Positions 1 to 64,000 of a DNA stretch of 64,000 nucleotides are shown here, piece by piece; positions within the stretch are counted from its first letter, which is position 1; every line of letters begins with the position of its first letter. Source of the stretch: Prorocentrum cordatum (taxonomy: Eukaryota). The notes below the pieces were generated by a model. That model ran no database searches. It had not been told where the DNA came from and was given only the letters and a program-made list of their open reading frames with translations. Location of the stretch: contig CAUYUJ010000022.1 of assembly GCA_963575745.1 (NCBI GenBank), forward strand, positions 1 to 64,000. The letters run 5' to 3'. A program made the translations under genes and the position numbers.

Positions 1-1809
1 CCCCGGCCCTCCAAGATAGCCTGGAAGAGACCCCCCCCCCGAAATGAGACCCCCCTCCCTTTATTACGAAATCTGGAGCATTTGTTGTCATTACGTTTCA
101 GGTACGTTTTCAGCTCGCGTGCAGCCCGCCCCCCCCCCCCCAACTCCCCGTTGCCCTTGCTGCCTCCTGCCTCCGACGCAGCCGTCTCGTCTAAGGGTGC
201 CTGCCAGCAGGGCCCGTGGGCTCGGGATGGCGGCCCACACCAAGCAACGCGTGACCAGGGTGGCCATCAAAGAGTTTGCCCGCCCCCTGAAAAGAAAACC
301 ATTCCTCCATTCTGCATCCAGGAGTGGATGCGAGTGGACGGCGAAACTAATCGAGCGTGCCATTAATAAGCGTGCCATAAGCAAGCATGCGCCCCCGCAG
401 CCCACTTCTGCGAACGCGGCCGAAACTCGGTCCACGGACTCGGGCAAATCGAAAAGCAATCCGCCGTTTTTTGTTGTCCGTTTCGGGGGCCTCGAAAGGT
501 TCTGGAAGGCGCCGTTGTCGGTTGTTTTTGTTTCCGTTTTCGTTCCCCCGCGTCGCCGTTTTTTTTGTTTCCCGTTCCCGAGTCTCTTTTCATTTTCGTC
601 TTCAATGCTCCAAGAGTGGAAACGCCCTGGCCCTCTGTGAGAGACAACTGAGCCCCCGGACATGCCCCAGAGCGCATCCGGACCGGGATGTCGAGGTGAC
701 CCCCTCGTGGCGACGTGGCTTCTCCAGGGAGCCAGCACGAGGTAGAATAGCCCAGACGAATGAAAAAGAACGTCTTCCTCGAGGGTGGGCTCCCTCGCGG
801 TCCCGCACGCGGGGGGGCAGGAGTGAGGAGTAAAAGGAGGACGGTGACGTGGACGAGGAAATTGAGAACCGGAAGCAGGTCGTGGCAGCCATGCTGAAGA
901 GGAGCAGGGGAGGGCTGGGCGGAAGAGGTTATCGGAGGTCCCCAGATGTCTACGGAGGCTCCCAGGGATTATTGAGGATGGCTCCCAGAGGCCTCCGAGG
1001 GCTCAAAAACGACCGGACAAGTCCGAAAACGCCCAGGCAAACACGGATGGGGATACCTCGTCGTTGTTATCGCTATCGTGTCCGTGAAGTTCGTCGTCCA
1101 CGTCGTGTTCGCCCCCGTGCCTATTTTCATCGGTGGCCTCGTCGTCCTTGCCGTCCTTGTCGGCGTCGTCGCTTTCGTCGACGTCGTCCTCGCGACATTG
1201 TCGGCCTCTTGCTCGCCGTCGTCGATCTCACAGCTGTCTTCGGGGGAGGTTCGGGTGCAAGTCCTGCAAAGGTAGATCCAGCATCAACGATGGTATATCA
1301 GTGGTCGAAAATTGGCACAACCTCATCGAATCTAGGGCTTGGTCTGGCTCAATGGCCCCATCATTTGGCTTCAGAGCCCGTAGCCGCTCTTACGAAGACC
1401 TCCCTGGAGTTGTTTCCTCACGGCAGCGTCGCTCGTCTTAGATCGAACGTATATCGGCAAGTGGCGCCCACCAGCGTTCAATAGCAGCCAGTAGCGCCGA
1501 ACAGCGGTCAAATAGAGCCCGATAGCAACTCACGGCCCCCAATGGCGCCACGTGAGGGAGATGCATCCTGTTCGCTTTGCGCCCAATTGGGCGCGCTGTT
1601 GGGCGCCACGGGGATGAGCATCACCTTCCGTGAGCTGGTGCCCGAGTTTCCCACGGTCAGTAGCGTTCAACCCATTCCCATCAGGCCATGGCATCTCGGC
1701 CCCACCATCTCGGCACCCCAGTTGGGGGTGTGCCCCCCGAAGGGAACAGCCTGTGTCCTCATGGGGGGGAGAGATCGGCCAGTGGGGCCCAGGCCATGGC
1801 AGTGGGGAT

Positions 1810-2905
1810 AGGAGGAGGAGGAGGAGGGGGAGGGGGAGGAGGAGGGGGAGGAGGAGGAGGAGGAGGAGGAGGCGAGGAGGAGGAGGAGGAGGAAACGGAA
1901 AAGGAAAGAGGAGGAGGGAGGAAGAGGAGGAGGGGAGGAGAGGCAGGAAGGAGCAGGGACCGGAGCAGGAGCGGCGCAGGAGAGGAGCAGGAGGAGGAGG
2001 AGGAGGAGGAGGAGGAGGAGGGGAGGAGGAGAGAAGAAGCAGGAGGGAGGAGGAGAAGGAAGGAGAAGGCGGAGGCGCAGGAGGAGAAGGATGAGGAGGA
2101 GGAGGAGGCGATGCAGGAGGAGGAGGAAGAGGGGGACGATGACGAGGACAACGAGGAGAAGATGCGAAGATGAGGGAGGGGGAGGAGGGAGGAGGAGGAG
2201 GAGGAGGAGGAGGAGGAGGAGGAGGAGGAGAAGGAGGAGGATGAGGGGAAGATTAGAAGGAGGGGAGGAGAGAGGGGGAGGAGGAGGAAGAGGCAGATTA
2301 GGAGGAGGAGGAGGAGGAGGAGGAGGAGGAGGAGGGTGAGGAGGAGAGGAGGGGGGGGGGGGGAAAAGGATGGAGGAGTGAGGGAGGGGAGGAGGGGGGG
2401 GATGAGGGAGGAGAAGGAGGAGGAGGAAAAGAGGAGGATGAGCAGGAGCAGAGAGGCAGGAACAGGAGCAGGAGCAGGAGGAGGAGGAGGAGAGGAGGAG
2501 GAGGAGGAGGAAGGAGGAGGAGGGTGAGGAGGAGGAGGAGGAGGAGGAGCAGGAGGACAGGGGCGAGGAGGAGGAGCAGGAGTAGGGGGAGGAGGAGGGA
2601 GGTGAGGACGGGGGGGGGAGGAGAGGGAGGAGGAGAAGGAGGAGGAGGAGGGGAGGGAGGAGGAGGCAGAGAGGAAGAAAGAGAGGTAGGGGAGGTTAGG
2701 AGGGAGGGAGTGAGGAGGATTGAGGAGGAGGAGGAGGAGGAGGAGGAGGAGGAGGATCCCGTCAAATGAAGGCCCCTAAGTGGGGGGCCTCAGCCCCCCC
2801 GCCGCCCCCGCCCAGGAGCTGAGCCCCCGGCCTGGGCAGGAGCAGAGCCACTTCTCGCAGTGGCCTGCAGGCCGCTTGCCGCGGGTGGCGGGGTGCGATC
2901 AAGGC

Positions 2906-2936
<31 letters not shown>

Positions 2937-3345
2937 AGGAGGAGGAGGAGGAGGAGGAGGAGGAGGAGGGGGAGGAGGAGGAGGGAGGAGGGGAGAAGGA
3001 GGAGGAGGAGGAGGTAGGAGGAATTTGGGAGAGGTGAGGGAGGAGGAGAAGGAGGAGGAGGAGGAGGAGGAGGAGGAGGCGAGAGGGGAGCCAAGCTTGC
3101 GACTGCGTAGACCAGCCGGGGCTTCGTCCTGGTCGCGCGCACATGGGCCCCACACGAATCAGGAAGGAGGAGCAGGAGGAGAAGGAGGAGGAGCAGGTGG
3201 AGCAGGTTGAGAAGAAGGAGGAGGAGGAGGAGGAGGAGGAGGGATGAGGATGAGGAGGGGGAGGAGAACGACGACGAAGAACAGGACATAATGAGGAGAG
3301 AGGAAGAGGAGGACGAGGAGGAGGAGGAGGAACAGATAAGGAGGA
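1810..3345 (+). repeat. (GGA)n-rich microsatellite field
   Basis: Direct inspection; similar tracts at 5190-5650, 5945-6200, 46795-47020, 50375-50545, 52735-53040, 58360-58820 and 61230-61400. Confidence 0.95.
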
Positions 3346-3477
3346 GACAGGGAGGATCGGCTCTCCACGAAGGCACGATCACTCCTTGACAGTTCGGCGA
3401 GTGTCGAGCCCGTTTGTGCCAATTGAGCCGGTTTGGGCCCGTCTGGGAGGAGGCGGAGGAGGAGGCGGAGAAGGAGA

Positions 3478-3718
3478 TTGTTTTTTTATCCTCTGGGGGG
3501 TAACGCTCGTTACCCGGGCCTCTCCCCCCCCCCCCCCCCCCCCGTAACGGTAACGCTCGTACGCGGGGGGGGTCTCGGTCTTCCCCTCCAACATGCTGGT
3601 GCCCGAAGGCATGCGCACTGTGGTGTGGTGGTCGCAGGCGCACTGTGGGCGCTCGCAGGCCATTGCGGCGCTCGCATGCGCGATGCTGGTGCTTGCGGGC
3701 TTTGCGCTTGTACTCGAA

Positions 3719-3787
<69 letters not shown>

Positions 3788-4130
3788 GCGTCCACGGCAG
3801 AAGAGGAGACGAAATGTCCAAAAAAGAGGGGCGGGGTCGTCGTCGTCGACGAACGGCTCGTCGGGGGAGCGGGGGTAACGTTGTATCAGGATAGGTTGTT
3901 GGAATCCTCTCCCTCCTCTCCCTCCTCCCCTCCACTCCTCCGTGCCCCCCTCTGCTTCGCCACTGTGGTGCTCTCAGGCAGAGAGTGCTGCTCGCGCGCG
4001 TACTATGGCGATCGCAGAGCGCCCCTGCTTCGCCATACCCCGCCCAGCCCAAGCGTTACCGTTACCCGGGGGGCACGACCCCGCCCCCCCCCCCCGGGTA
4101 ACGAGCGTTACCGGCCGGAATAAAAAAAAT
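3478..4130. repeat. About 90-bp inverted repeats (GGTAACGCTCGTTACC motif) enclosing about 470 bp; 3797-3960 is directly duplicated at about 4150-4320
   Basis: Reverse complement of about 4050-4130 aligns with about 3478-3560; duplicated block GGGGGTAACGTTGTATCAGGATAGGTTGTTGGAATCC. Confidence 0.65.
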
Positions 4131-5506
4131 ATCTCAAGGAGGCTTCCAGAGGCAGAAGAGGAGACGAAGATGTCCAAAAAAGAGGGGCGGGGAAAGAGGA
4201 GAATGCACGAACGGCGCGGATGGGGGAGCGGGGGTAACGTTGTATCAGGATAGGTTGTTGGAATCCTCTCCCTCCTCTCCCTCCTCCCCTCCACTCCTCC
4301 GTGCCCCCCTCTGCTTCGTCCGAGGAAAGGGGGACCCCCCTCTGCTTCGTCCGAAGAGAGGGGGGGAGAAGGAGGAGGAGGAGGACGAGGAGGAGGAGTT
4401 GGAGGAAGAGGGCAGGTGTAACGCAACGATGTTGCACTAAACCCTCCTTCAAAGTTTCCTCTTGACCGGCCCCTGCAAACATTCACTTTCATTGTGGGGA
4501 CTGGCCCGTCAGGAGACCACCGTCTGAGAACCCTCAATCGTAGCAACAAACCACTCCTTGGACTGCAGCGCCGCGGGTCAACGTGACCGTTGCGCCCTGG
4601 CGATTTCGAGTCGTGCCAGGACGCAATCCCTGGGACTTCAACGCCGCGAATCGACTTGACTGCTTCGTCTTGACCACCCTGAACCGTGCCAGAGCACCGT
4701 TCCTGGGAGTTCCACCGTGCGATTCCTTAGAAAGCTGCTGCGAACATTTAAAGCACATGTGCGTGGCGCTGAGGCAAGAGCCACGTGCTGGAAAGGAGCA
4801 GCCCCCAGCCGCGAAACTGCTGCCAGCGTTCAGAGAGTCCCCGGCGCTGAAGCGGAACCACATTTTGAGAACGGCCTGCCCTCCATGCGATAACCTTCTG
4901 CAGATCTTGAAGACGAATGTCGGCGGCGCCAAGGCAAGAGACACAGTTTGGAAACGATCCGCCCACCATCAGTGATGAACCTGTTGCACGCTTTCAAGCC
5001 AATGTTGCGAAGCTCTCAGGCGAGAGCCAAATTTTGAAAGCGGCCCGCCTCCCATCAGTGAAATTGTGGCAGGCTGCCAGTTTTAAAATCATATCGGGCG
5101 AGAGCGTCTCAGTCGAAACGTCCGGCACGCGCCAACGACACGTCTAGGAAGCGCGACAGGGGAGAGTTATTAAAAAAAGGAGAGGGGATATAGTAGGAGG
5201 AGGAGGACGAGGAGGTGGAAGAGGAGGAGGATGAGGAGGGCGGAGGAGGAGAAGGAGGAGGGATGGAGGACGGAGCCCCACTGCGCACACAGGGAACGGG
5301 AGAGGGGCGGGGCGATCAGGAAGGGGAGGGGGGGTGCGAGAGGGGATGGAGGAGGGGGTGGTGCCGATCGGGCGAGATGCAGGGTTGTCCGTGTGGCATC
5401 CTGGTGGGTGGGCGACACTTTTTTCGCCAGCGGCGAGGTAGCAGTGCTGCACGAGCGACAGAGCTAAACGGGGCCACCAAAAAGCGCATTGGCCAGCATG
5501 CAGGAG

Positions 5507-5538
<32 letters not shown>

Positions 5539-7135
5539 GGAGGAGGAGGAGGAGAAAGGAGGAGGAGGAGGAGGAGGAGGAGGAGGAGGAGAAGGAGCAG
5601 GAGGAGGAGGAGGAGGAGGAGGAGGAAAGGAGGAGCAGGAAAAGGAGGAGGACGGTCAGGGCGGCCGCGGAGGGGGGGAAGCGACGGGGCCACTCAGAGG
5701 CGGAAAACTTCCGTCCGAAGTGAGCTGGCGCGGCCGGCCCCGCCAGCGGAGACCACCGCAGGAGCCGTGCCGCAGCGCCGGGGCGCCCACGGGCGATGGC
5801 GGGGCCCAGCACGCGGAGGAACGTCGTGCAGTAATGCCGGCTGTGAAGTAGAGCTACTTGCGCGTCAGGAAAAGCGCTGTGTGGCCGCCCAGGTGGGTGG
5901 CTGATTGACAGGGTGGGTGGGCGACACATGCACGCCAGACAGAGGACGGAGGAGGAGGAGGAGGAGAAGAATGGATGCTTGAGGAGGAGGAGGAGGAGGC
6001 GGAGGAGGTGGAGGAGGAGGAGGAGGAAGAAGCGGTGCAGGAGTGAGGGCAGGGATTGACGGATAACGACGAGCAGGGGTGGATGAGGGAGAAGGAGGAC
6101 GACGAGGAGGCAGGCGAGGCGATAACAAAAAAGCAGGCAGGCGGGAGGAGGGAAGCAGGAGGGGGGAGGGAGGGGGGCAGGAGGAAAAGAGGGAAGATTG
6201 GGGGGGGGAAGGGGCAGACAGAGGCGGCGTGCCAGGGGGGCCCGTGCCGCGCGCCAGGGCCGCCCGCGGCCGAGCAGTGGAGCTCCCTCGCGTCCTGGGC
6301 CAAGGCGGCGTGCCGCGCGCAGCCGCCCGCGGAGGTGGGCCGCTCAGGACGCCGACGCCGCGGACGCAGACGTCGCCGCTGACGCGGACGCTACTGCCGA
6401 CGGCGGCGCAGTGAGTCGCAAAGACCAGACCGCGTCGCGTGCAAGCGCGGCTCCTGGCTGGACAAGCGCGAGCGAACGTTTGTGGGAAGGCTGGTGCAGT
6501 GCCTATTGCGTGATTACCGTTGAGGACGGCGAGTTTGGAGGTGTTGTCCGCCTGGACAGTGGCATTGCTGTTGTAGTTGGGCATTCACCGGCCTGAGTGG
6601 ATTGCAAGAAAGTCTCGAGCGAGAGCGCCACTCCTGAGTGCGAGAGCGTCTCTTGCCAGGACGTCTCTGAATGAAGCGCGAGGAATGTCGAGCGGGAGCC
6701 GTTGAGTAGCTGGGCCTGCGCCACCCTGAGCGGCATGCAAGGAATTTTCTGGCGAGACCGCCAGTCATGACTACGGGGGTGTCTCCAGCCAGGGGGTCGC
6801 GGTGTAAACTCCGAAAGTGTATCGATCATGACACGTTGTCGTCACAGTTGGGCTTCCATCAACTTGAGGATTGTGAGACTCTGGCGAGCCGAGAGCGTCA
6901 ATCGTGAGAGTTACGACGCATATGTTCAGCGCGCGTGGGTGTAAATTGCGAGCCTTGTCGTCGCAGTTGGGCCCTCACGCGCTGGAGGGAATTGCGAAGA
7001 CGTTTCAGGATGCAGCGCCACTCCTGAGTGCGGGGGCGTCCCTGCCAGGGCGTCTCGGAGTAAACTGTGAGGGTGTATCGAGCGGGAGCCAGCGTCGTCC
7101 CAGTTGGGCCTCCGCCCTCGGGATTCCGGAGACAG

Positions 7136-7298
7136 TCAGGAGGAGAAAAAACACACAGACACAATTAATCGTTTGATCCCCCAGAAAATATGGCAAAATA
7201 TGGGCAGTGGGGGGGAAGACAGAAACCCCAAAAATATGGGAAAATGTAGGGAATCCTTTAATTTGTGTGTATTTATTTGTGTGTCCCAGGGCCCCTTC
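7136..7298 (+). mobile_element. Short dispersed element family A (about 163 bp), copy 1
   Basis: Homologous to 8945-9108 and 16750-16912; flanked by AGACAG direct repeat. Confidence 0.8.
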
Positions 7299-7421
7299 AG
7301 ACAGGCCCCCGCTCCAGCGGCGAGCCCTCACCTCGCAGGAGGTGCGGCCCGAGCCGAGGCGACGGCGCCGAGAACCGTCCCCGCGGATCAGCCAGCGCCA
7401 CCCCTCCGACATGAAAACTCA

Positions 7422-7510
7422 ACGACGGCGGCGAGGACGACGAGGACGAGGACGACGACGACGACGACGACGACGACGAGGACGACGACGAGGACGACGA
7501 CGACGACGAG

Positions 7511-7564
<54 letters not shown>

Positions 7565-7675
7565 GCGACGACGACGACGACGAGGCGACGAGGACGACGA
7601 CGACGACGAGGACGACGACGAGGCGACGAGGAGGACGACGACGACGCCGACGACGCCGACGACGACGACGACGAC
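7422..7675 (+). repeat. (GAC)n microsatellite (also 3720-3787 reverse and 46396-46600); (GAT)n at 52545-52660
   Basis: Direct inspection. Confidence 0.95.
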
Positions 7676-7821
7676 CCCTCCGACGCTGACGGCCCCGAGG
7701 TGCCGGCGGCGCCGCCGGCCGGAGGCGTTTGCGGGCCGCCGGCGGTCTCGCGCGCCGGGCAGGTCGCCGCCGCGCAGGAGCGCTCGCCGGCGCGCTCTCG
7801 GGAGGGGGAGGGGGGCAAGCC

Positions 7822-8110
7822 AGGATGATCCAGGAGGAGGACTGAGGATCCAGGAGGAGGATTGAGATCCAGGGAGGAGGATTGAGGATCCAGGGAGATC
7901 CAGGAGGAGGATTGAGGATCCAGGAGGAGGATTGAGGTCCAGGGAGGAGGGTTGAGGATCCAGGGAGATCCAGGAGGAGAATTGAGGATCCAGGAGGAGG
8001 ATTGAGGATCCAGGGAGATCTGAGGATCCAGGAGGATTGAGATCCAGGGAGATTCGAGGATCCAGGAGGAGGATCGAGATCCAGGATCGAGATGTGAGGA
8101 TCCAGGAAGA
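7822..8110 (+). repeat. About 20-bp minisatellite (GAGGATCCAGGAGGAGGATT)n
   Basis: Direct tandem periodicity. Confidence 0.85.
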
Positions 8111-8124
8111 GAGGGACAATCTTG

Positions 8125-8280
8125 AAGTCGGGCCTGTCCCTCTGCAGGGGGAAATTCAAAAGAAGAGTCAAAAAATAGTCAGGGGACCATTTTTGGGGAT
8201 TGTTTTACCAGTTTGGAATATTTTGAGGGTATGTTTTATTTTTCATCGAAAATCCCCCTGTAGGGGGACACGCCCGACTT
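8125..8280. mobile_element. MITE-like family B (about 156 bp, about 29-bp TIR AAGTCGGGC.TGTCCC.CT.CAGG)
   Basis: Terminal inverted repeats; GACAATCT repeated on both flanks; other copies at 31305-31459, 31467-31824, 31976-32307 and 52098-52254. Confidence 0.8.
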
Positions 8281-8944
8281 AAGACAATCTGTAGGTTATG
8301 GATGAGGGGAGATTTGAGGATCCAGGAGGAGGATTGATCGAGGAGGAGCAGGTTCAGGAGGAAGAGGAGGAGGGGGAACGAGGAGGATGGGTAGGCGATT
8401 GAAAGCAGTCTCGATGTGCAACTGAGAAGAGGGGTGCCGCTTCGGATATGGGGACCTCCAAAAGGGCCTTTCCTTCGAGGATCGCAGGAGTTTGCATATA
8501 TCTTTCTCGGCGGAAGGCGGATGACAGGCCGCGGAAAGCGGCGGAGGCCGCGGAAGTATAAAGTTGCCCTGGAAGAGATGATAACGTTTTTGGGTCCAAG
8601 GTTTCTGGAACCCTCCATATATATATATATATATATATATATGTATCCAGGACCTTAGGTAATGGGAGCCGGTTTGTGATTGGGCCCCGAACCCTTGAAA
8701 ATGTGCCAGGAACATCATAGCCAAGTCTGCCGAAGTTGGTGTTTCCTCACATGACGGCAGTTCTGGCGAGGGGAGTGGGTTGAGGGTGCGCCCCCCTTGC
8801 ATGGTGCGCATCATTCGTTCAGCAACGTCCCCCTGCACATCCCGTCGCACCAATGCCCGAGCACTGCGCCCAGCCCCTGGCAGCCGAGAAGGCATGTGAG
8901 CGAACAGGTAGACAACCGAACTTGTAACTGGGATTGCAAATCAT

Positions 8945-9108
8945 TCAGGGGAGAAAAAACACACAGACACAATGAATTGTCGATCCCCCAGAAAATATAT
9001 ATATAAAAAAATGGGAAGTGGGGGGAAGACAAAAACCCAGAAAATATGGGAAAATATGGGGGATCATTTTATTTGTGTGTATTTATTTGTGTGTCCCAGG
9101 GCCCCTTC
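8945..9108 (+). mobile_element. Family A copy 2
   Basis: Same sequence, followed by AAAA; flanked by a 34-bp near-perfect direct repeat (8909-8942 / 9113-9146). Confidence 0.8.
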
Positions 9109-10047
9109 AAAATAGACAACCGAACTTGTAGCTGGAAGTGCAAATCGTGTTGGTCACACCCTGGCGCGTTCGGCAACACTCTGGCGCCGGTGCCGGTCAC
9201 ACTCGCGCAGAGTTCTGGGCACAGTTTCGGCCACTACACTCCCCGGATAGAGACGGGGCTGCTAATTCCAGCCCCTGGCCGCCAAAACGGGGGAAGGAAA
9301 AAGCAAGACCACCAAGGTCCAGAGATTTCAGCAGGCACAGCGCCCTGCGACACCAACAACGGGCTCGAAAACAAGGTTCAGACACAAACGATACGGGCCC
9401 AAGGGAGCGGGAGGAGGATGGGGACGAAACCCGTGGCGCGCTCTGGCCTCGGGTGTGCAGCCCGCCTTTCCCTCCCTTCGGAGGACGGGAAGACACAAGG
9501 TGAAGAGGAGGAGGAGGACGGGGAGGAGGAGGGGGAGGAGGAGGGGGAGGGGCAAGGGGAGGTGGAGGGGGACGAAGCCTGTGGCGGACACGCCCCGCCC
9601 CAGGCGACCCTGCCTGGTGCCGCAGGGCGCCTCGGAGCTCTCACCTCGGCGCGAGACGGCGCGCGCCGGCCGCGCAAGGGCTCGCGCCACGGAAGACGGG
9701 AGCCCAGCTCCTGCACGGGTGTGCGCGTGGATCGCAGGGGCGTGGCCCGTCCCCCTGAGCGGCTCGCTTCTCCAGCCCCCTCATTTCGGCCGCGCCCTCC
9801 TCCTCCTCCTCCTCTCCTCCTCCTCCTCCTCCTCCTCCTCCTCCTCCTCCTCCTCCTCCTCCTCCTCCAACTAAGCCCCTTTGCACAGCGGGGGGACACA
9901 CCCGCTAACGAAGATCACAACTACCCCTGCCCACACTCCTTTCGGGCTTTTCCTCGGCTCCACAGCCCCAATGTCCTTCTCTTGATGATTGAATCGTCTT
10001 GGGTGAAGTGGTACTCGCGGTCGCTGCTGGCCATCAGCAGCGTTATC

Positions 10048-11472
10048 ATGAGCAGGCTTCAAGGAGTTTCAGTGTTGCAGTACAATCCAATGTCGGCGAG
10101 TTCCTATGACCGTCTGCAGGACATTGCCCAGACTACGACGGGCTTCGACTTTGTATGTCTCACAGGGACTGGGGCTCGAAAGTATGGCACGGAGGAGGTG
10201 GTGTGGAGAAGAGCAGGGAAGAGATGGGCGGTAGAAGCAGGGTGGGCGCGCTCCCCAGGTAGCAACAAGAGCTCGGGCTGCACCATCGTGATGGGGCCAC
10301 GGATGCGACGTGGCACAGTCACTCACACCTGGGCTGCCCCTCCCCACATCGCTGGGAGAGGGGTCGCGCTCAGGGCCCGATGCAGCCAGTATGATATAGG
10401 GATAGCCAGTGTATACTTCCCTCCCCCTCCGCAGCGAGCTTCTGAGATGGCTGGTTACCAAAAAACTTGTGATCGGATAGGCAACTGGATCCGAGGGCTG
10501 CCCTTCCTGGCGGTTTCGCGCTGTTTCCCCATCCTGGCCATGGATCTAAATTCTGGATTTGGGCTTCAGAGGCTACACGGCAGTGAAGACTGGACTGCGG
10601 TGAAAGATAATCGTCTTGGATCGATAGTAGAACCCGTTCGGCAACGCTATGCGGCCGATGTCATGTTAGAGATTCTCAAGGATTTGGATTTCGTCCCCGT
10701 CAATCTTCACTTAGGAGCTGGACCCACATATTACGGCCCATCAGGTAGCACTTCTATGCTCGACTATGTTTTTATTCCCAGATGTTCCCTGGACCAGGTG
10801 ACCTCAGCAGGCCCGCTCCGACGTCTCGCTCGAAAGCTTCAACTCATCCGCCATAAGGATCACCGAGATCATATCCCCCTCCACATCAGGTTCTCGTATG
10901 ACTTAGCCGCTACTACAGGTTCAGAGGCTACGGGACTCCAGGCAGATGAGAGAGTGGGATTCGTACCTAGGCATGTCCGCTGGAGCAAAGAGGCGTTGAC
11001 GGATTGTCTGCGCATGGGCACTCAGAGAGCCGAGTTTTTGCAGGCATTGGAGGCCAAGATGATCGAGGAGCAGGAGGAGTGGCAGAGACGGAGGAGGGAG
11101 GAGCAAACGCCCAATGCTGAATGGGGGATCTTCATCAGGGTGCTCAGGGATACGGCAGAGAGATTCTTCGCAGGCACAGTTCAGAGGTCTCCAGATTACC
11201 CTCAGCAAGCGCAGCACATCCTGGAACTGCTCCGACAACGGCGTAGGCTTCGATTGGAGCTGACTACTGATATCTCTTCTGAGGCCGTCCTCTCGATTGC
11301 AGAGGAGATCCGCATCAAGTCTAGGCAGCTCAGATCTCTCCGTCGGCAGTATCTACATCAGTGGAGACAGGACACCACAGATGACCTCCACGAAGCGCTC
11401 AGGATAGGCAGGCAGGCGGAGGTCGCCAGGCTTTCGCGACTACTCTCGGCTCGTGGGACGGGACCGAAAAAA
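10048..11472 (+). CDS. APE-type (EEP) endonuclease N-terminal part of the LINE polyprotein; continues into the RT frame after a 1-nt shift at A6 (11467-11472)
   Basis: Motifs VSVLQYNPMS, FVCLTGT, IASVYFPP, ILAMDLNS, PTYYG...SMLDYVFIP, DHIPL in ORF 9046..11772. ATG at 10048 (alternative 9985). ORF sequence upstream of the TSD is flanking DNA. Confidence 0.85.
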
Positions 11473-14400
11473 GGAACTACAGGCGCCCTCCCTCTGCCCT
11501 GCCTACCAGCCAGGAGTTGCAAGATAGATGGTCGCTCCCGTCCGCTCAGGGAGGAATGCAGGCTGAACCAATTGACTGGGTTACCTATGCCAATGACTAC
11601 CTCTATCACCCCACCGATGGGCAGGAGGCCAATGTTTTTCTTGGGCAATACACTGAGGAGGGCCTTGAGTGGGCCAAGAAAAAGCTGCAGCAGATTCGCA
11701 AGTATTTGCAGAAGTCTGGGCGTCGAAGAGCTGTTCCAGAATGGTCGGTCCCCATGGAAATGTTTTGGATGATCTTCTTCCCATACAAGCGCACGTCCAA
11801 ACGGTTCCGAGGGGTAGGGTACGAGGCCCCCAACATCGAGCTCAAGGTTGTACGAGGTTTTCTGGTTTCACTCATGCATAAGATTCGACGTTCTCGGCAG
11901 GTCCCACTGGTTTGGCACCTCTCGCAAGCTGCTGCGCTCTCTTGGAAGCGCGCGGTGCACGTTCTGTGTCCATTTGGCAAGGCATTCATCGCCGCGTGCA
12001 TTGACCCAGCTCAGAAAGATGAAGAGCCCCTCTCCTCTCATGGATGTATCGCTCGTCGTCGTCGAGAGACCCCTCTACTCGCCCAGCAAGCTCTTGGATG
12101 GAGGTTACGGCAGCTAGGACTTGAGTTTGTGAACGACCATAAGGATATCAGCAACGCCTTTGGGTCCAGTAGCTGGGATGCCTTAGAAAAAGCCAACAAG
12201 GAGGTCATGAGGGAGGGGGAGCACTACTATGGGGAGCAGAGGTTCAAGTTTTCGGTGGTCTGTTTTCGCGGAGTGGATGGGTATCGATTTGCCAAACCGT
12301 GGGTGGGTGCACTACAAGGAGACCCCTGGGCCGTCAAGGTTTTTGTCCGGGACATCGGAGACTGCTTTGAGGAGGCGCAAGCTGAATACCTCGAGTCGGG
12401 GGAGCCCACGGCAGATCGGTGTACGATCGAGCTTCACCCAGAGGGACAAGAGGTACTAGAAATTGATCTGTCTCTTCATAGTTATGTAGATGATGCTCTG
12501 CGCAAGCTGGTTGCGCACCCGTCGGAGAATGGGGCCATCTCTCTCAGTCGTCAATCTCTCTTGTATGATGCTATCCTGGCAGATTGTCTGGCTCGTCGCA
12601 ATTACCGCCTCAACCCCACCAAGAACGAAAGCGTTATCTCCTTCCAGGGACCTGGACAACAAGCCCGCAAAGCTAGTATAAAGTCTGGAGGCCTACCTAT
12701 GGCGGGAGTACCTAATGATGTGGCTAAATATCTCGGTTCGCTCGTTCGGTATGACAGTAAATTCAGCAGTGAACTCGAAGCTCGACTCTCGGCGGTCTCT
12801 GCAGGATATTGGTCTATGGGGCGGTACTGGTACCAGCCTCGCATCCCTTATGTAGAGAAGAGGGCCATGTTTTTGAGTCGAGTAGTTGGACCAGCAGTCT
12901 CAGCTCTTGAAGCATTCCTTCCTTCTGCTGCTCAGCTAGCTAGAATACAGACTCGAGTGGTTGATTATGGCAGACGAGCTCTTCGAGGTGCTGCTACTGA
13001 ATGGCACAATGGACACCGCAGGTCGATCACATCCCAACGTGTGCTGCAGCTCTGGAGAGTAGCCCCATTAGAAGTTGAGCTCCGAGTCCGTCGTCTAAAG
13101 TGGTATCAGAAATGGATACGTGAACCCCACTATCATGCCGCTGACTGGGGGGCTCTCTTCTTTGCCATCAAGGTTGAACGCGAGCGAGGTCTCCAGATCA
13201 TAGATGAACATGGGCACCTCACAGGACATGCGTCACCATGGGCTCACCGATTTGTCGAGGACGTACAGAGTCTGAGTCAGCTGGGGGGGGGGGGGGAACA
13301 TGCTGAAAAAATCGAGCACTGGGACCGTCGCCCCCTCCAGCTATTTGATGACCCTGAGCTTTCGAACTGGTTCGGAAGAATCGACATCGCCGAGCTGAGA
13401 GCGGCCACATACACAGTGTGTGTTCCCCCCCCTGGATACCAGGCCAGGCCAGATCCCCAAGAACCTGATCTCCCAGAACACCGAGATGGTGATGATTATC
13501 GATGCTGTATTAATGGCTGTGGTAAAAGTTTTGGTACTAGAAGACAGCTTACTAGCCATCTACATCAACATCATGGGTTACTAAATATCCTGGGATTGCT
13601 CACTATTGATAATCAGTGTTTTATTTGTGGGCAGATTTTCGAGTCCAGAAACTCAGCGTATAAACACACCAAGGACTCGTTCAGGACGGGGATTTGCATC
13701 CAGGGCAGGTCGAACACGTTCAGGACCGCAGGCCAAGATGACCATGCCAATTACATGCGCCCGCTCTGTCCCACATATCGGCTCGATCGAGTTTGTCTTC
13801 ATCAACATTTTCGTGAGCACTTCACTGTTCTTCCTATCGTACACGACGTGCGTGATGCCAGAAGGGGCAGCAGCAGCGGCGGCGGCCAGCAGCGAGGAGT
13901 GGAAGCCCAAGGCTCCCAGTTGGGGCCCCCCAGCAGTCAGCAAACCCAAAGCACGACCAGCAGAAGGGGAAGCAGCTGGAGAGCGAGGACCCAAGAGCCC
14001 GCGGCGCCTCAAGCAGCTCAAGCAAGCTACGGAAGACACGATGCAGCGCCATTCCCTCGGACCACTCAAAGCACTGGTAAAAGTTCTCACCAAGTTGTGT
14101 CTCAACAACAGCAGGGACATGGCCGACCTCATTGGCGCTTGCTACAGCTGTTTCATCCTCGCCGCCGCTCATCCACTGGTAGTGGCAGTCCTCGCAGCAG
14201 GGAAGCAGTACTACGAGAGCTGCAAGGAGGCTGGACGCGACCACTCATACGGCCCACCATGGACGCACATGTGGCTGGCGCTGTTGACGGCGCTGCTCGA
14301 GCATCCAGAGACCCCCGAGACGTCCAAGAAGGCCTTGAAGGTCTACTGGGATGCCAACATCGCAGGAGACAGGAGCTCGCTTCACCAGCTGCAGGACCAG

Positions 14401-15053
14401 ATACGGTATTGCAGAATGCGGCCCACATACTACAACAAGCGCAAGCAGGAGAAGCCGACACACTACAAGCTCCAGTTCATGCTGAGCGCGCAGCTGCAGA
14501 GCAGCCAAATCTACTTCGACACGACGCCCGTGGGCACGGTGCACCAGGCGGTGTGCGAGGCTCTCTTCAAGATCGGCGGCAAGTACAAACCAGGGGGTCC
14601 TCCCAAGGGCGGCCTCGAGAGGGAGGCGCTCAAGCTCCTCGGCAGGATGGGCATGAACAAAGCGGACGACGAGGACATGAGCGACGACGACGAGCTGGCG
14701 GGCTAGATGCCAGGCTCACGCACATCGCGGGATCAGAGCGCATGCTCAGCATGGCGCAGCATGGGCAGCTTCAGGATGCCGGACTGAGGGCACTGCAGGC
14801 TCGTTCGAGCCACCCCATCCTTCAGTATACCTCTCCCTCTGGCAGCATCTTCATGGCCTTTTATGCCCCTCCTCTCCAATTCCAGATTTCTTTAGAAGAT
14901 ATCACGACTCGTGCTGCCAGTCTTCGAGCCATGCCTCTACGCGGCTCGACGGCTACTGTTGTTTCTGCAGGTGATCGTGCCCAGGATAGACTCATCAGTA
15001 CAGCGTTGCAGCATGGTGGCGATGATGATAGGATCTCCAACTCCCAGTCATGA
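11473..15053 (+). CDS. Reverse transcriptase with two C-terminal zinc-finger-like motifs and a long low-complexity tail
   Basis: RT motifs DISNAFGS, GALQGDP, YVDD (12483-12494), LNPTKNE, KYLGS; CCINGCGKSFGTRRQLTSHLHQHH and CFICGQIFESRNSAYKH at about 13500-13670; frame open to TGA at 15053. Confidence 0.9.
13855..14706 (+). CDS. 283-aa unknown protein encoded downstream of the RT core and overlapping the RT ORF in another frame
   Basis: ATG 13855 to TAG 14706; normal globular composition (LTKLCLNNSRDMADL, YGPPWTHMWLALL, GGPPKGGLEREAL); third positions visibly G/C-rich; lies inside the TSD-bounded element. Confidence 0.8.
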   Translation: MPEGAAAAAAASSEEWKPKAPSWGPPAVSKPKARPAEGEAAGERGPKSPRRLKQLKQATEDTMQRHSLGPLKALVKVLTKLCLNNSRDMADLIGACYSCFILAAAHPLVVAVLAAGKQYYESCKEAGRDHSYGPPWTHMWLALLTALLEHPETPETSKKALKVYWDANIAGDRSSLHQLQDQIRYCRMRPTYYNKRKQEKPTHYKLQFMLSAQLQSSQIYFDTTPVGTVHQAVCEALFKIGGKYKPGGPPKGGLEREALKLLGRMGMNKADDEDMSDDDELAG

Positions 15054-16112
15054 GGTGGACTGTGGGGGACTTTCGGGTGTGGAGTTCATTTTCCTATCTG
15101 AGCCCCTCGGTGCCTCTCATTTCATACACATACATATTGATTGCGTTGCTTCACTTACTCTTTGAGGGGTTCACTCGTCGCCTCTCAGTGCTTTGCAGGA
15201 CAGATGGTGCCTCGGCGGGGCCCCAAGGTTCCCCCATCAGGGGTCCCCGCATGTGGCCAGTGGAATCCCCCTGCAGAGCGACCGACTACCGATGTCGACA
15301 GACAGCGGACGCAGATCCTCTTGCAGTACAAGGCCGCTCTTCTTTTTTGCACCGTGTAGAGAGGTCACAAGCACATGGGTCGCAAGCGTGTCTTATCTTA
15401 TCCTCCTCCAACTCCTCCTCCTCCTCCTCCTCCTCCTCCTCCTCCTCCTCCTCCTCCTCCTCCTCCTCCTCCTCCTCCTCCTCCAATTCCTCCTCTTGCA
15501 TGGTGGCACAAGTCGCCATAACGGCATCCCGGTTTAGGCCTTTCCGCTGGCGCAGCCTTCCCCTGCCTCGCCGCCGACGCAAAAACGCGTGCATCCAAGG
15601 GGTATATCCTTTTGCCCCCCCCTTCTTCCCCAGAGATCCAGCGTATGGGAAACAGAGGATGGAGGGTTTTCGCTGTTTCGGCATCTAAAGGCCTTCGCTG
15701 GGCCCTGGGACAATCTCGAGGCCCTCGCCGACCCCAGGGACTGTGTCGAGACTTCTATGGGCCCGGTATGGTAGAAAAAAAAAAACGTCGTATCTCTGGG
15801 TCCCTATACACTTTCGGCGGTCGCGGGCTCGAAAGCAGAGTCGCGGCGGAGAATGCTGGGATGCGGTGATCGCGCGGCCGGGCCCTCATGAGAATCTCCC
15901 ATAGGGAGCTCCACCGAAAGCCCCGGTGGACGCGGCCGCATGCGTCTCCCCCACCCAGCGTCCGCCTGTCCGGGGTGGTCGCCCTCCCCCCTGCTCAGGC
16001 CCCCAGAGACCAGGACGCAGACAAACCAGGACACGGAAGACCAAGGAAACGACATCCTTTCCTGCAAAGTCACGTTTTTCAGCACCCTTGCATGTTTTGT
16101 TTGTTTCTGCAC

Positions 16113-16321
16113 GAACGAAATGGGCACGGAAAGAATGGGTATAATGCCCAACAGCAGTTCCTGTTCATTTTGAACAGGACTCGCTGTCCACGCCGCCGCG
16201 GCCTGTGTCCATTTGAGACAGAAGGCCGCCTGCCCAACAGTGGCCGCTGTTGGTTTGGGACAACATTTGTTGTTGGGCATTGTACCCATTCTTTCCGTGC
16301 CCATCTCGGGCGTCCAAACTG
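16113..16321. mobile_element. MITE-like family D (about 210 bp, about 35-bp TIR)
   Basis: TIR ATGGGCACGGAAAGAATGGGTA.AATGCCCAACA; CTGCAC on both flanks; copies at 45269-45480 and (partial, reverse) about 50585-50758. Confidence 0.8.
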
Positions 16322-16749
16322 CTGCACTGCAGGATTCGGGTTTGTGTCCGGGTTTAGAGGGGGTCTTGCAGGCTTTTGGGGCCTGTCTCCGGGTTTATAT
16401 TGGCAATGCTGCAGTGCAGTTTTTTTTGCTCGTGCCGCCGTTTGGAAAAATTGGTTTCGAGGGATGTTGGGTGTCCAGGTCTACAGTCGGGGCCCTGAAG
16501 AAGGAACCCTTTTCGTTGGGGAGGGGTTCCGTGTTCCTTAATTGTTTCGCAGCTTGCTTTAGATTTTCCTTAGGGGTTCGATGCGACATCGAAGTTTAAC
16601 TTATGGAAAATAGGGGCCTCGCTCCTTATTTAGAGTTCCTTAGGTCAACGCCCCGAGTGTAGCGTGTCCGGGTCTACGTGGCCTGGACTTGCGCCGACCG
16701 GTCAGCGATCCCCGATCCCCGAGCATCCCCAGACCCCTTCGGGTAAGAC

Positions 16750-16912
16750 TCAGGAGGGGAAAAAAACACACAGACACAATTAATCGTCGATCCCCCAGAA
16801 AATATGGGAAAATATGGGAATTGGGAGGGAAGACAAAAACCCAGAAAATATGGGATAAGATTGGGAATTGTTTAATTTGTGTGTATTTATTTGTGTGTCC
16901 TGGGGCCCCTTC
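16750..16912 (+). mobile_element. Family A copy 3
   Basis: Same sequence; AAGAC direct repeat at 16745-16749 and 16914-16918. Confidence 0.8.
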
Positions 16913-18399
16913 GAAGACGCAGTCGCGACAGATGGCTTTTTGCTGTTGCCGCCGTCGGCCTCCTGGCCCGGGGGGGGGGGCTGTCGCCAGGTCGCGGGAC
17001 AGTTGAAGGGCCAGTCGATCCTGGGGAATGGGTCGATACCTCCAAGGGTCCACGCCGTGAAACAGACATGGGGTCTGGGATCTGGGCCGATCCTCCCTCC
17101 TCGATTCTGGATCCTGGACTATCGATCTCTCCTTCTGCTGCTGCTGCTGCTGCTGCTGCTAACGGTTGACGAAGGTCATCCTGCAACCGCCTGTCCTGCC
17201 GAGCGCCCGGGGGCTCATTAGGGAAAAGGTGAGACGCGAGAGGTAAGACAAAATTGTGGGGCTCGACCCCAGTAAGGAATAAGAGGGAGAAGGAGAGGGG
17301 GCAGCAACATAACAGACATCCATCGGGGGCAGGAAGAAGAGATGGAGGTACACGGTAAAGCACAGACAGGCGCAGATGGACCCCTAAGGGCCCTGTTTTG
17401 AGTCCCCCCCCCATTTGGGTCCCCCAACCTCATGGGGTCGGTGCCCTGGGGGTGCCCTGGGTCAACCCTTCTGGGGCGCCCTCGTGGACAGAGGATGGGA
17501 GGTGGGTGGGTGGGGGCACTGAGGTAGCCGAAGGTTTTTAATACATGAAAAGTGCCGGTGGCCCTGATGGCCCTGTTGGCAGTTGGCTCCGCTGATGCGC
17601 TGGGTTGCATCGAGTTGGCCCTGTTGGCCATGGTGAGGGTACTCTCTGTGGCCCCAGTGGCCCGGCGGCTAGACAGCGCAAGAAGCTGCAAGGAGATAGG
17701 TATCAAGGCTGTGAGCATATGATCAGCGCCTGGCCCTGGTGGCCCTGTCAGTGTGGGTGGGGCACTGTAGGCTTCAAAAGCACAAGAGGATCGGCGGAAC
17801 ACGGAGGTAGGACGGAGGGTTGTATGGTAGTCCAGGTGGAACCAAGCATCAGGCAGCGGGGGTAGGAGGTGGAGGGTTTGCTTGGTCAGTGCCCTACTGG
17901 CCGTGAAAAAGTGAGAGGACATTTGCGGGGCCATTCTGAGGGTGCCGCGGTGCGGCACGGCCGAAGGCAAGGACCTCAGCTCCTGCAGTTAGGAACCCCG
18001 CCTAGCTAGCAGACGTCATCCTGGCTGGCACCCTCCGCCTCCGAGGATGAAGTTGGGTACCCAGTCCAAGGTGAGTATGTCTGCTGTCTGGGGGGTTCAC
18101 CTCGCGTGGATCTGGTTTGCTTTCGATACTCCCCGACGAAGGCAGTAAGCTGCAACCCTCGTCGGGGGAGGTGAATGGCGTGTGGTGAGGACGGGGTGGG
18201 TAAAGAGATACATGCCATCTGTTTGCAGGTTTCGAACCACGGCAGCATGGCCAACGCCATGCCGCCGACGGCTGAGTGCTCCCCTTCCCGCCCATCATAT
18301 CCCCCCGTCCCGATTCCACAAGAGGGGGGAAGGCGAAGGTTAGCGGGGCGAGGCACGAGGACCAGGAAGGTGGAGAGGGTTGGGGAGATAGGTGGAATC

Positions 18400-21300
18400 T
18401 GATCGAAGACGGAGTTGATGTAGGCGGTGCAATTGATTTAGTCGCGGTACCCTGTGCCTTCCTCGTGGAGGTATTGCCGCCATTCGTCCGTGCTCTGCCG
18501 CTTGGTGAGGGAGATGGGATAGCATGTACGCGCGTAGTGAGATGTAGGGATCGCGCGGCCAGCCGCTGTAAGGTCGGTCCGACCATGAGGCCTGGCCTCA
18601 GTCTTGTGGCGTCCAGGTGGGGTTAGCCTGGTTCGCTCGCAGAGGGTCGAGCCGTGGGAGTCTGAGAGGGAGTCGGCGTATGAGTCGAAGAGGTGTTTTG
18701 GAAAGTAAGTCGGAGAGGTGGAAGGGGCGTAGTGCATGGTGGTGCTGTGGCGGCGTCGGTCGGGCGCGCGGGCGCCAGGTTCGGCCGTCCAGGCCTGCGT
18801 TGGTGATGGCGAGGATGGCTACCGCCAGTGATTAGGGTGCAGTTGGCCGGCGTAGTCGCTGAGCTTGCCGAGGAACTTGGAGGCGGAGTCATTGGCCGAA
18901 GTGATCTCCTTCTGGATGCCGAGGAAAGTGTTGTAACTGACCTGTGGTTCCCCTACCATAGTGGTGAGGGTGTCGAGCTTCTCCTGGGTGTCGTGGTATT
19001 GGGGGCGGTACTCGGAGATGATTTCTGCGATCAAAGCTTGTTTGCTGATTCGCGCGTTGTTGCATTGAGTGATGGTACCGCGGGCCCAGAGCTCGCTCTT
19101 GCTGTTGAAGGGCACGCTGAGTATTGTGACCTCGTCGCCCTCGTTGACAGTGATGGTGCCGTGGGCGATGGGGTCCTCCAGCCTGGTGTGGTACGAGTAG
19201 CGTATGGTGGCTCCCATAGGGAAGGTGATTGTGTCGGTGTTTACTTTCTCGTGGGTGATCGTCGCGATGGGGAACCATTCCGTGGGCTTTTAGGGCTCCA
19301 CTTGGATGGGGTGTGGTTGGTTGTCGTTTGCAGTGAGAGTGCTGGTGCTTAGCGTCGGGTCGTGGATGCGGTAGTGTGCGTGTGCTGTTCCCCTGCATCG
19401 GGCTCCTGCTGTGTGGTCGTGTCCTCGTAGTCGATCTTGTCCTTCGGTTGTTCTGCGGTGTTTTCCTTGACGGTCGGCTGGGTAGGTGGGGCCTTGAATC
19501 TCACTGGCTTTGTTCCTGGGTTGGGCCCACTTCGAGGGGAGGCTTGGTGACCTGGGTTGGAAGTCGCCTGCAGGGGAGTGGTTGCTGGCATGGTGCTGGC
19601 GATTGTACTGCCAGTGCTGGTAGGTATGGCAGTGTCAGACATATGGGCTGTGTTGTTGATTGCGGTTATCAGTCTAGTTTCCTACATGTGGGTGCTTTCT
19701 CCTTGTGATGTCGACTCCCGCGTCGGTAGTATCTCGATGTGGATCTCGCGCTTGAAGATGCTGTGGTCGTCGCATGGTGCCAGTATTGGTTTGGGTCTGC
19801 GTATCTGTTTGATGCGACGGAGAATGTGGCTTACGCGTGGAGGGTGTGGGCCTCCTTCTCGTATAGGTGCGACCGCGAGCAATTTGTAGCCGAAGATGAG
19901 GACTGGCGCGGTGTAGTGGTTCACCTTGAGGCGGGAGAAGAGAGTGCCACATGCGTGCTCGCTGTGCTACAGATTTGCTCGGTCGGCCTATTGGCGAGCG
20001 TCTAGTCCCCGTTGGTAGTCGGTCCTCATCTTGTCGAGTAGGTCGTGGATGGTTTGTGCCATGGCTTTGTCGGCCTGCTCTCGTTTCACCGGGTGCTCAG
20101 GGATCATTGAGGGATGGAGGGTATATCGGCCTGAGGCTGTGGTAGAAGCAGCCGTCCTTGTTGATGCTGAAGGCCTCGATGTTCTGGTCGGTGAGCTGCC
20201 GAGTGTAGCATGGTTCGTAGTTGTCGTCGCCTGGGAACTTCCATTGGGTGGTGCTTGTCCCCAGGTTGTCGTGGTAGGCGAGGCTTCTCGTTGCGCCGGC
20301 GTGCGCGGCCCAGCCTGGTGGCAATTTAGCATGGTGAGATGGGTCAGGTCGCAGCGCTTCGCCTTGCCTGTACACTGGTGCGGCGCATGGGTTGCAGAAG
20401 TATCGGTTGGCCCCTGGCATCTTTGTGGTGATTTGTATGGGGGCCCTGCCTGGGGTTGGGCCAGGCGGCGGCGGCGGCTGGTTAGGCGTCGGTGTCGTGT
20501 TCTGGTTGTATATGAGCTGGAAGACGATCGGCATAGGGATTGGCATGGTTTCTTGGACCTGTGGTGTGGATCTTCGCTGAATCAGCTGCAGGTCGGCATT
20601 TCTGGGAGTAGCGCGAACTGGCCGTTGCGCCTGTTGTGGTCGAGCCTCTTGGAAAGCCGCATGCCATTCGGGGAAGTAGCTCTGGGTCCAGTTGATGGGC
20701 TGAAAGCCTGCGTTGCGTAGTCTGTGGCAGCGGTGAAGCAGGTCTCGTGTGCTGTGGCTCTCCTCGTCATCTGTGAGGTACTGCCTTGCGTTGTGGGCCT
20801 CTCGAGCTCGGATGGCTTGTCGATGTCGGTGACCTTTACCTGCGTGATGCCGCCAAGTAAAGTCTCGGTAGGTTGCTTGTACTCTGGTGCTTCGTAGTCA
20901 GGTCGGTGTCTTATCTCAGTTGGTGCATCCCCGTCGGGGGTGAAACCGACTTGGCGTACGATGATCTCCCTCTGAGTGGCCTCAGTGTGGACGTTGGTGG
21001 TTCCGTCGGTTCTTGTTGCACATGTCTCCGAAGTAGTGGCGATCTCCTGCAGCACCTGAGCTGGGTATTCGGTGAGGGCGTTGTCGACGGTGGCGGGCCG
21101 TTTGGGAAGGTCGCTGATGGGCGCGCTCAGCTTGAGAATCGTCACGCGGTTGTGCCCGTCCACGTGCCCTTCCATGCCGATGAAAGTGCTACGCTCCGTT
21201 GCCGTTGGTGACGTAGATCTGTTGGTATTCGCTGGCCTCTGATGTCCGTCTCGTCGCAATGTAGTCAACCGATTGTGCGTGGAGTAGTGTGGTGGCGATC

Positions 21301-22394
21301 CTCCTCCTATTGGTATGGGGAGGACGTATTTGTCAGAATGCGGGTGTGGTGCTCCTCTCCCGCTCGTTTCAATGATGTCTCTTGCATATGCTGATAGCAT
21401 CCCAATCTCGGAGGTCGGGTGCCAGGTGCCGTAGATCTCGGTGGTCGCCACGATGTAGACCGTCTGGCTGTATCGCTCGATGTTGCCGTGGATGGCTGTG
21501 CGTTCTATATCCTCGAAGTTGTGGCGCAGTTCTATGCCCTTCTTCTTGAAGATGTATAGGGTCTGAATGTTCGCGAAAGGCTCCTCGCCCTTGTTCTTCC
21601 ACGGTGGCGCTTGTAGCTGTGGTGGGCCAGTGCTCGCTAAGTTTTGGATGTCATGCCACTCCAAGTTGTGGACGGGTATCTTCTTGGAGCCGCGGTCGTT
21701 AGCAGCGTCTCCTTTTTCGCGGTGCTTCTGTGGCGAGGTGGTAGTGCAGGCAGTTGCCGGGTCGGTCCATCCAACGGTCTGTGCCGGTCCACATCTCGTT
21801 GCTGGAATGGACCGTGAAGTTGTCGCACAAGGTGGCCCACTTCTCCCCGACTTCGCCCTTCCAGCATTCCCCAGCTGCGGCGAGGCAGGCGGCGGCGATG
21901 CGGTGCCGATAGGTGGTCCGCACGACTCCGCCCTTCACTGCTGCGGGGGCGTCGATGTGGCCCAGGTCGAGGTAGGCGTGCGTGTAGTTGCGCGCGCGGG
22001 CGTCGGATGTGTTGACCCCTTGCGATGGCCTGGCAATGCCCGAGCAAGTGGCAACTCCTTGTGGCCCTGCTCGGCGGCCCCCAGGAGTGCAGATGATCGC
22101 CGTCTTGTTGTCGTAGCCCTTGTTGTAGGACATGATGGCAGGCTCTCCTTCTTGTTGGTCCTCTGGCGGGGCCTCGCTCCGCATCTTGCGTGGGGCTGCG
22201 TTGATGGCTGCGACTGTTTGTTGGTTGGCGTGGTCCAGGTCCTTCACTCCGTTGGTGCAGTGAGACTTGACCTCGTTGAAGTCGATGCACGTCTGTAGCT
22301 TGCCAAAGACGTCTGCCGGTATCCAAATGTCTTCGTCTTGATCTTGTTGAGGTATACTAAGCCGATCAGGGCGTAGATCCAGCGGCGTTTTCAT
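18400..22394 (-). pseudogene. Large fragmented intronless gene with WW-like (20232-20324) and SH3-like (about 19070-19210) domains
   Basis: ORF pieces 21699..22394, 20582..21664, 20097..20546, 19682..19924, 18819..19217; LPPGWAAHAGATRSLAYHDNLGTSTTQWKFP (WW pattern); YSYHTR...TITVNEGDEVTIL...ELWARG (SH3 pattern). Confidence 0.6.
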
Positions 22395-22453
22395 GGCGCA
22401 CTGCGCTTGGCAATGGGTGCGCCAGGGGCGCGCTGGTCAGCTTGGGCTTAGCT

Positions 22454-22477
22454 CTTGAGCCAAAGCTGCGCTACGGT
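22454..22477 (-). promoter_or_regulatory. Dinoflagellate spliced-leader (DinoSL) relic
   Basis: Minus strand reads ACCGTAGCgcagcTTTGGCTCAAG versus canonical DCCGTAGCcatTTTGGCTCAAG (exact 8-nt 5' and 11-nt 3' blocks), 59 nt upstream of the ATG at 22394. Confidence 0.8.
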
Positions 22478-22649
22478 CAGTGGTGCGTCAGAGTTGTTAT
22501 CAGGTGGTGTGCAGGTGGTGCGATGAGGGGTAGCGTGTTTTTTTACAGGGTGAGCGACCGGGCGCCACGCTGAGGCGCGCCAGAGCCACTTCTGAGGAAG
22601 CTGTCTGTATCGTAAGACATGGACCGCATTGGCCCGCGTAGCGCGGGGT

Positions 22650-23530
22650 GGCCGCCGCCCGCCGTCATCCTGGCGTGCTTCATTGCCCCCTGATGTACTT
22701 GATCGCGTAGTCGTTTGCTGCCTTAGACGTAGCAGTACGGTTCCAGCGGGGTGTACAACTCCGCAGTGTCGCCTTCCATGTCCCCGTTCTCACGGTCTCT
22801 TGGCTGCAGCCATCTGCGGTGTATAGCGTCCATGATGGCGTGAGCAAGTAGTCTGCGCGTCTCGGTGGTGTGGATCCTCGCGGCAGCGCTCTCCCAAGGG
22901 CCGTCGTTGCTCCGTCCAGTTGAATGGTGGCCACGGTTGGGTAGTAGTGCGACCGTCCGTCGTATTTATGGTACCTGTATTGCGATAAGTGTAGTCGATC
23001 TCACTGCTGTCTGTCCTGTCATGCAGTGACCGAAGGTGATGACGTCCACCCCGTCAATGCCACTCCAGTTTTTTTTTTCCTGATAGCAGTCAGCAGCTTG
23101 CTGTATCCCTTCCGTCGTTGTCTATGGCGGGGTGCTCCGTGATCATGGCGGCCTTCAGGTTTATGCATATGTACGCCAAGAGAATAGTGGTACGCATGCC
23201 CTGGTTGTCGCTATGTAGTTGTTCGAGCTGCCGCAGACACAGGTGCTGTAGTCCCCAAGGTTGACGCTGGCTCCTCAGATGTCGCGTTTGGTACCTGCCC
23301 CATGTCTCGCGTAGTGACCCAACTGTGATAGCGGCGACGCGGCCGCGTAGTAGTTGGTCTCTCCAGAACTGCGTGGTGCCCCATTTCGCGAGGTCGCTCT
23401 TGATCTCGCCGTGGGCGATGTCGATGGAGAGGGTTATGATGCTGTTGCCGTTGGGGTTGAGGTACTCTATCCATTGTTGCACGTCACCGCCGCGTCTGTG
23501 TCCACTGCAGATGCGTAGGATGACCTGTCT
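22650..23530 (-). pseudogene. Cytosine-5 DNA methyltransferase-like domain remnant
   Basis: VILRICSGHRRGGD (motif I-like), LSIDIAH (motif II-like), GSLRETW (degenerate GPPCETW, motif IV), ITEHPA (motif VI-like), then VITFGHCMTGQTAVRST and GTWKAT in shifted frames. Confidence 0.7.
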
Positions 23531-23789
23531 CGAAGTACCTGTGGGTCTTGGCATGGGCGTCTGGTCAGGTCTTGATCCCACCCGTGATGTAGCAGGTATG
23601 GGCATCTCTCTTATAGCCTCGTGGTCCTTGACGTACAGCGGCGGCATGTCAGTCTTATAGCTGGCGGTGTGCGCGTGTAGTGGAGTAGTCCAGCCTTAAT
23701 GTTGACTCTTTTCTCGTCGCGTATGGCTTCTCGGTTTGCTTCAGTGGTTGCCTCGGCCTGCCTGCCTGCGTCTCGCCCCCATTGTGCCG

Positions 23790-23975
23790 CGCATGCAGTG
23801 CACGCGAGTAGGTGCTTGACGAGTCTTCCAAATGCGTGGCACGCGTTGCAGCATGTCAGGCATCTTGTTCCATGAGCCCATCTAGTTTGGTGGTCATCTG
23901 CTGGGTGGTGTTTTCCCACGCGGACGTAGAATGCATGGATCTCGGTAAAAGTGGCGCCACACTCGTAGCACATGA
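23790..23975 (-). pseudogene. Zinc-finger remnants after RT
   Basis: CYECGATF...VGKHH and CLTCCNACH...LVKHL..C..C in ORF 23611..24234. Confidence 0.65.
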
Positions 23976-24239
23976 CCGCCTTGTCGTTGTGGATGTCGTC
24001 GGTCATGAGTGGTGGTCGTGACATGGTCGTCATGCCGCCGTTTCGGTAAGGTTGCAAGCTGCTGTGCCATTGTCGTAGGTGTTCTTGATCGCTGTTGTGT
24101 CGCATGTTGCGCTGCGTCACGGCATTGACCTGCGACGTGAAGATTTGAGGTGTCTTGCGGGTTGCGCTGGAGGTGAGGTCGAGGTCCGCGGTAGATGCGC
24201 ATGCAGGTGTACGTGTTTGGTCGTCGAATTTCAATACGT

Positions 24240-25480
24240 ACTTTGCCTTTGTTGATCTTCTGGTGGCCGTGGCCAGCTGCTACCCTGCATCCCTTCAGGT
24301 TCTCGGCCTCGATGCTATGGGGCTGCCCATGTTTGAGAAGGTTCCAGCTGTATGAGTTGTAGAAGAGGACCGAGTTGGTGAGCGCGTTGTTGAGGAGGGT
24401 CTTGTTGTCGATGCTCAGCTGTTTTCGCTTGTAGACTTCTCTGCGTAGTGGGGCTCTGCCCGTCGTGGCCGTTGAGATTTCCCGCTGCTTCTCTGGTCCT
24501 TGCCCTCCGTCGTATACTGCGGTGCCCAGCGACATCTGGTGGTTGACGAACTCGATTGGTTCGCTGAGGTGCTCGTTCTCTATGTTCGTGATGCTGAGCC
24601 TGGCGAGTTGCTCCTTCGCTGTGTTGATCGGTGTCCGCGCATGAGCAACATAACACTGGCCTTTTTGGCGTTGGGTCGCATGCCGTGGGCCATGGCCCAT
24701 GTGACTATGATGTTGGAAAGCGTCTTGGCCGTGCTGGTGATGTCATGTGCAGCGCTGCGTCGCATGCGGGCGTGGGCGTTCATGTCGTGTACGAAGTCAG
24801 CGTGTCTTGGTGGTCGTTCCCGCGCAGATGTGACTGGGTCCGCGTGTCTCGATTGCGGTGCTGGCGGCGAAATTTTTGCGCTGCTGCAAGTAGGCGTGGA
24901 GGTAACTTCCTCATCTGTTATCTTCCTCAGGTTGGCCTTCATCTCCGGCATGGGGGGCCACGCTGATGTTGCCCCAGTATTGGTTGCAAACAAGGCCGTC
25001 GGTATGTGAGCGCGGTGCGCGAGCAACCTCTGTGGTTCGTTCAAACCCAGGTTCGGTAAATTTGACAATAGGTAGCCTGGGGGTCTGGGTCATAATTCTC
25101 CATTGGTTGGGCGTGAAGTATAGCTGCTTGCCGTGGTCGTCGTGGTAGGGGAGGTGCGTATGGAGGAGTAGCGAGCGGCTCAAAGTGTGTTTGTCGCGCC
25201 CCGCTTGAGATGACGGCGCACAGGTCGGCGGTGCGGGTTCCTCGCGGTAGTCTTGACCTCATGCACCCCTATGACGTGCAAATGTATGTCGGAGACCTGC
25301 TGTCGGATAATTGTGATAATGGCTACTTTTCACTTTTGTCGCGCCCCTGCTTCTCTTGGACCTCGGAGGAGCGTGCGCTGCGGGCGCAGCTGCGGATGTC
25401 GATCTTCGTGTCGCTGGAAGTCGCGGTGTATTGTGGTACGAAGTGGGTCGGTCGAGCTTGTATCTTCGTTGGAGGTGCCA
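24240..25480 (-). pseudogene. Partial APE endonuclease joined to the C-terminal half of RT (large internal deletion)
   Basis: EN-like PRLPIVKFTEPG...VARAPRS at about 25010-25085, followed within about 250 bp by RT-like DFVHDM (degenerate FVDD), GMRPNAKKASVML, HQMSLG (cf. YKHLG) and LTNSVLFYNSYSW. Confidence 0.6.
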
Positions 25481-25673
25481 GTCCGTGTTGGTCCACGTAG
25501 GGGTAGGCGTTCTTGGTTTCGTTGCCTGCTTATTGTCGCTCCCACTGTCGTTCTCTATCTGCGTGGCAGGCTCGCGTCCACTCTTCCGATGGACATTGCT
25601 GGCGGATGCTGTGCGTTGCTGCGTACATCTTGGCGGGGCTGTCTACCAGCTCGTTCCAGGGGTGTCCTGCGTG

Positions 25674-26051
25674 TCATCGTACGTGGTCAGTGTTTGGGTT
25701 GACCGCCTCAGCGGTGGGGTCGTGCAGTACGAAGTCGGTCATCTGATTGGGTTTCTTTGGTTGGAAACTGTCCTTGGCGAGTCCTCTGGCAATCATGGAG
25801 TCGGTATGTATAGTGACGTCAGGTTCAGGGGTGGCGTTGTCGAGGTGTGCATATATCCGTGCTCGCGCCAAAATGAGAGCTGCTAGTTCTGATGTGGCAG
25901 AGTTGCTTGGAAAACTGTCATCTTTGAATGGCGTATTGCTGTGTGCGCTGACACTTCCCTGGTAGATGTAGCCTTGTTCGTCTTCGGCGGTGGTAACCAG
26001 GGTCCATGAGTCTTGGGTGGAGTCGCGCTGATGTGTGCCGTCGTTGTACAT
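25674..26051 (-). pseudogene. RNase H domain remnant
   Basis: MYNDGT...SWTLV...NSATSELAALILA...VTIHTDS fits the RNase HI D-E-D catalytic pattern. Confidence 0.75.
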
Positions 26052-27299
26052 GTGCCATCATTTGACCTGTTGATGGGGTCAATCAAGGCGGGCACAGCTC
26101 AAGCGCCATGGCGGCGGCTGGGTGGCGGTCGGGAACGTTAGCTAGGTCGTGCTGTTGCTGGAGAGTAGGTGGCAACGTGAGTCTCAGGACGGCCGCTACC
26201 GGCTCCGCCGGAAGGAGTGGAACTGCCATCGTGAAGTTTCTCCCTTGCTGTGTACCTTGGGGGGGGTCACCCATGGGTACGTCGGTCTGCCGATGTAGCG
26301 CCCTCCGCGTCGATGTCCAGGTCGCCTCGCGCGGAGCCCGAGCTGTCGTCGCGCGGCGAGGCGCATCTGGTTGAAGTGGGAGTTGTGAGGTCTATGGCTG
26401 CTCCGCCACCCCTCCCTACGACCAGGCTTGCCGAGCTTCTGCTGGCGTTGTCTCGTTCTCCTGCTGGCGCGCGTTGCTGCAGGGGCTGCCCGAGGAAATG
26501 TGTCGTCGATTGCCTGTGCGACGCTGGCTGGTAAATAGGGAGCATTGCTGCTCGTTGAATTCCAGTTGGGCGTTGGCAGCGGGACCGTGCATTGGGTCGG
26601 GCCCGTCTGGTTCTGGAGCGGCCAGTTGTGGTGATGGTAGTCGTCCCGGTGTCAGTATGTCTAATGGTTGTTGCTACGCTGGCCCGATGGGCCTCAGTGG
26701 CGGCGGCGCCCCCAACGCCGCCGTCCCTCGCCAATTTTTCCTGCGTGGTCGTGGGCGCCCCCCTCGATGCCACTGCTGTCGTTGTCGTCGTAGTGGTTCA
26801 TGGGGGTGATGTTCCTCTCTTCTGCTGGATCCACTGCGCCCTGGCCGTCGGCCGCGGCGAAGCGTGCGGGGCGTCGCGGTAATGACTGAGGTCGGCTTTG
26901 TTCCGCGCGGTGTACGCGAACTTCTTCAGATGGCTGGGCGGGAGAGTCTTCGGTGGCAGCGATGCTGATCTGTTTGGTGGGGTGCCGATGTGGAAGGTCG
27001 TTGCTGGTCGGAAGTCGATCGGTGTCATGCATTCCATTGGTGACATGGTTGCTTCCCCTGGGGGTGTGCATGGTGTCGTTTCGGCTGTCACTGTTGGTTG
27101 GGCTAGTAGCCCCTCTTCGTCTGCTATCGGTGCCGACGCCTCGTCCCCCTTGAAGCCGCCGCGTTGGATGTGGGACTCTTTGGACCAACTGAGGTAGTAA
27201 TCGTCGTTCCTCGCCTGCGTTGAGGCTGGCCCCCATGGCTCAGGTCGTGCAGTTTTAATAGACTCGTCGGCGTCAGGTGAGGCGGCTGGGCTTTCGTCT

Positions 27300-29455
27300 T
27301 CTGATGTCGACTTAGCTGGGTTGATCAGGTCCTTCTCGCGGTGGCATTCGCCCCTCTGTGTCTGAGCGCCGTGGTCCTCGATGTCGGAGATCTCGGAGGC
27401 ATGGGCGACAGCGAGCTGGGCTCTTGGGCCATCTTTTCGCAGTCCTGTTCATCGTGGCGCCTGCAGGAAGGTAACAATGGAGTCGGGGTCGCTGTTCCTC
27501 AGCTGGCTGGCGAGGTCGTGGACGAAGTCAGCTTTTTGTTTCTTCTGCATTGCGTGGATCTCTGCGTGGGCTTCCTCGAGTTGTCGTGCACGCTGCTGCA
27601 TAGGTGTCTCTGTGACACGTTGCTCGTTGCAAAGCTGCCCGAGAAGGTGCCCCTGTGACTCTATGGAGGTTTTTGCAGCGTTGAGCTGGTGGCGGTCGCA
27701 GTGCATGCGTTCCGCTTGCAGCTCCGCTGTCGCCGCGTCAGCCTCTTTGAGCTGGCGCAGCTGACCGATGCGTTTCTGTTTTGCATTCCCTCGGTCCGCC
27801 CCCCCCCGGCCCCCGGTGCCTGGATGACCTCGGTCTTGTCATTCTGCTGTTTCTCCTCGGTATGCATGAGATCTGCTTTTGCCCGTAGATCTCGTTATCG
27901 AGGTAGCTGGTTCGTTGCTCTGAGAGGTTGTTGTTGTGCTGGATGCGCTTGCGGGCCTGGTCCTCCATGTTTGCGTTCTCAGCTTCCGCAATTACGAGTT
28001 CTTGTCGCAGCTGGTATTGTGCATGCTGTTGCTGATGGAGTTGACGAGCTGCGTTCCTTGTCTGCTGTAAGTCGTTGATGGTGATGTGTCGTTGGTGCTC
28101 TAGGTGCTGCATGGCTTCATCTTTCCCTTCTAAGCTCTGCTCTATTTTGTTGTGCGTGATGAACGAATCCGCGACTCGTGGCTGCCGCGGTTGGCGTACA
28201 TGTAGTCGTGCTTCTTCCAAGGCTCGTTGTAAGTACTCGCTGGGGGTGGCTGTCTCCTGGTAGCTCTCGTTGCATCGTCTCGATCACTGGGGGATTTTGT
28301 TGTTGTGGTCGACGGTCTGCCGCGTGATGTCGTTGGCCTCGCGGAGCTTGGTCCTGATAGTATCGATCATGATGCTGTGTGTCTCGGTCTTGTGCGTTCT
28401 GTGCTCTGCGATCGCCTCGGTTGCCTTCTTGATGGTGTGGATATCCTTCTTGTGCTCCTCCACCTGGTCGTGTTCGAAGCGCTGGAGCTTGCGGTAGCTT
28501 TCAACTTTCGTGGTTGTGGTGGGACTCCTTCGCTTCTTCGAGCTGGTTGACGATGGCTGTTTGCTGTGTGGCATGACTTCGCTGCAATTCAACTTTCCGG
28601 GGTGCTTCTTGGAGCTCTTGTCGCAGCCTGTTGACGGTGAAGGCCTCCGCAGGTACTTGGGTCGCTGGTGGTACTGGTGGCATTTATCCGATGTATCCTC
28701 GGTGGCGTCTCCGAATGTTGGGTGCTGCGGTGTCGGAGCGTTGTTGCTTTGTGCGCTTCCTGGGCGTCGTTGCTGGCTCGGCATCGGCGTCGTCGTCCGA
28801 ATCGGCCCCCGTGATGCTGTCGTGGAGCCTTCGACGTTGGCGATGTCGATCTCCCAGTAGCGTGGCCTTTTGCTGCAGCTCGTCTAGCTGATGCTGTGCG
28901 TCGCCCGTCTGGATGACGGTGTCGTTGGTCATGCTCTCAACCTCTCTCCGCTGGTCCTTGTGCGTCGTGCGAGTATAGCAGCATGGACTTCTGTAGTCGG
29001 GTCTTGGTGACGATGCCGTTGAAGTCGTCGTCGTCGTTGGCGTGCCGCTGGATAGTGGTAATGAGATAGTCGATGTCTGCCTTGCAGTTATTGCGGTGCT
29101 CCTTGACTCGTTCGTAGCGGCGCGTTGGGTGTGGCTCGTTCCAGTGCTGTTGTCTTCTGGCTTCGGTGAGGGTCATGGACGCGATGTTGGCAGCAGTCTC
29201 TTTTCTCGTCTCCTGTATACGTTGCACGTTGAGGCAGTGCTGTTGTTCTTTTTCTGGTTGCTGCTGGGGGTGATGTCCCATGGAGCTATTTCTGCCCGTG
29301 CCGCGGGTGTCGTCACGGCTGCGGGCGCGCCATTGTGTCCGAAGGGTTCTTGTGGTGTCCCCTTGGTGCTGCTGGTGTCGGTGCTGGTACTGCTGTTGGT
29401 GCCATTGTTTGTTGTGGTAGCTGCCGACTGGAGTCTGGGCCATCTTGGGCGCCAT
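27300..29455 (-). pseudogene. Fragmented coiled-coil ORF1-like protein
   Basis: Successive Q/E/H-rich helical ORF pieces (28937..29539, 28684..28932, 28501..28683, 28284..28784, 27738..28220, 27449..27706) separated by stops and frameshifts. Confidence 0.6.
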
Positions 29456-30089
29456 GGTGGTGTCGGGTGGTTGGGGTGGTTGTTGGGCGCTGTGGTGGTC
29501 GGCGAGAACTTGGCGTGCGCGCTCGAGGCGGAGGAGCACTCCAGCGTCGGCAAGCTCGCGGCGTAGGCGATGGTGTCAGGCAAGCGGCCGTAATCATCGG
29601 GGTAGGCCCCCCGTGGGTGCTGCGGTGGAGGACGTGGTGGCCCCATAGTCGAGGTAGACGAAGTCGCCGATGTAGTCGCACAGCTGCCTCCCCCCTGGCG
29701 CGGGACAAGAGAAAAGGATATGAGGTAAAGTTCCTTGCTCACGTTCGCCCCTCCAGCGTTCACACAAACAGCTGGCCCAGGCTTGTGTTAAGACATGTCC
29801 GGGGGGCTGGCCCAGATTTCTTACATGATAAGTTTCTCCATCATATTCTCGGCTGCATGAAGGGAGGACCCCCCCAGTCCTCTCTCGAAGGGGCGGGGGG
29901 AGGAACAGCGCTCCTGGCGTCGGAAGATTTGCTTTGAATGCCCCCACTCGGCACTGTGACCCCCAACCGGCGTTTCAGTTCCTGTTGCCTGCCACGCTTC
30001 GCGTGACGTCGAGACGCGGTTGATCTTGGGCCGCTCAAGAAGTACCTTTGGCCCTAAAAATCGCTGTGCAATGTAATGATTGGACTCAC

Positions 30090-30821
30090 GTCGAGGAGGT
30101 CCTCCTCCTCCCCAGAGATCCGACGCCCTGTTGTCCGCGTCGCCCCAACATACTTATACTATGTGTGCGTCTCCCCCCCAGGGGCGACGCGCGCACCGAG
30201 AAATCTTATAGTATATGTGTCGTGGCGGGCGCTTTCAGCCCGCCCCGCTCGGGAAACGATATACTACAAGATGGGTATACTATATGTTCGGGTCGGACGC
30301 GCGCCTCCAAGGAGGACATATAGTACTAGTATGTCCCTGTGCGTCCCATGTTGTTTCAATACGGGGGGGGCCCTGGAACTCTCGACTCCCTCCCCCAGGA
30401 CCGGCTTCTCCTCCCGAGTCGTTTGTTGACGGTCCCGGGGCCCGGCCAGGGCCCCTCGAGGCCGAAGACGGCGAGACAAATCCGCACAGATTGCTCAATG
30501 TGCTTCATTCCTGCGGGTTCTCCTCCCCCTTCCTCCCCGGCGAGGCCAGACCCTCGACGTTACGAGTTTTCAGAACGTCGACCCCAAGAGGTCTCGACCC
30601 ACTCCCTGGGGCCAGCTTCTTGTCCTGAGCAGGTGGTCGTGTTCTTATGCGTTGTTTTGCCCATCGGCGCGGGCCCTCGCACCCCCCCCTTCCTCCCAAT
30701 GTCGAAGCGCCGAATAAAGAAAGCGCTCACCAGTTCTCTGATGGCCCCGAGACGCCCGGCGAGCGAACCCCCCACAGAGGCGACCGTGGCGCAAGACTCA
30801 CCTCCCGCCGCGATTCTTTTC
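30090..30821 (-). CDS. Cluster of probable small exons of the same gene (30802-30821; about 30552-30624; about 30460-30510; 30090-30127)
   Basis: Each begins at AG|G and two end at GTGAG. Phases chain with the 32928 exon: G-KESRRE|DKKLAPG...NVE-G-MKHIEQSVRICLAVFG. Two of the donors are uncertain. Confidence 0.4.
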
Positions 30822-31304
30822 CTGGCCCGAGGGGAGGTCTGGGAGCCGCGATCATTTCCTTTCCTCGATCCTCCTCCTCCTTCTCGATTCTCCTTGCCTC
30901 CTCCTTGCCTCCTCCTTGCCTCCTCCTTGCCTCCTCCTCCTCCTCCTCCTCCTCCTCCTCCTCCTCCTCCTCCTTTCCTCCTCCTCCTCTTCCTCCTCCT
31001 CCTCCTCCGCCGCGACCCTGGAGCTGGCCCTGGGTATCCAGGGAGCGGGGGGAAATGAGGCGGGATGGAATCTGGAGGGCACCAGTCGAAGAAATGGTAG
31101 CCCCACAACCCCACTTGGGCAGCTCCTCCTTCTCTCCCGCCCCTCCTGCCCAGCCCCCCCCCCTTCCCGCTTCCCCCCCCTTTCCCCCGAGCCCCAGGAG
31201 CACGCCTCGCGCCTGGCCCGCCGGCATGCCAGCGGGGGGGCGCCCGATACCCCGGCGTCGCGGGTGCGCAGGCGGGGGGGGGGGGCAAGAGCCGGCCAAG
31301 CCTG

Positions 31305-32307
31305 AAGTCGGGCACGTCCCTCTGAAGGAGGGGCATTCGAGAACAGGAGGGACAAAACAGTCTGGTGACGAGAAGTTCATCATATGTTTCCTGTTTTGGA
31401 ATATGTTTCGCCATTTTTTCCCCTACCAAAATCCGCCTGCAGGAGGGCAGGCCCGGCCTGAGCTTGAGTCGGGCCTGCCCCTCTACAGGAGGAAGATGTC
31501 CAAAATAGACAAAACATAGTCTGGGGACGATTGCTTTCACTATGTTTGGCCACTGGCAGGTATGTTTGGACCATTTTTAAAATTCTTCGCCCAAAATCCG
31601 CCTGCAGGAGTCGGGTCGGGCGAAAGGGGGGGATTGGGAAAGGGGGGGTTTGAGAATCAGCTCACGTAGCTGCTTTTTCCGGCGCCTCCCGGCGCCGGAG
31701 GCGCCTATGTATCGAGGAATGGGCCCCTCGGTGAGGCCGAAACTAGCTGCATGCAGCAAATTTCGTAACCCCCCCTTTCCCAATCCCCCCCTTTCGCCCG
31801 GCCCGAAGGAGGGCATGCCCGACCGGAACCCAAGCCAAGCCCTGTCGAGAGACGGGGAGCGGCGAGCCGGCCACGCGCAGAGCCCGGAGACCCCTCGGGC
31901 CAGGAAGAGAAGCCACGGCGTGGGAGGGCTTTTTCGCTATACGCTCCGCCTCCGGGGGTCGAGCATCTGGGCTTCAGTCGGGCCTGTCCCTCTACTCAGA
32001 GGAGGGAAAGGTATACCCATACCTCTACCCTTGTCTCGTTTTCCCTGGTTTGGGCCTCCTGGGAGGCCCTCGTCGCCACCGCTGGATTCTCCTCGAAATC
32101 TTGGTCAGAACGCGCTCCGGGAGAGGTCCGGGGAGTAGCGGTATCGGTGCCTTTTGGTTTCCCATCTACAGGAGGAATATTTAAAAATAGTCAAAAAAAT
32201 AGTGTGGGGACGATTTGTTTTGACAATTTTTGGGTATCTTAGGGGTATGGTCTGAGTATGTTTGATTTTCCGTCCAGAATCCGCCTGTAGGGGGACATGC
32301 CCGACTT
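31305..32307. mobile_element. Nested cluster: three family B copies, one interrupted by family E (31611-31806) and one by family C (about 31995-32160)
   Basis: B termini resume after each insert; AGGAG duplicated around E and TCTAC around C. Confidence 0.75.
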
Positions 32308-32927
32308 AAATTTGGGCCTCCTGGGTGGGCCAGGAGGATCGCGCCGCATCGCCGATGCATCGGCGACGCAGCTCGATGCTGGGCCCGCCGACGTCGCCGA
32401 TGCATTACCGATGTGTCGCCGATGTGCGGTGGGGGGGTTGCTTAAGGGATGTGCCAGGGAGGCTTCAGACCCCCGGGGATTCCTTATCTCATGAGGGCGG
32501 CGGTGATATCCATGGCCAGTCCGTGATTGGAGCCCCACGGGTTGCCAGACCCTGGATTCCTTATGTAATGGTTTCTTATACAATGCCTCACCGCATCGCC
32601 GATACAGTGGTGATGCGGTGCAATCCGCCGACCACGTCTAGGAGGTCTCTGGAGCAGGGGATCGACTACATAATTGATTTACGCTAGCCTTGTTTTTCCA
32701 TCGAACCTACGAACGACTGCGCAGAGTGCTCTACGTTGCACTCTACGTACTTTTCGTAGACTCGACGAACAAGTCACATATGGGGTAACTCAATTTTGTG
32801 GTCGATCCCGTATTCGAGGGGGCCCCACCGAGCTTCGGGACCGTCGAAAATTCAACTCGGGATGAGAAACGGATCCCCAGAGGAACGGGGTTCGTTGCCG
32901 CCGGGGGTCGGGGGTTGGGCAGCTCAC

Positions 32928-33172
32928 CGCGGGGGAAGCGAGTCCACAGGGAGACGGTCCTGATGTGTATCTCCGTTTTCGGGCTCCCAGGGTCCTCCAC
33001 GCGGCCTGGGATTGTTAGGACACGATTCCGGATGAAAAAGTCGTCCTGGGGGAAGGCCTTGTTTCCTTCAGGGTCTGTTTCCCTGATGACGCGATTCCCC
33101 AATGCGAGGCAGCGGAGAGTCAAGGCACACGCAGACGGGGTTTGGGGGGAGTCAGCCATTGTCTTCCCGTCC
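32928..33172 (-). CDS. Probable exon of a host gene (DGKTMADSPQ...SLWTRFPR)
   Basis: Acceptor CCAG|G at 33173/33172, donor G|GTGAG at 32928/32927; stop-free, non-repetitive sequence. Confidence 0.5.
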
Positions 33173-33659
33173 CTGGGAGTGATTTTGGACTTTCGCGGGC
33201 CCCGTCTTGAGAAAGGCCACGCGTCGGATTTCTGGGAGGGGGAGGGGGATGGGGGGAGAAGGCGCGGGCCTTATCTTTAGATGTAGGGCCGGCACCCTAT
33301 CAGAAGCAGCTTCCTTCTACCCACCCCTCCCAACCCCTTGTGCGTGCCGTCACGAGAGAGCTGGCTGGATACGGCACAGAGGCGGTCCCCAGAGATCCGA
33401 CATGCTGATTTTTTCAACACGGTGTCCCCTGAAATCTCAACCCATTCCCCAGGACCGGTTTTTCATCCTCAGTCGTTTTTGACGGTCTTGGGGCCCAGCG
33501 AGGGCCTCTGTGGGTCGAAATCGGCGACAAACCTCCGTCTGGTCCCCAACCATCCTGTCGTGTTGGGTCCTCGTTTCGAGAAGACAGCACCCCGCATCAC
33601 TCCTTTTCCTTTCTCCTCCCCTCCCTTCTCCCCCTGCCTCTGCTCTTCGTGTACCCATT

Positions 33660-35696
33660 TCTGCGCACCCATAACACGTTCCGAGGCCCCATAGGGCGCT
33701 CTACCGAAGGCCCCAGTGGCAGCGCCAGCATGGCACCGCCGAACCCATGTCGGCACACAACTCACACGCTTCGTGCCCTAAGGCCCCAGTAGCAGCCCGC
33801 ATGGCGCCGCCACATCCGTTCCAGCACACCCCTCACACAGTGACCACACAGGGAGCTCCACCGAAGGCCGTAGTGGCAGCGCCCGCATGACACAGCCGCA
33901 CCCGTCCCAGCACACCCCTTACACGTTTCGTGGCTCCATGGGCAGCTGCACCCAAGGCCCAAGTGCCAGTGCCCGCATGGCATCGCCGCACGCGTTTCAG
34001 CACACCCCTCACACGTTTCGCGGCCCCATAGGGAGCTCTACCGAAGGCCCAAGTGCCAGCGCCCGCATGGCACCATCGCACCAGTTTTGGCATACCCGTC
34101 ACACGCTTCGTGGCCCCATAGGGGCTCCACCGAAGGCCCCAGTGGCAGCGCCCTCATGGCACCGCCGCGCCTATTCGGCATACCCCTCACACGCTTCGTG
34201 GACCCATGCGGAGCTCCACCGAAGGCCCCAACGGCAGCGCCCTCATGGCACCGCCGCGCCAATTTCGGCACACCTCTCACACGTTTCGTGGCCCCTAGGG
34301 GAGCTCGACCGATACTCACAACTGCATATGGTTGGGTCCTTCGCAATAGTTTCTTCAATACAGAGTCCTTAGAAATGCTGACCCACTCCCCGGGACAGGT
34401 TCTTCATCCTGACTCTTTTTTTGTACTTTTCAGGGGCTTGGTGAGGGCCTCTATGGGGCCGACAACGGCGAATAACCTCCGTCTTGCTCCCAACCATCCT
34501 GTCGTGTCGGGTCCTCGTTCTGAAGAGGCAGCGCTCCGCGTCACTTCTCCCTCCTTCCTCCTCCCCTCCCCCCTTCCTCCTCACATCCCTGCCTCCGCCC
34601 TTCGCATGTCAACCATGCCGGAGCACCACTCACACGTTTCGAGGCCCCATGGGGAGTTCCACCGAACGCCCCAGTGGCAGCGTCCACATGGCACCGCCGC
34701 ACCAATTCCGGCACACCCCTCATGTACCCTGTGGTCCCATAGGGAGCTCCAACTAAGGCTAATAAAGGCCAAAATGCCGGCGTTTGCACGGCGGCGCTGC
34801 CAATTTTCGGCAGACCCCTCATTCGTTTCGTGGCCCCATAAGGAGCTCCAACTAAGGCCCGAGTGCCAGCGTTCGCATAGCGGCGCCGCCCCTCACACGT
34901 TTCGTGGCTCCACAGCGAGCTCCAACTAAGGCCCAAAAGCCAGCGTTGACATGGCGGCGCCGCTTGATTGCGGCACGCCCATCACACGCTTCGTGGCCCC
35001 GCAGGGAGGGCCACAACTAAAGCCCAAACTGTCGGCGTTCGCAAGGCGGCGACGCCTCATGTCGAAATACCCTCTCACGCTTCGTGGCCCAACAGGGAGC
35101 CCCAACTCATGCCTAAATGCGAACGTTTCGCATGGTGGCGCCGCTTAATTTCTACAGATCCTCAAACGTTCCGTGGCCCCACATGGAGCTCCAACTAAGG
35201 CCCAAGCGCCAGCGTTCGCATGGCGGCGCCGCTTCATTCCGGGACACCCCTGACACGTCTCGTGGCCCCACGGGGGGGGCCAAATTAAGACCCCAATGCT
35301 AGTGTTCGCACGGCGGCACCGCCTCATTTCGATACAACCCTCACATGTTCCGTTGCCCCAGGAGAGCCCCAACTAAGGACCAAATGCGAACGTTTCGCAT
35401 TACGGCGCCGCCTCATTCCGGCGCCGCCTCATTCCGGCGCACCCCTGACACGTTTCGAAACCTCCTGGGGAGCTCTAGCTCAGGCCCAGATGCCAGCGCC
35501 CGCAGGGTGACGCCGACTGATTTCGGCACAGCCCTCACGCGCTTCCTGGCCCCACAAGGGAGCTCCAACTGAGGCCTAGATGCCGGCGCTCGCATGGTGG
35601 CGCCGCCTCATCTCGGCACATCCTTCACGCTCCGTGGCCCACTAGGGAGCTCCACACACTGCGCCGGCGCCAGCGCCCGCGTGACGGCACCGCCCA
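33660..35696 (+). repeat. Diverged tandem satellite, unit about 90 bp
   Basis: Recurring CACACGTTTCGTGGCCCCATAGGGAGCTCCACCGAAGGCCC at about 90-bp spacing (e.g. 33851, 33940, 34031, 34121). Confidence 0.85.
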
Positions 35697-35790
35697 AGTA
35701 GGAGGAGGAGGACACGCACATGGCTGATGGGGTGTTCGATGTCCGCCGTGAGAGAGCACGGCTGACTATGGAGGGCTTGGTGCCTCCTCT

Positions 35791-38700
35791 TCACTGACCT
35801 TGGCCTGCTCTTCGCGCACCAATCTGGCCCATGATCGGGGAAAACTTAGAACCCTTGAGATCACGCCCCTCTTGGACACGAGCGAGTTGAGTAGCCGCTC
35901 CTTGGTGGCTCACTCGACTGCCACAGTCTCCAGTGAGCCCTCGACCCAACCCTTCCGAGTAGGATCCACACTTATGGCAAATCAGAATACTCGTTGGATG
36001 ATCAAGGTGCTCATAATAAAATAAACCATGGCCTTTATTATCATGCACGAGGTTTGACAGCTGCTTGCAGTGGCCTGGGCATTCCTTGGCCGCCAGCACT
36101 GCTCTCTGTTTGGTTGACTTTGTCTGCACCCTAGACATAATGCGCCGATGATACTGCGCAATTAAAGCCCACGCATGAATCCTCCTAGGTACCCTGGGCA
36201 CACGAGGGGCCTCATGAGGCACAGGCGGAGGAGGGGGCGGGGGAGGCACGACCAACGACGGCGGCGTCCACGACGACAGGGCAGAGGCAGCACCCGTGGG
36301 GGGGGGAGAGGCTCTTCTCTGGGGCGGCCAAAGCTTTGTTTTTTTCTGGGTGCAATCGCGGGCCACTCTCCCAGAGCCTGAGCAACGTGCTTGAGATATT
36401 TCCCAACAAACTTCCTATCTTCGGCAAGCTTGCACTTCTCACCTTCGCTGGGCTGAACGCCCTTGTGTGCTGCGGCCATCGCTAAGCGATCCGCAGCGTC
36501 ATTGCCTTCTGCCATTCGACGGGCCTCGCTGCCTACGGGTAGGGCTTGTGTATCTTGATGGGCTTTGACTTTTTAGAGCCTCGACCCTAAATGAAAGAGC
36601 CCTCGGCCAGCCAAGACTTTAAACCCAGCCCGCAGATTGCGACGGGGGTACTCGGTGCCTTGATGCAGCACTAGTACTCCTTTGTAGTCATAATAAAGTA
36701 CTTCAACATTGCTGGACATAAGACTTGCCGCGGCTGCAGCCAAATGCCCCGCGGCTCCCGACGTTTGTAAAAACATCTGGCCGACTCGGCCACTGAAATG
36801 GGCAACAACTTCACCTTCTCTGAAACATACTACAGCGAAACCAGCAGCGTTGAGCACATAGTGCCCATGATTGGTGCAACTGCCATCTATAAACGCTTCC
36901 CCCCCGCTGAAAGCCTCTTGAGGGGTGGTGCCTTCTTGAGCGCACCAAAACTCCCCAAACTCCAATCCAGATCCAGGAGGAGGCGCTCCGCGGAACTCAG
37001 GGACCAGCTGGAACCCAAGACGTGAAAGGGGGGCCTGGGGAGGGGGCTCTCTTAAACGCTGAAGCTCCGCATCCGAGAAGTGAGTGGCTCTGAGAGCTTC
37101 AGTCTTCTGGCAGTGCAGTAATCTGTGGCAGAGGTTGTCCGAGTGATGGCCGCGCTCGCAGCCGACTGGAACTTCGTATCCTGCTGCTTTGGCTCTCTCC
37201 ATGGTCCAGATACTTTGGGTGGGGAAGGCGAGTGAGGGGCCTTTCTGATGTCTAGGAAGGTCTGGCGAGAGAGCCATCCGAGCAGCCGTGACGTCTAACT
37301 GAGCGTCCGCGTGGCCGAGCTTGACGGCCGCCTTGGAGGCGAGCTGGCCGCGCCAGTCGTGCTCCATGAGCTTTTGGGGGGAGGCGGGGGAATGTCCTGG
37401 GGGTGGGTACTCAAGACCTGAGGCAGTCACAAAGGTAAGCGGCCCTTGGAATTTCCAAGCAATGTGCTTCAACGACAACGCCGCCGCACTGAGGAGGGGC
37501 CTGGAAGAGCCCCGCGGTTTAGAAACTCTCGGGGTAATGTTTTCAGCCCAAGCTCGCAGCTGCTGGAGACTAGCCACGGCCAAGTGCGGACGGGCGTTCG
37601 CATCCCAAACTAAACGATGCCACATAATGGCGGGACCGAGGGCCGCTTTCCACAAGGGGTCCTGGAGGATGAGCAACGCCAGGCTGCGGCTGCGGGTCGA
37701 GCATCTCGGGCCCGCAGCAGCCAGAAACTGCGACCTAGCAGGTTCAAGTTGAGTGCCGTTGATGCCAGTGACCTCGACTCCAAAAGTGGTGGCCGCTTCC
37801 AGGCCAGTCTTATACAATTTGTGAATGGTGCCCCCAGCACGTTTGAGAATGCGGACCCTGTTGAGTCTGTTACGCATCTTGTCAAGACGCTCCGTAAGTT
37901 TTCGAAACTTCCTCCATCTTCTCTGGGGGCGGCCAGCCCCAGTTTCACCCCCCTGGTTGGGTCCCGAACGATCGGGGTTCGGGCCTGCCAGAGGCCCTAG
38001 CTTGGTCCTGAGCTGGTCCTGCAATGCCTGGTGAGACGCTAGCACCTGGGACTTATTGCTGTCAACCTGGCACTTAAACTAGTGGATGATGCAATCCGCC
38101 ATCGATCTAGCGGCTATGTCCGACGGGCTAACGATGAGGCTGAAACTGGTCAATGAACATAGCGAGTCTTATGTAGCTATGGGCATGTGTCCATATGTCC
38201 AAGGGGGCGAGCACATACATCTGCACAAGGTACGCGGCCCAACTGCAGCCAGCAGCAATGCCCCTCCAAGGTTTGCCGACGCTGACCGCGCAATCCTGCA
38301 ACGAAGCGATGCGTTCGCTGGCATACTGCGATAGAATGATGCGAAGTAAACAACAAGGACAACCTGACTCAACAGCACGATGTGCTAGACATGGTCGACC
38401 AACATGTTCGTAGTAATTAGATAGATCATAGAGGACTTGGGCGCTGCATGGTTGATCTATGGCTGAGCTGTTGGACTCGCATTCCAAGGATTGTTTGTAT
38501 TCCAATTCAACAATAGAGTGGCCAGCCTGGTGAGCTAGATAAAGGCCGACGGTGGTGGGCTTCCACTCCCTGGCTGCCGACCTCCTAAGGCGGGCCCAGA
38601 CACGATAGAGCGCTGGTAGCATACCAATGGACCTGAACGAGGGCTGACTGACTGGAGTATCATGTTGTTTCTGTTTAATCATAAGCGCTGAGACAATCCC

Positions 38701-40460
38701 CTGGAGCTGAGTCGACATGTGACCAACCTTCTCGATCAGAGCGATAAATTTGCGGACGATCTCCGCCTGCTTATTAGTCAACAACCTGAAGTGCCGCCGC
38801 GGATGAAAACCACCCCAGGTCGAACCTGTGGCGCGAGGAAAACCCCGGGCAACTTGCCGAAGTCTCTCGGGGGTAATCGGACCCAGGGCGACACGGTCAT
38901 CGGTATCAGGAACGAGTTGGGGTGGGGTCTCGGGGGGAACTTGCCATATCTTTGCTAGACGATCAGCTTCGACCTGCAATATATGCTGGGGCCCGCCTGT
39001 GCACTGAGACTGGTATTGCACCGATGTCGGGCGCCAGGCCCCCAGCCGTTTGGGCCATCTGTGAGCCCATCCCATTCCCCCTTTCATGTTAGACTGAACC
39101 CATTCCCTCAAAGCCCTCCCATGTGCGGCATTCTCCGCCGCCTGCTCCTGGTGCAGGAGCTTGGCGATCTGCTCTAGCAGCTCGTCTAGTACTTGCAGCG
39201 CCAACGTCTGGTCTAGAACGCCAGCCTGACAATCAATAAGTAGCAAACCTGCAGCTACTCGGGTATCCTGAAGCCCCTCCTTGAGGGACACCACGGTGGT
39301 GAACAACTCGGGGCAATCCTCCAAGCTGTCCAGGACTTCTTGGAACTCAAGCAAGTCCCAGTCCTGAATGCAGCGTCTGAATTCCTGAACACGGTTACAC
39401 AACCACCTTAACGGGCCCGCGTAGGCCACCCCCTTGGCTCTGCTACGAGCCGCTTTGGCCCCCGCGGGGACCTTGAGAACCTGAGGGGGGGGGGGTGAGC
39501 CCCTGGGGAACTTACTGGGTTTGATAGGGGCGTTGGTCCTCCTACTGATTGTAGCTTCCAAGTCCTGGGCCAGGGCGAAGTGCACGTGGTCCAGGATCGC
39601 AGTCGACTGCTGATCGGAGAGAGGCCGTTGAGCATCTTCGATCAATTGCAATGCATAATCCATGATCGCGGCAGTCTGGTGCCAACTCACTTCTGGTAAT
39701 TGCGGGCCCACTGGGATATGGGTGGGCAGCTTCTGGGGCCCATGCAGCGAGGGGGTATAAATGTTATCCTGGGCAACCATGTCCAACAGCACGGGCCTAT
39801 GCGGGGAGAGGGGGTAGGAGGCGAGGGCGCGGTGGTTCTGGAGCCAAGGCGCGAGGCCTTGGCTGGAGACAAATAGTCGAGAGTCGACTTGGTCTTCTTG
39901 GTTCTGTAGGTGGCTGTCGGGGGCGCGAGCACGGCCATGGTGGACCTGGGCAGAAACTCGGCCTGGGACGACCTGGTGGGGGCCAAATTGAAATCCCCCG
40001 CGACCAAAACTGGATGCGCTATGCCATCTTGAAGCTGGCCGATGGTGGCCAAGAGGTTTAAATTTGTCTCCGAGAGACCAGCAGCAGCTTGGACATACGT
40101 TGAACACAACGCAAAGTTTGGGATCCCTGGGAGCTCCAGGATCCCACCCCAGACAAACGAGCGGGATCGCTCCCCGAGGGGATCAGCAGAGGTTGGACCC
40201 CCAGGTCCAGACCATCCCGAATCAAAATCGCGACTCCCGAAATCAGCTCATTATTTGGGGTTCACAGCAGCAGGAGTTATGCAGGCCAGCCACCCTTGAG
40301 ACGCGCACCATTGTATCTGGCGTGCAATGTTATCGCCTTCGGCTAACTTACACTTCTGGGCACAAGCGATAGTGACTGCGCTGGCCTGCGGCGATTGCAA
40401 AACTTGCGAGCGGCAGGCCAGCACGATCCATTGATGGCGGCTAGCTTATAATTCTGGTTG
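35791..40460 (-). pseudogene. ORF2: APE endonuclease, reverse transcriptase, RNase H, terminal Cys motif; multiple frameshifts
   Basis: EN: AINGSCW, VLVAGDFN, ATY...STLDY, SPHRPV. RT: FRSIGML, YDLSNYYEHV, GIAAGC, MFIDQ (broken FIDD). RNase H: FIDGS, GFAVV, KVKAH, GNDAADRLA. Terminal LICHKCGSY. Confidence 0.85.
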
Positions 40461-41607
40461 CCCTGGCGGCGGGACCTCACTTGCGACCGCTGCGGCCGCT
40501 GCAGCCGCCCTGGCCTTCTTGGCTCGCCGTCGCTTTGGATCTTGGCCATGCCGTTGGCGACCGGCTCCAGTGCCGCAGCAGCCCGCACACGGCCCTGCGA
40601 CTCGTCCATCGGGGTCGCTTCGGCGGCGTCGGCGAGCGGGGCGTACTCCAGCTCCTTGTCGTCCTCTGGCGTCGGTGCATGCTGGCCTGGAATGGGCTGG
40701 GGCGCTTCTGGCTCATCAGCTCGTTCGCCAACTGCGGGGAAACCGTCAGGTTCCTGTGCTGGTTGGGACCCCTTGCCTTTGCCATCGCCCTTCGCCTGGG
40801 TATCCACATACTTGGTGTGCTGATACTGCTTGTTGTCGAACAGCTGCGCCAGCTCCGATACTTTAGCTCGTAGTTGTGGTGGGGCCTCCCATCCCTCGGG
40901 CATGCGAGCAGCCAGCTTGCCATGGAGAGTGGTGAACAAGTCCTCACCCTTGGGCGCCTCGTACGCTGCTGCCTGGGCTGCCAGGTGGAGCTGGGATTCC
41001 AGGGACTGCGCTTCTTTGGTGTTGATCTCAATATCCTCGACCAGCTTGTCGTGGTGTTCGCTGGCCCCGACGATGGTGTGCACCAACTCCGTCGCTTCTT
41101 TCTTCTGGGCCGTGAGCTTCTGGCGCGCGACCTGCAACTGATCTGACAACGACTGAGCCTGCTGCTCCAAGCTCTTGGCGGACAGGGCCTGCGCCTTGGC
41201 GAACTTGAGCTTGCCCAGCGTGACTTGTGCTCCCCTCCGTCTGGTTTCCACTTCTTCCAAAACGTGACCTGTGCTTGGGCCATGGCCACGGGATCTTCAC
41301 TGTGGGTGTCGTCCTCTGCGGCGGTGACCTTTCGACCACCCCCGCGGCCCAGACCAGGGGGTAGCTCGGGTCCGCGGGAGCTTTGTCTCCAGCGGCCTGG
41401 CTTGGACGGTGGCACTTGCTCGTCATGCCGATCCTCCTGAGCTCCTCCGCCTCCCCCTGCTGGTCGATCTGCGCCCGAAGCTGTATCCGTGCGCTGCTTG
41501 AATCGATTGCCACACTGGATGCAATGGCGAGCATTAGCAGAATACCGCGTCCACCCTTTACAGCCACGCTTTGAGCAGATGACATACCTCCTCTGGGCCG
41601 CCGCCAT
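40447..41607 (-). pseudogene. ORF1: N-terminal C4 zinc finger plus coiled coil, frameshifted
   Basis: ATG 41607; ICSKRGCKGW...HCIQCGNRF; coiled coil LEQQAQSLSDQLQVARQKLTAQKKE in the 40343..41260 frame. Confidence 0.7.
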
Positions 41608-42759
41608 CTCCTGTCTCCTCTGCGCTGCAGCACACACAGGCTATGGGCCCAGCAGGTGGCAATAGTGCGGGACGTGATTGTGCCTCTTGCCTGGGGCTGA
41701 CCAGGCTGGCACTGGGCAAAGCGAAGGTTTGAGCCCGAACACCCAGGGCCTTTCCTGGATGGCAGTGCTGAGTCCTGCACCTCCCGCGGTGTGCTCAGGA
41801 CTTGGGCCAGTAGGAGGAGGAGGAGGAGGAGGAGGAGGAGGAGGAGGAGGAGGAGGAGGAGGAGGAGGAGGAGGAGGAGGAGGAGGCACACCCCTCATAC
41901 GTTTTCGGTCCCATCGGGAGCTTCCCGTCCTTCGTCCCCCCTGCCTTGCGGTACTCACGCCTGCATATGGTTGGGTCCCTCGCCAGGGCATTATACGTTG
42001 GATCTCTGGGGTCCCCGTGTCAAGCGGATAATCAGCAGATGATCGGATAGATCATCAGCCTGTGAGATCGGGCTACGTTCATGCAACTCTTACTACGACC
42101 GCAGCCCCTCGAATCGAGGATGTGCACCCCGCGATGGGGCACCGGGCATCGGGCCCGCCAAGATAATGGGAGAGAGGCATACGCTGAGCCCTCAGCGCTC
42201 CTGGCGCGGTTTGGGTTTGATCCAAAATCCTCTCATCGGAAGGCCCAGCAACCATTTCCACACCATTCAAAATGGCCCGAGGTTATTTCTAGGCCTATCT
42301 ACAGGGTGGGGAGGGGAAGTGCGAGGGTGGTCAGAACTCAGGCCCCCATTGGGCAGTGGAAAAATCACAACGGGAAGTTTTTGGTCATTGTCGGGTTCTG
42401 GGGGCCCTTTTCGACCGACAAACAGCTACTCAGGATGAGAAGCCAGTCCCTTGGAATGGGTTGAGACCTCAGGGGGGGGGCAGCGACCCAGAGATAGATC
42501 CATCGTGTTGAAATTAGCTTGGCGAAGGGCCCACGCACATGCAGCTGCGAGTACCGCAGCTACACAATTGGAAACTGCAGGAGGGGGGTCGCCAAAGGCC
42601 GCGGGCGTGAGTGGGAAGGGCGGAGCGGAGCGACGTTGCTGGTGGGGTCTTCAGCCGCAGCGGGTTACATTTGGATGTAACCCGTCAAGGCTGATCTGAG
42701 CGTCTGTCGGCAAGGCCCTAGGGAGCAGCATGGCGCCGTCTGGGGAGCAGCAGGCGGCG

Positions 42760-43640
42760 GTGCCTTTGGTGGAGCTCCCATAGGGGCACGAAACGTGTGA
42801 GGGGTGTGCCGACTGGGCGCGGTCACGCATGTGATTCCTGCCGATGGGGCCTTAGGTGGAGCTCCCTTAGGACCGCGAAACGTGCGAGGGGTGTGCCGAA
42901 ATTGGCGCGGTCACCCATGCGATTCCTGCATCTTGGGCCATCTGCAAAGCTCCACATGGGGTACGACACGCGCAAGGGGTGTGTCGACATGATATGGGCA
43001 CGGTCACGCACGCGACTCCTGCCAAGGTGGTCTTATGTGCAGCTCCCTATGGGACCACGTGTGAGAGATGTACCGACATGGGCGTGATCACGCGTGCGCT
43101 TTCTGACACTGAGGTCTTAGGTGGAGCTCCCTATGGGGTCACGAACTGTGTGAGGGATGTGCCGAAATGGTTTAGAGAAGGCATACGAACGCATCCTCTG
43201 GGGCCTAAGGCAGAGCTTCCTATGGGGCCACTTTGCTTGTAAGGAGGGCATCACAAAGTGTGGTGGCGGCGGCATGTGGGCGCAACCACTGATGCTTTAG
43301 GTGGAGATCCCTATGGGGCCACGAAGCGTGTGAAGGGTGCCCCAAAGTGGGGTGCCGGCGGGCATGCGGGCGCCAACACTTTGACCTTCGGCGGAGCTCT
43401 CTATGAGGCGACGAAACGTGTGAAGGGTGCGCCAAAGTGAGGTGGCGGCGGCATGCGGGCGCAACCATTGGTGTCGTCGGTGGAGCTCTTTATGGGGCAA
43501 CGAAGCGTGTGATGGGTTGGCCACAGTGTGGTGGCGGCGGCATGCTGGCGTAGCCACTAGGGCCGTCGGTGGGGATCCCCCTACGGGGCCACGAAGCGTG
43601 TGATGGGCGTGCCACAGTGTGGTGCCGCCGCACGGCACAG
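42760..43640 (-). repeat. Same 90-bp satellite in inverted orientation
   Basis: Recurring GGTGGAGCTCCCTATGGGGCCACGAAGCGTGTGA, the reverse complement of the unit. Confidence 0.85.
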
Positions 43641-44938
43641 ACCCTGTCCCTAGAAAACATGTGAAACTCGTCGAGAACAGAGGCCGTTCGCAGTGATGAC
43701 GAAAGCACGAAACGAGCGGCCGAAGCTTGACCCGACCCTAATGCTCCACGTCCATGATTTCAAATGTTTGGCCGCAAGACGAAGGCTGGGAAACGGAAAC
43801 ACGGTAGATGCTGCAACTTTCTACCATGCTTGACAGACTCGCTCTGGAAACGGCGCACATCATGATCTCATCATCGCCATCACCAACGCGACGCCACATT
43901 GATGCCTCAACCAATCGATCCACAATCTGGACACACACCCGCGGACACAGAAGCAACGTATTGCCACGAAACACTTCAATCGGCCAGCAGCAAGAAGATC
44001 GAACATGGGTGCCAGGTGCATCACGCATGACCTGCAAGGACGCGCATGCGAAGCAATCAGAACATGAAAGTTGCGTGACATATCGTACCACCTTTGACCA
44101 ACTTCTAGTGGGAGCACCCCATGACAACTTACTCTGCAAATGCAGCGAGTGGATGATCATATCTGCCCGAAGTCGGGCATGAATCGCTCGCGTGTTCCAA
44201 CCACGTTGACAAGGCGGCCACCAACACTGTTGGCGGCGGCTCAACACATCAAACGTATGCCAGCCCACTTCGCGTAGGTAGACAAGTTGTAAGTTCATGC
44301 GCGGGCACTGCGGACAACCAGTGCCGGTGCTGGTCTAGATTTACGTGCCCAGGCTATTGCAGTTGTCGAGCAATTGTGGTCTGTCAGCCGACGTGAAAGT
44401 TATACGTGCAACTGTGGTTACATCACCGATTCCCTTCCGCAGTGATGCGACCGTTTCGCGCGCCACGCTGCAAAGTATTGACCGCGCACTTGCCAATGTA
44501 CATAACGGGCGTTTGAGCTGCGCCGTCGCCAACCATACAGCGGTGCTGGTGCACGCATTCACTACAGTTGCGAATGCTATCCCGAAATCGCCTACGGCCA
44601 GACCGCGGCGTGCAACCTCCAACAGCCTCACCATAATCACCGGGTGTGTCTCGCCCGTAACGCCGTCCCCCTTATTTGGGAATGCAGTTCCCGTACAGAG
44701 TCGACGATATCCTCAGACGTTGGGTCCAGCTCTGGCATTCGGCGTGCTGGCCAGGTAACACGAATACATCGGGGCGACATTGATAGATTGCAGGCTTGCG
44801 CTCCGTGCCAGCTGATGTTTCACATGTTGATTATTCTTTGGAAGCGAACCAGAGCAATCGGGGGCGGGTTCGCCGTCGAAGATGGCGCTATTTGTATGAC
44901 CGCTTGGCGGCATTCCGCAGAATTCTGCACGATTCATT

Positions 44939-45092
44939 TAGGGGGCCACATGCGAACCCTACCCCTACCACCCACGATTTCTGAGGGGGAGGGTGGGGTT
45001 CACTTTGTTCGGGAGCACCCGAGCGAAGTGAACCCCACCCTCCCCCTCAACAATCGTGGGGGGTAAGGGTAGGGTTCGCATGTGGACCCCTA
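44939..45092. mobile_element. Fold-back palindromic element G (154 bp)
   Basis: Arms of about 70 bp are complementary; TCATT TSD (44934-44938 / 45093-45097); half copy at about 50930-51000. Confidence 0.8.
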
Positions 45093-45268
45093 TCATTCTC
45101 TCACCCCCTTGCTCCCTCCCTTCTCCTTGGGCCCCTCATCTCTGGGCCTCCGCACTTCCTGAGCACAGTCGTGTCGGCGGCCGCCCCTGATCACGCCAGC
45201 TGCTGTCCATCGATGGTTGCCGGCCGGCTCCCAGAGGCGAGCTTGTAGGTGGCGTGCCTGCGATGAAA

Positions 45269-45480
45269 TCTGGACGCTCGAAATGGGTACGGAAAGAATG
45301 GGTACAATGCCCAACAGCAGTTCTTGCTCATTTTGAGCAGGACTCGCTGTCCGCGCAGCCGCGGCCTGTGTCCATTTGAGACAGAAGGCCGCCTGCCCAA
45401 CAGCGGCCGCTGTCGGTTTGGGACAACATTTGTTGTTGGGCATTGTACCAATTTTTTCCGTCCCCATTTCGGCTGCCCAA
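45269..45480. mobile_element. Family D copy
   Basis: Near-identical core to 16113-16321; ATGAAA TSD (45263-45268 / 45481-45486). Confidence 0.8.
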
Positions 45481-46537
45481 ATGAAAGACGTCCTCCCTCC
45501 CTCTTCCTCCTCAGTCCCTCGCCTCGGACGCGATGGTTCGATGACACTTGTTCTACGGTGCGAAGTAGCCATACAGCTAGGGACTGGGAAACGCTCGCCT
45601 GCGATGACGGACTGTAGAAGAGTCCGGACCCGATCTACATACGTTCACAGGCCCAGCTCAGGCGCCCCGGCGCACCCGCTGTTCCCTACACGGGACGCCC
45701 TCTCCGAGCAGGGGATCGACTACATAATTGATGTGCCCTAGCATCAATGAGTTCTTTGAGTCTACGGAGCAATGTTGCTAAATGTTTGTGGATCTACGCA
45801 CATTAGATGCACTTTTGTAGACTCGGCGAGAAAACCCACTGTTGGGGCAGATCAAGTCTGGAGTCGATCCCCTATGCGCCGCTTCGCTCCCTCTCCTCCC
45901 CCCTGTCTCCCTCGGCCGCCCTTCCCCCTGCGTCCTCGTCTCGCAGGCGATGTTTCTCCCCCAACCCCCCGACGTTCCGTCGAAAAAGGAAGCCGCCCAG
46001 AAGAGGCTGCTGCAAGAGGAGAGGGGAAGAAGAGGAGGGTGAAGCCACAGCGCCGCGAGCAGACGCGGACGGGGAGGAGGAGGAGGGGAGAGCACGAGCT
46101 GCCGCGGACGCCGTTCTTCATCGCCGGTCGGGGGACGGCCGTCGTCGGAAGCCGCCGGAGGGCGGCGGCGGGGGCGGTCGCCGTCGTCGCGCGGCGGAGG
46201 GGCGGGGCAACCTTGGGATGCACCCCGGGGGGCTATTCGGACGCACCCCCTATCGAGGATGGACCCCCCCCCGCCGTATATCCCAGGGCTGGGCTCCAAA
46301 TGTTTGGGACCGTCGTGAACATCCTAAAACGACTGGGATGAGTGTCGACATACCCCTTGTTTTCATCCCTCCCCCTCCGGATTCAATGACAGCTTCGACG
46401 ACGACGACGACGGAGACGACGACGACGACGACCACGATGACGACGACGACGAAGACGACGACGACGACGACAACGAGGACGAGGACGAGGACGACGACGA
46501 CGACGACGACGACAACGACGACGACGAGGACGACGAG

Positions 46538-46600
<63 letters not shown>

Positions 46601-48248
46601 TTCCGCGCGCCGCCCCGCGAGCCTGCCGCTGGCGGCGGCCCCCGCCGCGACCGCCTCGCCCTGCACGCCGCCCCGGCAGGCTCCCGCCAGTCGTCCCGGC
46701 CCCCGCCGCCGCCCGCAGCGGCGTCGTCGTCGCCGCGGTCGGCGTCGGGGTCGTAGCCTTGGGAGGGTTTCTCCGAAGGGCTTAGGCGACCCCTCCTCCT
46801 CCTCCTCCTCCTCCTCCTCCTCCTCCTCCTCCTCCTCCTCCTCCTCTTCGTCCTCCTCCTCCTCCTTTACCTCCTCCTCCTCCTCCCCACCAGGAGGAGG
46901 AGGAGGAGGAGTTGCTCTGCGTTTGCTCCTCCTCCTCATCTTCCTCATCCTCCATCTTCTCCTCTTCCTCCTCCTCTTCCTCCTCCTCCTCCTCCTCCTC
47001 CTCCTCCTCCTCCTCCTCCTCGGGTCGCCCACGGCCCCGGGGAAACCGTGCACACGTAATTCGCCTCGTCGCCGCAGTCGGCGTCGGGCTCGTAGCCTCG
47101 GCGTCGGGGTCGTAGCCATTGGGTCGTACACATCCCGCTGGGGAGGCCCCCGAGACGGTCCAAGACGCCCAAGTATGGCCTGAAGGAGGCCGAAGAGGCG
47201 CCCAGGACGCTCCAAAATAGGCCCGAGAGGTATCTCAAGAGGGCCCCCAAAGGCACACATGTTCAAGACCCCATACGGAAACGTGCATTCTTAGAACATC
47301 CGCCGATCCAGCGCGTGAGTTTCTGAGAGCGTGGGCTTGAGCTCGCCCAAGCTTCGCTCTGTCGGGGGGGGGGGGGGGATGCCATTCAGGCCTGGGTCCT
47401 TCGGCCGTTTTGCCCTTTTCGGGCTTCCTGGGAGGCCTTCGTCGCCACCGCTGGATTCGCCTCGAGATTCTGGTCAGAACGCACCCCGGGAGAGGTCCGG
47501 GGAGTAGCGGTAGCGGTGCCTTGTGGTCTCCCCAGATGGCGTCGTCGCCGTCGTTCGAAAGAGGGATCAGTTGCAGAACCATAAGCTGTTGGCGCTCCGC
47601 GCGGCTTTCTTGGATCTGCGCTGGGCCCTCCCCGCGACGCCTCCAGAGCCGTGCCTGGCGCGCTCGATTTGTAGTCGTCGTCGCCGCGGTCGGCGTCGGG
47701 ATCGTAGCCGTCGTCGCCGGCGGCGGCCGCGGTTGCGGCCTTGTCGTTCGCAGAACACGCAAAGTCTCACAGCCCCGAGCCATCAGGGCTGGGGCCAGTT
47801 GGGCATAGCTACAGATTCGCGCCTCGGGGGCCCAAGCCGGAGTTACCCCGGGCCGCAGTGATGCCAGATAATCTGGCGTCCAACCCTTTCGAATCATCAG
47901 GGCTGGGGGCCCAAACCGAAGCTACCTCGAACAGCAGAGTTTTCGGCGGTCCGCGCGGATTCCTTGGATCGGGGCTGGAGGCGCCGCGACGGCCCTATCT
48001 CGAGAACGACAAGGGCGACGAGGAGGAGGACTCAGGAGGAGAAGGATGGACTACACGTAAAAAGGAACCCTTCGCCGGAGTGACCTGTGGTACGGGCCAG
48101 ATGGGGCCCCCCGATCGCCGAAGGCGATGCGATGCTCGCGTCTGGCGCGCTCGGGTTTGGCCCCTCCGCGGCTCCCCGGAAGCCGCGCGTCAACGGTCCA
48201 CGCACGCCATGGGGCCACTCCCCCCGCGCGCAGCCGAGGGGGGGGGGC

Positions 48249-48627
48249 TCGGGCCGGGCGAAAGGGGGGGGAAATTGGGGAAGGGGGGGTTACGAAATTT
48301 GCTGCACATGCAGCTGGTTTCGGCCTCGCCGGGGGGCCCCATCCTCGATGCCTGGCCGCCTCCGGCGCTGGGAGGCGCGGGGGAAATCAGCTGCGTGGGT
48401 TGATTCTCGAACCCCCCCTTTGCTTCGGAGGGCACCAACTATACACCGACACCGATCCTGGCCCAGGATCACCCTGGGCCCAGGATCGGTGTATATGCCT
48501 TCTTGCCCAAGGCAGGAGGGCGTATACACCGATCCTGGGCCCAGGGTGATCCTGGCCAGGATCGGTGTTGGTGTAAAGTTGGCGCCTTCCTATTGCTATT
48601 CCCCCCCCCCCCTTTCGCCCGACCCGA
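48249..48627. mobile_element. MITE-like family E copy interrupted by palindromic element F (48425-48592)
   Basis: E TIR TCGGG.CGGGCGAAAGGGGGG; F is an almost perfect fold-back with TTGCT duplicated (48420-48424 / 48593-48597). Confidence 0.8.
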
Positions 48628-48762
48628 TCGGGGCGGCGAGGACGCCCGACGAGGAGGAGCTTGGCAGTCGCCTCGGCAGGCCTGCGCGGCGCCCCCGGGC
48701 GGCGGCGCGGGAGCCGCCCGCGGCTCCCCCGGCAGCGCGGGCGGGGGGGGGGAGGGGGAGGG

Positions 48763-48957
48763 TCGGGTCGGGCGAAAGGGGGGGATTGGGAAAGGGGGGG
48801 TTACGAAATTTGCTGCATGCAGCTGGTTTCGGCCCCACCGAGGGGCCCATTCCTCGATACATCGCCGCCTCCGGCGCCGGGAGGCGCCGGGAAAATCAGC
48901 TACTTGAGCTGATTCTCAAACCCCCCCTTTGCTATCCCCCCCTTTCGCCCGACCCGA
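48763..48957. mobile_element. Family E copy (intact, about 195 bp)
   Basis: Reverse-complement match to 31611-31806; about 40-bp TIRs. Confidence 0.8.
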
Positions 48958-50159
48958 GAGGGGGAGGGGGGCGGCGGGGTCCGGCGCGGGAGAGTCCGAT
49001 CTGAGGGGCGCTCGCGGGAGGGCCATGGCGAGGGGAGGGAGGAGGGAGGGCCTCGAGGACCGAAGAGTGCCCGACCCCGAGAGTGCGACGGAGACGTGGC
49101 CTCGCCGAGGTCCCCTCTTTTTCCTCATGGGAGCGAATGCATCTGGGCGGTTTGCTTCGATACGTCCGCAGGAAGGACCCCTTATCCCTAATTACTGTTC
49201 CTGGCCATCCTAGATGAGGTCGCCTCCCCAAGGGTTATGGGTCCTTCTCCTCCTCCTCCTCCTCCTCCTCCTCCTCCTCCTCCTCCTCCTCCTTCTATAC
49301 CCACTCTACTCGGAAAGCGAGGGGCCGAGCGGAAGTTACCCGGTCCCTGGGTGCTCGGCTGCAGCGGGGCTCCGCGGAGCGAACAATTCGTCGTCCTCGT
49401 CGTGGTCGTGCTTGTCGCTCTTGTTGCCGTCGTCCTCGCCCGCGGCCCGCCCGCGGCCCGCCCGCGACCCACCCGCGACCCACCCGCGATTCAACCGCGA
49501 CCCACCCGCGACACGCCCGAGAGCCACCCGTGACCCACTCAAGTTGCTTTGGCGGGAATAATCGTCGCCTGCGGCGGGCCGCTTGCGTAGCGTGTGAGGG
49601 AAGCCGGCGTTTGCGGAGGGTTTTTCTAGTTTTCTCTCGTGCCGCGCAGGTTGCCGAAGACCCCACTATTTACGCCCCCATCACCTTTATCAGCACGTGT
49701 GTGTGTGGGGGGCTTCCATACGTTACACATTTACAGGGTATAAGCATACGCACTCCCCCGAGGGAGTAAAGACCATATTCGTTTATCGGTGTGAATGACT
49801 TCGTTGTTTGTTGGCAGCTTCGCTCAGGATATGTTCAACATGTTTTATTCCTGTCGTTTCCTTCACGCAGAACGTGACGTTCGTGTCAACTAAAATAGAC
49901 ATTGGGCGTTCAACAGCCTTCTGCTAAGGCTCGCCCCTTCTCACTCCCCCCGGGCTCGCCGCCGACATCTGTAACCATGGAGATGCGGCAAGAGGGCCTG
50001 GCCCTGCTGGGGCCCAGAGGGAGTTGTCCAGAGAAGCACAAGCAGACACACACAATCGCCGATTCCTAGGAGCATGCGAAGGCATGTAGGGAGCGGAGGG
50101 GAAGACGAACATCCAGATCATGTAGAAAATCCGGGGGGATCCTGGGATGAGTGTCTACT

Positions 50160-50190
<31 letters not shown>

Positions 50191-51300
50191 GGGCCCCGCG
50201 AGCCCAGGGGACTTGGCCCGAGATGTGGCCTTGGGCCCCCTGCCGCAGCCCTCTGGGCTGGGAGCCGAGCGGCAGGCCGGCGGGCTCCCGCGCCAGGCCC
50301 CGGGTGGGCGGGCGGCGAGGCCTTCCGTGGCCGGGGCGCCCGCAGACTGGCCGAGGCGGCAGCGTGAGGGGGCCACTCCTCCTCCCCCTCCTCCTCCTCC
50401 TCCTCCTCCTCCTCCTCCCCCTCCTCCTGCTCCCCCTCCTCCTCCTCCTCCTCCTCCTCCTCCTCCTCCTCCTCCTCCTTCTCCTCCTCCCCCTCCTCTC
50501 CCCCCTTCTCCTCCTCCTCGCCCCTCCCCCTCTTGCCCCTCTGACGCCCTCCCCCTCCTTGCCCCTCGCCCGAAAGAAGGGGTTGCCCAGCAACAGATGT
50601 TGCCCCAAACCAACAGCGGCCGCTGTTGGGCAGGCGGCCCTCTGTCTCAAGTGTGCACAGGCCGCGGCGACACCGACAGCGGGTCCTGTTCAAAATGAGC
50701 AAGAACTGCTGTGGGGCATTGTGCCCATTCTTTCCGTACCCATGTCGGGCGTCCAAAAGTGTGAGGGGGCCACTCACCAGCCTCGAATTTATCCCTATCC
50801 CGAAGATTGACACGCCGAAAGGCGATGACAACCTGAGGAATGCGCCCTGAAAGACTAAGGGAATCCCTAAGATTGGCACTGTGATGAGGCGATGCCCAGC
50901 TTAGGGATAGTGATATGTTCCAGGCTGGTAGGCCACGTGCGAGCCCTACCCCTGCCCTCCACGATTCCTGAGGGGGAGGGCTGGGTCCACCTCGCTCTGG
51001 AGCCCCCTAGGTGTGTCGCAGGCGAGTTGTCTCCCCCTGCCCCCGACGTTTCGACGGAGACTGAAGCCGCTCCGAAGAGGGGGGGAAACCCTGGGCTACA
51101 GCCCCAGGGGTCTTCGGTCGCACCCCTGTCGAGGATGGACGCCCTCCCACCGTACATCCCAGGGCTGGGCCCCAAGCTTCTAGTCCAGTCGAACACCTCC
51201 CAAAGCCTGAGATCGGGGTCAACATGCCCCCTGTTAGCGTATCCGTCCGTCCGTCTTTTCTGTCCTGCCCAGCTGTGTCCCTCTAGTGTACCCGTATACC

Positions 51301-51453
51301 AGGAAAGGCAGAGGTACCCATTCCGCTATCCTCGCCACGTTTTCCCTTGTCGTGTGCCTCCTGGGAGGCCCTCGTCGCCACCGCTGGATTCGCCTCGAAA
51401 TTCTGGTCAGAACGCGCCGCGGGAGAGATTCGGGGAGTAGCGGCATCGGTACC
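51301..51453 (+). mobile_element. Short dispersed element family C (about 150 bp)
   Basis: Core CCTGGGAGGCCCTCGTCGCCACCGCTGGATTC...GGGGAGTAGCGG shared with about 31995-32160, 47385-47522 and (reverse) 60613-60760. Confidence 0.75.
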
Positions 51454-52097
51454 TCCCCCAAGGACGCGGACGGCTTCTCAGACGGCGGGGGGGCTTCTTA
51501 GAAGCCCTGCCACTTTCTCAGAAGGCCTGCCCCCTCTGTTTTCCCCCCTCGGCGCGCCGCCGACTGACGTCTGACATCTTCGCATCGTGAATAGGTAACT
51601 GCGGGAGGTTTTTGTTCATTCTCGGCGGTTGGGGCACTGGAGTTGACAGCAAGAACGGGCCAGGATGAGAAAGCAGCCAGTTCCAGGCCTCTGGGGAGCC
51701 ACGTGTCGAACAGAAACTGCGGGCATTCGGCGAGGTGGCATGCGCACCGCCCTCCATGGGCCGCCAGGCCCACCACTGCCGCTGCCGCTGCTGCCGCGAT
51801 CCGCCTGCCGCCGCCGCCGCCTGCGTCTCCGCTGCTGCTGCTCTGGCCGATGCCGCTGCTCGCTTCTCCGCGGCGCGCGCGCGCGCTGTGCTGCTGCCGA
51901 CCCGCTCGATGTTGCTGCCGATGCTGCTCCCTGCCTCTTCGCGGCGAGCGCGCGCGCGCGCGCCCGCGGGCAGGACACGGGCCAGCCAGAGCGCTGCCAG
52001 GCCCCCAGGGCGGCCTCCGACAGGGCGCGCCAGGGCGGCTGGGCGCGGGTGCGTGGACCACGCCGCGGGCGCGGGAGGACGGGGGGGGGGTAGGGGG

Positions 52098-52254
52098 AAG
52101 TCGGGCATGTCCCTCTACAGGAGGAACATGTTTGACATAGTTTTGCAAGATAGTATGAAGACGATTGCTTTCACTACTTTCGTAATTTTCGAATTGTTTG
52201 AATATCTCCCAGTTCTCCTTCCAAAATCAGCCGTTCGGAGGACACGCCCGACCT
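52098..52254. mobile_element. Family B copy
   Basis: TIRs present; GGTAGGGGG repeated on both flanks. Confidence 0.7.
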
Positions 52255-52562
52255 ACTAAAGGTAGGGGGGGTCGTCCTTCACCCTCCTGCCTGCTGCTGC
52301 TTCTGCCCCTCGTCGCCCCGCCCCCTTCTGAGGATGGACAGCCACGCCGACAATGCCGAAGCCCTTCCCTCGCGTTCGCTTCCTGGGCCACCATGGGGTG
52401 CTCACGCCGCCACTGGCTTGGAATTGCCTCGACGTCCCCGGCCGGAGCGAGCACCCTTGGCGATGTCAGGGGGCGCTTGCGGTATCCGCATTGTTCTGTC
52501 CCCCCACCCCGTCGAACTGATAAGTTGTTGTTGTTATTGTCGTTGATGGTGATGATGATAAG

Positions 52563-52618
<56 letters not shown>

Positions 52619-53867
52619 GTGGTGGTAGTTGGCGATGGCGATGGTGATGATGATGATGGCGTTGCTGCTGAGGAAAATGAAAATGACGCTGCTGATGATG
52701 CTGACTATGATGCTGCTGCTGATGATGGTGACAAGCAGGAAGAGGAGGAGGCGCAGGAGGAGGAGGAGGAGGAGGAGGAGGAGGAGGAGGGGGATGAAGG
52801 GAAGTGATACTCGGGCGCTCACGAGCAGCGCCCCTCGCCTTGCAGTTGTGGCCGTCGAGGCCGCCGCTCCACACCAGAACGCCACGAGCTCTCTCATGCA
52901 ATGCATGCTCACCGTCCGCCCTTCCTCCTCCTCCTCCTCCTCCTCCTCCTCCTCCGCCTCCTCCTCCGCCTCCTCCTCCTCCTCCCTCTCCCCCTCCTCC
53001 TCTTCCTCATCCTCCTCCTCCTCCTCCTCCTCCTCCTCCAGTGCCCCGATGTCTTCATTGTCTGGTGTTTTCGTTCTTGGGGGCTTGGGCTTGATGGCGG
53101 GTCGCTGGTTGCCGATGCTTGGTTCTATCGGGATCTGGGTCCAGGCAGGTCCTCGATAGGGGGGCGTTCGTCGCGTTTCGATGGGTTGGGCTGGCTGGCC
53201 AGGATCGGGGGCATGCTCAGGGCCAAACAGGATCGGGGAAGTTGCGCATGTCCATACGTATTCGATCGGTTCTCCGGAAGTTAAGCGAACCGCGACTTAC
53301 CGCGCGTGCCCGCAGCACTTTCTCTCAAGGGAAGAAAAACACCCAGACCTGGACAATTGGCGTTTACTGAGCGGCCCTGGGCGTTTACTAAACAGCCCTG
53401 CTCTGTTCGATTCCTTCCTTGGGCGCGTTTGCTAAACGGCTTCGCTTGTCGGAGTGCTTGATATGGAGCTGGATTTTCTACCCGGCAGCGGCGGCGAGGG
53501 CGGCGCAGCCGCAGCGGCAGCTCCAGACCCCCGACGCCATGATTTCTCGTGCCCAGGATATGTGGACCCCGGACACGTCAGGGCCGCTTTTGCACCCTTT
53601 CCGGAAAAATGTCGGTTGAAAATGGAAACGGTCAAACAACGGCGACTTGAAACAGCAAGAAAACGGCTCCGGAATTGGAACCGGCGGAAGACGCAACCAG
53701 AACAAAAAACGGCTATGGGACCGGCAAAAAACGACGACGGAACCGGCAACAAAAACGGCAAAACGGACCCAGTGAAGAAACAACCCTGTCGCATCCAGGG
53801 CCCATTATGCCCAGGAATTTGTCCATTATGGTATGTTTTGTTTGTCCACCACTCAGAGGCACCAAGC

Positions 53868-53914
<47 letters not shown>

Positions 53915-54399
53915 GTGTGTGCGTGTTGTTTCAGCAGCTGTCGCTCGGAGAAGCAACCGGAAAGTTGTACGCTGTAAGTTGGTTTGTGGCGGTTTGGCGC
54001 AGCCCCATGGGACAGGAACTGGATACCTTAGTATATATATATATATGTATACACGCTCGGTTCCCACTTGTTGACGACGTTGATCCCCCTGGGATGTGTC
54101 GACCCAATCCCCCGGCGGGTTTTTCAGTCCGAGCCATTTTTTTACGTTCGCGGGGCTCAGCGAGGACTGGCCGAACATTGTTTCCAACGCGGAAAAATCA
54201 TGAACCCACCCTAGCATAAACATCAAATCCCGCAGGTCCGCGCGGATTCCTTGTATCGGCGTTGGGGTCCGCTGGCGGCGCGTCCGACGCTGTCCCGGGC
54301 GCGCTCCGCGCGCCAGGGAGGGGGGTCCAGTACCGATCTAAGGAATCCGCGCGGACATCCGAGAAGTGTTAGCCAGAGTAGGCCACAAACACCATGTGT

Positions 54400-56950
54400 C
54401 TAGCAGCCCATGTTGTGCAACATTTTGGGAGCGATCCATGCAATGCAGCGTAGGTGGTACAATAAAGGTATGTAGAGGTTGCGCAGTATATGTAGTGCAA
54501 TTTATGTTGTGCAAACCACGTGGGGCAATATAGTGTGCGCGTACTACGCAGTGCAACATACGATTGCACTCTACGAGGTGCAACCATTGTGGTGCATACG
54601 CGTTGTGCAGCCTAGGTGCAATCGATTCTGGCAGTCTGTGTGGTGCAGTCCAGGTTGAACTGTTTTTACGTGGAGCAACACTTGTGATGCAACATATGTG
54701 GTACGACCTATGGTGTTCAATGTATATGGTGCTAGTGTGGTACGACCGACGCGGCCGCAGTGGCGCTGACCGCTCGGCACATCCGAGCGGGCACTGCAGC
54801 GCGAGTCGTCGACTTGGGCGGCCACGGTTGCATGGCAACGTCGACAACAGAAGACGCGATGATGATAGTAGCGATATTGGTGGCGATGCTGATTGCAACG
54901 ACGGGGCAGCCAGCGGCGGCGCCGATGTTGATCATGCCGGCGACGATGACGGCGTCTTCGCGTCGGTGATGAAATTTTTGGAAGGAGTTCGAAATGCGCG
55001 CGGCAGACGCGCGAGAGTTGCCCGCATGGTATTGTTTGACACGGATCGTGCCACCCCAGTTCGCGCGCAAGGGCGTTCGAACAATTTCGACATGAACGCG
55101 TGAAGCCCGTTTGGTAGCATGTTCTGAAAATGTTTTAAACTGTTGTTTTTTATTCTGTCTTAAGTTATCTGAAGAATTCGCAGGAGCGCGCGCCAGCTTT
55201 TGTTGAACACCTGTGTTGCGAAACCATGAGATGTTGTATTTTTTGGGGAAACGCGTCTTTGAAATCCTGACGAAACCGAAGGTGCCTGAAGGATTCCAGC
55301 GTGCGCGCGCGACGACGCACGCGGGCGTTTGTCGTCTCATCTGTTGCAAAGGATATTGAACAGTTATGGTTTGCGATAAACGAGCACGCGCGCATAATTT
55401 TGTTTGCAGGGGGGGGGCCGGGGCGGGGTCGATACCGGCCTGATAGGGATGGTCCGAATTCATATTTAAGATGGGCGATGGGCAGAATCGCATGTAAATT
55501 GCAATGCGAAAAAACGGAGCTCGATAATCCCAGCGGGGGGGGGGACTGACTCTTCGCTTTTATTAAGAGAGTCCGGGTTTTGCAGGTTCTGGTGTGCAAT
55601 CTTTGTCGTGCCGTATGTGATGTACAACCTATATGGTGCAACATACGTTTTGCAATATATGTGGTGCCATTTGCGTGGTGCACATCACGATGTGCATTCG
55701 ATGTGGTACACATTGTGTTGTGTCATCTGTGAAGCAACATGTGTTGTGCCTCGCATGTGGCAGAATGTACCGTGTGCATTCCACGTTGTGCAACAGAAGC
55801 CCTGTAACTTATGGGGTGCATGTGCAAACTATGTGGTGGTCAATCTATGTAGTGCAATCGAAGCGAGGTAACCTATGCGGAGCAACGTCTGTGGTGCATG
55901 TTATATTCGCAGTCGTCCAACCCACCCACCCGCAACTTGGTTTGCAAAACCCATGCGGCGAGGATTGGGGCTGCTTCGCGCTGGCAGGCGCATCGCTGCA
56001 GCCGCACTCGCGCGCACAGGTTCGCGCGCAGAGCGACCAGCTGTTCTATTCTGGCGCGACCAACGCGGCCGCGGTGGCGCTGACCGCTGCGGATTCCCCT
56101 TTGCGTCTCGCAGGCCGCGCTAACGCGCGGTCACTTCAGCGTGGCCCGGGCGGGCGCGGTGTCATGGCAGCGTCGGCAACGGCAGCCACGATGATGATTG
56201 CAGCGATGCTGGTGACGCTGTGACGTTGATGACGGCAAGGCCAATGACGGTGCCGATGCTGATCACGCCGGTGACGATGATGGTGTCCACGTGTCGGTGA
56301 TTAAGTTCGCTGAAGGATCTCAGCAAACGCGCGCAAAGACTGACCGAGTGGCCCGCATGGTTTTATGTGACACGGGTCGTGCCACCACCCCGTTTCAGAA
56401 CGCACGTAATTGACGAAGGATCAACACGCACCCATACCCATAGGGGGGACGGAATGAGCTATGGGTGCGTGTTGTCGGATGTGGGTCCCAGCTCGAACGG
56501 GAGCCTTCCCAGGGGTCCGACAACCCGCACCCATACCCATAGCCAGTCCTTCTCCCTCCGACCTCCCAATGGGTATGTGTGTTGTTCGTTCGTCACGTAA
56601 TGGCGTTCGAATGGGTTCGACATACGTAATGTCGTTCGAATGGGTTCGACATGCGCGCGGCATGTACGTCTGGTCGAGTGTGCTCAGAGATGTGGGTCAG
56701 CCGATGGTTCTTTGAACGCGAGACAACGCACAATCGTGCACGCTATTTGTTTTCGGGGCACTCGAATATGAAACGCTTGCGACGCATTGGATGTTTGAAA
56801 GATTCCGGCATGCGACTGGGACGGCACGCGCGTGTGCACATCGTCTCATTTGTTGCAACGGAGTTTTAGAGATTGGTGCTTTGTGATAACCGAATGTACG
56901 TATGCTCACAATGTCTTTTGCAAGGGGTGAGGGGTGGGGGTCGAAACCGT
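54400..56950 (+). repeat. Diverged direct duplication of about 1.1-1.3 kb (about 54400-55530 vs about 55590-56950) with TGTGG/GCAAC-rich head
   Basis: Shared blocks GCGGCCGC.GTGGCGCTGACCGCT, GGCCCGCATGGT...GACACGG.TCGTGCCACC and GTCTCAT.TGTTGCAA; the second copy carries a palindromic insert at about 56420-56585. Confidence 0.65.
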
Positions 56951-57059
56951 TTTGGCTAGGGTGACTGCACACCCTCAGGGGTGATGATCCCGGGGAGGGG
57001 AGTTCCTAATCCTTTGTTAGAGAAGGAAATATACGTGGTGCAACAATCTACGTCGCTCA

Positions 57060-57450
57060 GTTGCGGCGACGAGGCGGCGGCGGGGTGGCGACGGCGACGA
57101 CATAACCGCGAGACGCCCACGCATGCCCAGACGACGGGTGGCGACGAGGCGGCGACGGGGCGACGACGGCGACGACATAGCCGCCAGACCGGCACGCACG
57201 TCCCGACGACTTGCGGCGACGAGGCGCCGATGGGACTGCGACGGCGACGACATAGCCGCCGAACTTCCACACAAGCCCAGACGACGGGCGGCGAGGAGGC
57301 GGCGACGGTGCGGCGAACATAGCCGCCAGACCGGCACACAGGCCCAAATGACTGGCGGCGACGAGGCGGCGACGGTGACGACATAGCCGCCAGACCGGCA
57401 CGCAGGCTCAGACGATTCGCGGCGATGTGGCGGCGTAGCCGCTAGACCAG
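57060..57450 (+). repeat. About 60-70-bp tandem repeat (GGCGACGAGGCGGCGACG...ACATAGCCGCCAGACCGGCAC)
   Basis: About 6 diverged units. Confidence 0.8.
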
Positions 57451-58427
57451 CACGCAAGGCCACAGTTCCCTAGAAGAGAAATATGAACCCCTGAGTGCAC
57501 GCAGTGTTGCGTGTGTGTGTGTGTTTATGTTTTGTTTTAATAGAACTCCCGCCGTGACTCGTCGGTCGTCGTCGGTCTTCGTCCGTCGTCGTCGTCGTTG
57601 TCGGCGTGGGCATCGACGTCGTCGTCGACGTTGTCGTCGTGACTTTTTCTAGACCCGCGGGGGGCGGCCTTGCGGCGGGCCGCCAGCTCTCAGGACCCCG
57701 GCGCGGCTGCGCCGCTGGGGCCCGCGAGGTGGCGTCAAGCGCCCGCCCCGGCGTGGGGGGCCCGCTGCCCTGTCGCAGAGGCCAGGGGCAACAATAGGGG
57801 GGGGGGGATAGGCCCAGTATCGTTCAACCCTCACCCGCTCGGCGTTCAGCTGTTTTCGGCGTCTGGGGGCTTTCGCCGGGCGGCGGGGTCGTCAAGAAGG
57901 TCTGCAAGGACGAAGAACTGGTTCAGGGGAAAGGGTTAAGACCTCCAGAGGGTCGACGTGATCAGAAAATGATGACGTCGGGGGCCCAGGAATTTATCCC
58001 CATATGAGGCCCTGGCATCTCGTTCCCACCACCTCACCACCTTAGTTGGGGATATGCCCCTCGAAGCCCGAAGGGAACAGCTTATATCCGCATCTAGAAA
58101 GGTGAATCAGCCAGTGGGGCCCAGGCCACGCCAGTGGGGATAGGAATCCGTTAAACGATGCTCATAGGCGCAGAAGGAGGGGCACATCGACCCCCCAATC
58201 GCCCATTGATCTCCGATAGGGGCCCGATAGTCCGCCCCGCCCAGGACCGCGCGGATTCGCATTTGGGAGCCTATCGGCGATCTGGCCGCGACATATCGCC
58301 GACCCAGAGTCGATGCTTTCCCCCCCCCTGAGGGGTGAACACAGGACGGACAAGGGGGGAGGAGGACGAGGACGAGGAGGAAGGGGAACGAGGAGGAGGA
58401 GGAGGAGGAGGAGGCGGAGGAGGAGAG

Positions 58428-58462
<35 letters not shown>

Positions 58463-58986
58463 GGAAGCCAGTCCCCCCCCCAGCGTTCGTTGCCCCTCGA
58501 GAGGCCGGCGGCAGTGCCCCGAGCCCGCGGCTCAGCGGCATTGCGCCGGCACGCTGCGGCCTGGCTCGGCTTCCTCGCTCTCTCGGGCCTCTTCGCCGGG
58601 CGTTCTCGGCTGGCCTTTCTCGGGCGTTGCTTTGTCCTCCTCCTCCTCCTCCTCCCCCTCCTCCTCCTCCTCCTCCTCCTCCTCCTCCTCCTCCTCCTCC
58701 TCCTCCTCCTCCTCCTCCTCCTCCCCCTCCTCCTCCTCCTCCTCCCCCTCCTCCTCCTCCTCCTCCTCCTCCCTCCTCCTCCTCCTCCTCCTCCAACTCC
58801 TCCAACTCCTCCTCCAACTCTTCTGCCCCCCCCACCCCGGTTCCTTCCCGCGGCCGCCCGCCTGTTCCCGCCCTCCCCAAGGAGCGCCTGCCCCGCCCGA
58901 CCCGCTCGCGCGCGCGTGCAGACTGCCTCTGCCGCGCTGAGACTGAAGGTGCTCGCCGGTGCTCGGCGGTATTCCACACGCAGATC

Positions 58987-59140
58987 GGCCTCCACACACC
59001 ACCACCGTGCCAAGCCAGGGCCATCTTGGCCCTAGCATGGTGCATACGCCCTCCTGGCCGGCCGAGGCCAGGAGGGTCTATACACCATCCTAGGGCCCAG
59101 GATGGCCCTGATTAGCACGGTGGTGGTGTGTAGATGGGCC
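58987..59140. mobile_element. Fold-back palindrome related in its centre to element F
   Basis: CACCACCACCGTGC...GCACGGTGGTGGTG arms; central ATACGCCCTCCTGGCC/GGCCAGGAGGGTCTATACACC resembles the centre of F. Confidence 0.65.
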
Positions 59141-59284
59141 TCCAGCGGCTGCGCCTCGGCGAGGGCGTTGCTTCTGGATGCGCCCGGTGCCGAAGACGGG
59201 CGCTACAATAGAGGCCTGAGCAGTTGGCCCGGGAAGCGCCGCCGAGGACGGGAGGGAGTTTACCATACCGTGTTGGCGCCGTTC

Positions 59285-59950
59285 CTTCTCCTCCTCCTGC
59301 TCCTGCTCCTCTTCCTCCTCCTCCTCCTCCTCCTCCTCCTCCTCCTCCTCCCTTCTCCTCCTCCTCCTCCTCCTCCTCCTCCTCCTCCTCCTCCTCCTCC
59401 TCCTCCTCCTCCTCCTCCTCCCCCTCCTCCTCCTCCTCCTCCTCCTCCTCCCTCCTCCTCCTCCTCCTCCTCCACCTTCTCTTCCTCCTTTTTTCCTCCT
59501 CCTCCTCCTCCTCCTCCTCTTCCTCCTCCTCCTCATTCTCTTCCTTCTCTTCCTTCTTCTCCTCCTCCTCCTCCTTCTTCTCCTCCTTCTCTTCCTTCTC
59601 CTCCTCCTCCTCCTCATCATCATCATCATCATCATCACACTCCATCCCCCCTCCTCTACCTCCTCCTCCTGATACCTCCTCCTTCTCCTCCTCCCCCCTC
59701 CTCCTTTTTCCTCCTCCTCCTCCTTCTTCTCCTCCCCCCTCCCCCCCCTCCTCCCCTCCTCCTCCCTCCTCCTCCTCCTCCTCCTCCTCCTCCTCCTCCT
59801 CCTCCTCCTCCTCTTCTCCCCCTCCTCCTCCCCCTCCTCCTCCTCCTCCTCCTCCTCCTCCTCCTCCTCAACCCTCTCCTTCTCCTCCTGCTCCTCCTTC
59901 CCTCCTTCCTCCTCCTCTTTCTCCTCCTCCTTCTCCTTCTCCTCCTTCTG
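59285..59950 (-). repeat. (CCT)n-rich microsatellite field
   Basis: Direct inspection. Confidence 0.95.
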
Positions 59951-62214
59951 CGGTATGGGGTAAGTGCAGATTCGCGCCTCGGGGGCCCAAACTGGAGTTT
60001 TACCCCAGACCGCAGTTCTCCCGGACAGTTCGGGCGTCTGGCTTTCCCGAATTATCATGTCTGGGGGCGGTCAGGGGGAACTACAGATTCGCGCCTCGGG
60101 GGCCAAATCTGGAGTTTTCACCCGGACCGCAGTTATCCCGGACAGTTCGGGCGCCCAGCAGAGCTCAGTCTCGACGGGAGGTTTTTCTGATTTTCCGCCT
60201 CCGGGGTCCCTCGCCGGGCCCCTGGACAGTGAGAAAACGCTTCGGGATGAGAACTTGGTCCCCTGGCAGGGGATCCAGACGTCCAGGGCGCACTTTGTGA
60301 GAGCATGACGTCGGAGGTCTGGGACCGTGGTTCGGGCGCCTGGGCCCGTGCCTCCCATTGGGCATCCCAGATGGGGTCCGAGTAGACGGGGTCGACGGAT
60401 CGCTCCGCAGCGCCGCTGCATCGGCGGTGCGGCTCGATGTGGATCCCGTTTTGCTTCTCGTCCACGTCGCCGATGCATCGCCGGCATCGACGTTGCATCG
60501 CCGATGCGTCACCGATGTATCGCCAATGCAGCGGCGATGCCGCGCGATCCTCCGACCCCATGGCTACTCCGATCCCATCCAGGCATCTAGGAGGCCTCTA
60601 ATTGGGGAAGCCTAGAGGTACCAATACCGCTACTCCCCGGACCTCTCCCGGGGTGCGTTCTGACCAGAATCTCGAGGCGAATCCAGGCGGTGGCGACGAG
60701 GGCCTCCCAGGAGGCCCGAAAACGGGAAAACGAGGCAAGGGTAGCGGCATGGGCATCTCCTTCCTCCTCTGCGCCTGGATCTGAAGGTCTCAGGACGAGG
60801 CGTGTCTTCCCGCGGCAGAATGCCCCCACGCGGCAGCAGACCCTCGCGGGGGTGGCGCGAGATCCTCGAGGGGGCCCTCGGCGAGACCTGCGGCGGCAGA
60901 GCCCCGTACGGCAGGACCTTGCACTGGGATCCGGCGGCTCGACGAGCCGTTCCCCTCCTCCTCCTCCTCCCTTCTCCTCCCCCTCCTCCTCCTCCCCCTT
61001 GCGTTCACCAACGATTCAGAACGGCTGGGCGAACGCGGGCCACAGTGGCTCGGTTTCCCTTATCTGGCCCCAGAGCACGACGGAGCCATGGCCGGTGGCG
61101 ACTGGTCGTGGATGTCCAAAAAACAACGGGGTGCGCCGAGGCTCGGGAGGCGACTCCCAGAGGTGGAAGTGTGCCCATCCAGACTGTGGCTGCGCCAAGA
61201 ACCTCAGCTGGTTCACTTGGTGCAAGCACTGCCCCTCCTCCTCTTCCTCCCCCTCCCCCTCCTGCTCCCCCTCCCCCTCCTCCTCCTCCTCCTCCTCCTC
61301 CTCCTCCTTCTCCTCCTCCTCCTCCTCCTCCTCCTCCTCCCTCATCCTTCCTCCTCCTCCTGCTCCGCCTCCTAATCCTTCTCCTCCTCCTCCTTCTTCT
61401 CCTCCGTTCGTCCTCCGTGAGGTGGGCTTTGCGTCCTTGGCTGTGACGTGCTGGCGGGGCCAGTCGCAGTGTATCGGGGAAACGTAAGACTCGCGTAAGC
61501 GGAGCGCGTCCTGGAGTTCGACGGTCCAGTTTCCATGGGATGTTTGCAGCGGGAGCTCGCGTTAAATGTCATACTGGGTCTCGTCATTTCTGTGATGGCC
61601 CCGCCAGGCCAGCCCGAGTTCCCCGTACCCGAGTCTTCCGTATCCCCGAGCGTGGACGTTGCCAGCACGCCTTCTCGCCCCACCCTCGCTGCTGCGTCGC
61701 CTGTCGCTTGCTCTGTCCGGCCGGGCCCCGTGGCTGGCTTCGGCGCCTTTTTGGGATGCCTTCCAGCTTGCCCTCGTCTTCGCCCCTATCCGCCGTCCCT
61801 GGCACACTGGCATCGGCGCTCGCACTTCGGCACGACTTGGTCTCGTTTGTTTCGCGCGAGAGTTGTCCTGCGCCAGCTCGTTCGCCTGCCCATGTTCCTG
61901 CTTCCCTTTCCCTGGCATTCGGGTTCAGGCTGGCACGCGCTCCCACACAAGGTGGTCGGTCTTACTCGTTTGAAGTGCTACACACCTCCGGGAGCTGGCG
62001 ATTGCTACCCGCTGTGGTGTTGGGGGGAACACGTGTGCTCGTCATTTTGTAGTTTGTGGAGTCGGAGAACGCACGCAGACATCAAAAATAGGAACGTCAC
62101 TGCGCGCCAGGCTGCGGATGTGCGTGTGCACGCGCGCCCATGCGTGTGTGTGGGCTGGAGCTTCTATCAGTGACAAGGGTGGCGTCGCTCTATCTGCAAG
62201 AAGCGTTTGCGCGC

Positions 62215-62775
62215 GTGTGTGTGTGTGTGTGTATGTGTGTGCGTATCCGTGTGGGTGTCTGTGTGCGTGTATGTTTGTGTGTGCGTGCGTGCGTGTGTGT
62301 ATTTGTCTGTCTGTCTGTGTGTCTGTTTCAGTCTGCGTCGCTGTGCGTGTCTGTGTCTGGGTGTCTGTGTGTCTGAGCAGATCCCTGGTCCCGACGCCGC
62401 GTGAGCTGGCCCAGCCGCGCGCTCGCTCCTGCTCGACTCTCGACGCCGCGCCGCCGCTGTCTGTGCGTGTCCGTGCATGTCTGTTTCTGTGTCTCTGTGC
62501 CCGTGTCTGTGCCCGTGTGCGTCTGTGTGTGAGTATGTCCGTGAATCTGTGTATCCGTGTGGCTGCGTGTGTTTGTGCCTGCAAGCCCGCTCCCTGGACG
62601 TCTCCTTGGAGCCGCGAACCAAACAAGTGTTTGTGTCTGCGCGTGTCTGCGTATCTGCGTGAGCGTCTGTCTGTGGCCATGTGCGTGTGCGTGTATCTGT
62701 CTGTCTGTGTGTATATCTGTCTGCCTGCCTGCCTGTCTGTCTGTCTATATGTATACCCGTCTGTGTGTGTCCATG
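62215..62775 (+). repeat. (GT)/(GTCT)-rich simple repeat
   Basis: Direct inspection. Confidence 0.9.
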
Positions 62776-63249
62776 TGCGCGCGAGCTCAATCTTGACCCG
62801 CCTAGCAAGCGTTTCCTTCCACCCGGTGAGCGCTTCAATCGCGGTTGCGCGTCTGCATTTTTGGTGTACACAGCACTTGCCCCTCCCGTTCCCAGGCCTC
62901 CGACGTTGCTTTTGTTCATGGCCTTGGCCCCGAGAGTTCTCATCCGTGGCGAGCGATGGGGGGAAGTGAGAAGGAGAAGGCATTCTCAGAAGGTTGCGGG
63001 AGTTTTCAGAAGCCCTCGCGCCTTCCGAGAGGTTTCCTGTGGCTTCGGGGAAGGCTTAGGACACCTTTCAGAAGGCGGGAGGACTTCCGAGCCTTCTAAG
63101 AAGGCCTCAATGGGCTCCAAGCGCCCCCCGGAAGCCCAGGGTGCGATACGCAGAAGAGCGCGCCGTCTTGTTGTTCCACGGTTGTAGGAGGCCTGGTTGT
63201 CTCCCACGAGTAGAAGATCCACCCGCGGACTCACGGGGGGCACACCCGC

Positions 63250-63812
63250 ATATATACATATATACATATGTGTACGCATATGTATATAATATGCGTGTGT
63301 ATACATCTAAAGACATACAGACGGACAGACAGACAGAAAGACAGACAGATAGACATACAGACATACACACATGAATCCATACATACATATATACATACAC
63401 ACATACATACATACATACATACATACATACATACATACATACATACATACATACATACATACATACACACATGTATCCATACATACATACACACACATAC
63501 ATACATACATACATAAATACAAACAAACATACATACATACATACATGCATGCATGCATACACACATACATACATACATACATACATACATACATACATAC
63601 ATGCATACATACATACATACATATATGCAGACATACACACATACATACACACATACATACATACATACATACAGACAGACAGACAGACAGACAGGCAGAC
63701 AGACATACATACATTCATACGCACATACAAACATACATGCATATGCTCATCCATCCATACATACATACATACACACATACATATGTATACAAACATATGG
63801 ATATACATACAT
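63250..63812 (+). repeat. (ACAT)n / (ACAG)n microsatellite
   Basis: Direct inspection. Confidence 0.95.
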
Positions 63813-64000
63813 ACCACCACTCCGAAAACAAAACATGATGAACGTGGGCATGCGGACTGGGGATATTATTTGGGTCGCCGCGAGGTCGCATGAAGGCCAT
63901 CGAGTCAGATCCGTGCCCTGTTCAGCTCTGAGATCTCATTGGAACCATCTTGGAATCGTCTTGAGGCCATGGTGGGAGCTTGGGGGGCACATGGGGCTAT

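Follow-up and report, generated by a model that had tools for sequence, protein, structure and literature searches.

The architecture of LINEs is usually taken as fixed, with ORF1, if present, placed first and the polymerase last. In the two-ORF APE LINEs (L1, CR1/L2, Jockey, and I) ORF1 is located upstream of ORF2, and cis-preference is explained by ORF2p binding close by, at the 3' end of the RNA that encodes it. The ingi/L1Tc elements of trypanosomatids and the Vingi elements are single-ORF APE LINEs with C-terminal C2H2 fingers and no ORF1, and we know of none that carries a conserved gene after the fingers. Other arrangements include the dicistronic LINEs with coupled translation, e.g., SART1 with its UAAUG stop-start, and the overprinted genes of RNA viruses. 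Dinoflagellate genomes, such as the one considered here, have been shaped by retroposition. For LTR retrotransposons and retroviruses, excerpts of PMC5718144 describe an additional ORF3 placed after pol, such as env or another captured gene. Excerpts of four papers, within the set examined (PMC6338049, PMC12014239, PMC11453091, PMC8045281, PMC5006619, and PMC5718144), held no description of dinoflagellate LINE structure, and full-text searches, covering titles and the beginnings of abstracts with Repbase, Dfam, and supplements outside their scope, returned no APE LINE with a conserved downstream ORF.

The window (the whole 64,000-nucleotide stretch of Prorocentrum cordatum DNA that was analyzed) has at positions 9873–15400 a young LINE copy, an APE-type non-LTR retrotransposon that inserted recently and has stayed almost intact (Table 1). 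We consider it likely, at a probability of roughly 0.65, that this recent insertion displays a layout conserved in its lineage: a short 5' UTR, an EN-RT-C2H2 ORF, an accessory gene (ORF3) and a 3' UTR, with no upstream ORF1. A downstream accessory gene without a gene ahead of EN/RT is an unusual layout for LINEs. Like the two-ORF APE LINEs, the element has APE and RT in one ORF, flanking TSDs, multiple copies, and a second element-encoded protein, here probably nucleic-acid-binding to judge from its charge and position. Unlike them, it has its second gene 3' rather than 5' of the EN-RT ORF, its ORF3 has no Pfam domain or structural match, the window copy ends without poly(A), and, as the first-pass annotation had stated, the 112–175 nt from 9873 to the EN ATGs in the stop maps leave no room for an upstream ORF1. 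No ORF3 homologue was found upstream of EN in the window, and the homologous protein P0152 likewise opens directly with EN. The absence of an ORF1, the long APE-RT-C2H2 ORF, and a host with spliced-leader trans-splicing would be shared with ingi/L1Tc and Vingi as these are generally described, with the qualification that the fingers in the window are weak in Pfam (E 0.005–0.04, below the cutoff); unlike those elements as far as is known, the one in the window has a conserved gene after the fingers and no RNase H domain that Pfam could detect. As in overprinted viral genes and dicistronic LINEs, two frames run over the same nucleotides and the downstream gene needs non-canonical expression, but unlike in SART1 no stop of the window ORF2 lies close to the ORF3 AUG, which excludes termination-reinitiation in this copy, and the overlap is not conserved in relatives. 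The LTR elements, in the excerpts of PMC5718144, offer a likeness in their lineage-specific extra ORF 3' of the polymerase, which needs its own expression route (subgenomic or spliced RNA); they differ in having LTRs and integrase as opposed to target-primed reverse transcription, and ORF3 of the window does not resemble env and matches no known fold.

Table 1. Features of the LINE copy in the window (frames named by position modulo 3).
Feature	Positions	Strand	Remarks
5' direct repeat, putative TSD	9860..9872	+	exact 13-mer TCCTCCTCCAACT, end of (CCT)n tract
5' UTR	9873..10047	+	112 nt to ATG 9985, 175 nt to ATG 10048
APE-type (EEP-fold) endonuclease domain, frame 1	10048..10905	+	predicted, AF2/Foldseek APE1 match
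EN-RT linker, frame 1	10906..11466	+	aligns with P0152 to ~residue 440
A6 run, 1-nt deletion site parting EN and RT frames	11467..11472	+	contigs from other runs have A7
Reverse transcriptase and following domain, frame 0	11469..13496	+	homology to P0152 and L001
Two C2H2-type zinc fingers, C-terminal end of ORF2	13497..13679	+	Pfam zf-C2H2 E 0.005–0.04, below gathering score
ORF2 (RT) frame continuation past fingers	13738..15053	+	open through the whole of ORF3 and a further 347 nt, ending at TGA 15051–15053
ORF3, 283-aa basic protein, frame 1	13855..14706	+	pI 8.97, GC3 0.76, large uncharacterised family
3' region	14707..15400	+	ORF3 end to element end, ends ...TCTTATCTTA, no poly(A)
3' direct repeat, putative TSD	15401..15413	+	same 13-mer TCCTCCTCCAACT, then (CCT)n

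The element had been described as bounded by direct repeats, and exact 13-nt repeats do adjoin both of its ends. The same 13-mer is also present at 58786 and 58807, within another (CCT)n tract of the window, so the TSD is plausible and not unique. In sequencing run X1 the element is multi-copy (123 contigs), with a depth of ~17–36 over most of its length vs. 0–2.5 in the outermost flank bins. By region, the depth is 0–1.9 upstream of ~9834, 5–14 in the first kb of the element and 17–36 beyond, contig depth in X1 not being equivalent to copy count. High depth is restricted to ~9834–15475, and the sequence upstream of ~9834 lies outside the repeat. Contig ends at 15396 were left out as boundary evidence, as alignments stop at (CCT)n tracts. 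Some copies may be 5'-truncated, because L001, a related locus in a metagenome, begins inside the linker with no match to EN, and because X1 depth, which is not a copy count, is lower in the first kb (5–14, against 21–36 farther along). At the other end, RNA folding of 15051–15400 revealed nothing unusual (z −0.08), the 3' regions and the spacers between fingers and ORF3 show no similarity between the window and L001, and a minisatellite lies ~210 nt past the ORF3 homologue of L001. Eight other long ORFs of the window had no Pfam match; long ORFs in several frames are common across this GC-rich, repeat-rich sequence.

Identification of the element as an APE-type LINE rests on a predicted structure and on homology. 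The AF2 model of EN (10048–10905; pLDDT 64.8, pTM 0.71, with two sequences behind it) matched APE1/ExoIII in Foldseek (best APE1 6w4i_A, E 1.3e-10, probability 1.00, TM ~0.5), with 296 matches at E<=0.001, and EN is 26% identical to the N-terminus of P0152. By eye, the position that we take to be that of the usual catalytic Glu ("QET" motif) is G in both the window and P0152. The RT motifs DISNAF (motif A, 12144–12161), QGDP, and YVDD (12483–12494) can be read in the sequence. The window RT aligns with P0152 at 28% identity over 785 columns (E 2e-78) and with L001 at 25–30% (E 2e-51), and segment 1391–2278 of L001 matches Pfam RVT_1 (E 4.5e-6; 27.0 bits, under the gathering score of 29.6). RVT_1, zf-C2H2, and Exo_endo_phos are the families borne by the ESM Atlas neighbours of P0152 (top score 0.97), and each of its 10 best family-bearing neighbours has a family or clan in common with the top one. 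The fingers of the window align with those of P0152. Pfam recognised no EN or RT family in the window's own EN and RT, even at E<=10, a scan that also covered ORF3 and returned nothing but weak C2H2 matches, and PDB sequence searches with the RT and with an EN-RT profile found nothing relevant. A word-indexed protein search with the whole RT also found nothing, although the RT core as query found P0152, and an alignment-based search of viral contigs and genome contigs detected no relatives of the element.

The first-pass annotation had referred to an RT ORF and missed that in the window copy EN and RT are split between frames. Stop maps show frame 1 open up to 11770, holding EN with its two ATGs, and frame 0 open from 11385 through the RT to the TGA at 15051–15053. 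A 1-nt deletion in the A-run has put EN and RT out of frame in this copy: an extra A behind 11466 is carried by a contig of X1 (depth 16.2 of 29.2) and by one of run X2 (3.5 of 3.5), and A7 restores one EN-RT ORF with a junction peptide that, by codon reading, matches P0152. A second open stretch of frame 1 spans 13585–14704. The ORF at 13855–14706 is intact as originally proposed, with family alignment backing ATG 13855. The TGATG at 13853–13857 was considered as a stop-start overlap and rejected, its TGA being in the third frame.

ORF3 is, on the evidence of its relatives and its structural model, a real protein-coding gene. It belongs to a family of 371 relatives (cluster representatives at 50% identity) at E<=1e-3, 71 of them at E<=1e-10, which are mostly stand-alone proteins of 200–280 aa. 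Among the 108 members that cover profile positions 45–225 (median length 248 aa), 97 start with M, ~10–20 residues ahead of a conserved P-x-W motif. The family is basic, with a median pI of 9.18 and values >8 in 90% of 105 members. When a second copy is compared with the window, five of eight substitutions leave the ORF3-frame protein unchanged, against one of eight for the RT frame. The AF2 model of ORF3 is confident (pLDDT 85.6, pTM 0.78) and predicts an alpha/beta fold matching no known family: Foldseek returned no matches in PDB and BFVD at E<=0.001, with weak ferredoxin-like/RRM-like rows at E 0.5–2, and VIA-align against 48,161 chains gave none above background (best Z 5.7, helices only). 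Pfam assigned no family to the window ORF3 when 60 family members were each scanned alone, three unrelated families being matched by one member each, and it detected no RRM, CCHC, coiled-coil, or esterase in ORF3. An ORF3 profile against PDB sequences produced nothing credible, a word-indexed protein search produced nothing, and the ESM Atlas gave no family for the relative P0009 (best 0.89, bacterial hypotheticals). That ORF3 matches none of the ORF1p types in fold or sequence is compatible with a distant relation to them.

The first-pass annotation's central claim, a LINE with a gene 3' of the RT and zinc fingers, was borne out outside the window at three places. A near-identical copy (X1 record 6) spans 13518–14486, the junction of RT-fingers and ORF3, gap-free. 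At L001 an ORF3 homologue (profile E 1.9e-39) lies ~650 nt past the RT stop on the same strand; L001 is a decayed copy that lacks EN and whose RT is interrupted by an in-frame stop and by a frameshift. In a gene model of Symbiodinium sp. CCMP2456 (P0132, on a 1566-nt scaffold) the RT C-terminus/finger region (E 5e-23) is joined to an ORF3 domain (E 5e-14); its sequence breaks off mid second finger, and the model may hide an intron. The presence of ORF3 downstream of RT and fingers in two further distant lineages shows it to be part of the element and not a passenger, a component that is inherited with the RT.

Could ORF3 nevertheless be a host gene or retrogene that was picked up by 3' transduction or template switching, or that merely adjoins the element? 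Its codon usage differs from that of the rest, GC3 being 0.76 vs. 0.60 in EN and 0.53 in RT (a GC-richness that had been noted at the outset with respect to the RT), and most homologues are stand-alone and come from contigs of 0.7–2.9 kb, among which there may be solitary, RT-independent copies. We nonetheless regard such an origin as very unlikely, given that the order recurs in L001 and P0132 with RT and ORF3 diverged about equally between lineages (23–34% identity in both), that ORF3 is inside the direct repeats, that its X1 depth is of the same order as that of the RT with one contig bridging the junction, and that 371 clusters at 50% identity are more in keeping with a transposon protein than with a host gene.

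It is also feasible, if unlikely, that ORF3 is a C-terminal domain of ORF2p, reached by a programmed +1 frameshift between 13585 and 13855 or encoded in frame in other copies, which would make the separate ORF an artefact of the window copy. ORF2 indeed has no stop ahead of ORF3, frame 1 is open from 13585, and the P0132 model passes from the RT C-terminus to the ORF3 domain without a change of frame, but the break mid second finger in P0132 is what an intron excised by the gene model would produce. The independent short-read contig over 13518–14486 has no gaps, showing that the frames are real. Moreover, the start M ahead of P-x-W in 97 of 108 members, the stops in all frames between the RT stop and the ORF3 homologue of L001, and the end of P0152 ~58 aa past its last residues aligned with the window finger region all speak for ORF3 as a protein of its own.

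The RT frame is open across all 852 nt of ORF3 and for 347 nt more, in agreement with the first-pass annotation, and over 13857–15050 it would encode a low-complexity R/A/G/Q/S-rich product of pI 11.5. Across ORF3, 5.7 stops are expected in this frame and none was observed; the frame came out stop-free in 0.08% of 5000 shuffles of codon order and in 0.56% of 5000 trials of synonymous resampling. The open frame is unlikely by chance (P about 0.001–0.006). The null model predicts stop counts well in the controls (expected/observed: EN 23.1/18, RT 48.4/48, L001 homologue 14.2/13). T-ending codons of ORF3 number 20 (7% of codons), and AA, AG, or GA comes after none of them. The open frame coincides exactly with the one that continues ORF2, and elsewhere in the window a frame of 1314 nt is free of stops at 0.04% of positions on the + strand and at 0.6% on the − strand. 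These observations have to be weighed against an explanation that we hold to be about an even bet, namely that the open frame has no function, the master copy having either shed its stop behind the fingers or lacked one from the start, and the want of stops in the -1 frame of ORF3 and over 345 nt more being luck noticed post hoc. In its favour, frames of 345 nt and 852 nt are open at 13–21% and 0.9–2.8% of positions elsewhere in the window, where multi-frame long ORFs are common, ORF3 is T3-poor, the tail is of low complexity, and seven of the eight substitutions are non-synonymous in the RT frame. The open frame is also not kept in L001, which has nine stops across its ORF3 homologue, or in P0152, which ends early, and thus is not family-wide. 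Hence, of the dual coding that had been raised as a possibility, the statistically unusual open frame stands for this copy, but its relatives suggest a subfamily trait at most. That ORF3 is truly overprinted in the subfamily, ORF2p having a ~440-aa basic R/G/S/Q-rich tail selected to be stop-free, with a 3'-encoded, SL-made RNP protein clade-wide, is a tentative proposal that we think somewhat doubtful. If it were true, the tail could serve to bring ribosomes with nascent ORF2p within 350 nt of the RNA 3' end, in aid of cis-preference in an element with a further gene behind its polymerase, or, alternatively, could allow the full-length RNA to escape decay triggered by a long 3' UTR. Selection on the overlap would make this a rare case of overprinting in a cellular retrotransposon.

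Returning to the conserved layout, we propose from its charge and position that ORF3 would be a nucleic-acid-binding accessory protein of the element RNP, playing the ORF1p role of other LINEs while being unrelated to ORF1p. Its translation would start at its own AUG, on an RNA processed separately; in a spliced-leader organism the simplest source of such an RNA might be SL addition upstream of 13855, as opposed to reinitiation or fusion, although this route is a guess. A search for the 21-mer DinoSL with up to three mismatches had no matches in the window and disclosed no spliced-leader relic, and no SL-derived peptides were seen at the N-termini of ORF3 family proteins. The broken ORF2 (1-nt A-run deletion) is specific to this copy, and the stop-free ORF2 frame from the fingers through ORF3 to 15053 to its subfamily. 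A conserved second gene after the polymerase raises the questions of the means of its translation and of the way in which cis-preference is maintained. On the more speculative reading considered above, the LINEs of dinoflagellates would be a clade in which a gene 3' of the polymerase encodes the RNP protein, expressed through an SL-trans-spliced subgenomic RNA.

Through the linkage, a large "dark" family (371 clusters, mostly on environmental contigs of ~1 kb) acquires a name and a setting, and it appears to be transposon-encoded. The nearest named relatives of the element are dinoflagellate, and the named members of the ORF3 family come from Prorocentrum cordatum, Polarella glacialis, and Symbiodinium. 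The closest ORF3 homologue (98%) is filed under a green-alga transcriptome.

Our analysis shows the element at window positions 9873-15400 to be an APE LINE with a single endonuclease-reverse transcriptase-finger ORF (EN, RT; ORF2), a conserved gene 3' of that ORF and no ORF1. Stop maps identified three plus-strand coding stretches in the element: frame 1 (position mod 3) is stop-free as far as 11770 and reopens at 13585-14704, and frame 0 has no stop between 11385 and the TGA at 15051-15053. The frame of the RT motifs and fingers spans the whole of the downstream gene, hereafter ORF3, and then 347 nt more. The GC3 of ORF3 is 0.76, relative to 0.60 for the EN part and 0.53 for the RT part, and the ATGs in frame with the first coding stretch are at 9985 and 10048, 112 and 175 nt past 9873. 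As the stop maps, ATG positions, frame crossing and GC3 values agree with it, the description in the first-pass annotation is correct in reporting an intact ORF after the zinc fingers, an RT frame that stays open through this ORF and beyond, a GC3-rich composition unlike that of the RT part, and no ORF1 upstream of EN. P0152, a protein of 1258 aa encoded on an ENA contig of 5,326 nt and the sole relative recovered at full length, also starts with EN itself (MVLYNPMS... vs. ...VLQYNPMS... in the window), and in both cases an upstream ORF1 has no space.

Coding features of the element
Feature	Position in window	Strand	Basis or remark
RT motif DISNAF	12144-12161	+	frame 0
RT motif YVDD	12483-12494	+	frame 0; QGDP also present
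Two C2H2-like fingers	13497-13679	+	same frame as RT motifs
ORF3 (283 aa)	13855-14706	+	stop maps

Pfam searches, even at E<=10, left the EN and RT of the window unmatched and returned weak C2H2 matches only. The identity of the element as a LINE was settled by an AF2 model of EN, the RVT_1 match of a related locus and the ESM-Atlas clusters of P0152. The model of 10048-10905 (two-sequence alignment; pLDDT 64.8, pTM 0.71) matches APE1/exonuclease III, with a best E of 1.3e-10 and 296 matches at E<=0.001. The related locus, L001, is a metagenome sequence with an RT and an ORF3 homologue; it aligns with the window RT at E 2e-51 and matches Pfam RVT_1 at E 4.5e-6 (27.0 bits, slightly below the 29.6 cutoff). 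In ESM-Atlas, the clusters closest to P0152 contain RVT_1 (100%), zf-C2H2 (52%) and Exo_endo_phos (37%); the top score was 0.97 and 10/10 of the best family-bearing matches share the family or clan of the best one. APE-type endonucleases usually carry a catalytic Glu in a "QET" motif. The position of this Glu is occupied by Gly in both the window (LTGT, 10150-10165) and P0152 (LPGT, residues 28-33), and the metal-binding residue may be located elsewhere.

The first-pass annotation overlooked that EN and RT are out of frame with each other in the window copy. P0152 aligns in two parts, residues 1-440 with frame 1 to about nt 11464 (26% identity, 476 columns, E 6e-39) and residues 433-1200 with frame 0 starting near nt 11433 (28% identity, 785 columns, E 2e-78). 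The frames join in an A6 run at 11467-11472, where an extra A is present in one contig from the DNA sequencing run X1 (depth 16.2 of 29.2, so that some depth is without the extra A) and in one from the metagenome X2 (3.5 of 3.5). Read by eye in codons, the A7 version of the run gives ...GTGPKKRNYRRPPSA, matching GTGIGVKKRFYKAPSAF in P0152. Based on the two-part alignment and the extra A in other contigs, we infer that the ancestral element had one EN-RT-finger ORF and that the window copy has either lost 1 nt at the A6 run or been misassembled in this homopolymer.

An exact 13-mer, TCCTCCTCCAACT, adjoins both ends of the element (9860-9872 and 15401-15413) within (CCT)n tracts. A target-site duplication is plausible and not unique, because the 13-mer has two further copies, at 58786 and 58807, in another (CCT)n tract. 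Contigs from X1 matching the region numbered 123 (25 at 99% identity or more, 33 at 95-99%, 23 at 90-95% and 42 under 90%), and their summed depth was 5-14 over the first kb of the element and about 17-36 over the remainder. In the flanks it fell to 0-1.9 before 9834 (two bins) and to 2.5 in the final bin, 15693-15900; the depth of 24.8 in the bin directly past the element (15476-15692) is caused by an unrelated short repeat. Alignments break at (CCT)n tracts and contig ends were therefore excluded as boundary evidence. The element is a dispersed repeat family, and its limits agree with 9873-15400.

The short interspersed repeat (15496-15585), which lies just past the 3' (CCT)n tract and is unrelated to the LINE, was found in many contigs of X1 and of another metagenome, X3, with many different loose ends on either side. 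X2, a freshwater metagenome, has 151-nt pieces with full or nearly full identity to the element and X3 has element-like pieces at about 90-99% identity, leading us to conclude that the host or close relatives are present in environmental samples. A 143-nt direct repeat (family D17) occurs in three copies with 70-83% identity (7175-7317, 8985-9127 and 16789-16931), two of which flank the LINE, about 0.75 kb before and 1.4 kb after it.

ORF3 is a real protein, and the family to which it belongs is large and has no name. Searched exhaustively with HMMER, it yielded 371 cluster representatives at E<=1e-3, of which 71 reach E<=1e-10 and three E<=1e-30, and the profile of the family alignment, A1, has a domain match in all 156 of the 156 stored family proteins. 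Profile positions 45-225 are covered by 108 of these, with a median length of 248 aa and an M start in 97; the Met at 13855 lines up with the family N-termini and their P-x-W motif. Other conserved blocks are LVxxLxKLxLxN, H-x-LGPP-x-x-H, VR-x-CR and G-x-(A/P)P-x-G-x-LEREA-x-x-LL. Relatives with a species name come from Prorocentrum cordatum/Polarella glacialis and Symbiodinium sp. CCMP2456. EukProt lists two fragments under a Pyramimonas transcriptome, one of 121 aa with 98% identity and another with 77% identity, and the remaining relatives are mostly on contigs of 0.7-2.9 kb from ENA, JGI or Logan. Family members are basic (median pI 9.18, above 8 in 90% of 105 members; 8.97 for the window protein). 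An AF2 model of ORF3 from 60 sequences was confident (pLDDT 85.6, pTM 0.78), predicting that the first 65 residues or so are basic and disordered and that the core is alpha/beta. No match to ORF3 was obtained in Pfam or PDB sequences, and the structure search proposed in the first-pass annotation found no known fold for the model among PDB folds or in BFVD. Two Prorocentrum cordatum gene models, P0102 and P0151 (960 and 974 aa), have an internal ORF3-like segment (residues about 191-355) whose flanks look nucleotidyltransferase-like by eye; the segment is probably a piece of the element taken up into a predicted gene.

Comparison with other copies shows that the ORF3 gene belongs to the element, as the same RT-then-ORF3 order is conserved in a second copy from X1, in L001 and in the Symbiodinium gene model P0132. 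The X1 copy is a 969-nt contig spanning 13518-14486 with 11 differences and no gaps, which joins the fingers to ORF3. In L001, whose RT is just 25-30% identical to that of the window, the ORF3 homologue was found by the A1 profile (E 1.9e-39); it has 206 aa (ATG 3758, stop 4376) and lies on the same strand as RT, about 650 nt past the RT-frame stop at 3105. P0132 (CAE7468839.1, 323 aa, on a scaffold of 1,566 nt) has the RT C-terminus and finger region in residues 1-164, which align with P0152 at E 5e-23, and the ORF3 domain in residues 203-319 (E 5e-14), although, being a gene model, it could conceal an intron or a change of frame. RT and ORF3 have diverged about equally among these lineages and the window (23-34% identity), as expected under co-inheritance. 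The window has no ORF3 homologue upstream of EN, the placement that had been named as speaking against a downstream gene, and L001 has no EN downstream of ORF3. The eight substitutions in ORF3 of the X1 copy are synonymous in 5/8 cases in the ORF3 frame vs. 1/8 in the RT frame, a pattern that, in small numbers, points to selection on ORF3. The spacer between the fingers and ORF3 in L001 (3140-3500) contains tandem units of about 73 nt with CCCCA runs, and an AT-rich stretch, and a TTAGATTACAT-like minisatellite (4590-5010) that begins about 210 nt past ORF3 may be the 3' tail of the element.

Relative to ORF3, RT is read in the -1 frame, where a stop can arise only if a T-ending ORF3 codon precedes AA, AG or GA. 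There are 20 T-ending codons among the 283 and none (0/20) precedes these dinucleotides. The number of stops expected was 5.7 and the number observed 0. Shuffling the codon order 5000 times left the frame free of stops in 0.08% of cases, and 5000 synonymous resamplings did so in 0.56%. The same expectation agrees well with the counts elsewhere, at 23.1 expected vs. 18 observed for EN and 48.4 vs. 48 for RT and, in L001, 14.2 vs. 13 for ORF3 and 18.3 vs. 19 for the RT C-terminus. For the next 345 nt, to 15050, mononucleotide shuffling gives a frame without stops in 1.7% of cases; over the rest of the GC-rich window, frames of 345 nt are open at 13-21% of positions and frames of 1314 nt at 0.04% (plus strand) to 0.6% (minus strand). 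Chance openness of the RT frame over ORF3 is therefore unlikely, at roughly the 10^-3 level with post hoc noticing allowed for. The open frame is not a family trait, because the L001 homologue is crossed by nine stops in the RT frame (13 in the other frame) and P0152 stops about 58 aa past the last residues aligning with the window finger region. In the one other subfamily copy examined the RT frame is still open through 14486. The dual coding that had been suggested would be at most a subfamily trait. The ORF2-frame tail (13857-15050) would encode an R/A/G/Q/S-rich stretch of pI 11.5. Window-wide, (GGA)n/(CCT)n and (GAC)n tracts are very abundant and yield long ORFs in several overlapping frames (e.g., 1760-3330, 7350-7730, 41812-41890, 46329-46650 and 58520-59950), and a CCAACT variant unit recurs in the (CCT)n arrays.

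ORF3 would be an element-encoded basic accessory protein, probably nucleic-acid-binding, which may fill the role of the ORF1p of other elements without kinship to it. It is presumably translated from its own AUG, because the Met and N-terminal motif are conserved and the 650-nt L001 spacer is full of stops, and would require a separate RNA or internal entry because it lies far 3' of a 3.7-kb ORF. Termination-reinitiation, one of the routes suggested in the first-pass annotation, is excluded in the window copy, as ORF2 does not terminate near 13855. In a spliced-leader (SL) organism the simplest candidate route would be SL addition 5' of the ORF3 AUG; in the window, the AG closest to this ATG on its 5' side is at 13816-13817. 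Many complete ORF3 homologues are on contigs of <1 kb and in L001 TTTGTTTCAG lies 10 nt ahead of the ORF3 ATG, both of which fit this route and are not probative; no SL relic was found in the window.

The element behaves as a LINE, and as an APE LINE in the tests applied, but differs from two-ORF LINEs, in which ORF1 is upstream by definition. Its C-terminal C2H2 fingers and missing ORF1 are reminiscent of the ingi/Vingi type, a likeness in layout. An extra gene downstream of the polymerase is a feature it shares with LTR retrotransposons, where such a gene is already familiar (PMC5718144). Among the papers returned by full-text literature searches, no title or abstract opening describes an APE LINE with such a downstream gene, and in the part of the dinoflagellate literature covered we found no description of LINE structure.

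Elsewhere in the window, two adjoining long ORFs of 501 and 684 aa without Pfam match (36573-40182, minus strand) could be another unrecognised element or gene. Tandem repeats with units of about 90 nt occupy 33650-35700 and 43074-43540 (families D12, D13, D16 and D20). Dispersed inverted repeats of 172-183 nt with 86-93% complementarity (31624-31806/48763-48945; 45271-45442 and 16105-16279/50584-50758) probably represent another repeat family.

What the first reader, a model, noticed from the sequence alone, without database searches (positions are those of the whole stretch)
18000..30035. DNMT-encoding LINE carrying a spliced-leader-headed passenger gene with WW and SH3 domains
Seen: on one strand and in one compositional block the order is coiled-coil ORF1, RNase H, APE, RT, zinc finger, DNMT-like domain, then about 170 nt later a DinoSL relic (22454-22477), a 59-nt UTR and a 4-kb intronless ORF. 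That ORF has an unknown N-terminal region, a poly-Pro stretch, a WW-like motif and an SH3-like motif. Known: cytosine methyltransferases fused to LINE ORF2 have been reported in dinoflagellates, and SL relics mark reverse-transcribed mRNAs. Inference: the element captured a trans-spliced mRNA as a stable third ORF, coupling a methyltransferase to a protein-interaction scaffold. I do not recognise this arrangement as described.
Basis: partly seen in the sequence, partly recalled or inferred. Interest (0 to 1): 0.85.

Follow-up and report, generated by a model that had tools for sequence, protein, structure and literature searches.

The report
Decayed retroelement block with leader-tagged pseudogene
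An 11-kb one-stranded, multi-copy block holds a worn-out retrotransposon-like stretch followed by a broken, spliced-leader-tagged copy of a WW-domain gene; no test supports the claimed DNA methyltransferase or SH3 domain, and nothing shows that the two parts move as one element.

Summary
The composition block is real. From about 18.44 to 29.6 kb the minus strand is A/C-rich and T-poor. The leader-like motif at 22454-22476 is also real: it is 3 edits from the 21-nt DinoSL core and was reached in 0 of 100 shuffles. It lies 59 nt before an ATG.

The "4-kb ORF" (22394-18438) is not open. It needs at least 7 frameshifts or stops. It is still a decayed coding sequence:
- Five short database proteins match it at 51-70% identity.
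- Two of them bridge one of its frameshifts.

Its WW motif hits only WW domains in PDB (best single-domain E about 0.005). Pfam does not report it.

SH3, DNMT, RNase H, APE and RT have no support from Pfam, PDB, protein databases or fold search. The only DNMT hint is a weak Atlas lead. The "LINE" label therefore rests on motif remnants read by eye, strand asymmetry, lack of terminal repeats and multi-copy status.

A DNA run of the same organism holds several copies about 82% identical across both halves. Whether other copies keep the two halves together could not be resolved.

The published dinoflagellate DNMT-LINEs carry the DNMT in ORF1, not after RT.

Verdict: decayed retro-derived DNA, of modest interest.

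The parts
18441..29600 (-). Whole A/C-rich, T-poor block. It is decayed coding DNA and a member of a multi-copy family.
   Evidence: Composition. The cheapest path of stops plus frameshifts costs 28, against 49.4 +/- 3.7 (minimum 40) in 40 dinucleotide shuffles. Many contigs about 81-84% identical in run X1 cover 18438-29849, while 17170-18437 has depth about 3.7. There is no second copy and no terminal repeat within the window.
27452..29455 (-). ORF1-like region. ATG at 29455, Q/E/K/R-rich and probably helical.
   Evidence: Translation. It needs 4 disruptions, against 7.8 +/- 1.6 in shuffles. The only Pfam hints are helical or coiled-coil families at E 0.037-0.075. Coiled coil was not formally tested.
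22478..27451 (-). No domain is verified.
   Evidence: Motif remnants read by eye only: RHADFVHDM at 24807-24781; an LG...W..L 'thumb'-like stretch at 24535-24266; CxxC...H remnants at 23970-23905 and 23862-23800. Pfam, PDB and the protein database found nothing. Alignment to the intact neighbouring LINE ORF2 is not significant (z -1.3 to 0.5; anchored ungapped rank 96 of 1122).
23093..23695 (-). Unsupported.
   Evidence: Searches were negative or generic. In the Atlas, the 30 nearest clusters are unnamed (0.93-0.94). The nearest named cluster has PF00145 in 13% of members at 0.83, which is a lead only.
22454..22477 (-). DinoSL-like relic.
   Evidence: The canonical sequence is as printed in PMC5585692 (passages). 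Two paralogous contigs' alignments end at 22476 and 22482.
22395..22453 (-). 59-nt leader between the relic and the ATG.
18438..22394 (-). ORF3 pseudogene. Reading frames run 2, then 1, then 2. There is a frameshift near 21730, an in-frame stop at 20582-20584, a second frameshift between about 20561 and 20483, and several more in-frame stops.
   Evidence: 7 disruptions, against 16.6 +/- 2.4 in shuffles, minimum 12. The 450-codon open stretch is reached by 1 of 500 shuffles. P0003 and P0004 bridge the 21730 frameshift and P0001 reads through the 20582 stop.
20448..20483 (-). Poly-proline stretch.
20232..20324 (-). WW domain remnant.
   Evidence: 63 PDB sequences, all 60 shown are WW proteins. 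Pfam does not report it.
19020..19205 (-). Unsupported.
   Evidence: PDB phmmer gave 2 hits at E 1.4 and 8.6, neither an SH3 protein. Pfam found nothing.

Best explanation
The block is dead, retro-derived repeat DNA made of two head-to-tail units on the minus strand.

Unit 1, about 29.6-22.48 kb, is the worn remnant of a non-LTR-retrotransposon-like element. It has a helical ORF1-like part, then a long ORF2-like part with only eroded polymerase-like and Cys/His remnants.

Unit 2, 22477-18438, is a processed pseudogene. It was reverse-transcribed from a trans-spliced mRNA, so a leader relic sits 59 nt before its ATG. The parent gene family has an unknown N-terminal half, a proline-rich stretch and a WW domain.

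Both units belong to families present in several diverged copies, and both have since decayed neutrally.

Shown here: the composition block, the leader-like motif, residual coding signal in both units, the WW domain, the frameshifts relative to paralogues, and multi-copy status.

Inferred: that unit 1 is a LINE; that the motif is a true leader relic; and that unit 2 was made by retroelement machinery. I rate separate mobilisation of the two units, with adjacency by insertion or by a one-off template-switch junction, as somewhat more likely than a composite that amplifies as one element. No methyltransferase is established.
For: - Composition block.
- Leader motif: 1 match, against 0 of 100 shuffles with a match; edit distance 3. 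Its position 59-83 nt upstream of the ATG falls in the range where PMC5585692 reports the best-preserved relics (passages).
- Residual coding signal: ORF3 needs 7 disruptions against 16.6 +/- 2.4; unit 1 needs 19 against 31.6 +/- 3.5; the antisense strand needs 52 against 61.9 +/- 5.3.
- The 450-codon ORF is reached in 1 of 500 shuffles.
- Five of five database hits (51-70% identity, 62-102 aa) lie in the same reading frames. Two of them bridge the frameshift and one reads through the stop.
- WW.
- Multi-copy: 3-12 paralogous contigs per listed site, about 81-84% identical in the 6 listed pieces on the block, on both sides of the motif.
- No LTR or inverted terminal repeat.
- One paralogous contig's alignment stops at 22476 with 43 further letters unaligned, and the listed sites drop from 9-12 contigs (22102-22217) to 3 contigs (22558-22612).
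- Pfam also misses the RT of the intact LINE next door, which the Atlas recognises (25 of 30 hits RVT_1, best 0.93). Pfam silence on unit 1 is therefore weak evidence against a LINE.
Against: - No reverse transcriptase, endonuclease or RNase H is detected in unit 1 by any tool.
- No poly(A) and no target-site duplication were found for unit 2, for unit 1 or for the whole block.
- No parent gene was found.
- The shared odd composition, similar summed contig depth on both sides of the junction (about 19-31) and similar divergence fit one co-amplifying unit at least as well.
- The five related proteins come from a record labelled as a green alga (Pyramimonas sp.). By my recall, no spliced-leader trans-splicing is known in that group.
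Confidence: 0.5

Rival explanations
1. Composite element, which is the first reader's idea without the DNMT. A non-LTR element acquired a trans-spliced host mRNA at its 3' end. This could happen by template switching of its reverse transcriptase from the mRNA's 5' end to the element's RNA, or by 3' read-through. The 11-kb unit then amplified as a whole, so ORF3 is a third ORF of the family.
For: - The same unusual A/C-rich, T-poor composition runs across both halves, while the neighbouring LINE at 9-15 kb lacks it.
- There is no poly(A) or duplication between the halves.
- Summed paralogue depth is similar on both sides of the junction (19-22 upstream, 20-31 downstream) and lower in the 5' half (7-16). 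That is what 5'-truncated copies of one unit would give. The tool itself warns that contig depth is not copy number.
- Listed pieces are 81-84% alike on both halves.
- Three paralogous contigs cover 22558-22612, and their 'from_end' values may mean that one of them spans the junction (my reading of that column is uncertain).
Against: - One contig's alignment ends at the relic with 43 letters unaligned.
- Fewer contigs are listed upstream (3) than downstream (9-12).
- No whole-block target-site duplication was found.
- Only one copy could be read.
- Repeated retroposition by one machinery could give both families the same composition without any linkage.
Confidence: 0.28
2. DNMT-encoding LINE, as in the title of the finding. 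The stretch 23.7-22.65 kb is a decayed C5 cytosine methyltransferase fused after RT and the zinc finger.
For: - In the Atlas, the nearest cluster with any Pfam family carries PF00145 in 13% of its members, at score 0.83.
- The single-sequence AF2 model shows an alternating strand-helix pattern at residues 57-126, with pLDDT 52-67 over residues 51-130.
- Motif-like remnants are visible by eye at 23524-23486, 23329-23297 and 23146-23123.
Against: - Pfam finds nothing even at E<=10.
- PDB phmmer gives 2 unrelated hits.
- Phage tblastn gives 6 records, none in a methylase gene.
- The protein database search found nothing.
- Foldseek's best hit is E 0.057, to AAA+ proteins.
- VIA-align's best Z is 5.5, to GTPase-like folds, with no methyltransferase in the 50 rows.
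- CpG observed/expected is 0.96 in the block against 0.85 for the window. This is unlike the CG depletion reported for SymbioLINE-Dnmt (PMC5890265 passages).
- The published LINE form has the DNMT in ORF1.
Confidence: 0.12
3. Unit 1 is not a LINE. The block is a string of old processed pseudogenes or another unknown repeat, and the leader-like motif may even be a chance or foreign sequence in a non-dinoflagellate genome.
For: - No retroelement domain is detected in unit 1 by any tool.
- A second, weak half-leader-like 14-mer lies at 25862-25875 on the same strand. It has 2 substitutions, and my estimate of the chance expectation is about 0.4.
- The relatives are labelled Pyramimonas sp..
Against: - The full motif is far beyond chance in this window and sits at a paralogue alignment boundary.
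- The strand-asymmetric, A-rich sense strand and the 5'-low, 3'-high contig cover are LINE-like.
- Pfam is blind to the intact LINE in the same window.
Confidence: 0.1

Closest known systems
DinoSL-relic retrogenes and processed pseudogenes of dinoflagellates (PMC5585692 and PMC12014239, passages read)
   Same: A leader relic lies tens of bases upstream of the ATG of a contiguous coding region. The unit is multi-copy and decaying.
   Different: The relic carries a 5-base replacement in its middle. No parent gene, poly(A) or duplication was found. The unit abuts a retroelement-like stretch of the same odd composition. The only named relatives carry a green-alga label.
SymbioLINE-Dnmt (de Mendoza et al. 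2018, PMC5890265, passages read)
   Same: A LINE-like two-ORF layout without a poly(A) tail. A methyltransferase is claimed.
   Different: There the DNMT is in ORF1, upstream of the EN/RT ORF2, is found by Pfam, and the elements are CG-depleted. Here the ORF1-like part is helical, the claimed DNMT lies after the RT-like part and is found by nothing, and CpG observed/expected is 0.96.
SymbioDIRS-Dnmt3 (same paper)
   Same: The order RT ...
   Different: DIRS elements have split terminal repeats and a tyrosine recombinase. Here there are no internal or terminal repeats and no recombinase hit.
L1-type 3' transduction and template-switch chimeric retrocopies of mammals (recalled, no paper read here)
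   Same: They would give exactly this order: element sequence, then the capped 5' end of an mRNA copy, with no duplication in between.
   Different: They are known as one-off products, not as families with a stable extra ORF. The flanking duplication and poly(A) that define them were not found here.

Membership tests
Non-LTR retrotransposon (LINE) | Reverse transcriptase domain | tested here: inconclusive
   Pfam, PDB, the protein database and pairwise alignment to the neighbouring LINE all found nothing. Pfam also misses the intact LINE's RT next door. Only motif remnants are visible by eye.
Non-LTR retrotransposon (LINE) | Endonuclease (APE or RLE) | tested here: inconclusive
   No Exo_endo_phos hit. 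PDB search of 26270-26797 gave 0 hits.
Non-LTR retrotransposon (LINE) | No terminal repeats; copies truncated at the 5' end | tested here: met
   No repeat within 17-31 kb apart from a simple repeat at 30857-31000. Contig cover is lower in the 5' half (7-16) than in the 3' half (19-22) (weak, because contig depth is not copy number).
Non-LTR retrotransposon (LINE) | Target-site duplication | tested here: not met
   Only chance-level 9-mers are shared between the flanks. Decay could have erased a short duplication.
SymbioLINE-Dnmt | C5 DNMT domain (PF00145) in ORF1, upstream of the EN/RT ORF2 | tested here: not met
   No PF00145 hit anywhere on either strand. The ORF1-like part shows only helical-family hints. 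The claimed DNMT lies downstream of the RT-like part (for the definition).
SymbioLINE-Dnmt | CG depletion relative to the genome | tested here: not met
   CpG observed/expected is 0.96 in the block against 0.85 for the window.
DinoSL-relic retrocopy | DinoSL relic upstream of the start codon | tested here: met
   The 7 + 11 flanking bases are exact, the middle differs, and the relic ends 59 nt before the ATG.
DinoSL-relic retrocopy | Intron-bearing parent gene elsewhere; poly(A) or duplication at the insertion | tested here: not met
   No parent was found. No poly(A) or duplication was found. The genome is not held, so the parent search is incomplete.
DinoSL-relic retrocopy | Host that trans-splices with DinoSL | not testable with these tools
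   No genome is held and no SL RNA or other RNA gene lies in the window. The related proteins carry a green-alga label.
WW domain | LPxGW ... aromatic-x-x-N ... T ... W-x-x-P signature with WW spacing | tested here: met
   63 PDB sequences at E<=10, and all 60 shown are WW proteins. Pin1 WW scores 20.7 bits, i-E 0.0048. Pfam PF00397 is not reported.
SH3 domain | Sequence match to SH3 profiles or structures | tested here: not met
   Pfam found nothing. PDB phmmer gave 2 weak non-SH3 hits. No fold test was possible.
Template-switch or 3'-transduction chimera | One duplication flanking the whole chimera, and the same junction in other copies | tested here: inconclusive
   No flanking duplication. 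Junction cover by paralogous contigs is ambiguous.

The most novel reading that the evidence does not exclude
A family of non-LTR elements picked up a once trans-spliced host mRNA, for a proline-rich WW-domain protein, at its 3' end by template switching. It has since amplified as an 11-kb three-ORF unit, so that repeated reverse transcription gave the passenger the element's own A/C-rich composition. The stretch after the zinc-finger remnants might add a methyltransferase-like module.
Probability: 0.22. Interest if true: 0.6.

Novelty: new member of a known kind. Interest (0 to 1): 0.3.

Why it matters
If the two halves really travel together, this would be a LINE family that has domesticated a host mRNA as a third gene. 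It would also be a natural record that such elements copy trans-spliced messages by template switching, which the papers read here only presume for dinoflagellate retrogenes. As it stands, the locus is one decayed copy. It mainly shows three things:
- Leader relics and WW remnants can be recognised by eye.
- DNMT, SH3 and polymerase calls made from eroded motifs do not survive testing.
- Pfam is blind to this genome's LINEs.

Tried and rejected
PROTEIN SEARCHES
- Protein database searches of the 450-aa, 282-aa and 201-aa pieces at similar length gave no hit.

METAGENOME SCANS
- Peptide patterns from the 450-aa ORF matched 55 stretches, but none was a relative.
- The exact 20-mer across the relic/leader junction had 0 matches.

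SEQUENCING RUNS
- One DNA(?) holder was listed, with a word share of 0.08. No RNA holder was listed, which says nothing about expression.

STRUCTURE
- AF2 of the 450-aa ORF with its 5 fragment relatives gave pLDDT 39.9. It was unusable and was not searched.
- AF2 of the 201-aa piece gave pLDDT 46.3. Foldseek and VIA-align gave only generic alpha/beta matches.

OTHER PDB SEARCHES
- The ORF1-like piece gave 2 unrelated weak hits.

OTHER CHECKS
- Rfam and tRNA scans of the window: 0 hits.
- No whole genome is held.
- Earlier scan notes: nothing on this genome or sequence.
- The culture label of the related proteins was not found in the paper library or among NCBI taxonomy names. I did not pursue the source further.
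- A DIRS or LTR reading was rejected: no terminal or internal repeats and no integrase or recombinase hit.
- An SL-RNA-gene reading was rejected because the bases after ...CTCAAG are AGCT, with no GT donor.
- A giant-virus cassette origin for the leader (lead) was not tested and seems unlikely for a multi-copy block of 58% G+C.


Full report
WHAT IS THERE

The claimed region lies on the minus strand. Over 18000-30035 that strand has A 3358, C 4080, G 2970 and T 1628. In 400-nt windows the AT skew is -0.19 to -0.56 from 18400 to 29599 and near zero on both sides. One strand-asymmetric block of about 11.1 kb is therefore real.

T-poverty makes stop codons rare in all three sense frames, so long open stretches need care. 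In 500 dinucleotide shuffles of the block the longest open stretch averaged 247 codons. The observed 282-, 266-, 245- and 239-codon stretches are thus unremarkable. Only the 450-codon stretch (20582-21934) stands out, and 1 of 500 shuffles reaches it.

A path search that charges 1 for each stop or frame change costs 28 over the block, against 49.4 +/- 3.7 (minimum 40) in 40 shuffles. Taken separately:
- The span from the ATG at 22394 to the stop at 18438 costs 7, against 16.6 +/- 2.4.
- The upstream part (29455-22478) costs 19, against 31.6 +/- 3.5.
- The antisense strand costs 52, against 61.9 +/- 5.3.

Both halves are therefore decayed coding DNA. Neither holds an intact gene, and the "4-kb intronless ORF" is a pseudogene.

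THE LEADER-LIKE MOTIF

The minus strand reads A CCGTAGC GCAGC TTTGGCTCAAG at 22477-22454. The DinoSL printed in PMC5585692 (passages) differs only in the middle: 1 substitution and 2 extra bases. The gapped pattern has 1 match in the window and a match in none of 100 shuffles. No other match within 5 edits lies on that strand.

The relic ends 59 nt before the ATG at 22394. The bases after it (AGCT...) lack a GT donor, so this is not an SL RNA gene.

One caveat applies. The scan covers very many windows, so a rare chance match somewhere is possible. Against that, the motif sits before a long ORF, and two paralogous contigs' alignments end there (22476 and 22482).

ORF3

The full-library HMMER search with the 450-aa piece gave 5 hits at E from 3.8e-17 to 7.2e-09. 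They are 62-102 aa long and 51-70% identical. All come from one EukProt record labelled Pyramimonas sp. CCMP1952.

Mapped back with tblastn:
- P0003 and P0004 run from the upstream frame (21794/21770-21726) into the 450-aa frame (21736 onward). The window copy therefore has a frameshift near 21730.
- P0001 reads through the stop at 20582-20584.

The proline stretch (20483-20448) and the WW-like motif (20324-20232) lie in the other frame, so a second frameshift falls between about 20561 and 20483.

The 46-aa WW segment hit 63 PDB sequences at E<=10. All 60 listed are WW proteins. The best is WWP1 at 1.5e-6, summed over its repeated domains. The best single domain is Pin1 WW at 20.7 bits, i-E 0.0048. 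Pfam does not report WW. I accept a decayed WW domain.

The SH3-like stretch (19205-19020) has no support. The N-terminal two thirds match no family, and AF2 gave pLDDT 39.9.

THE UPSTREAM "DNMT-LINE"

None of the 92 minus-strand ORFs of 50 aa or more has RVT, RNase H, Exo_endo_phos, DNA_methylase, WW or SH3 at E<=0.1. Ten of the 92 have unrelated weak hits at E 0.022-0.096. None of the 47 plus-strand ORFs of 70 aa or more has any family at E<=0.01.

PDB sequence searches of the RT-like, thumb-like, RNase H-like, APE-candidate and DNMT-like pieces found none of those families. Database searches found no relatives.

I can see remnants by eye: RHADFVHDM, an LG...W..L stretch, and two CxxC...H remnants. 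They are spaced like the motifs of the intact LINE ORF2 at 11385-15050. The alignment to that ORF is not significant, however (z -1.3 to 0.5; anchored ungapped score ranks 96 of 1122 offsets, and 172 of 2000 shuffles reach it).

Pfam also misses the RT of that intact LINE even at E<=10. The Atlas places it among RVT_1 clusters (25 of 30 hits, best 0.93). Silence is therefore weak evidence here. The LINE label is plausible but not shown.

For the DNMT the tests were:
- Pfam.
- PDB phmmer.
- Phage tblastn: 6 records, none in a methylase gene.
- Protein database.
- AF2: pLDDT 46.3, pTM 0.42, with a strand-helix alternation at residues 57-126.
- Foldseek: best E 0.057, AAA+ proteins.
- VIA-align: best Z 5.5, GTPase-like, no methyltransferase among 50 rows.

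The one positive hint is from the Atlas. After 30 unnamed clusters at 0.93-0.94, the nearest named cluster carries PF00145 in 13% of members at 0.83, which the tool calls a lead only. CpG observed/expected in the block is 0.96, against 0.85 for the window.

In the passages read of de Mendoza 2018, SymbioLINE-Dnmt has the DNMT in ORF1, upstream of the EN/RT ORF2, and is CG-depleted. The RT...DNMT order belongs to the DIRS form, which has terminal repeats and a recombinase. Neither is seen here.

COPIES ELSEWHERE AND LINKAGE

The window holds no second copy. One DNA(?) run was listed as a holder, with a word share of 0.08. Its contigs match 14000-15396 almost exactly (4 and 5 differences in 487 and 616 bases).

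The block is covered by many contigs only about 81-84% alike (53-62 differences in 321-344 bases in the 6 listed pieces), with 3-12 contigs per listed site. Summed depth per bin:
- 17170-18437: about 3.7.
- ORF3 (18438-22241): 14.5-31.
- The bin spanning the junction (22242-22875): 26.6.
- 22876-24777: 19-22.
- 24778-29215: 7-16.

Both halves are therefore multi-copy at a similar level, with less cover toward the 5' end.

For one unit:
- Same composition.
- Similar cover and divergence.
- No A-tail or duplication at the junction.

For two units:
- One contig's alignment stops at 22476 with 43 letters left unaligned.
- The listed sites fall from 9-12 contigs just downstream of the relic to 3 just upstream.

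The tool warns that contig depth is not copy number, and I could not lay reads again. No target-site duplication or poly(A) was found for either unit or for the whole block. Two metagenome scans found no further copies.

READING

Most likely (about 0.5) this is a worn retrotransposon-like remnant followed by a leader-tagged processed pseudogene of a WW-domain gene family. Both come from repeat families. They were mobilised separately or joined once.

The composite-element idea remains open (about 0.28). A real DNMT is unlikely (about 0.12).

The green-alga label of the only named relatives conflicts with a dinoflagellate-type leader and is unexplained. I did not pursue the source.

COMPARISON AND NOVELTY

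Leader-relic retrocopies are well described and are presumed to be made by LINEs (passages in PMC5585692 and PMC12014239). My paper searches listed no paper whose title or abstract start describes a LINE that carries such a retrocopy as an ORF. That is a library search, not proof of absence.

As shown here, the locus is a new member of known kinds. If the composite were confirmed it would be a new variant.

Noticed in passing
window 9007-15050 (+): An apparently intact LINE. ORFs of 921 and 1222 aa overlap at 11385-11769. By eye it has an endonuclease-like N-terminal half, a YVDD motif and two C2H2 fingers. Pfam reports no RT even at E<=10, but 25 of the Atlas's 30 nearest clusters are RVT_1 (best 0.93). 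Contigs of run X1 match its 3' part at about 99%, with depth about 5 times that of 17170-18437, so it looks like a young multi-copy family.
   Followed up: partly
window 15268-17169 and 29850-33000: Very high-copy short repeats flank the block (summed contig depth from about 350 up to 43,000). A 213-bp unit at 16106-16318, with an internal inverted repeat, recurs at 45269-45481 and 50572-50758. A roughly 165-bp unit at 16750-16912 recurs at 7136-7298 and 8947-9111.
   Followed up: partly
window 36576-40182 (-): Two long ORFs (501 and 684 aa) with no Pfam family. By eye the 684-aa one carries polymerase-like motifs (..FIDQ..), so it may be another Pfam-blind retroelement.
   Followed up: no
proteins P0001-P0005: The only database relatives of ORF3 come from a EukProt record labelled as the green alga Pyramimonas sp. 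CCMP1952, yet the window carries a dinoflagellate-type leader relic. The cause could be a mislabelled or mixed source, or something odder. The label was not found in the paper library or in NCBI taxonomy names.
   Followed up: partly
window 25862-25875 (-): A second, weak half-leader-like 14-mer (2 substitutions) lies on the same strand inside the RNase H-like stretch. It is about chance level.
   Followed up: no
window 27015-27348: One paralogous contig skips these 334 bases, which is an indel between copies of the family.
   Followed up: no
window 30857-31000 and many other sites: C/T-rich simple repeats that translate as poly-Pro or poly-Leu are scattered through the window.
   Followed up: no
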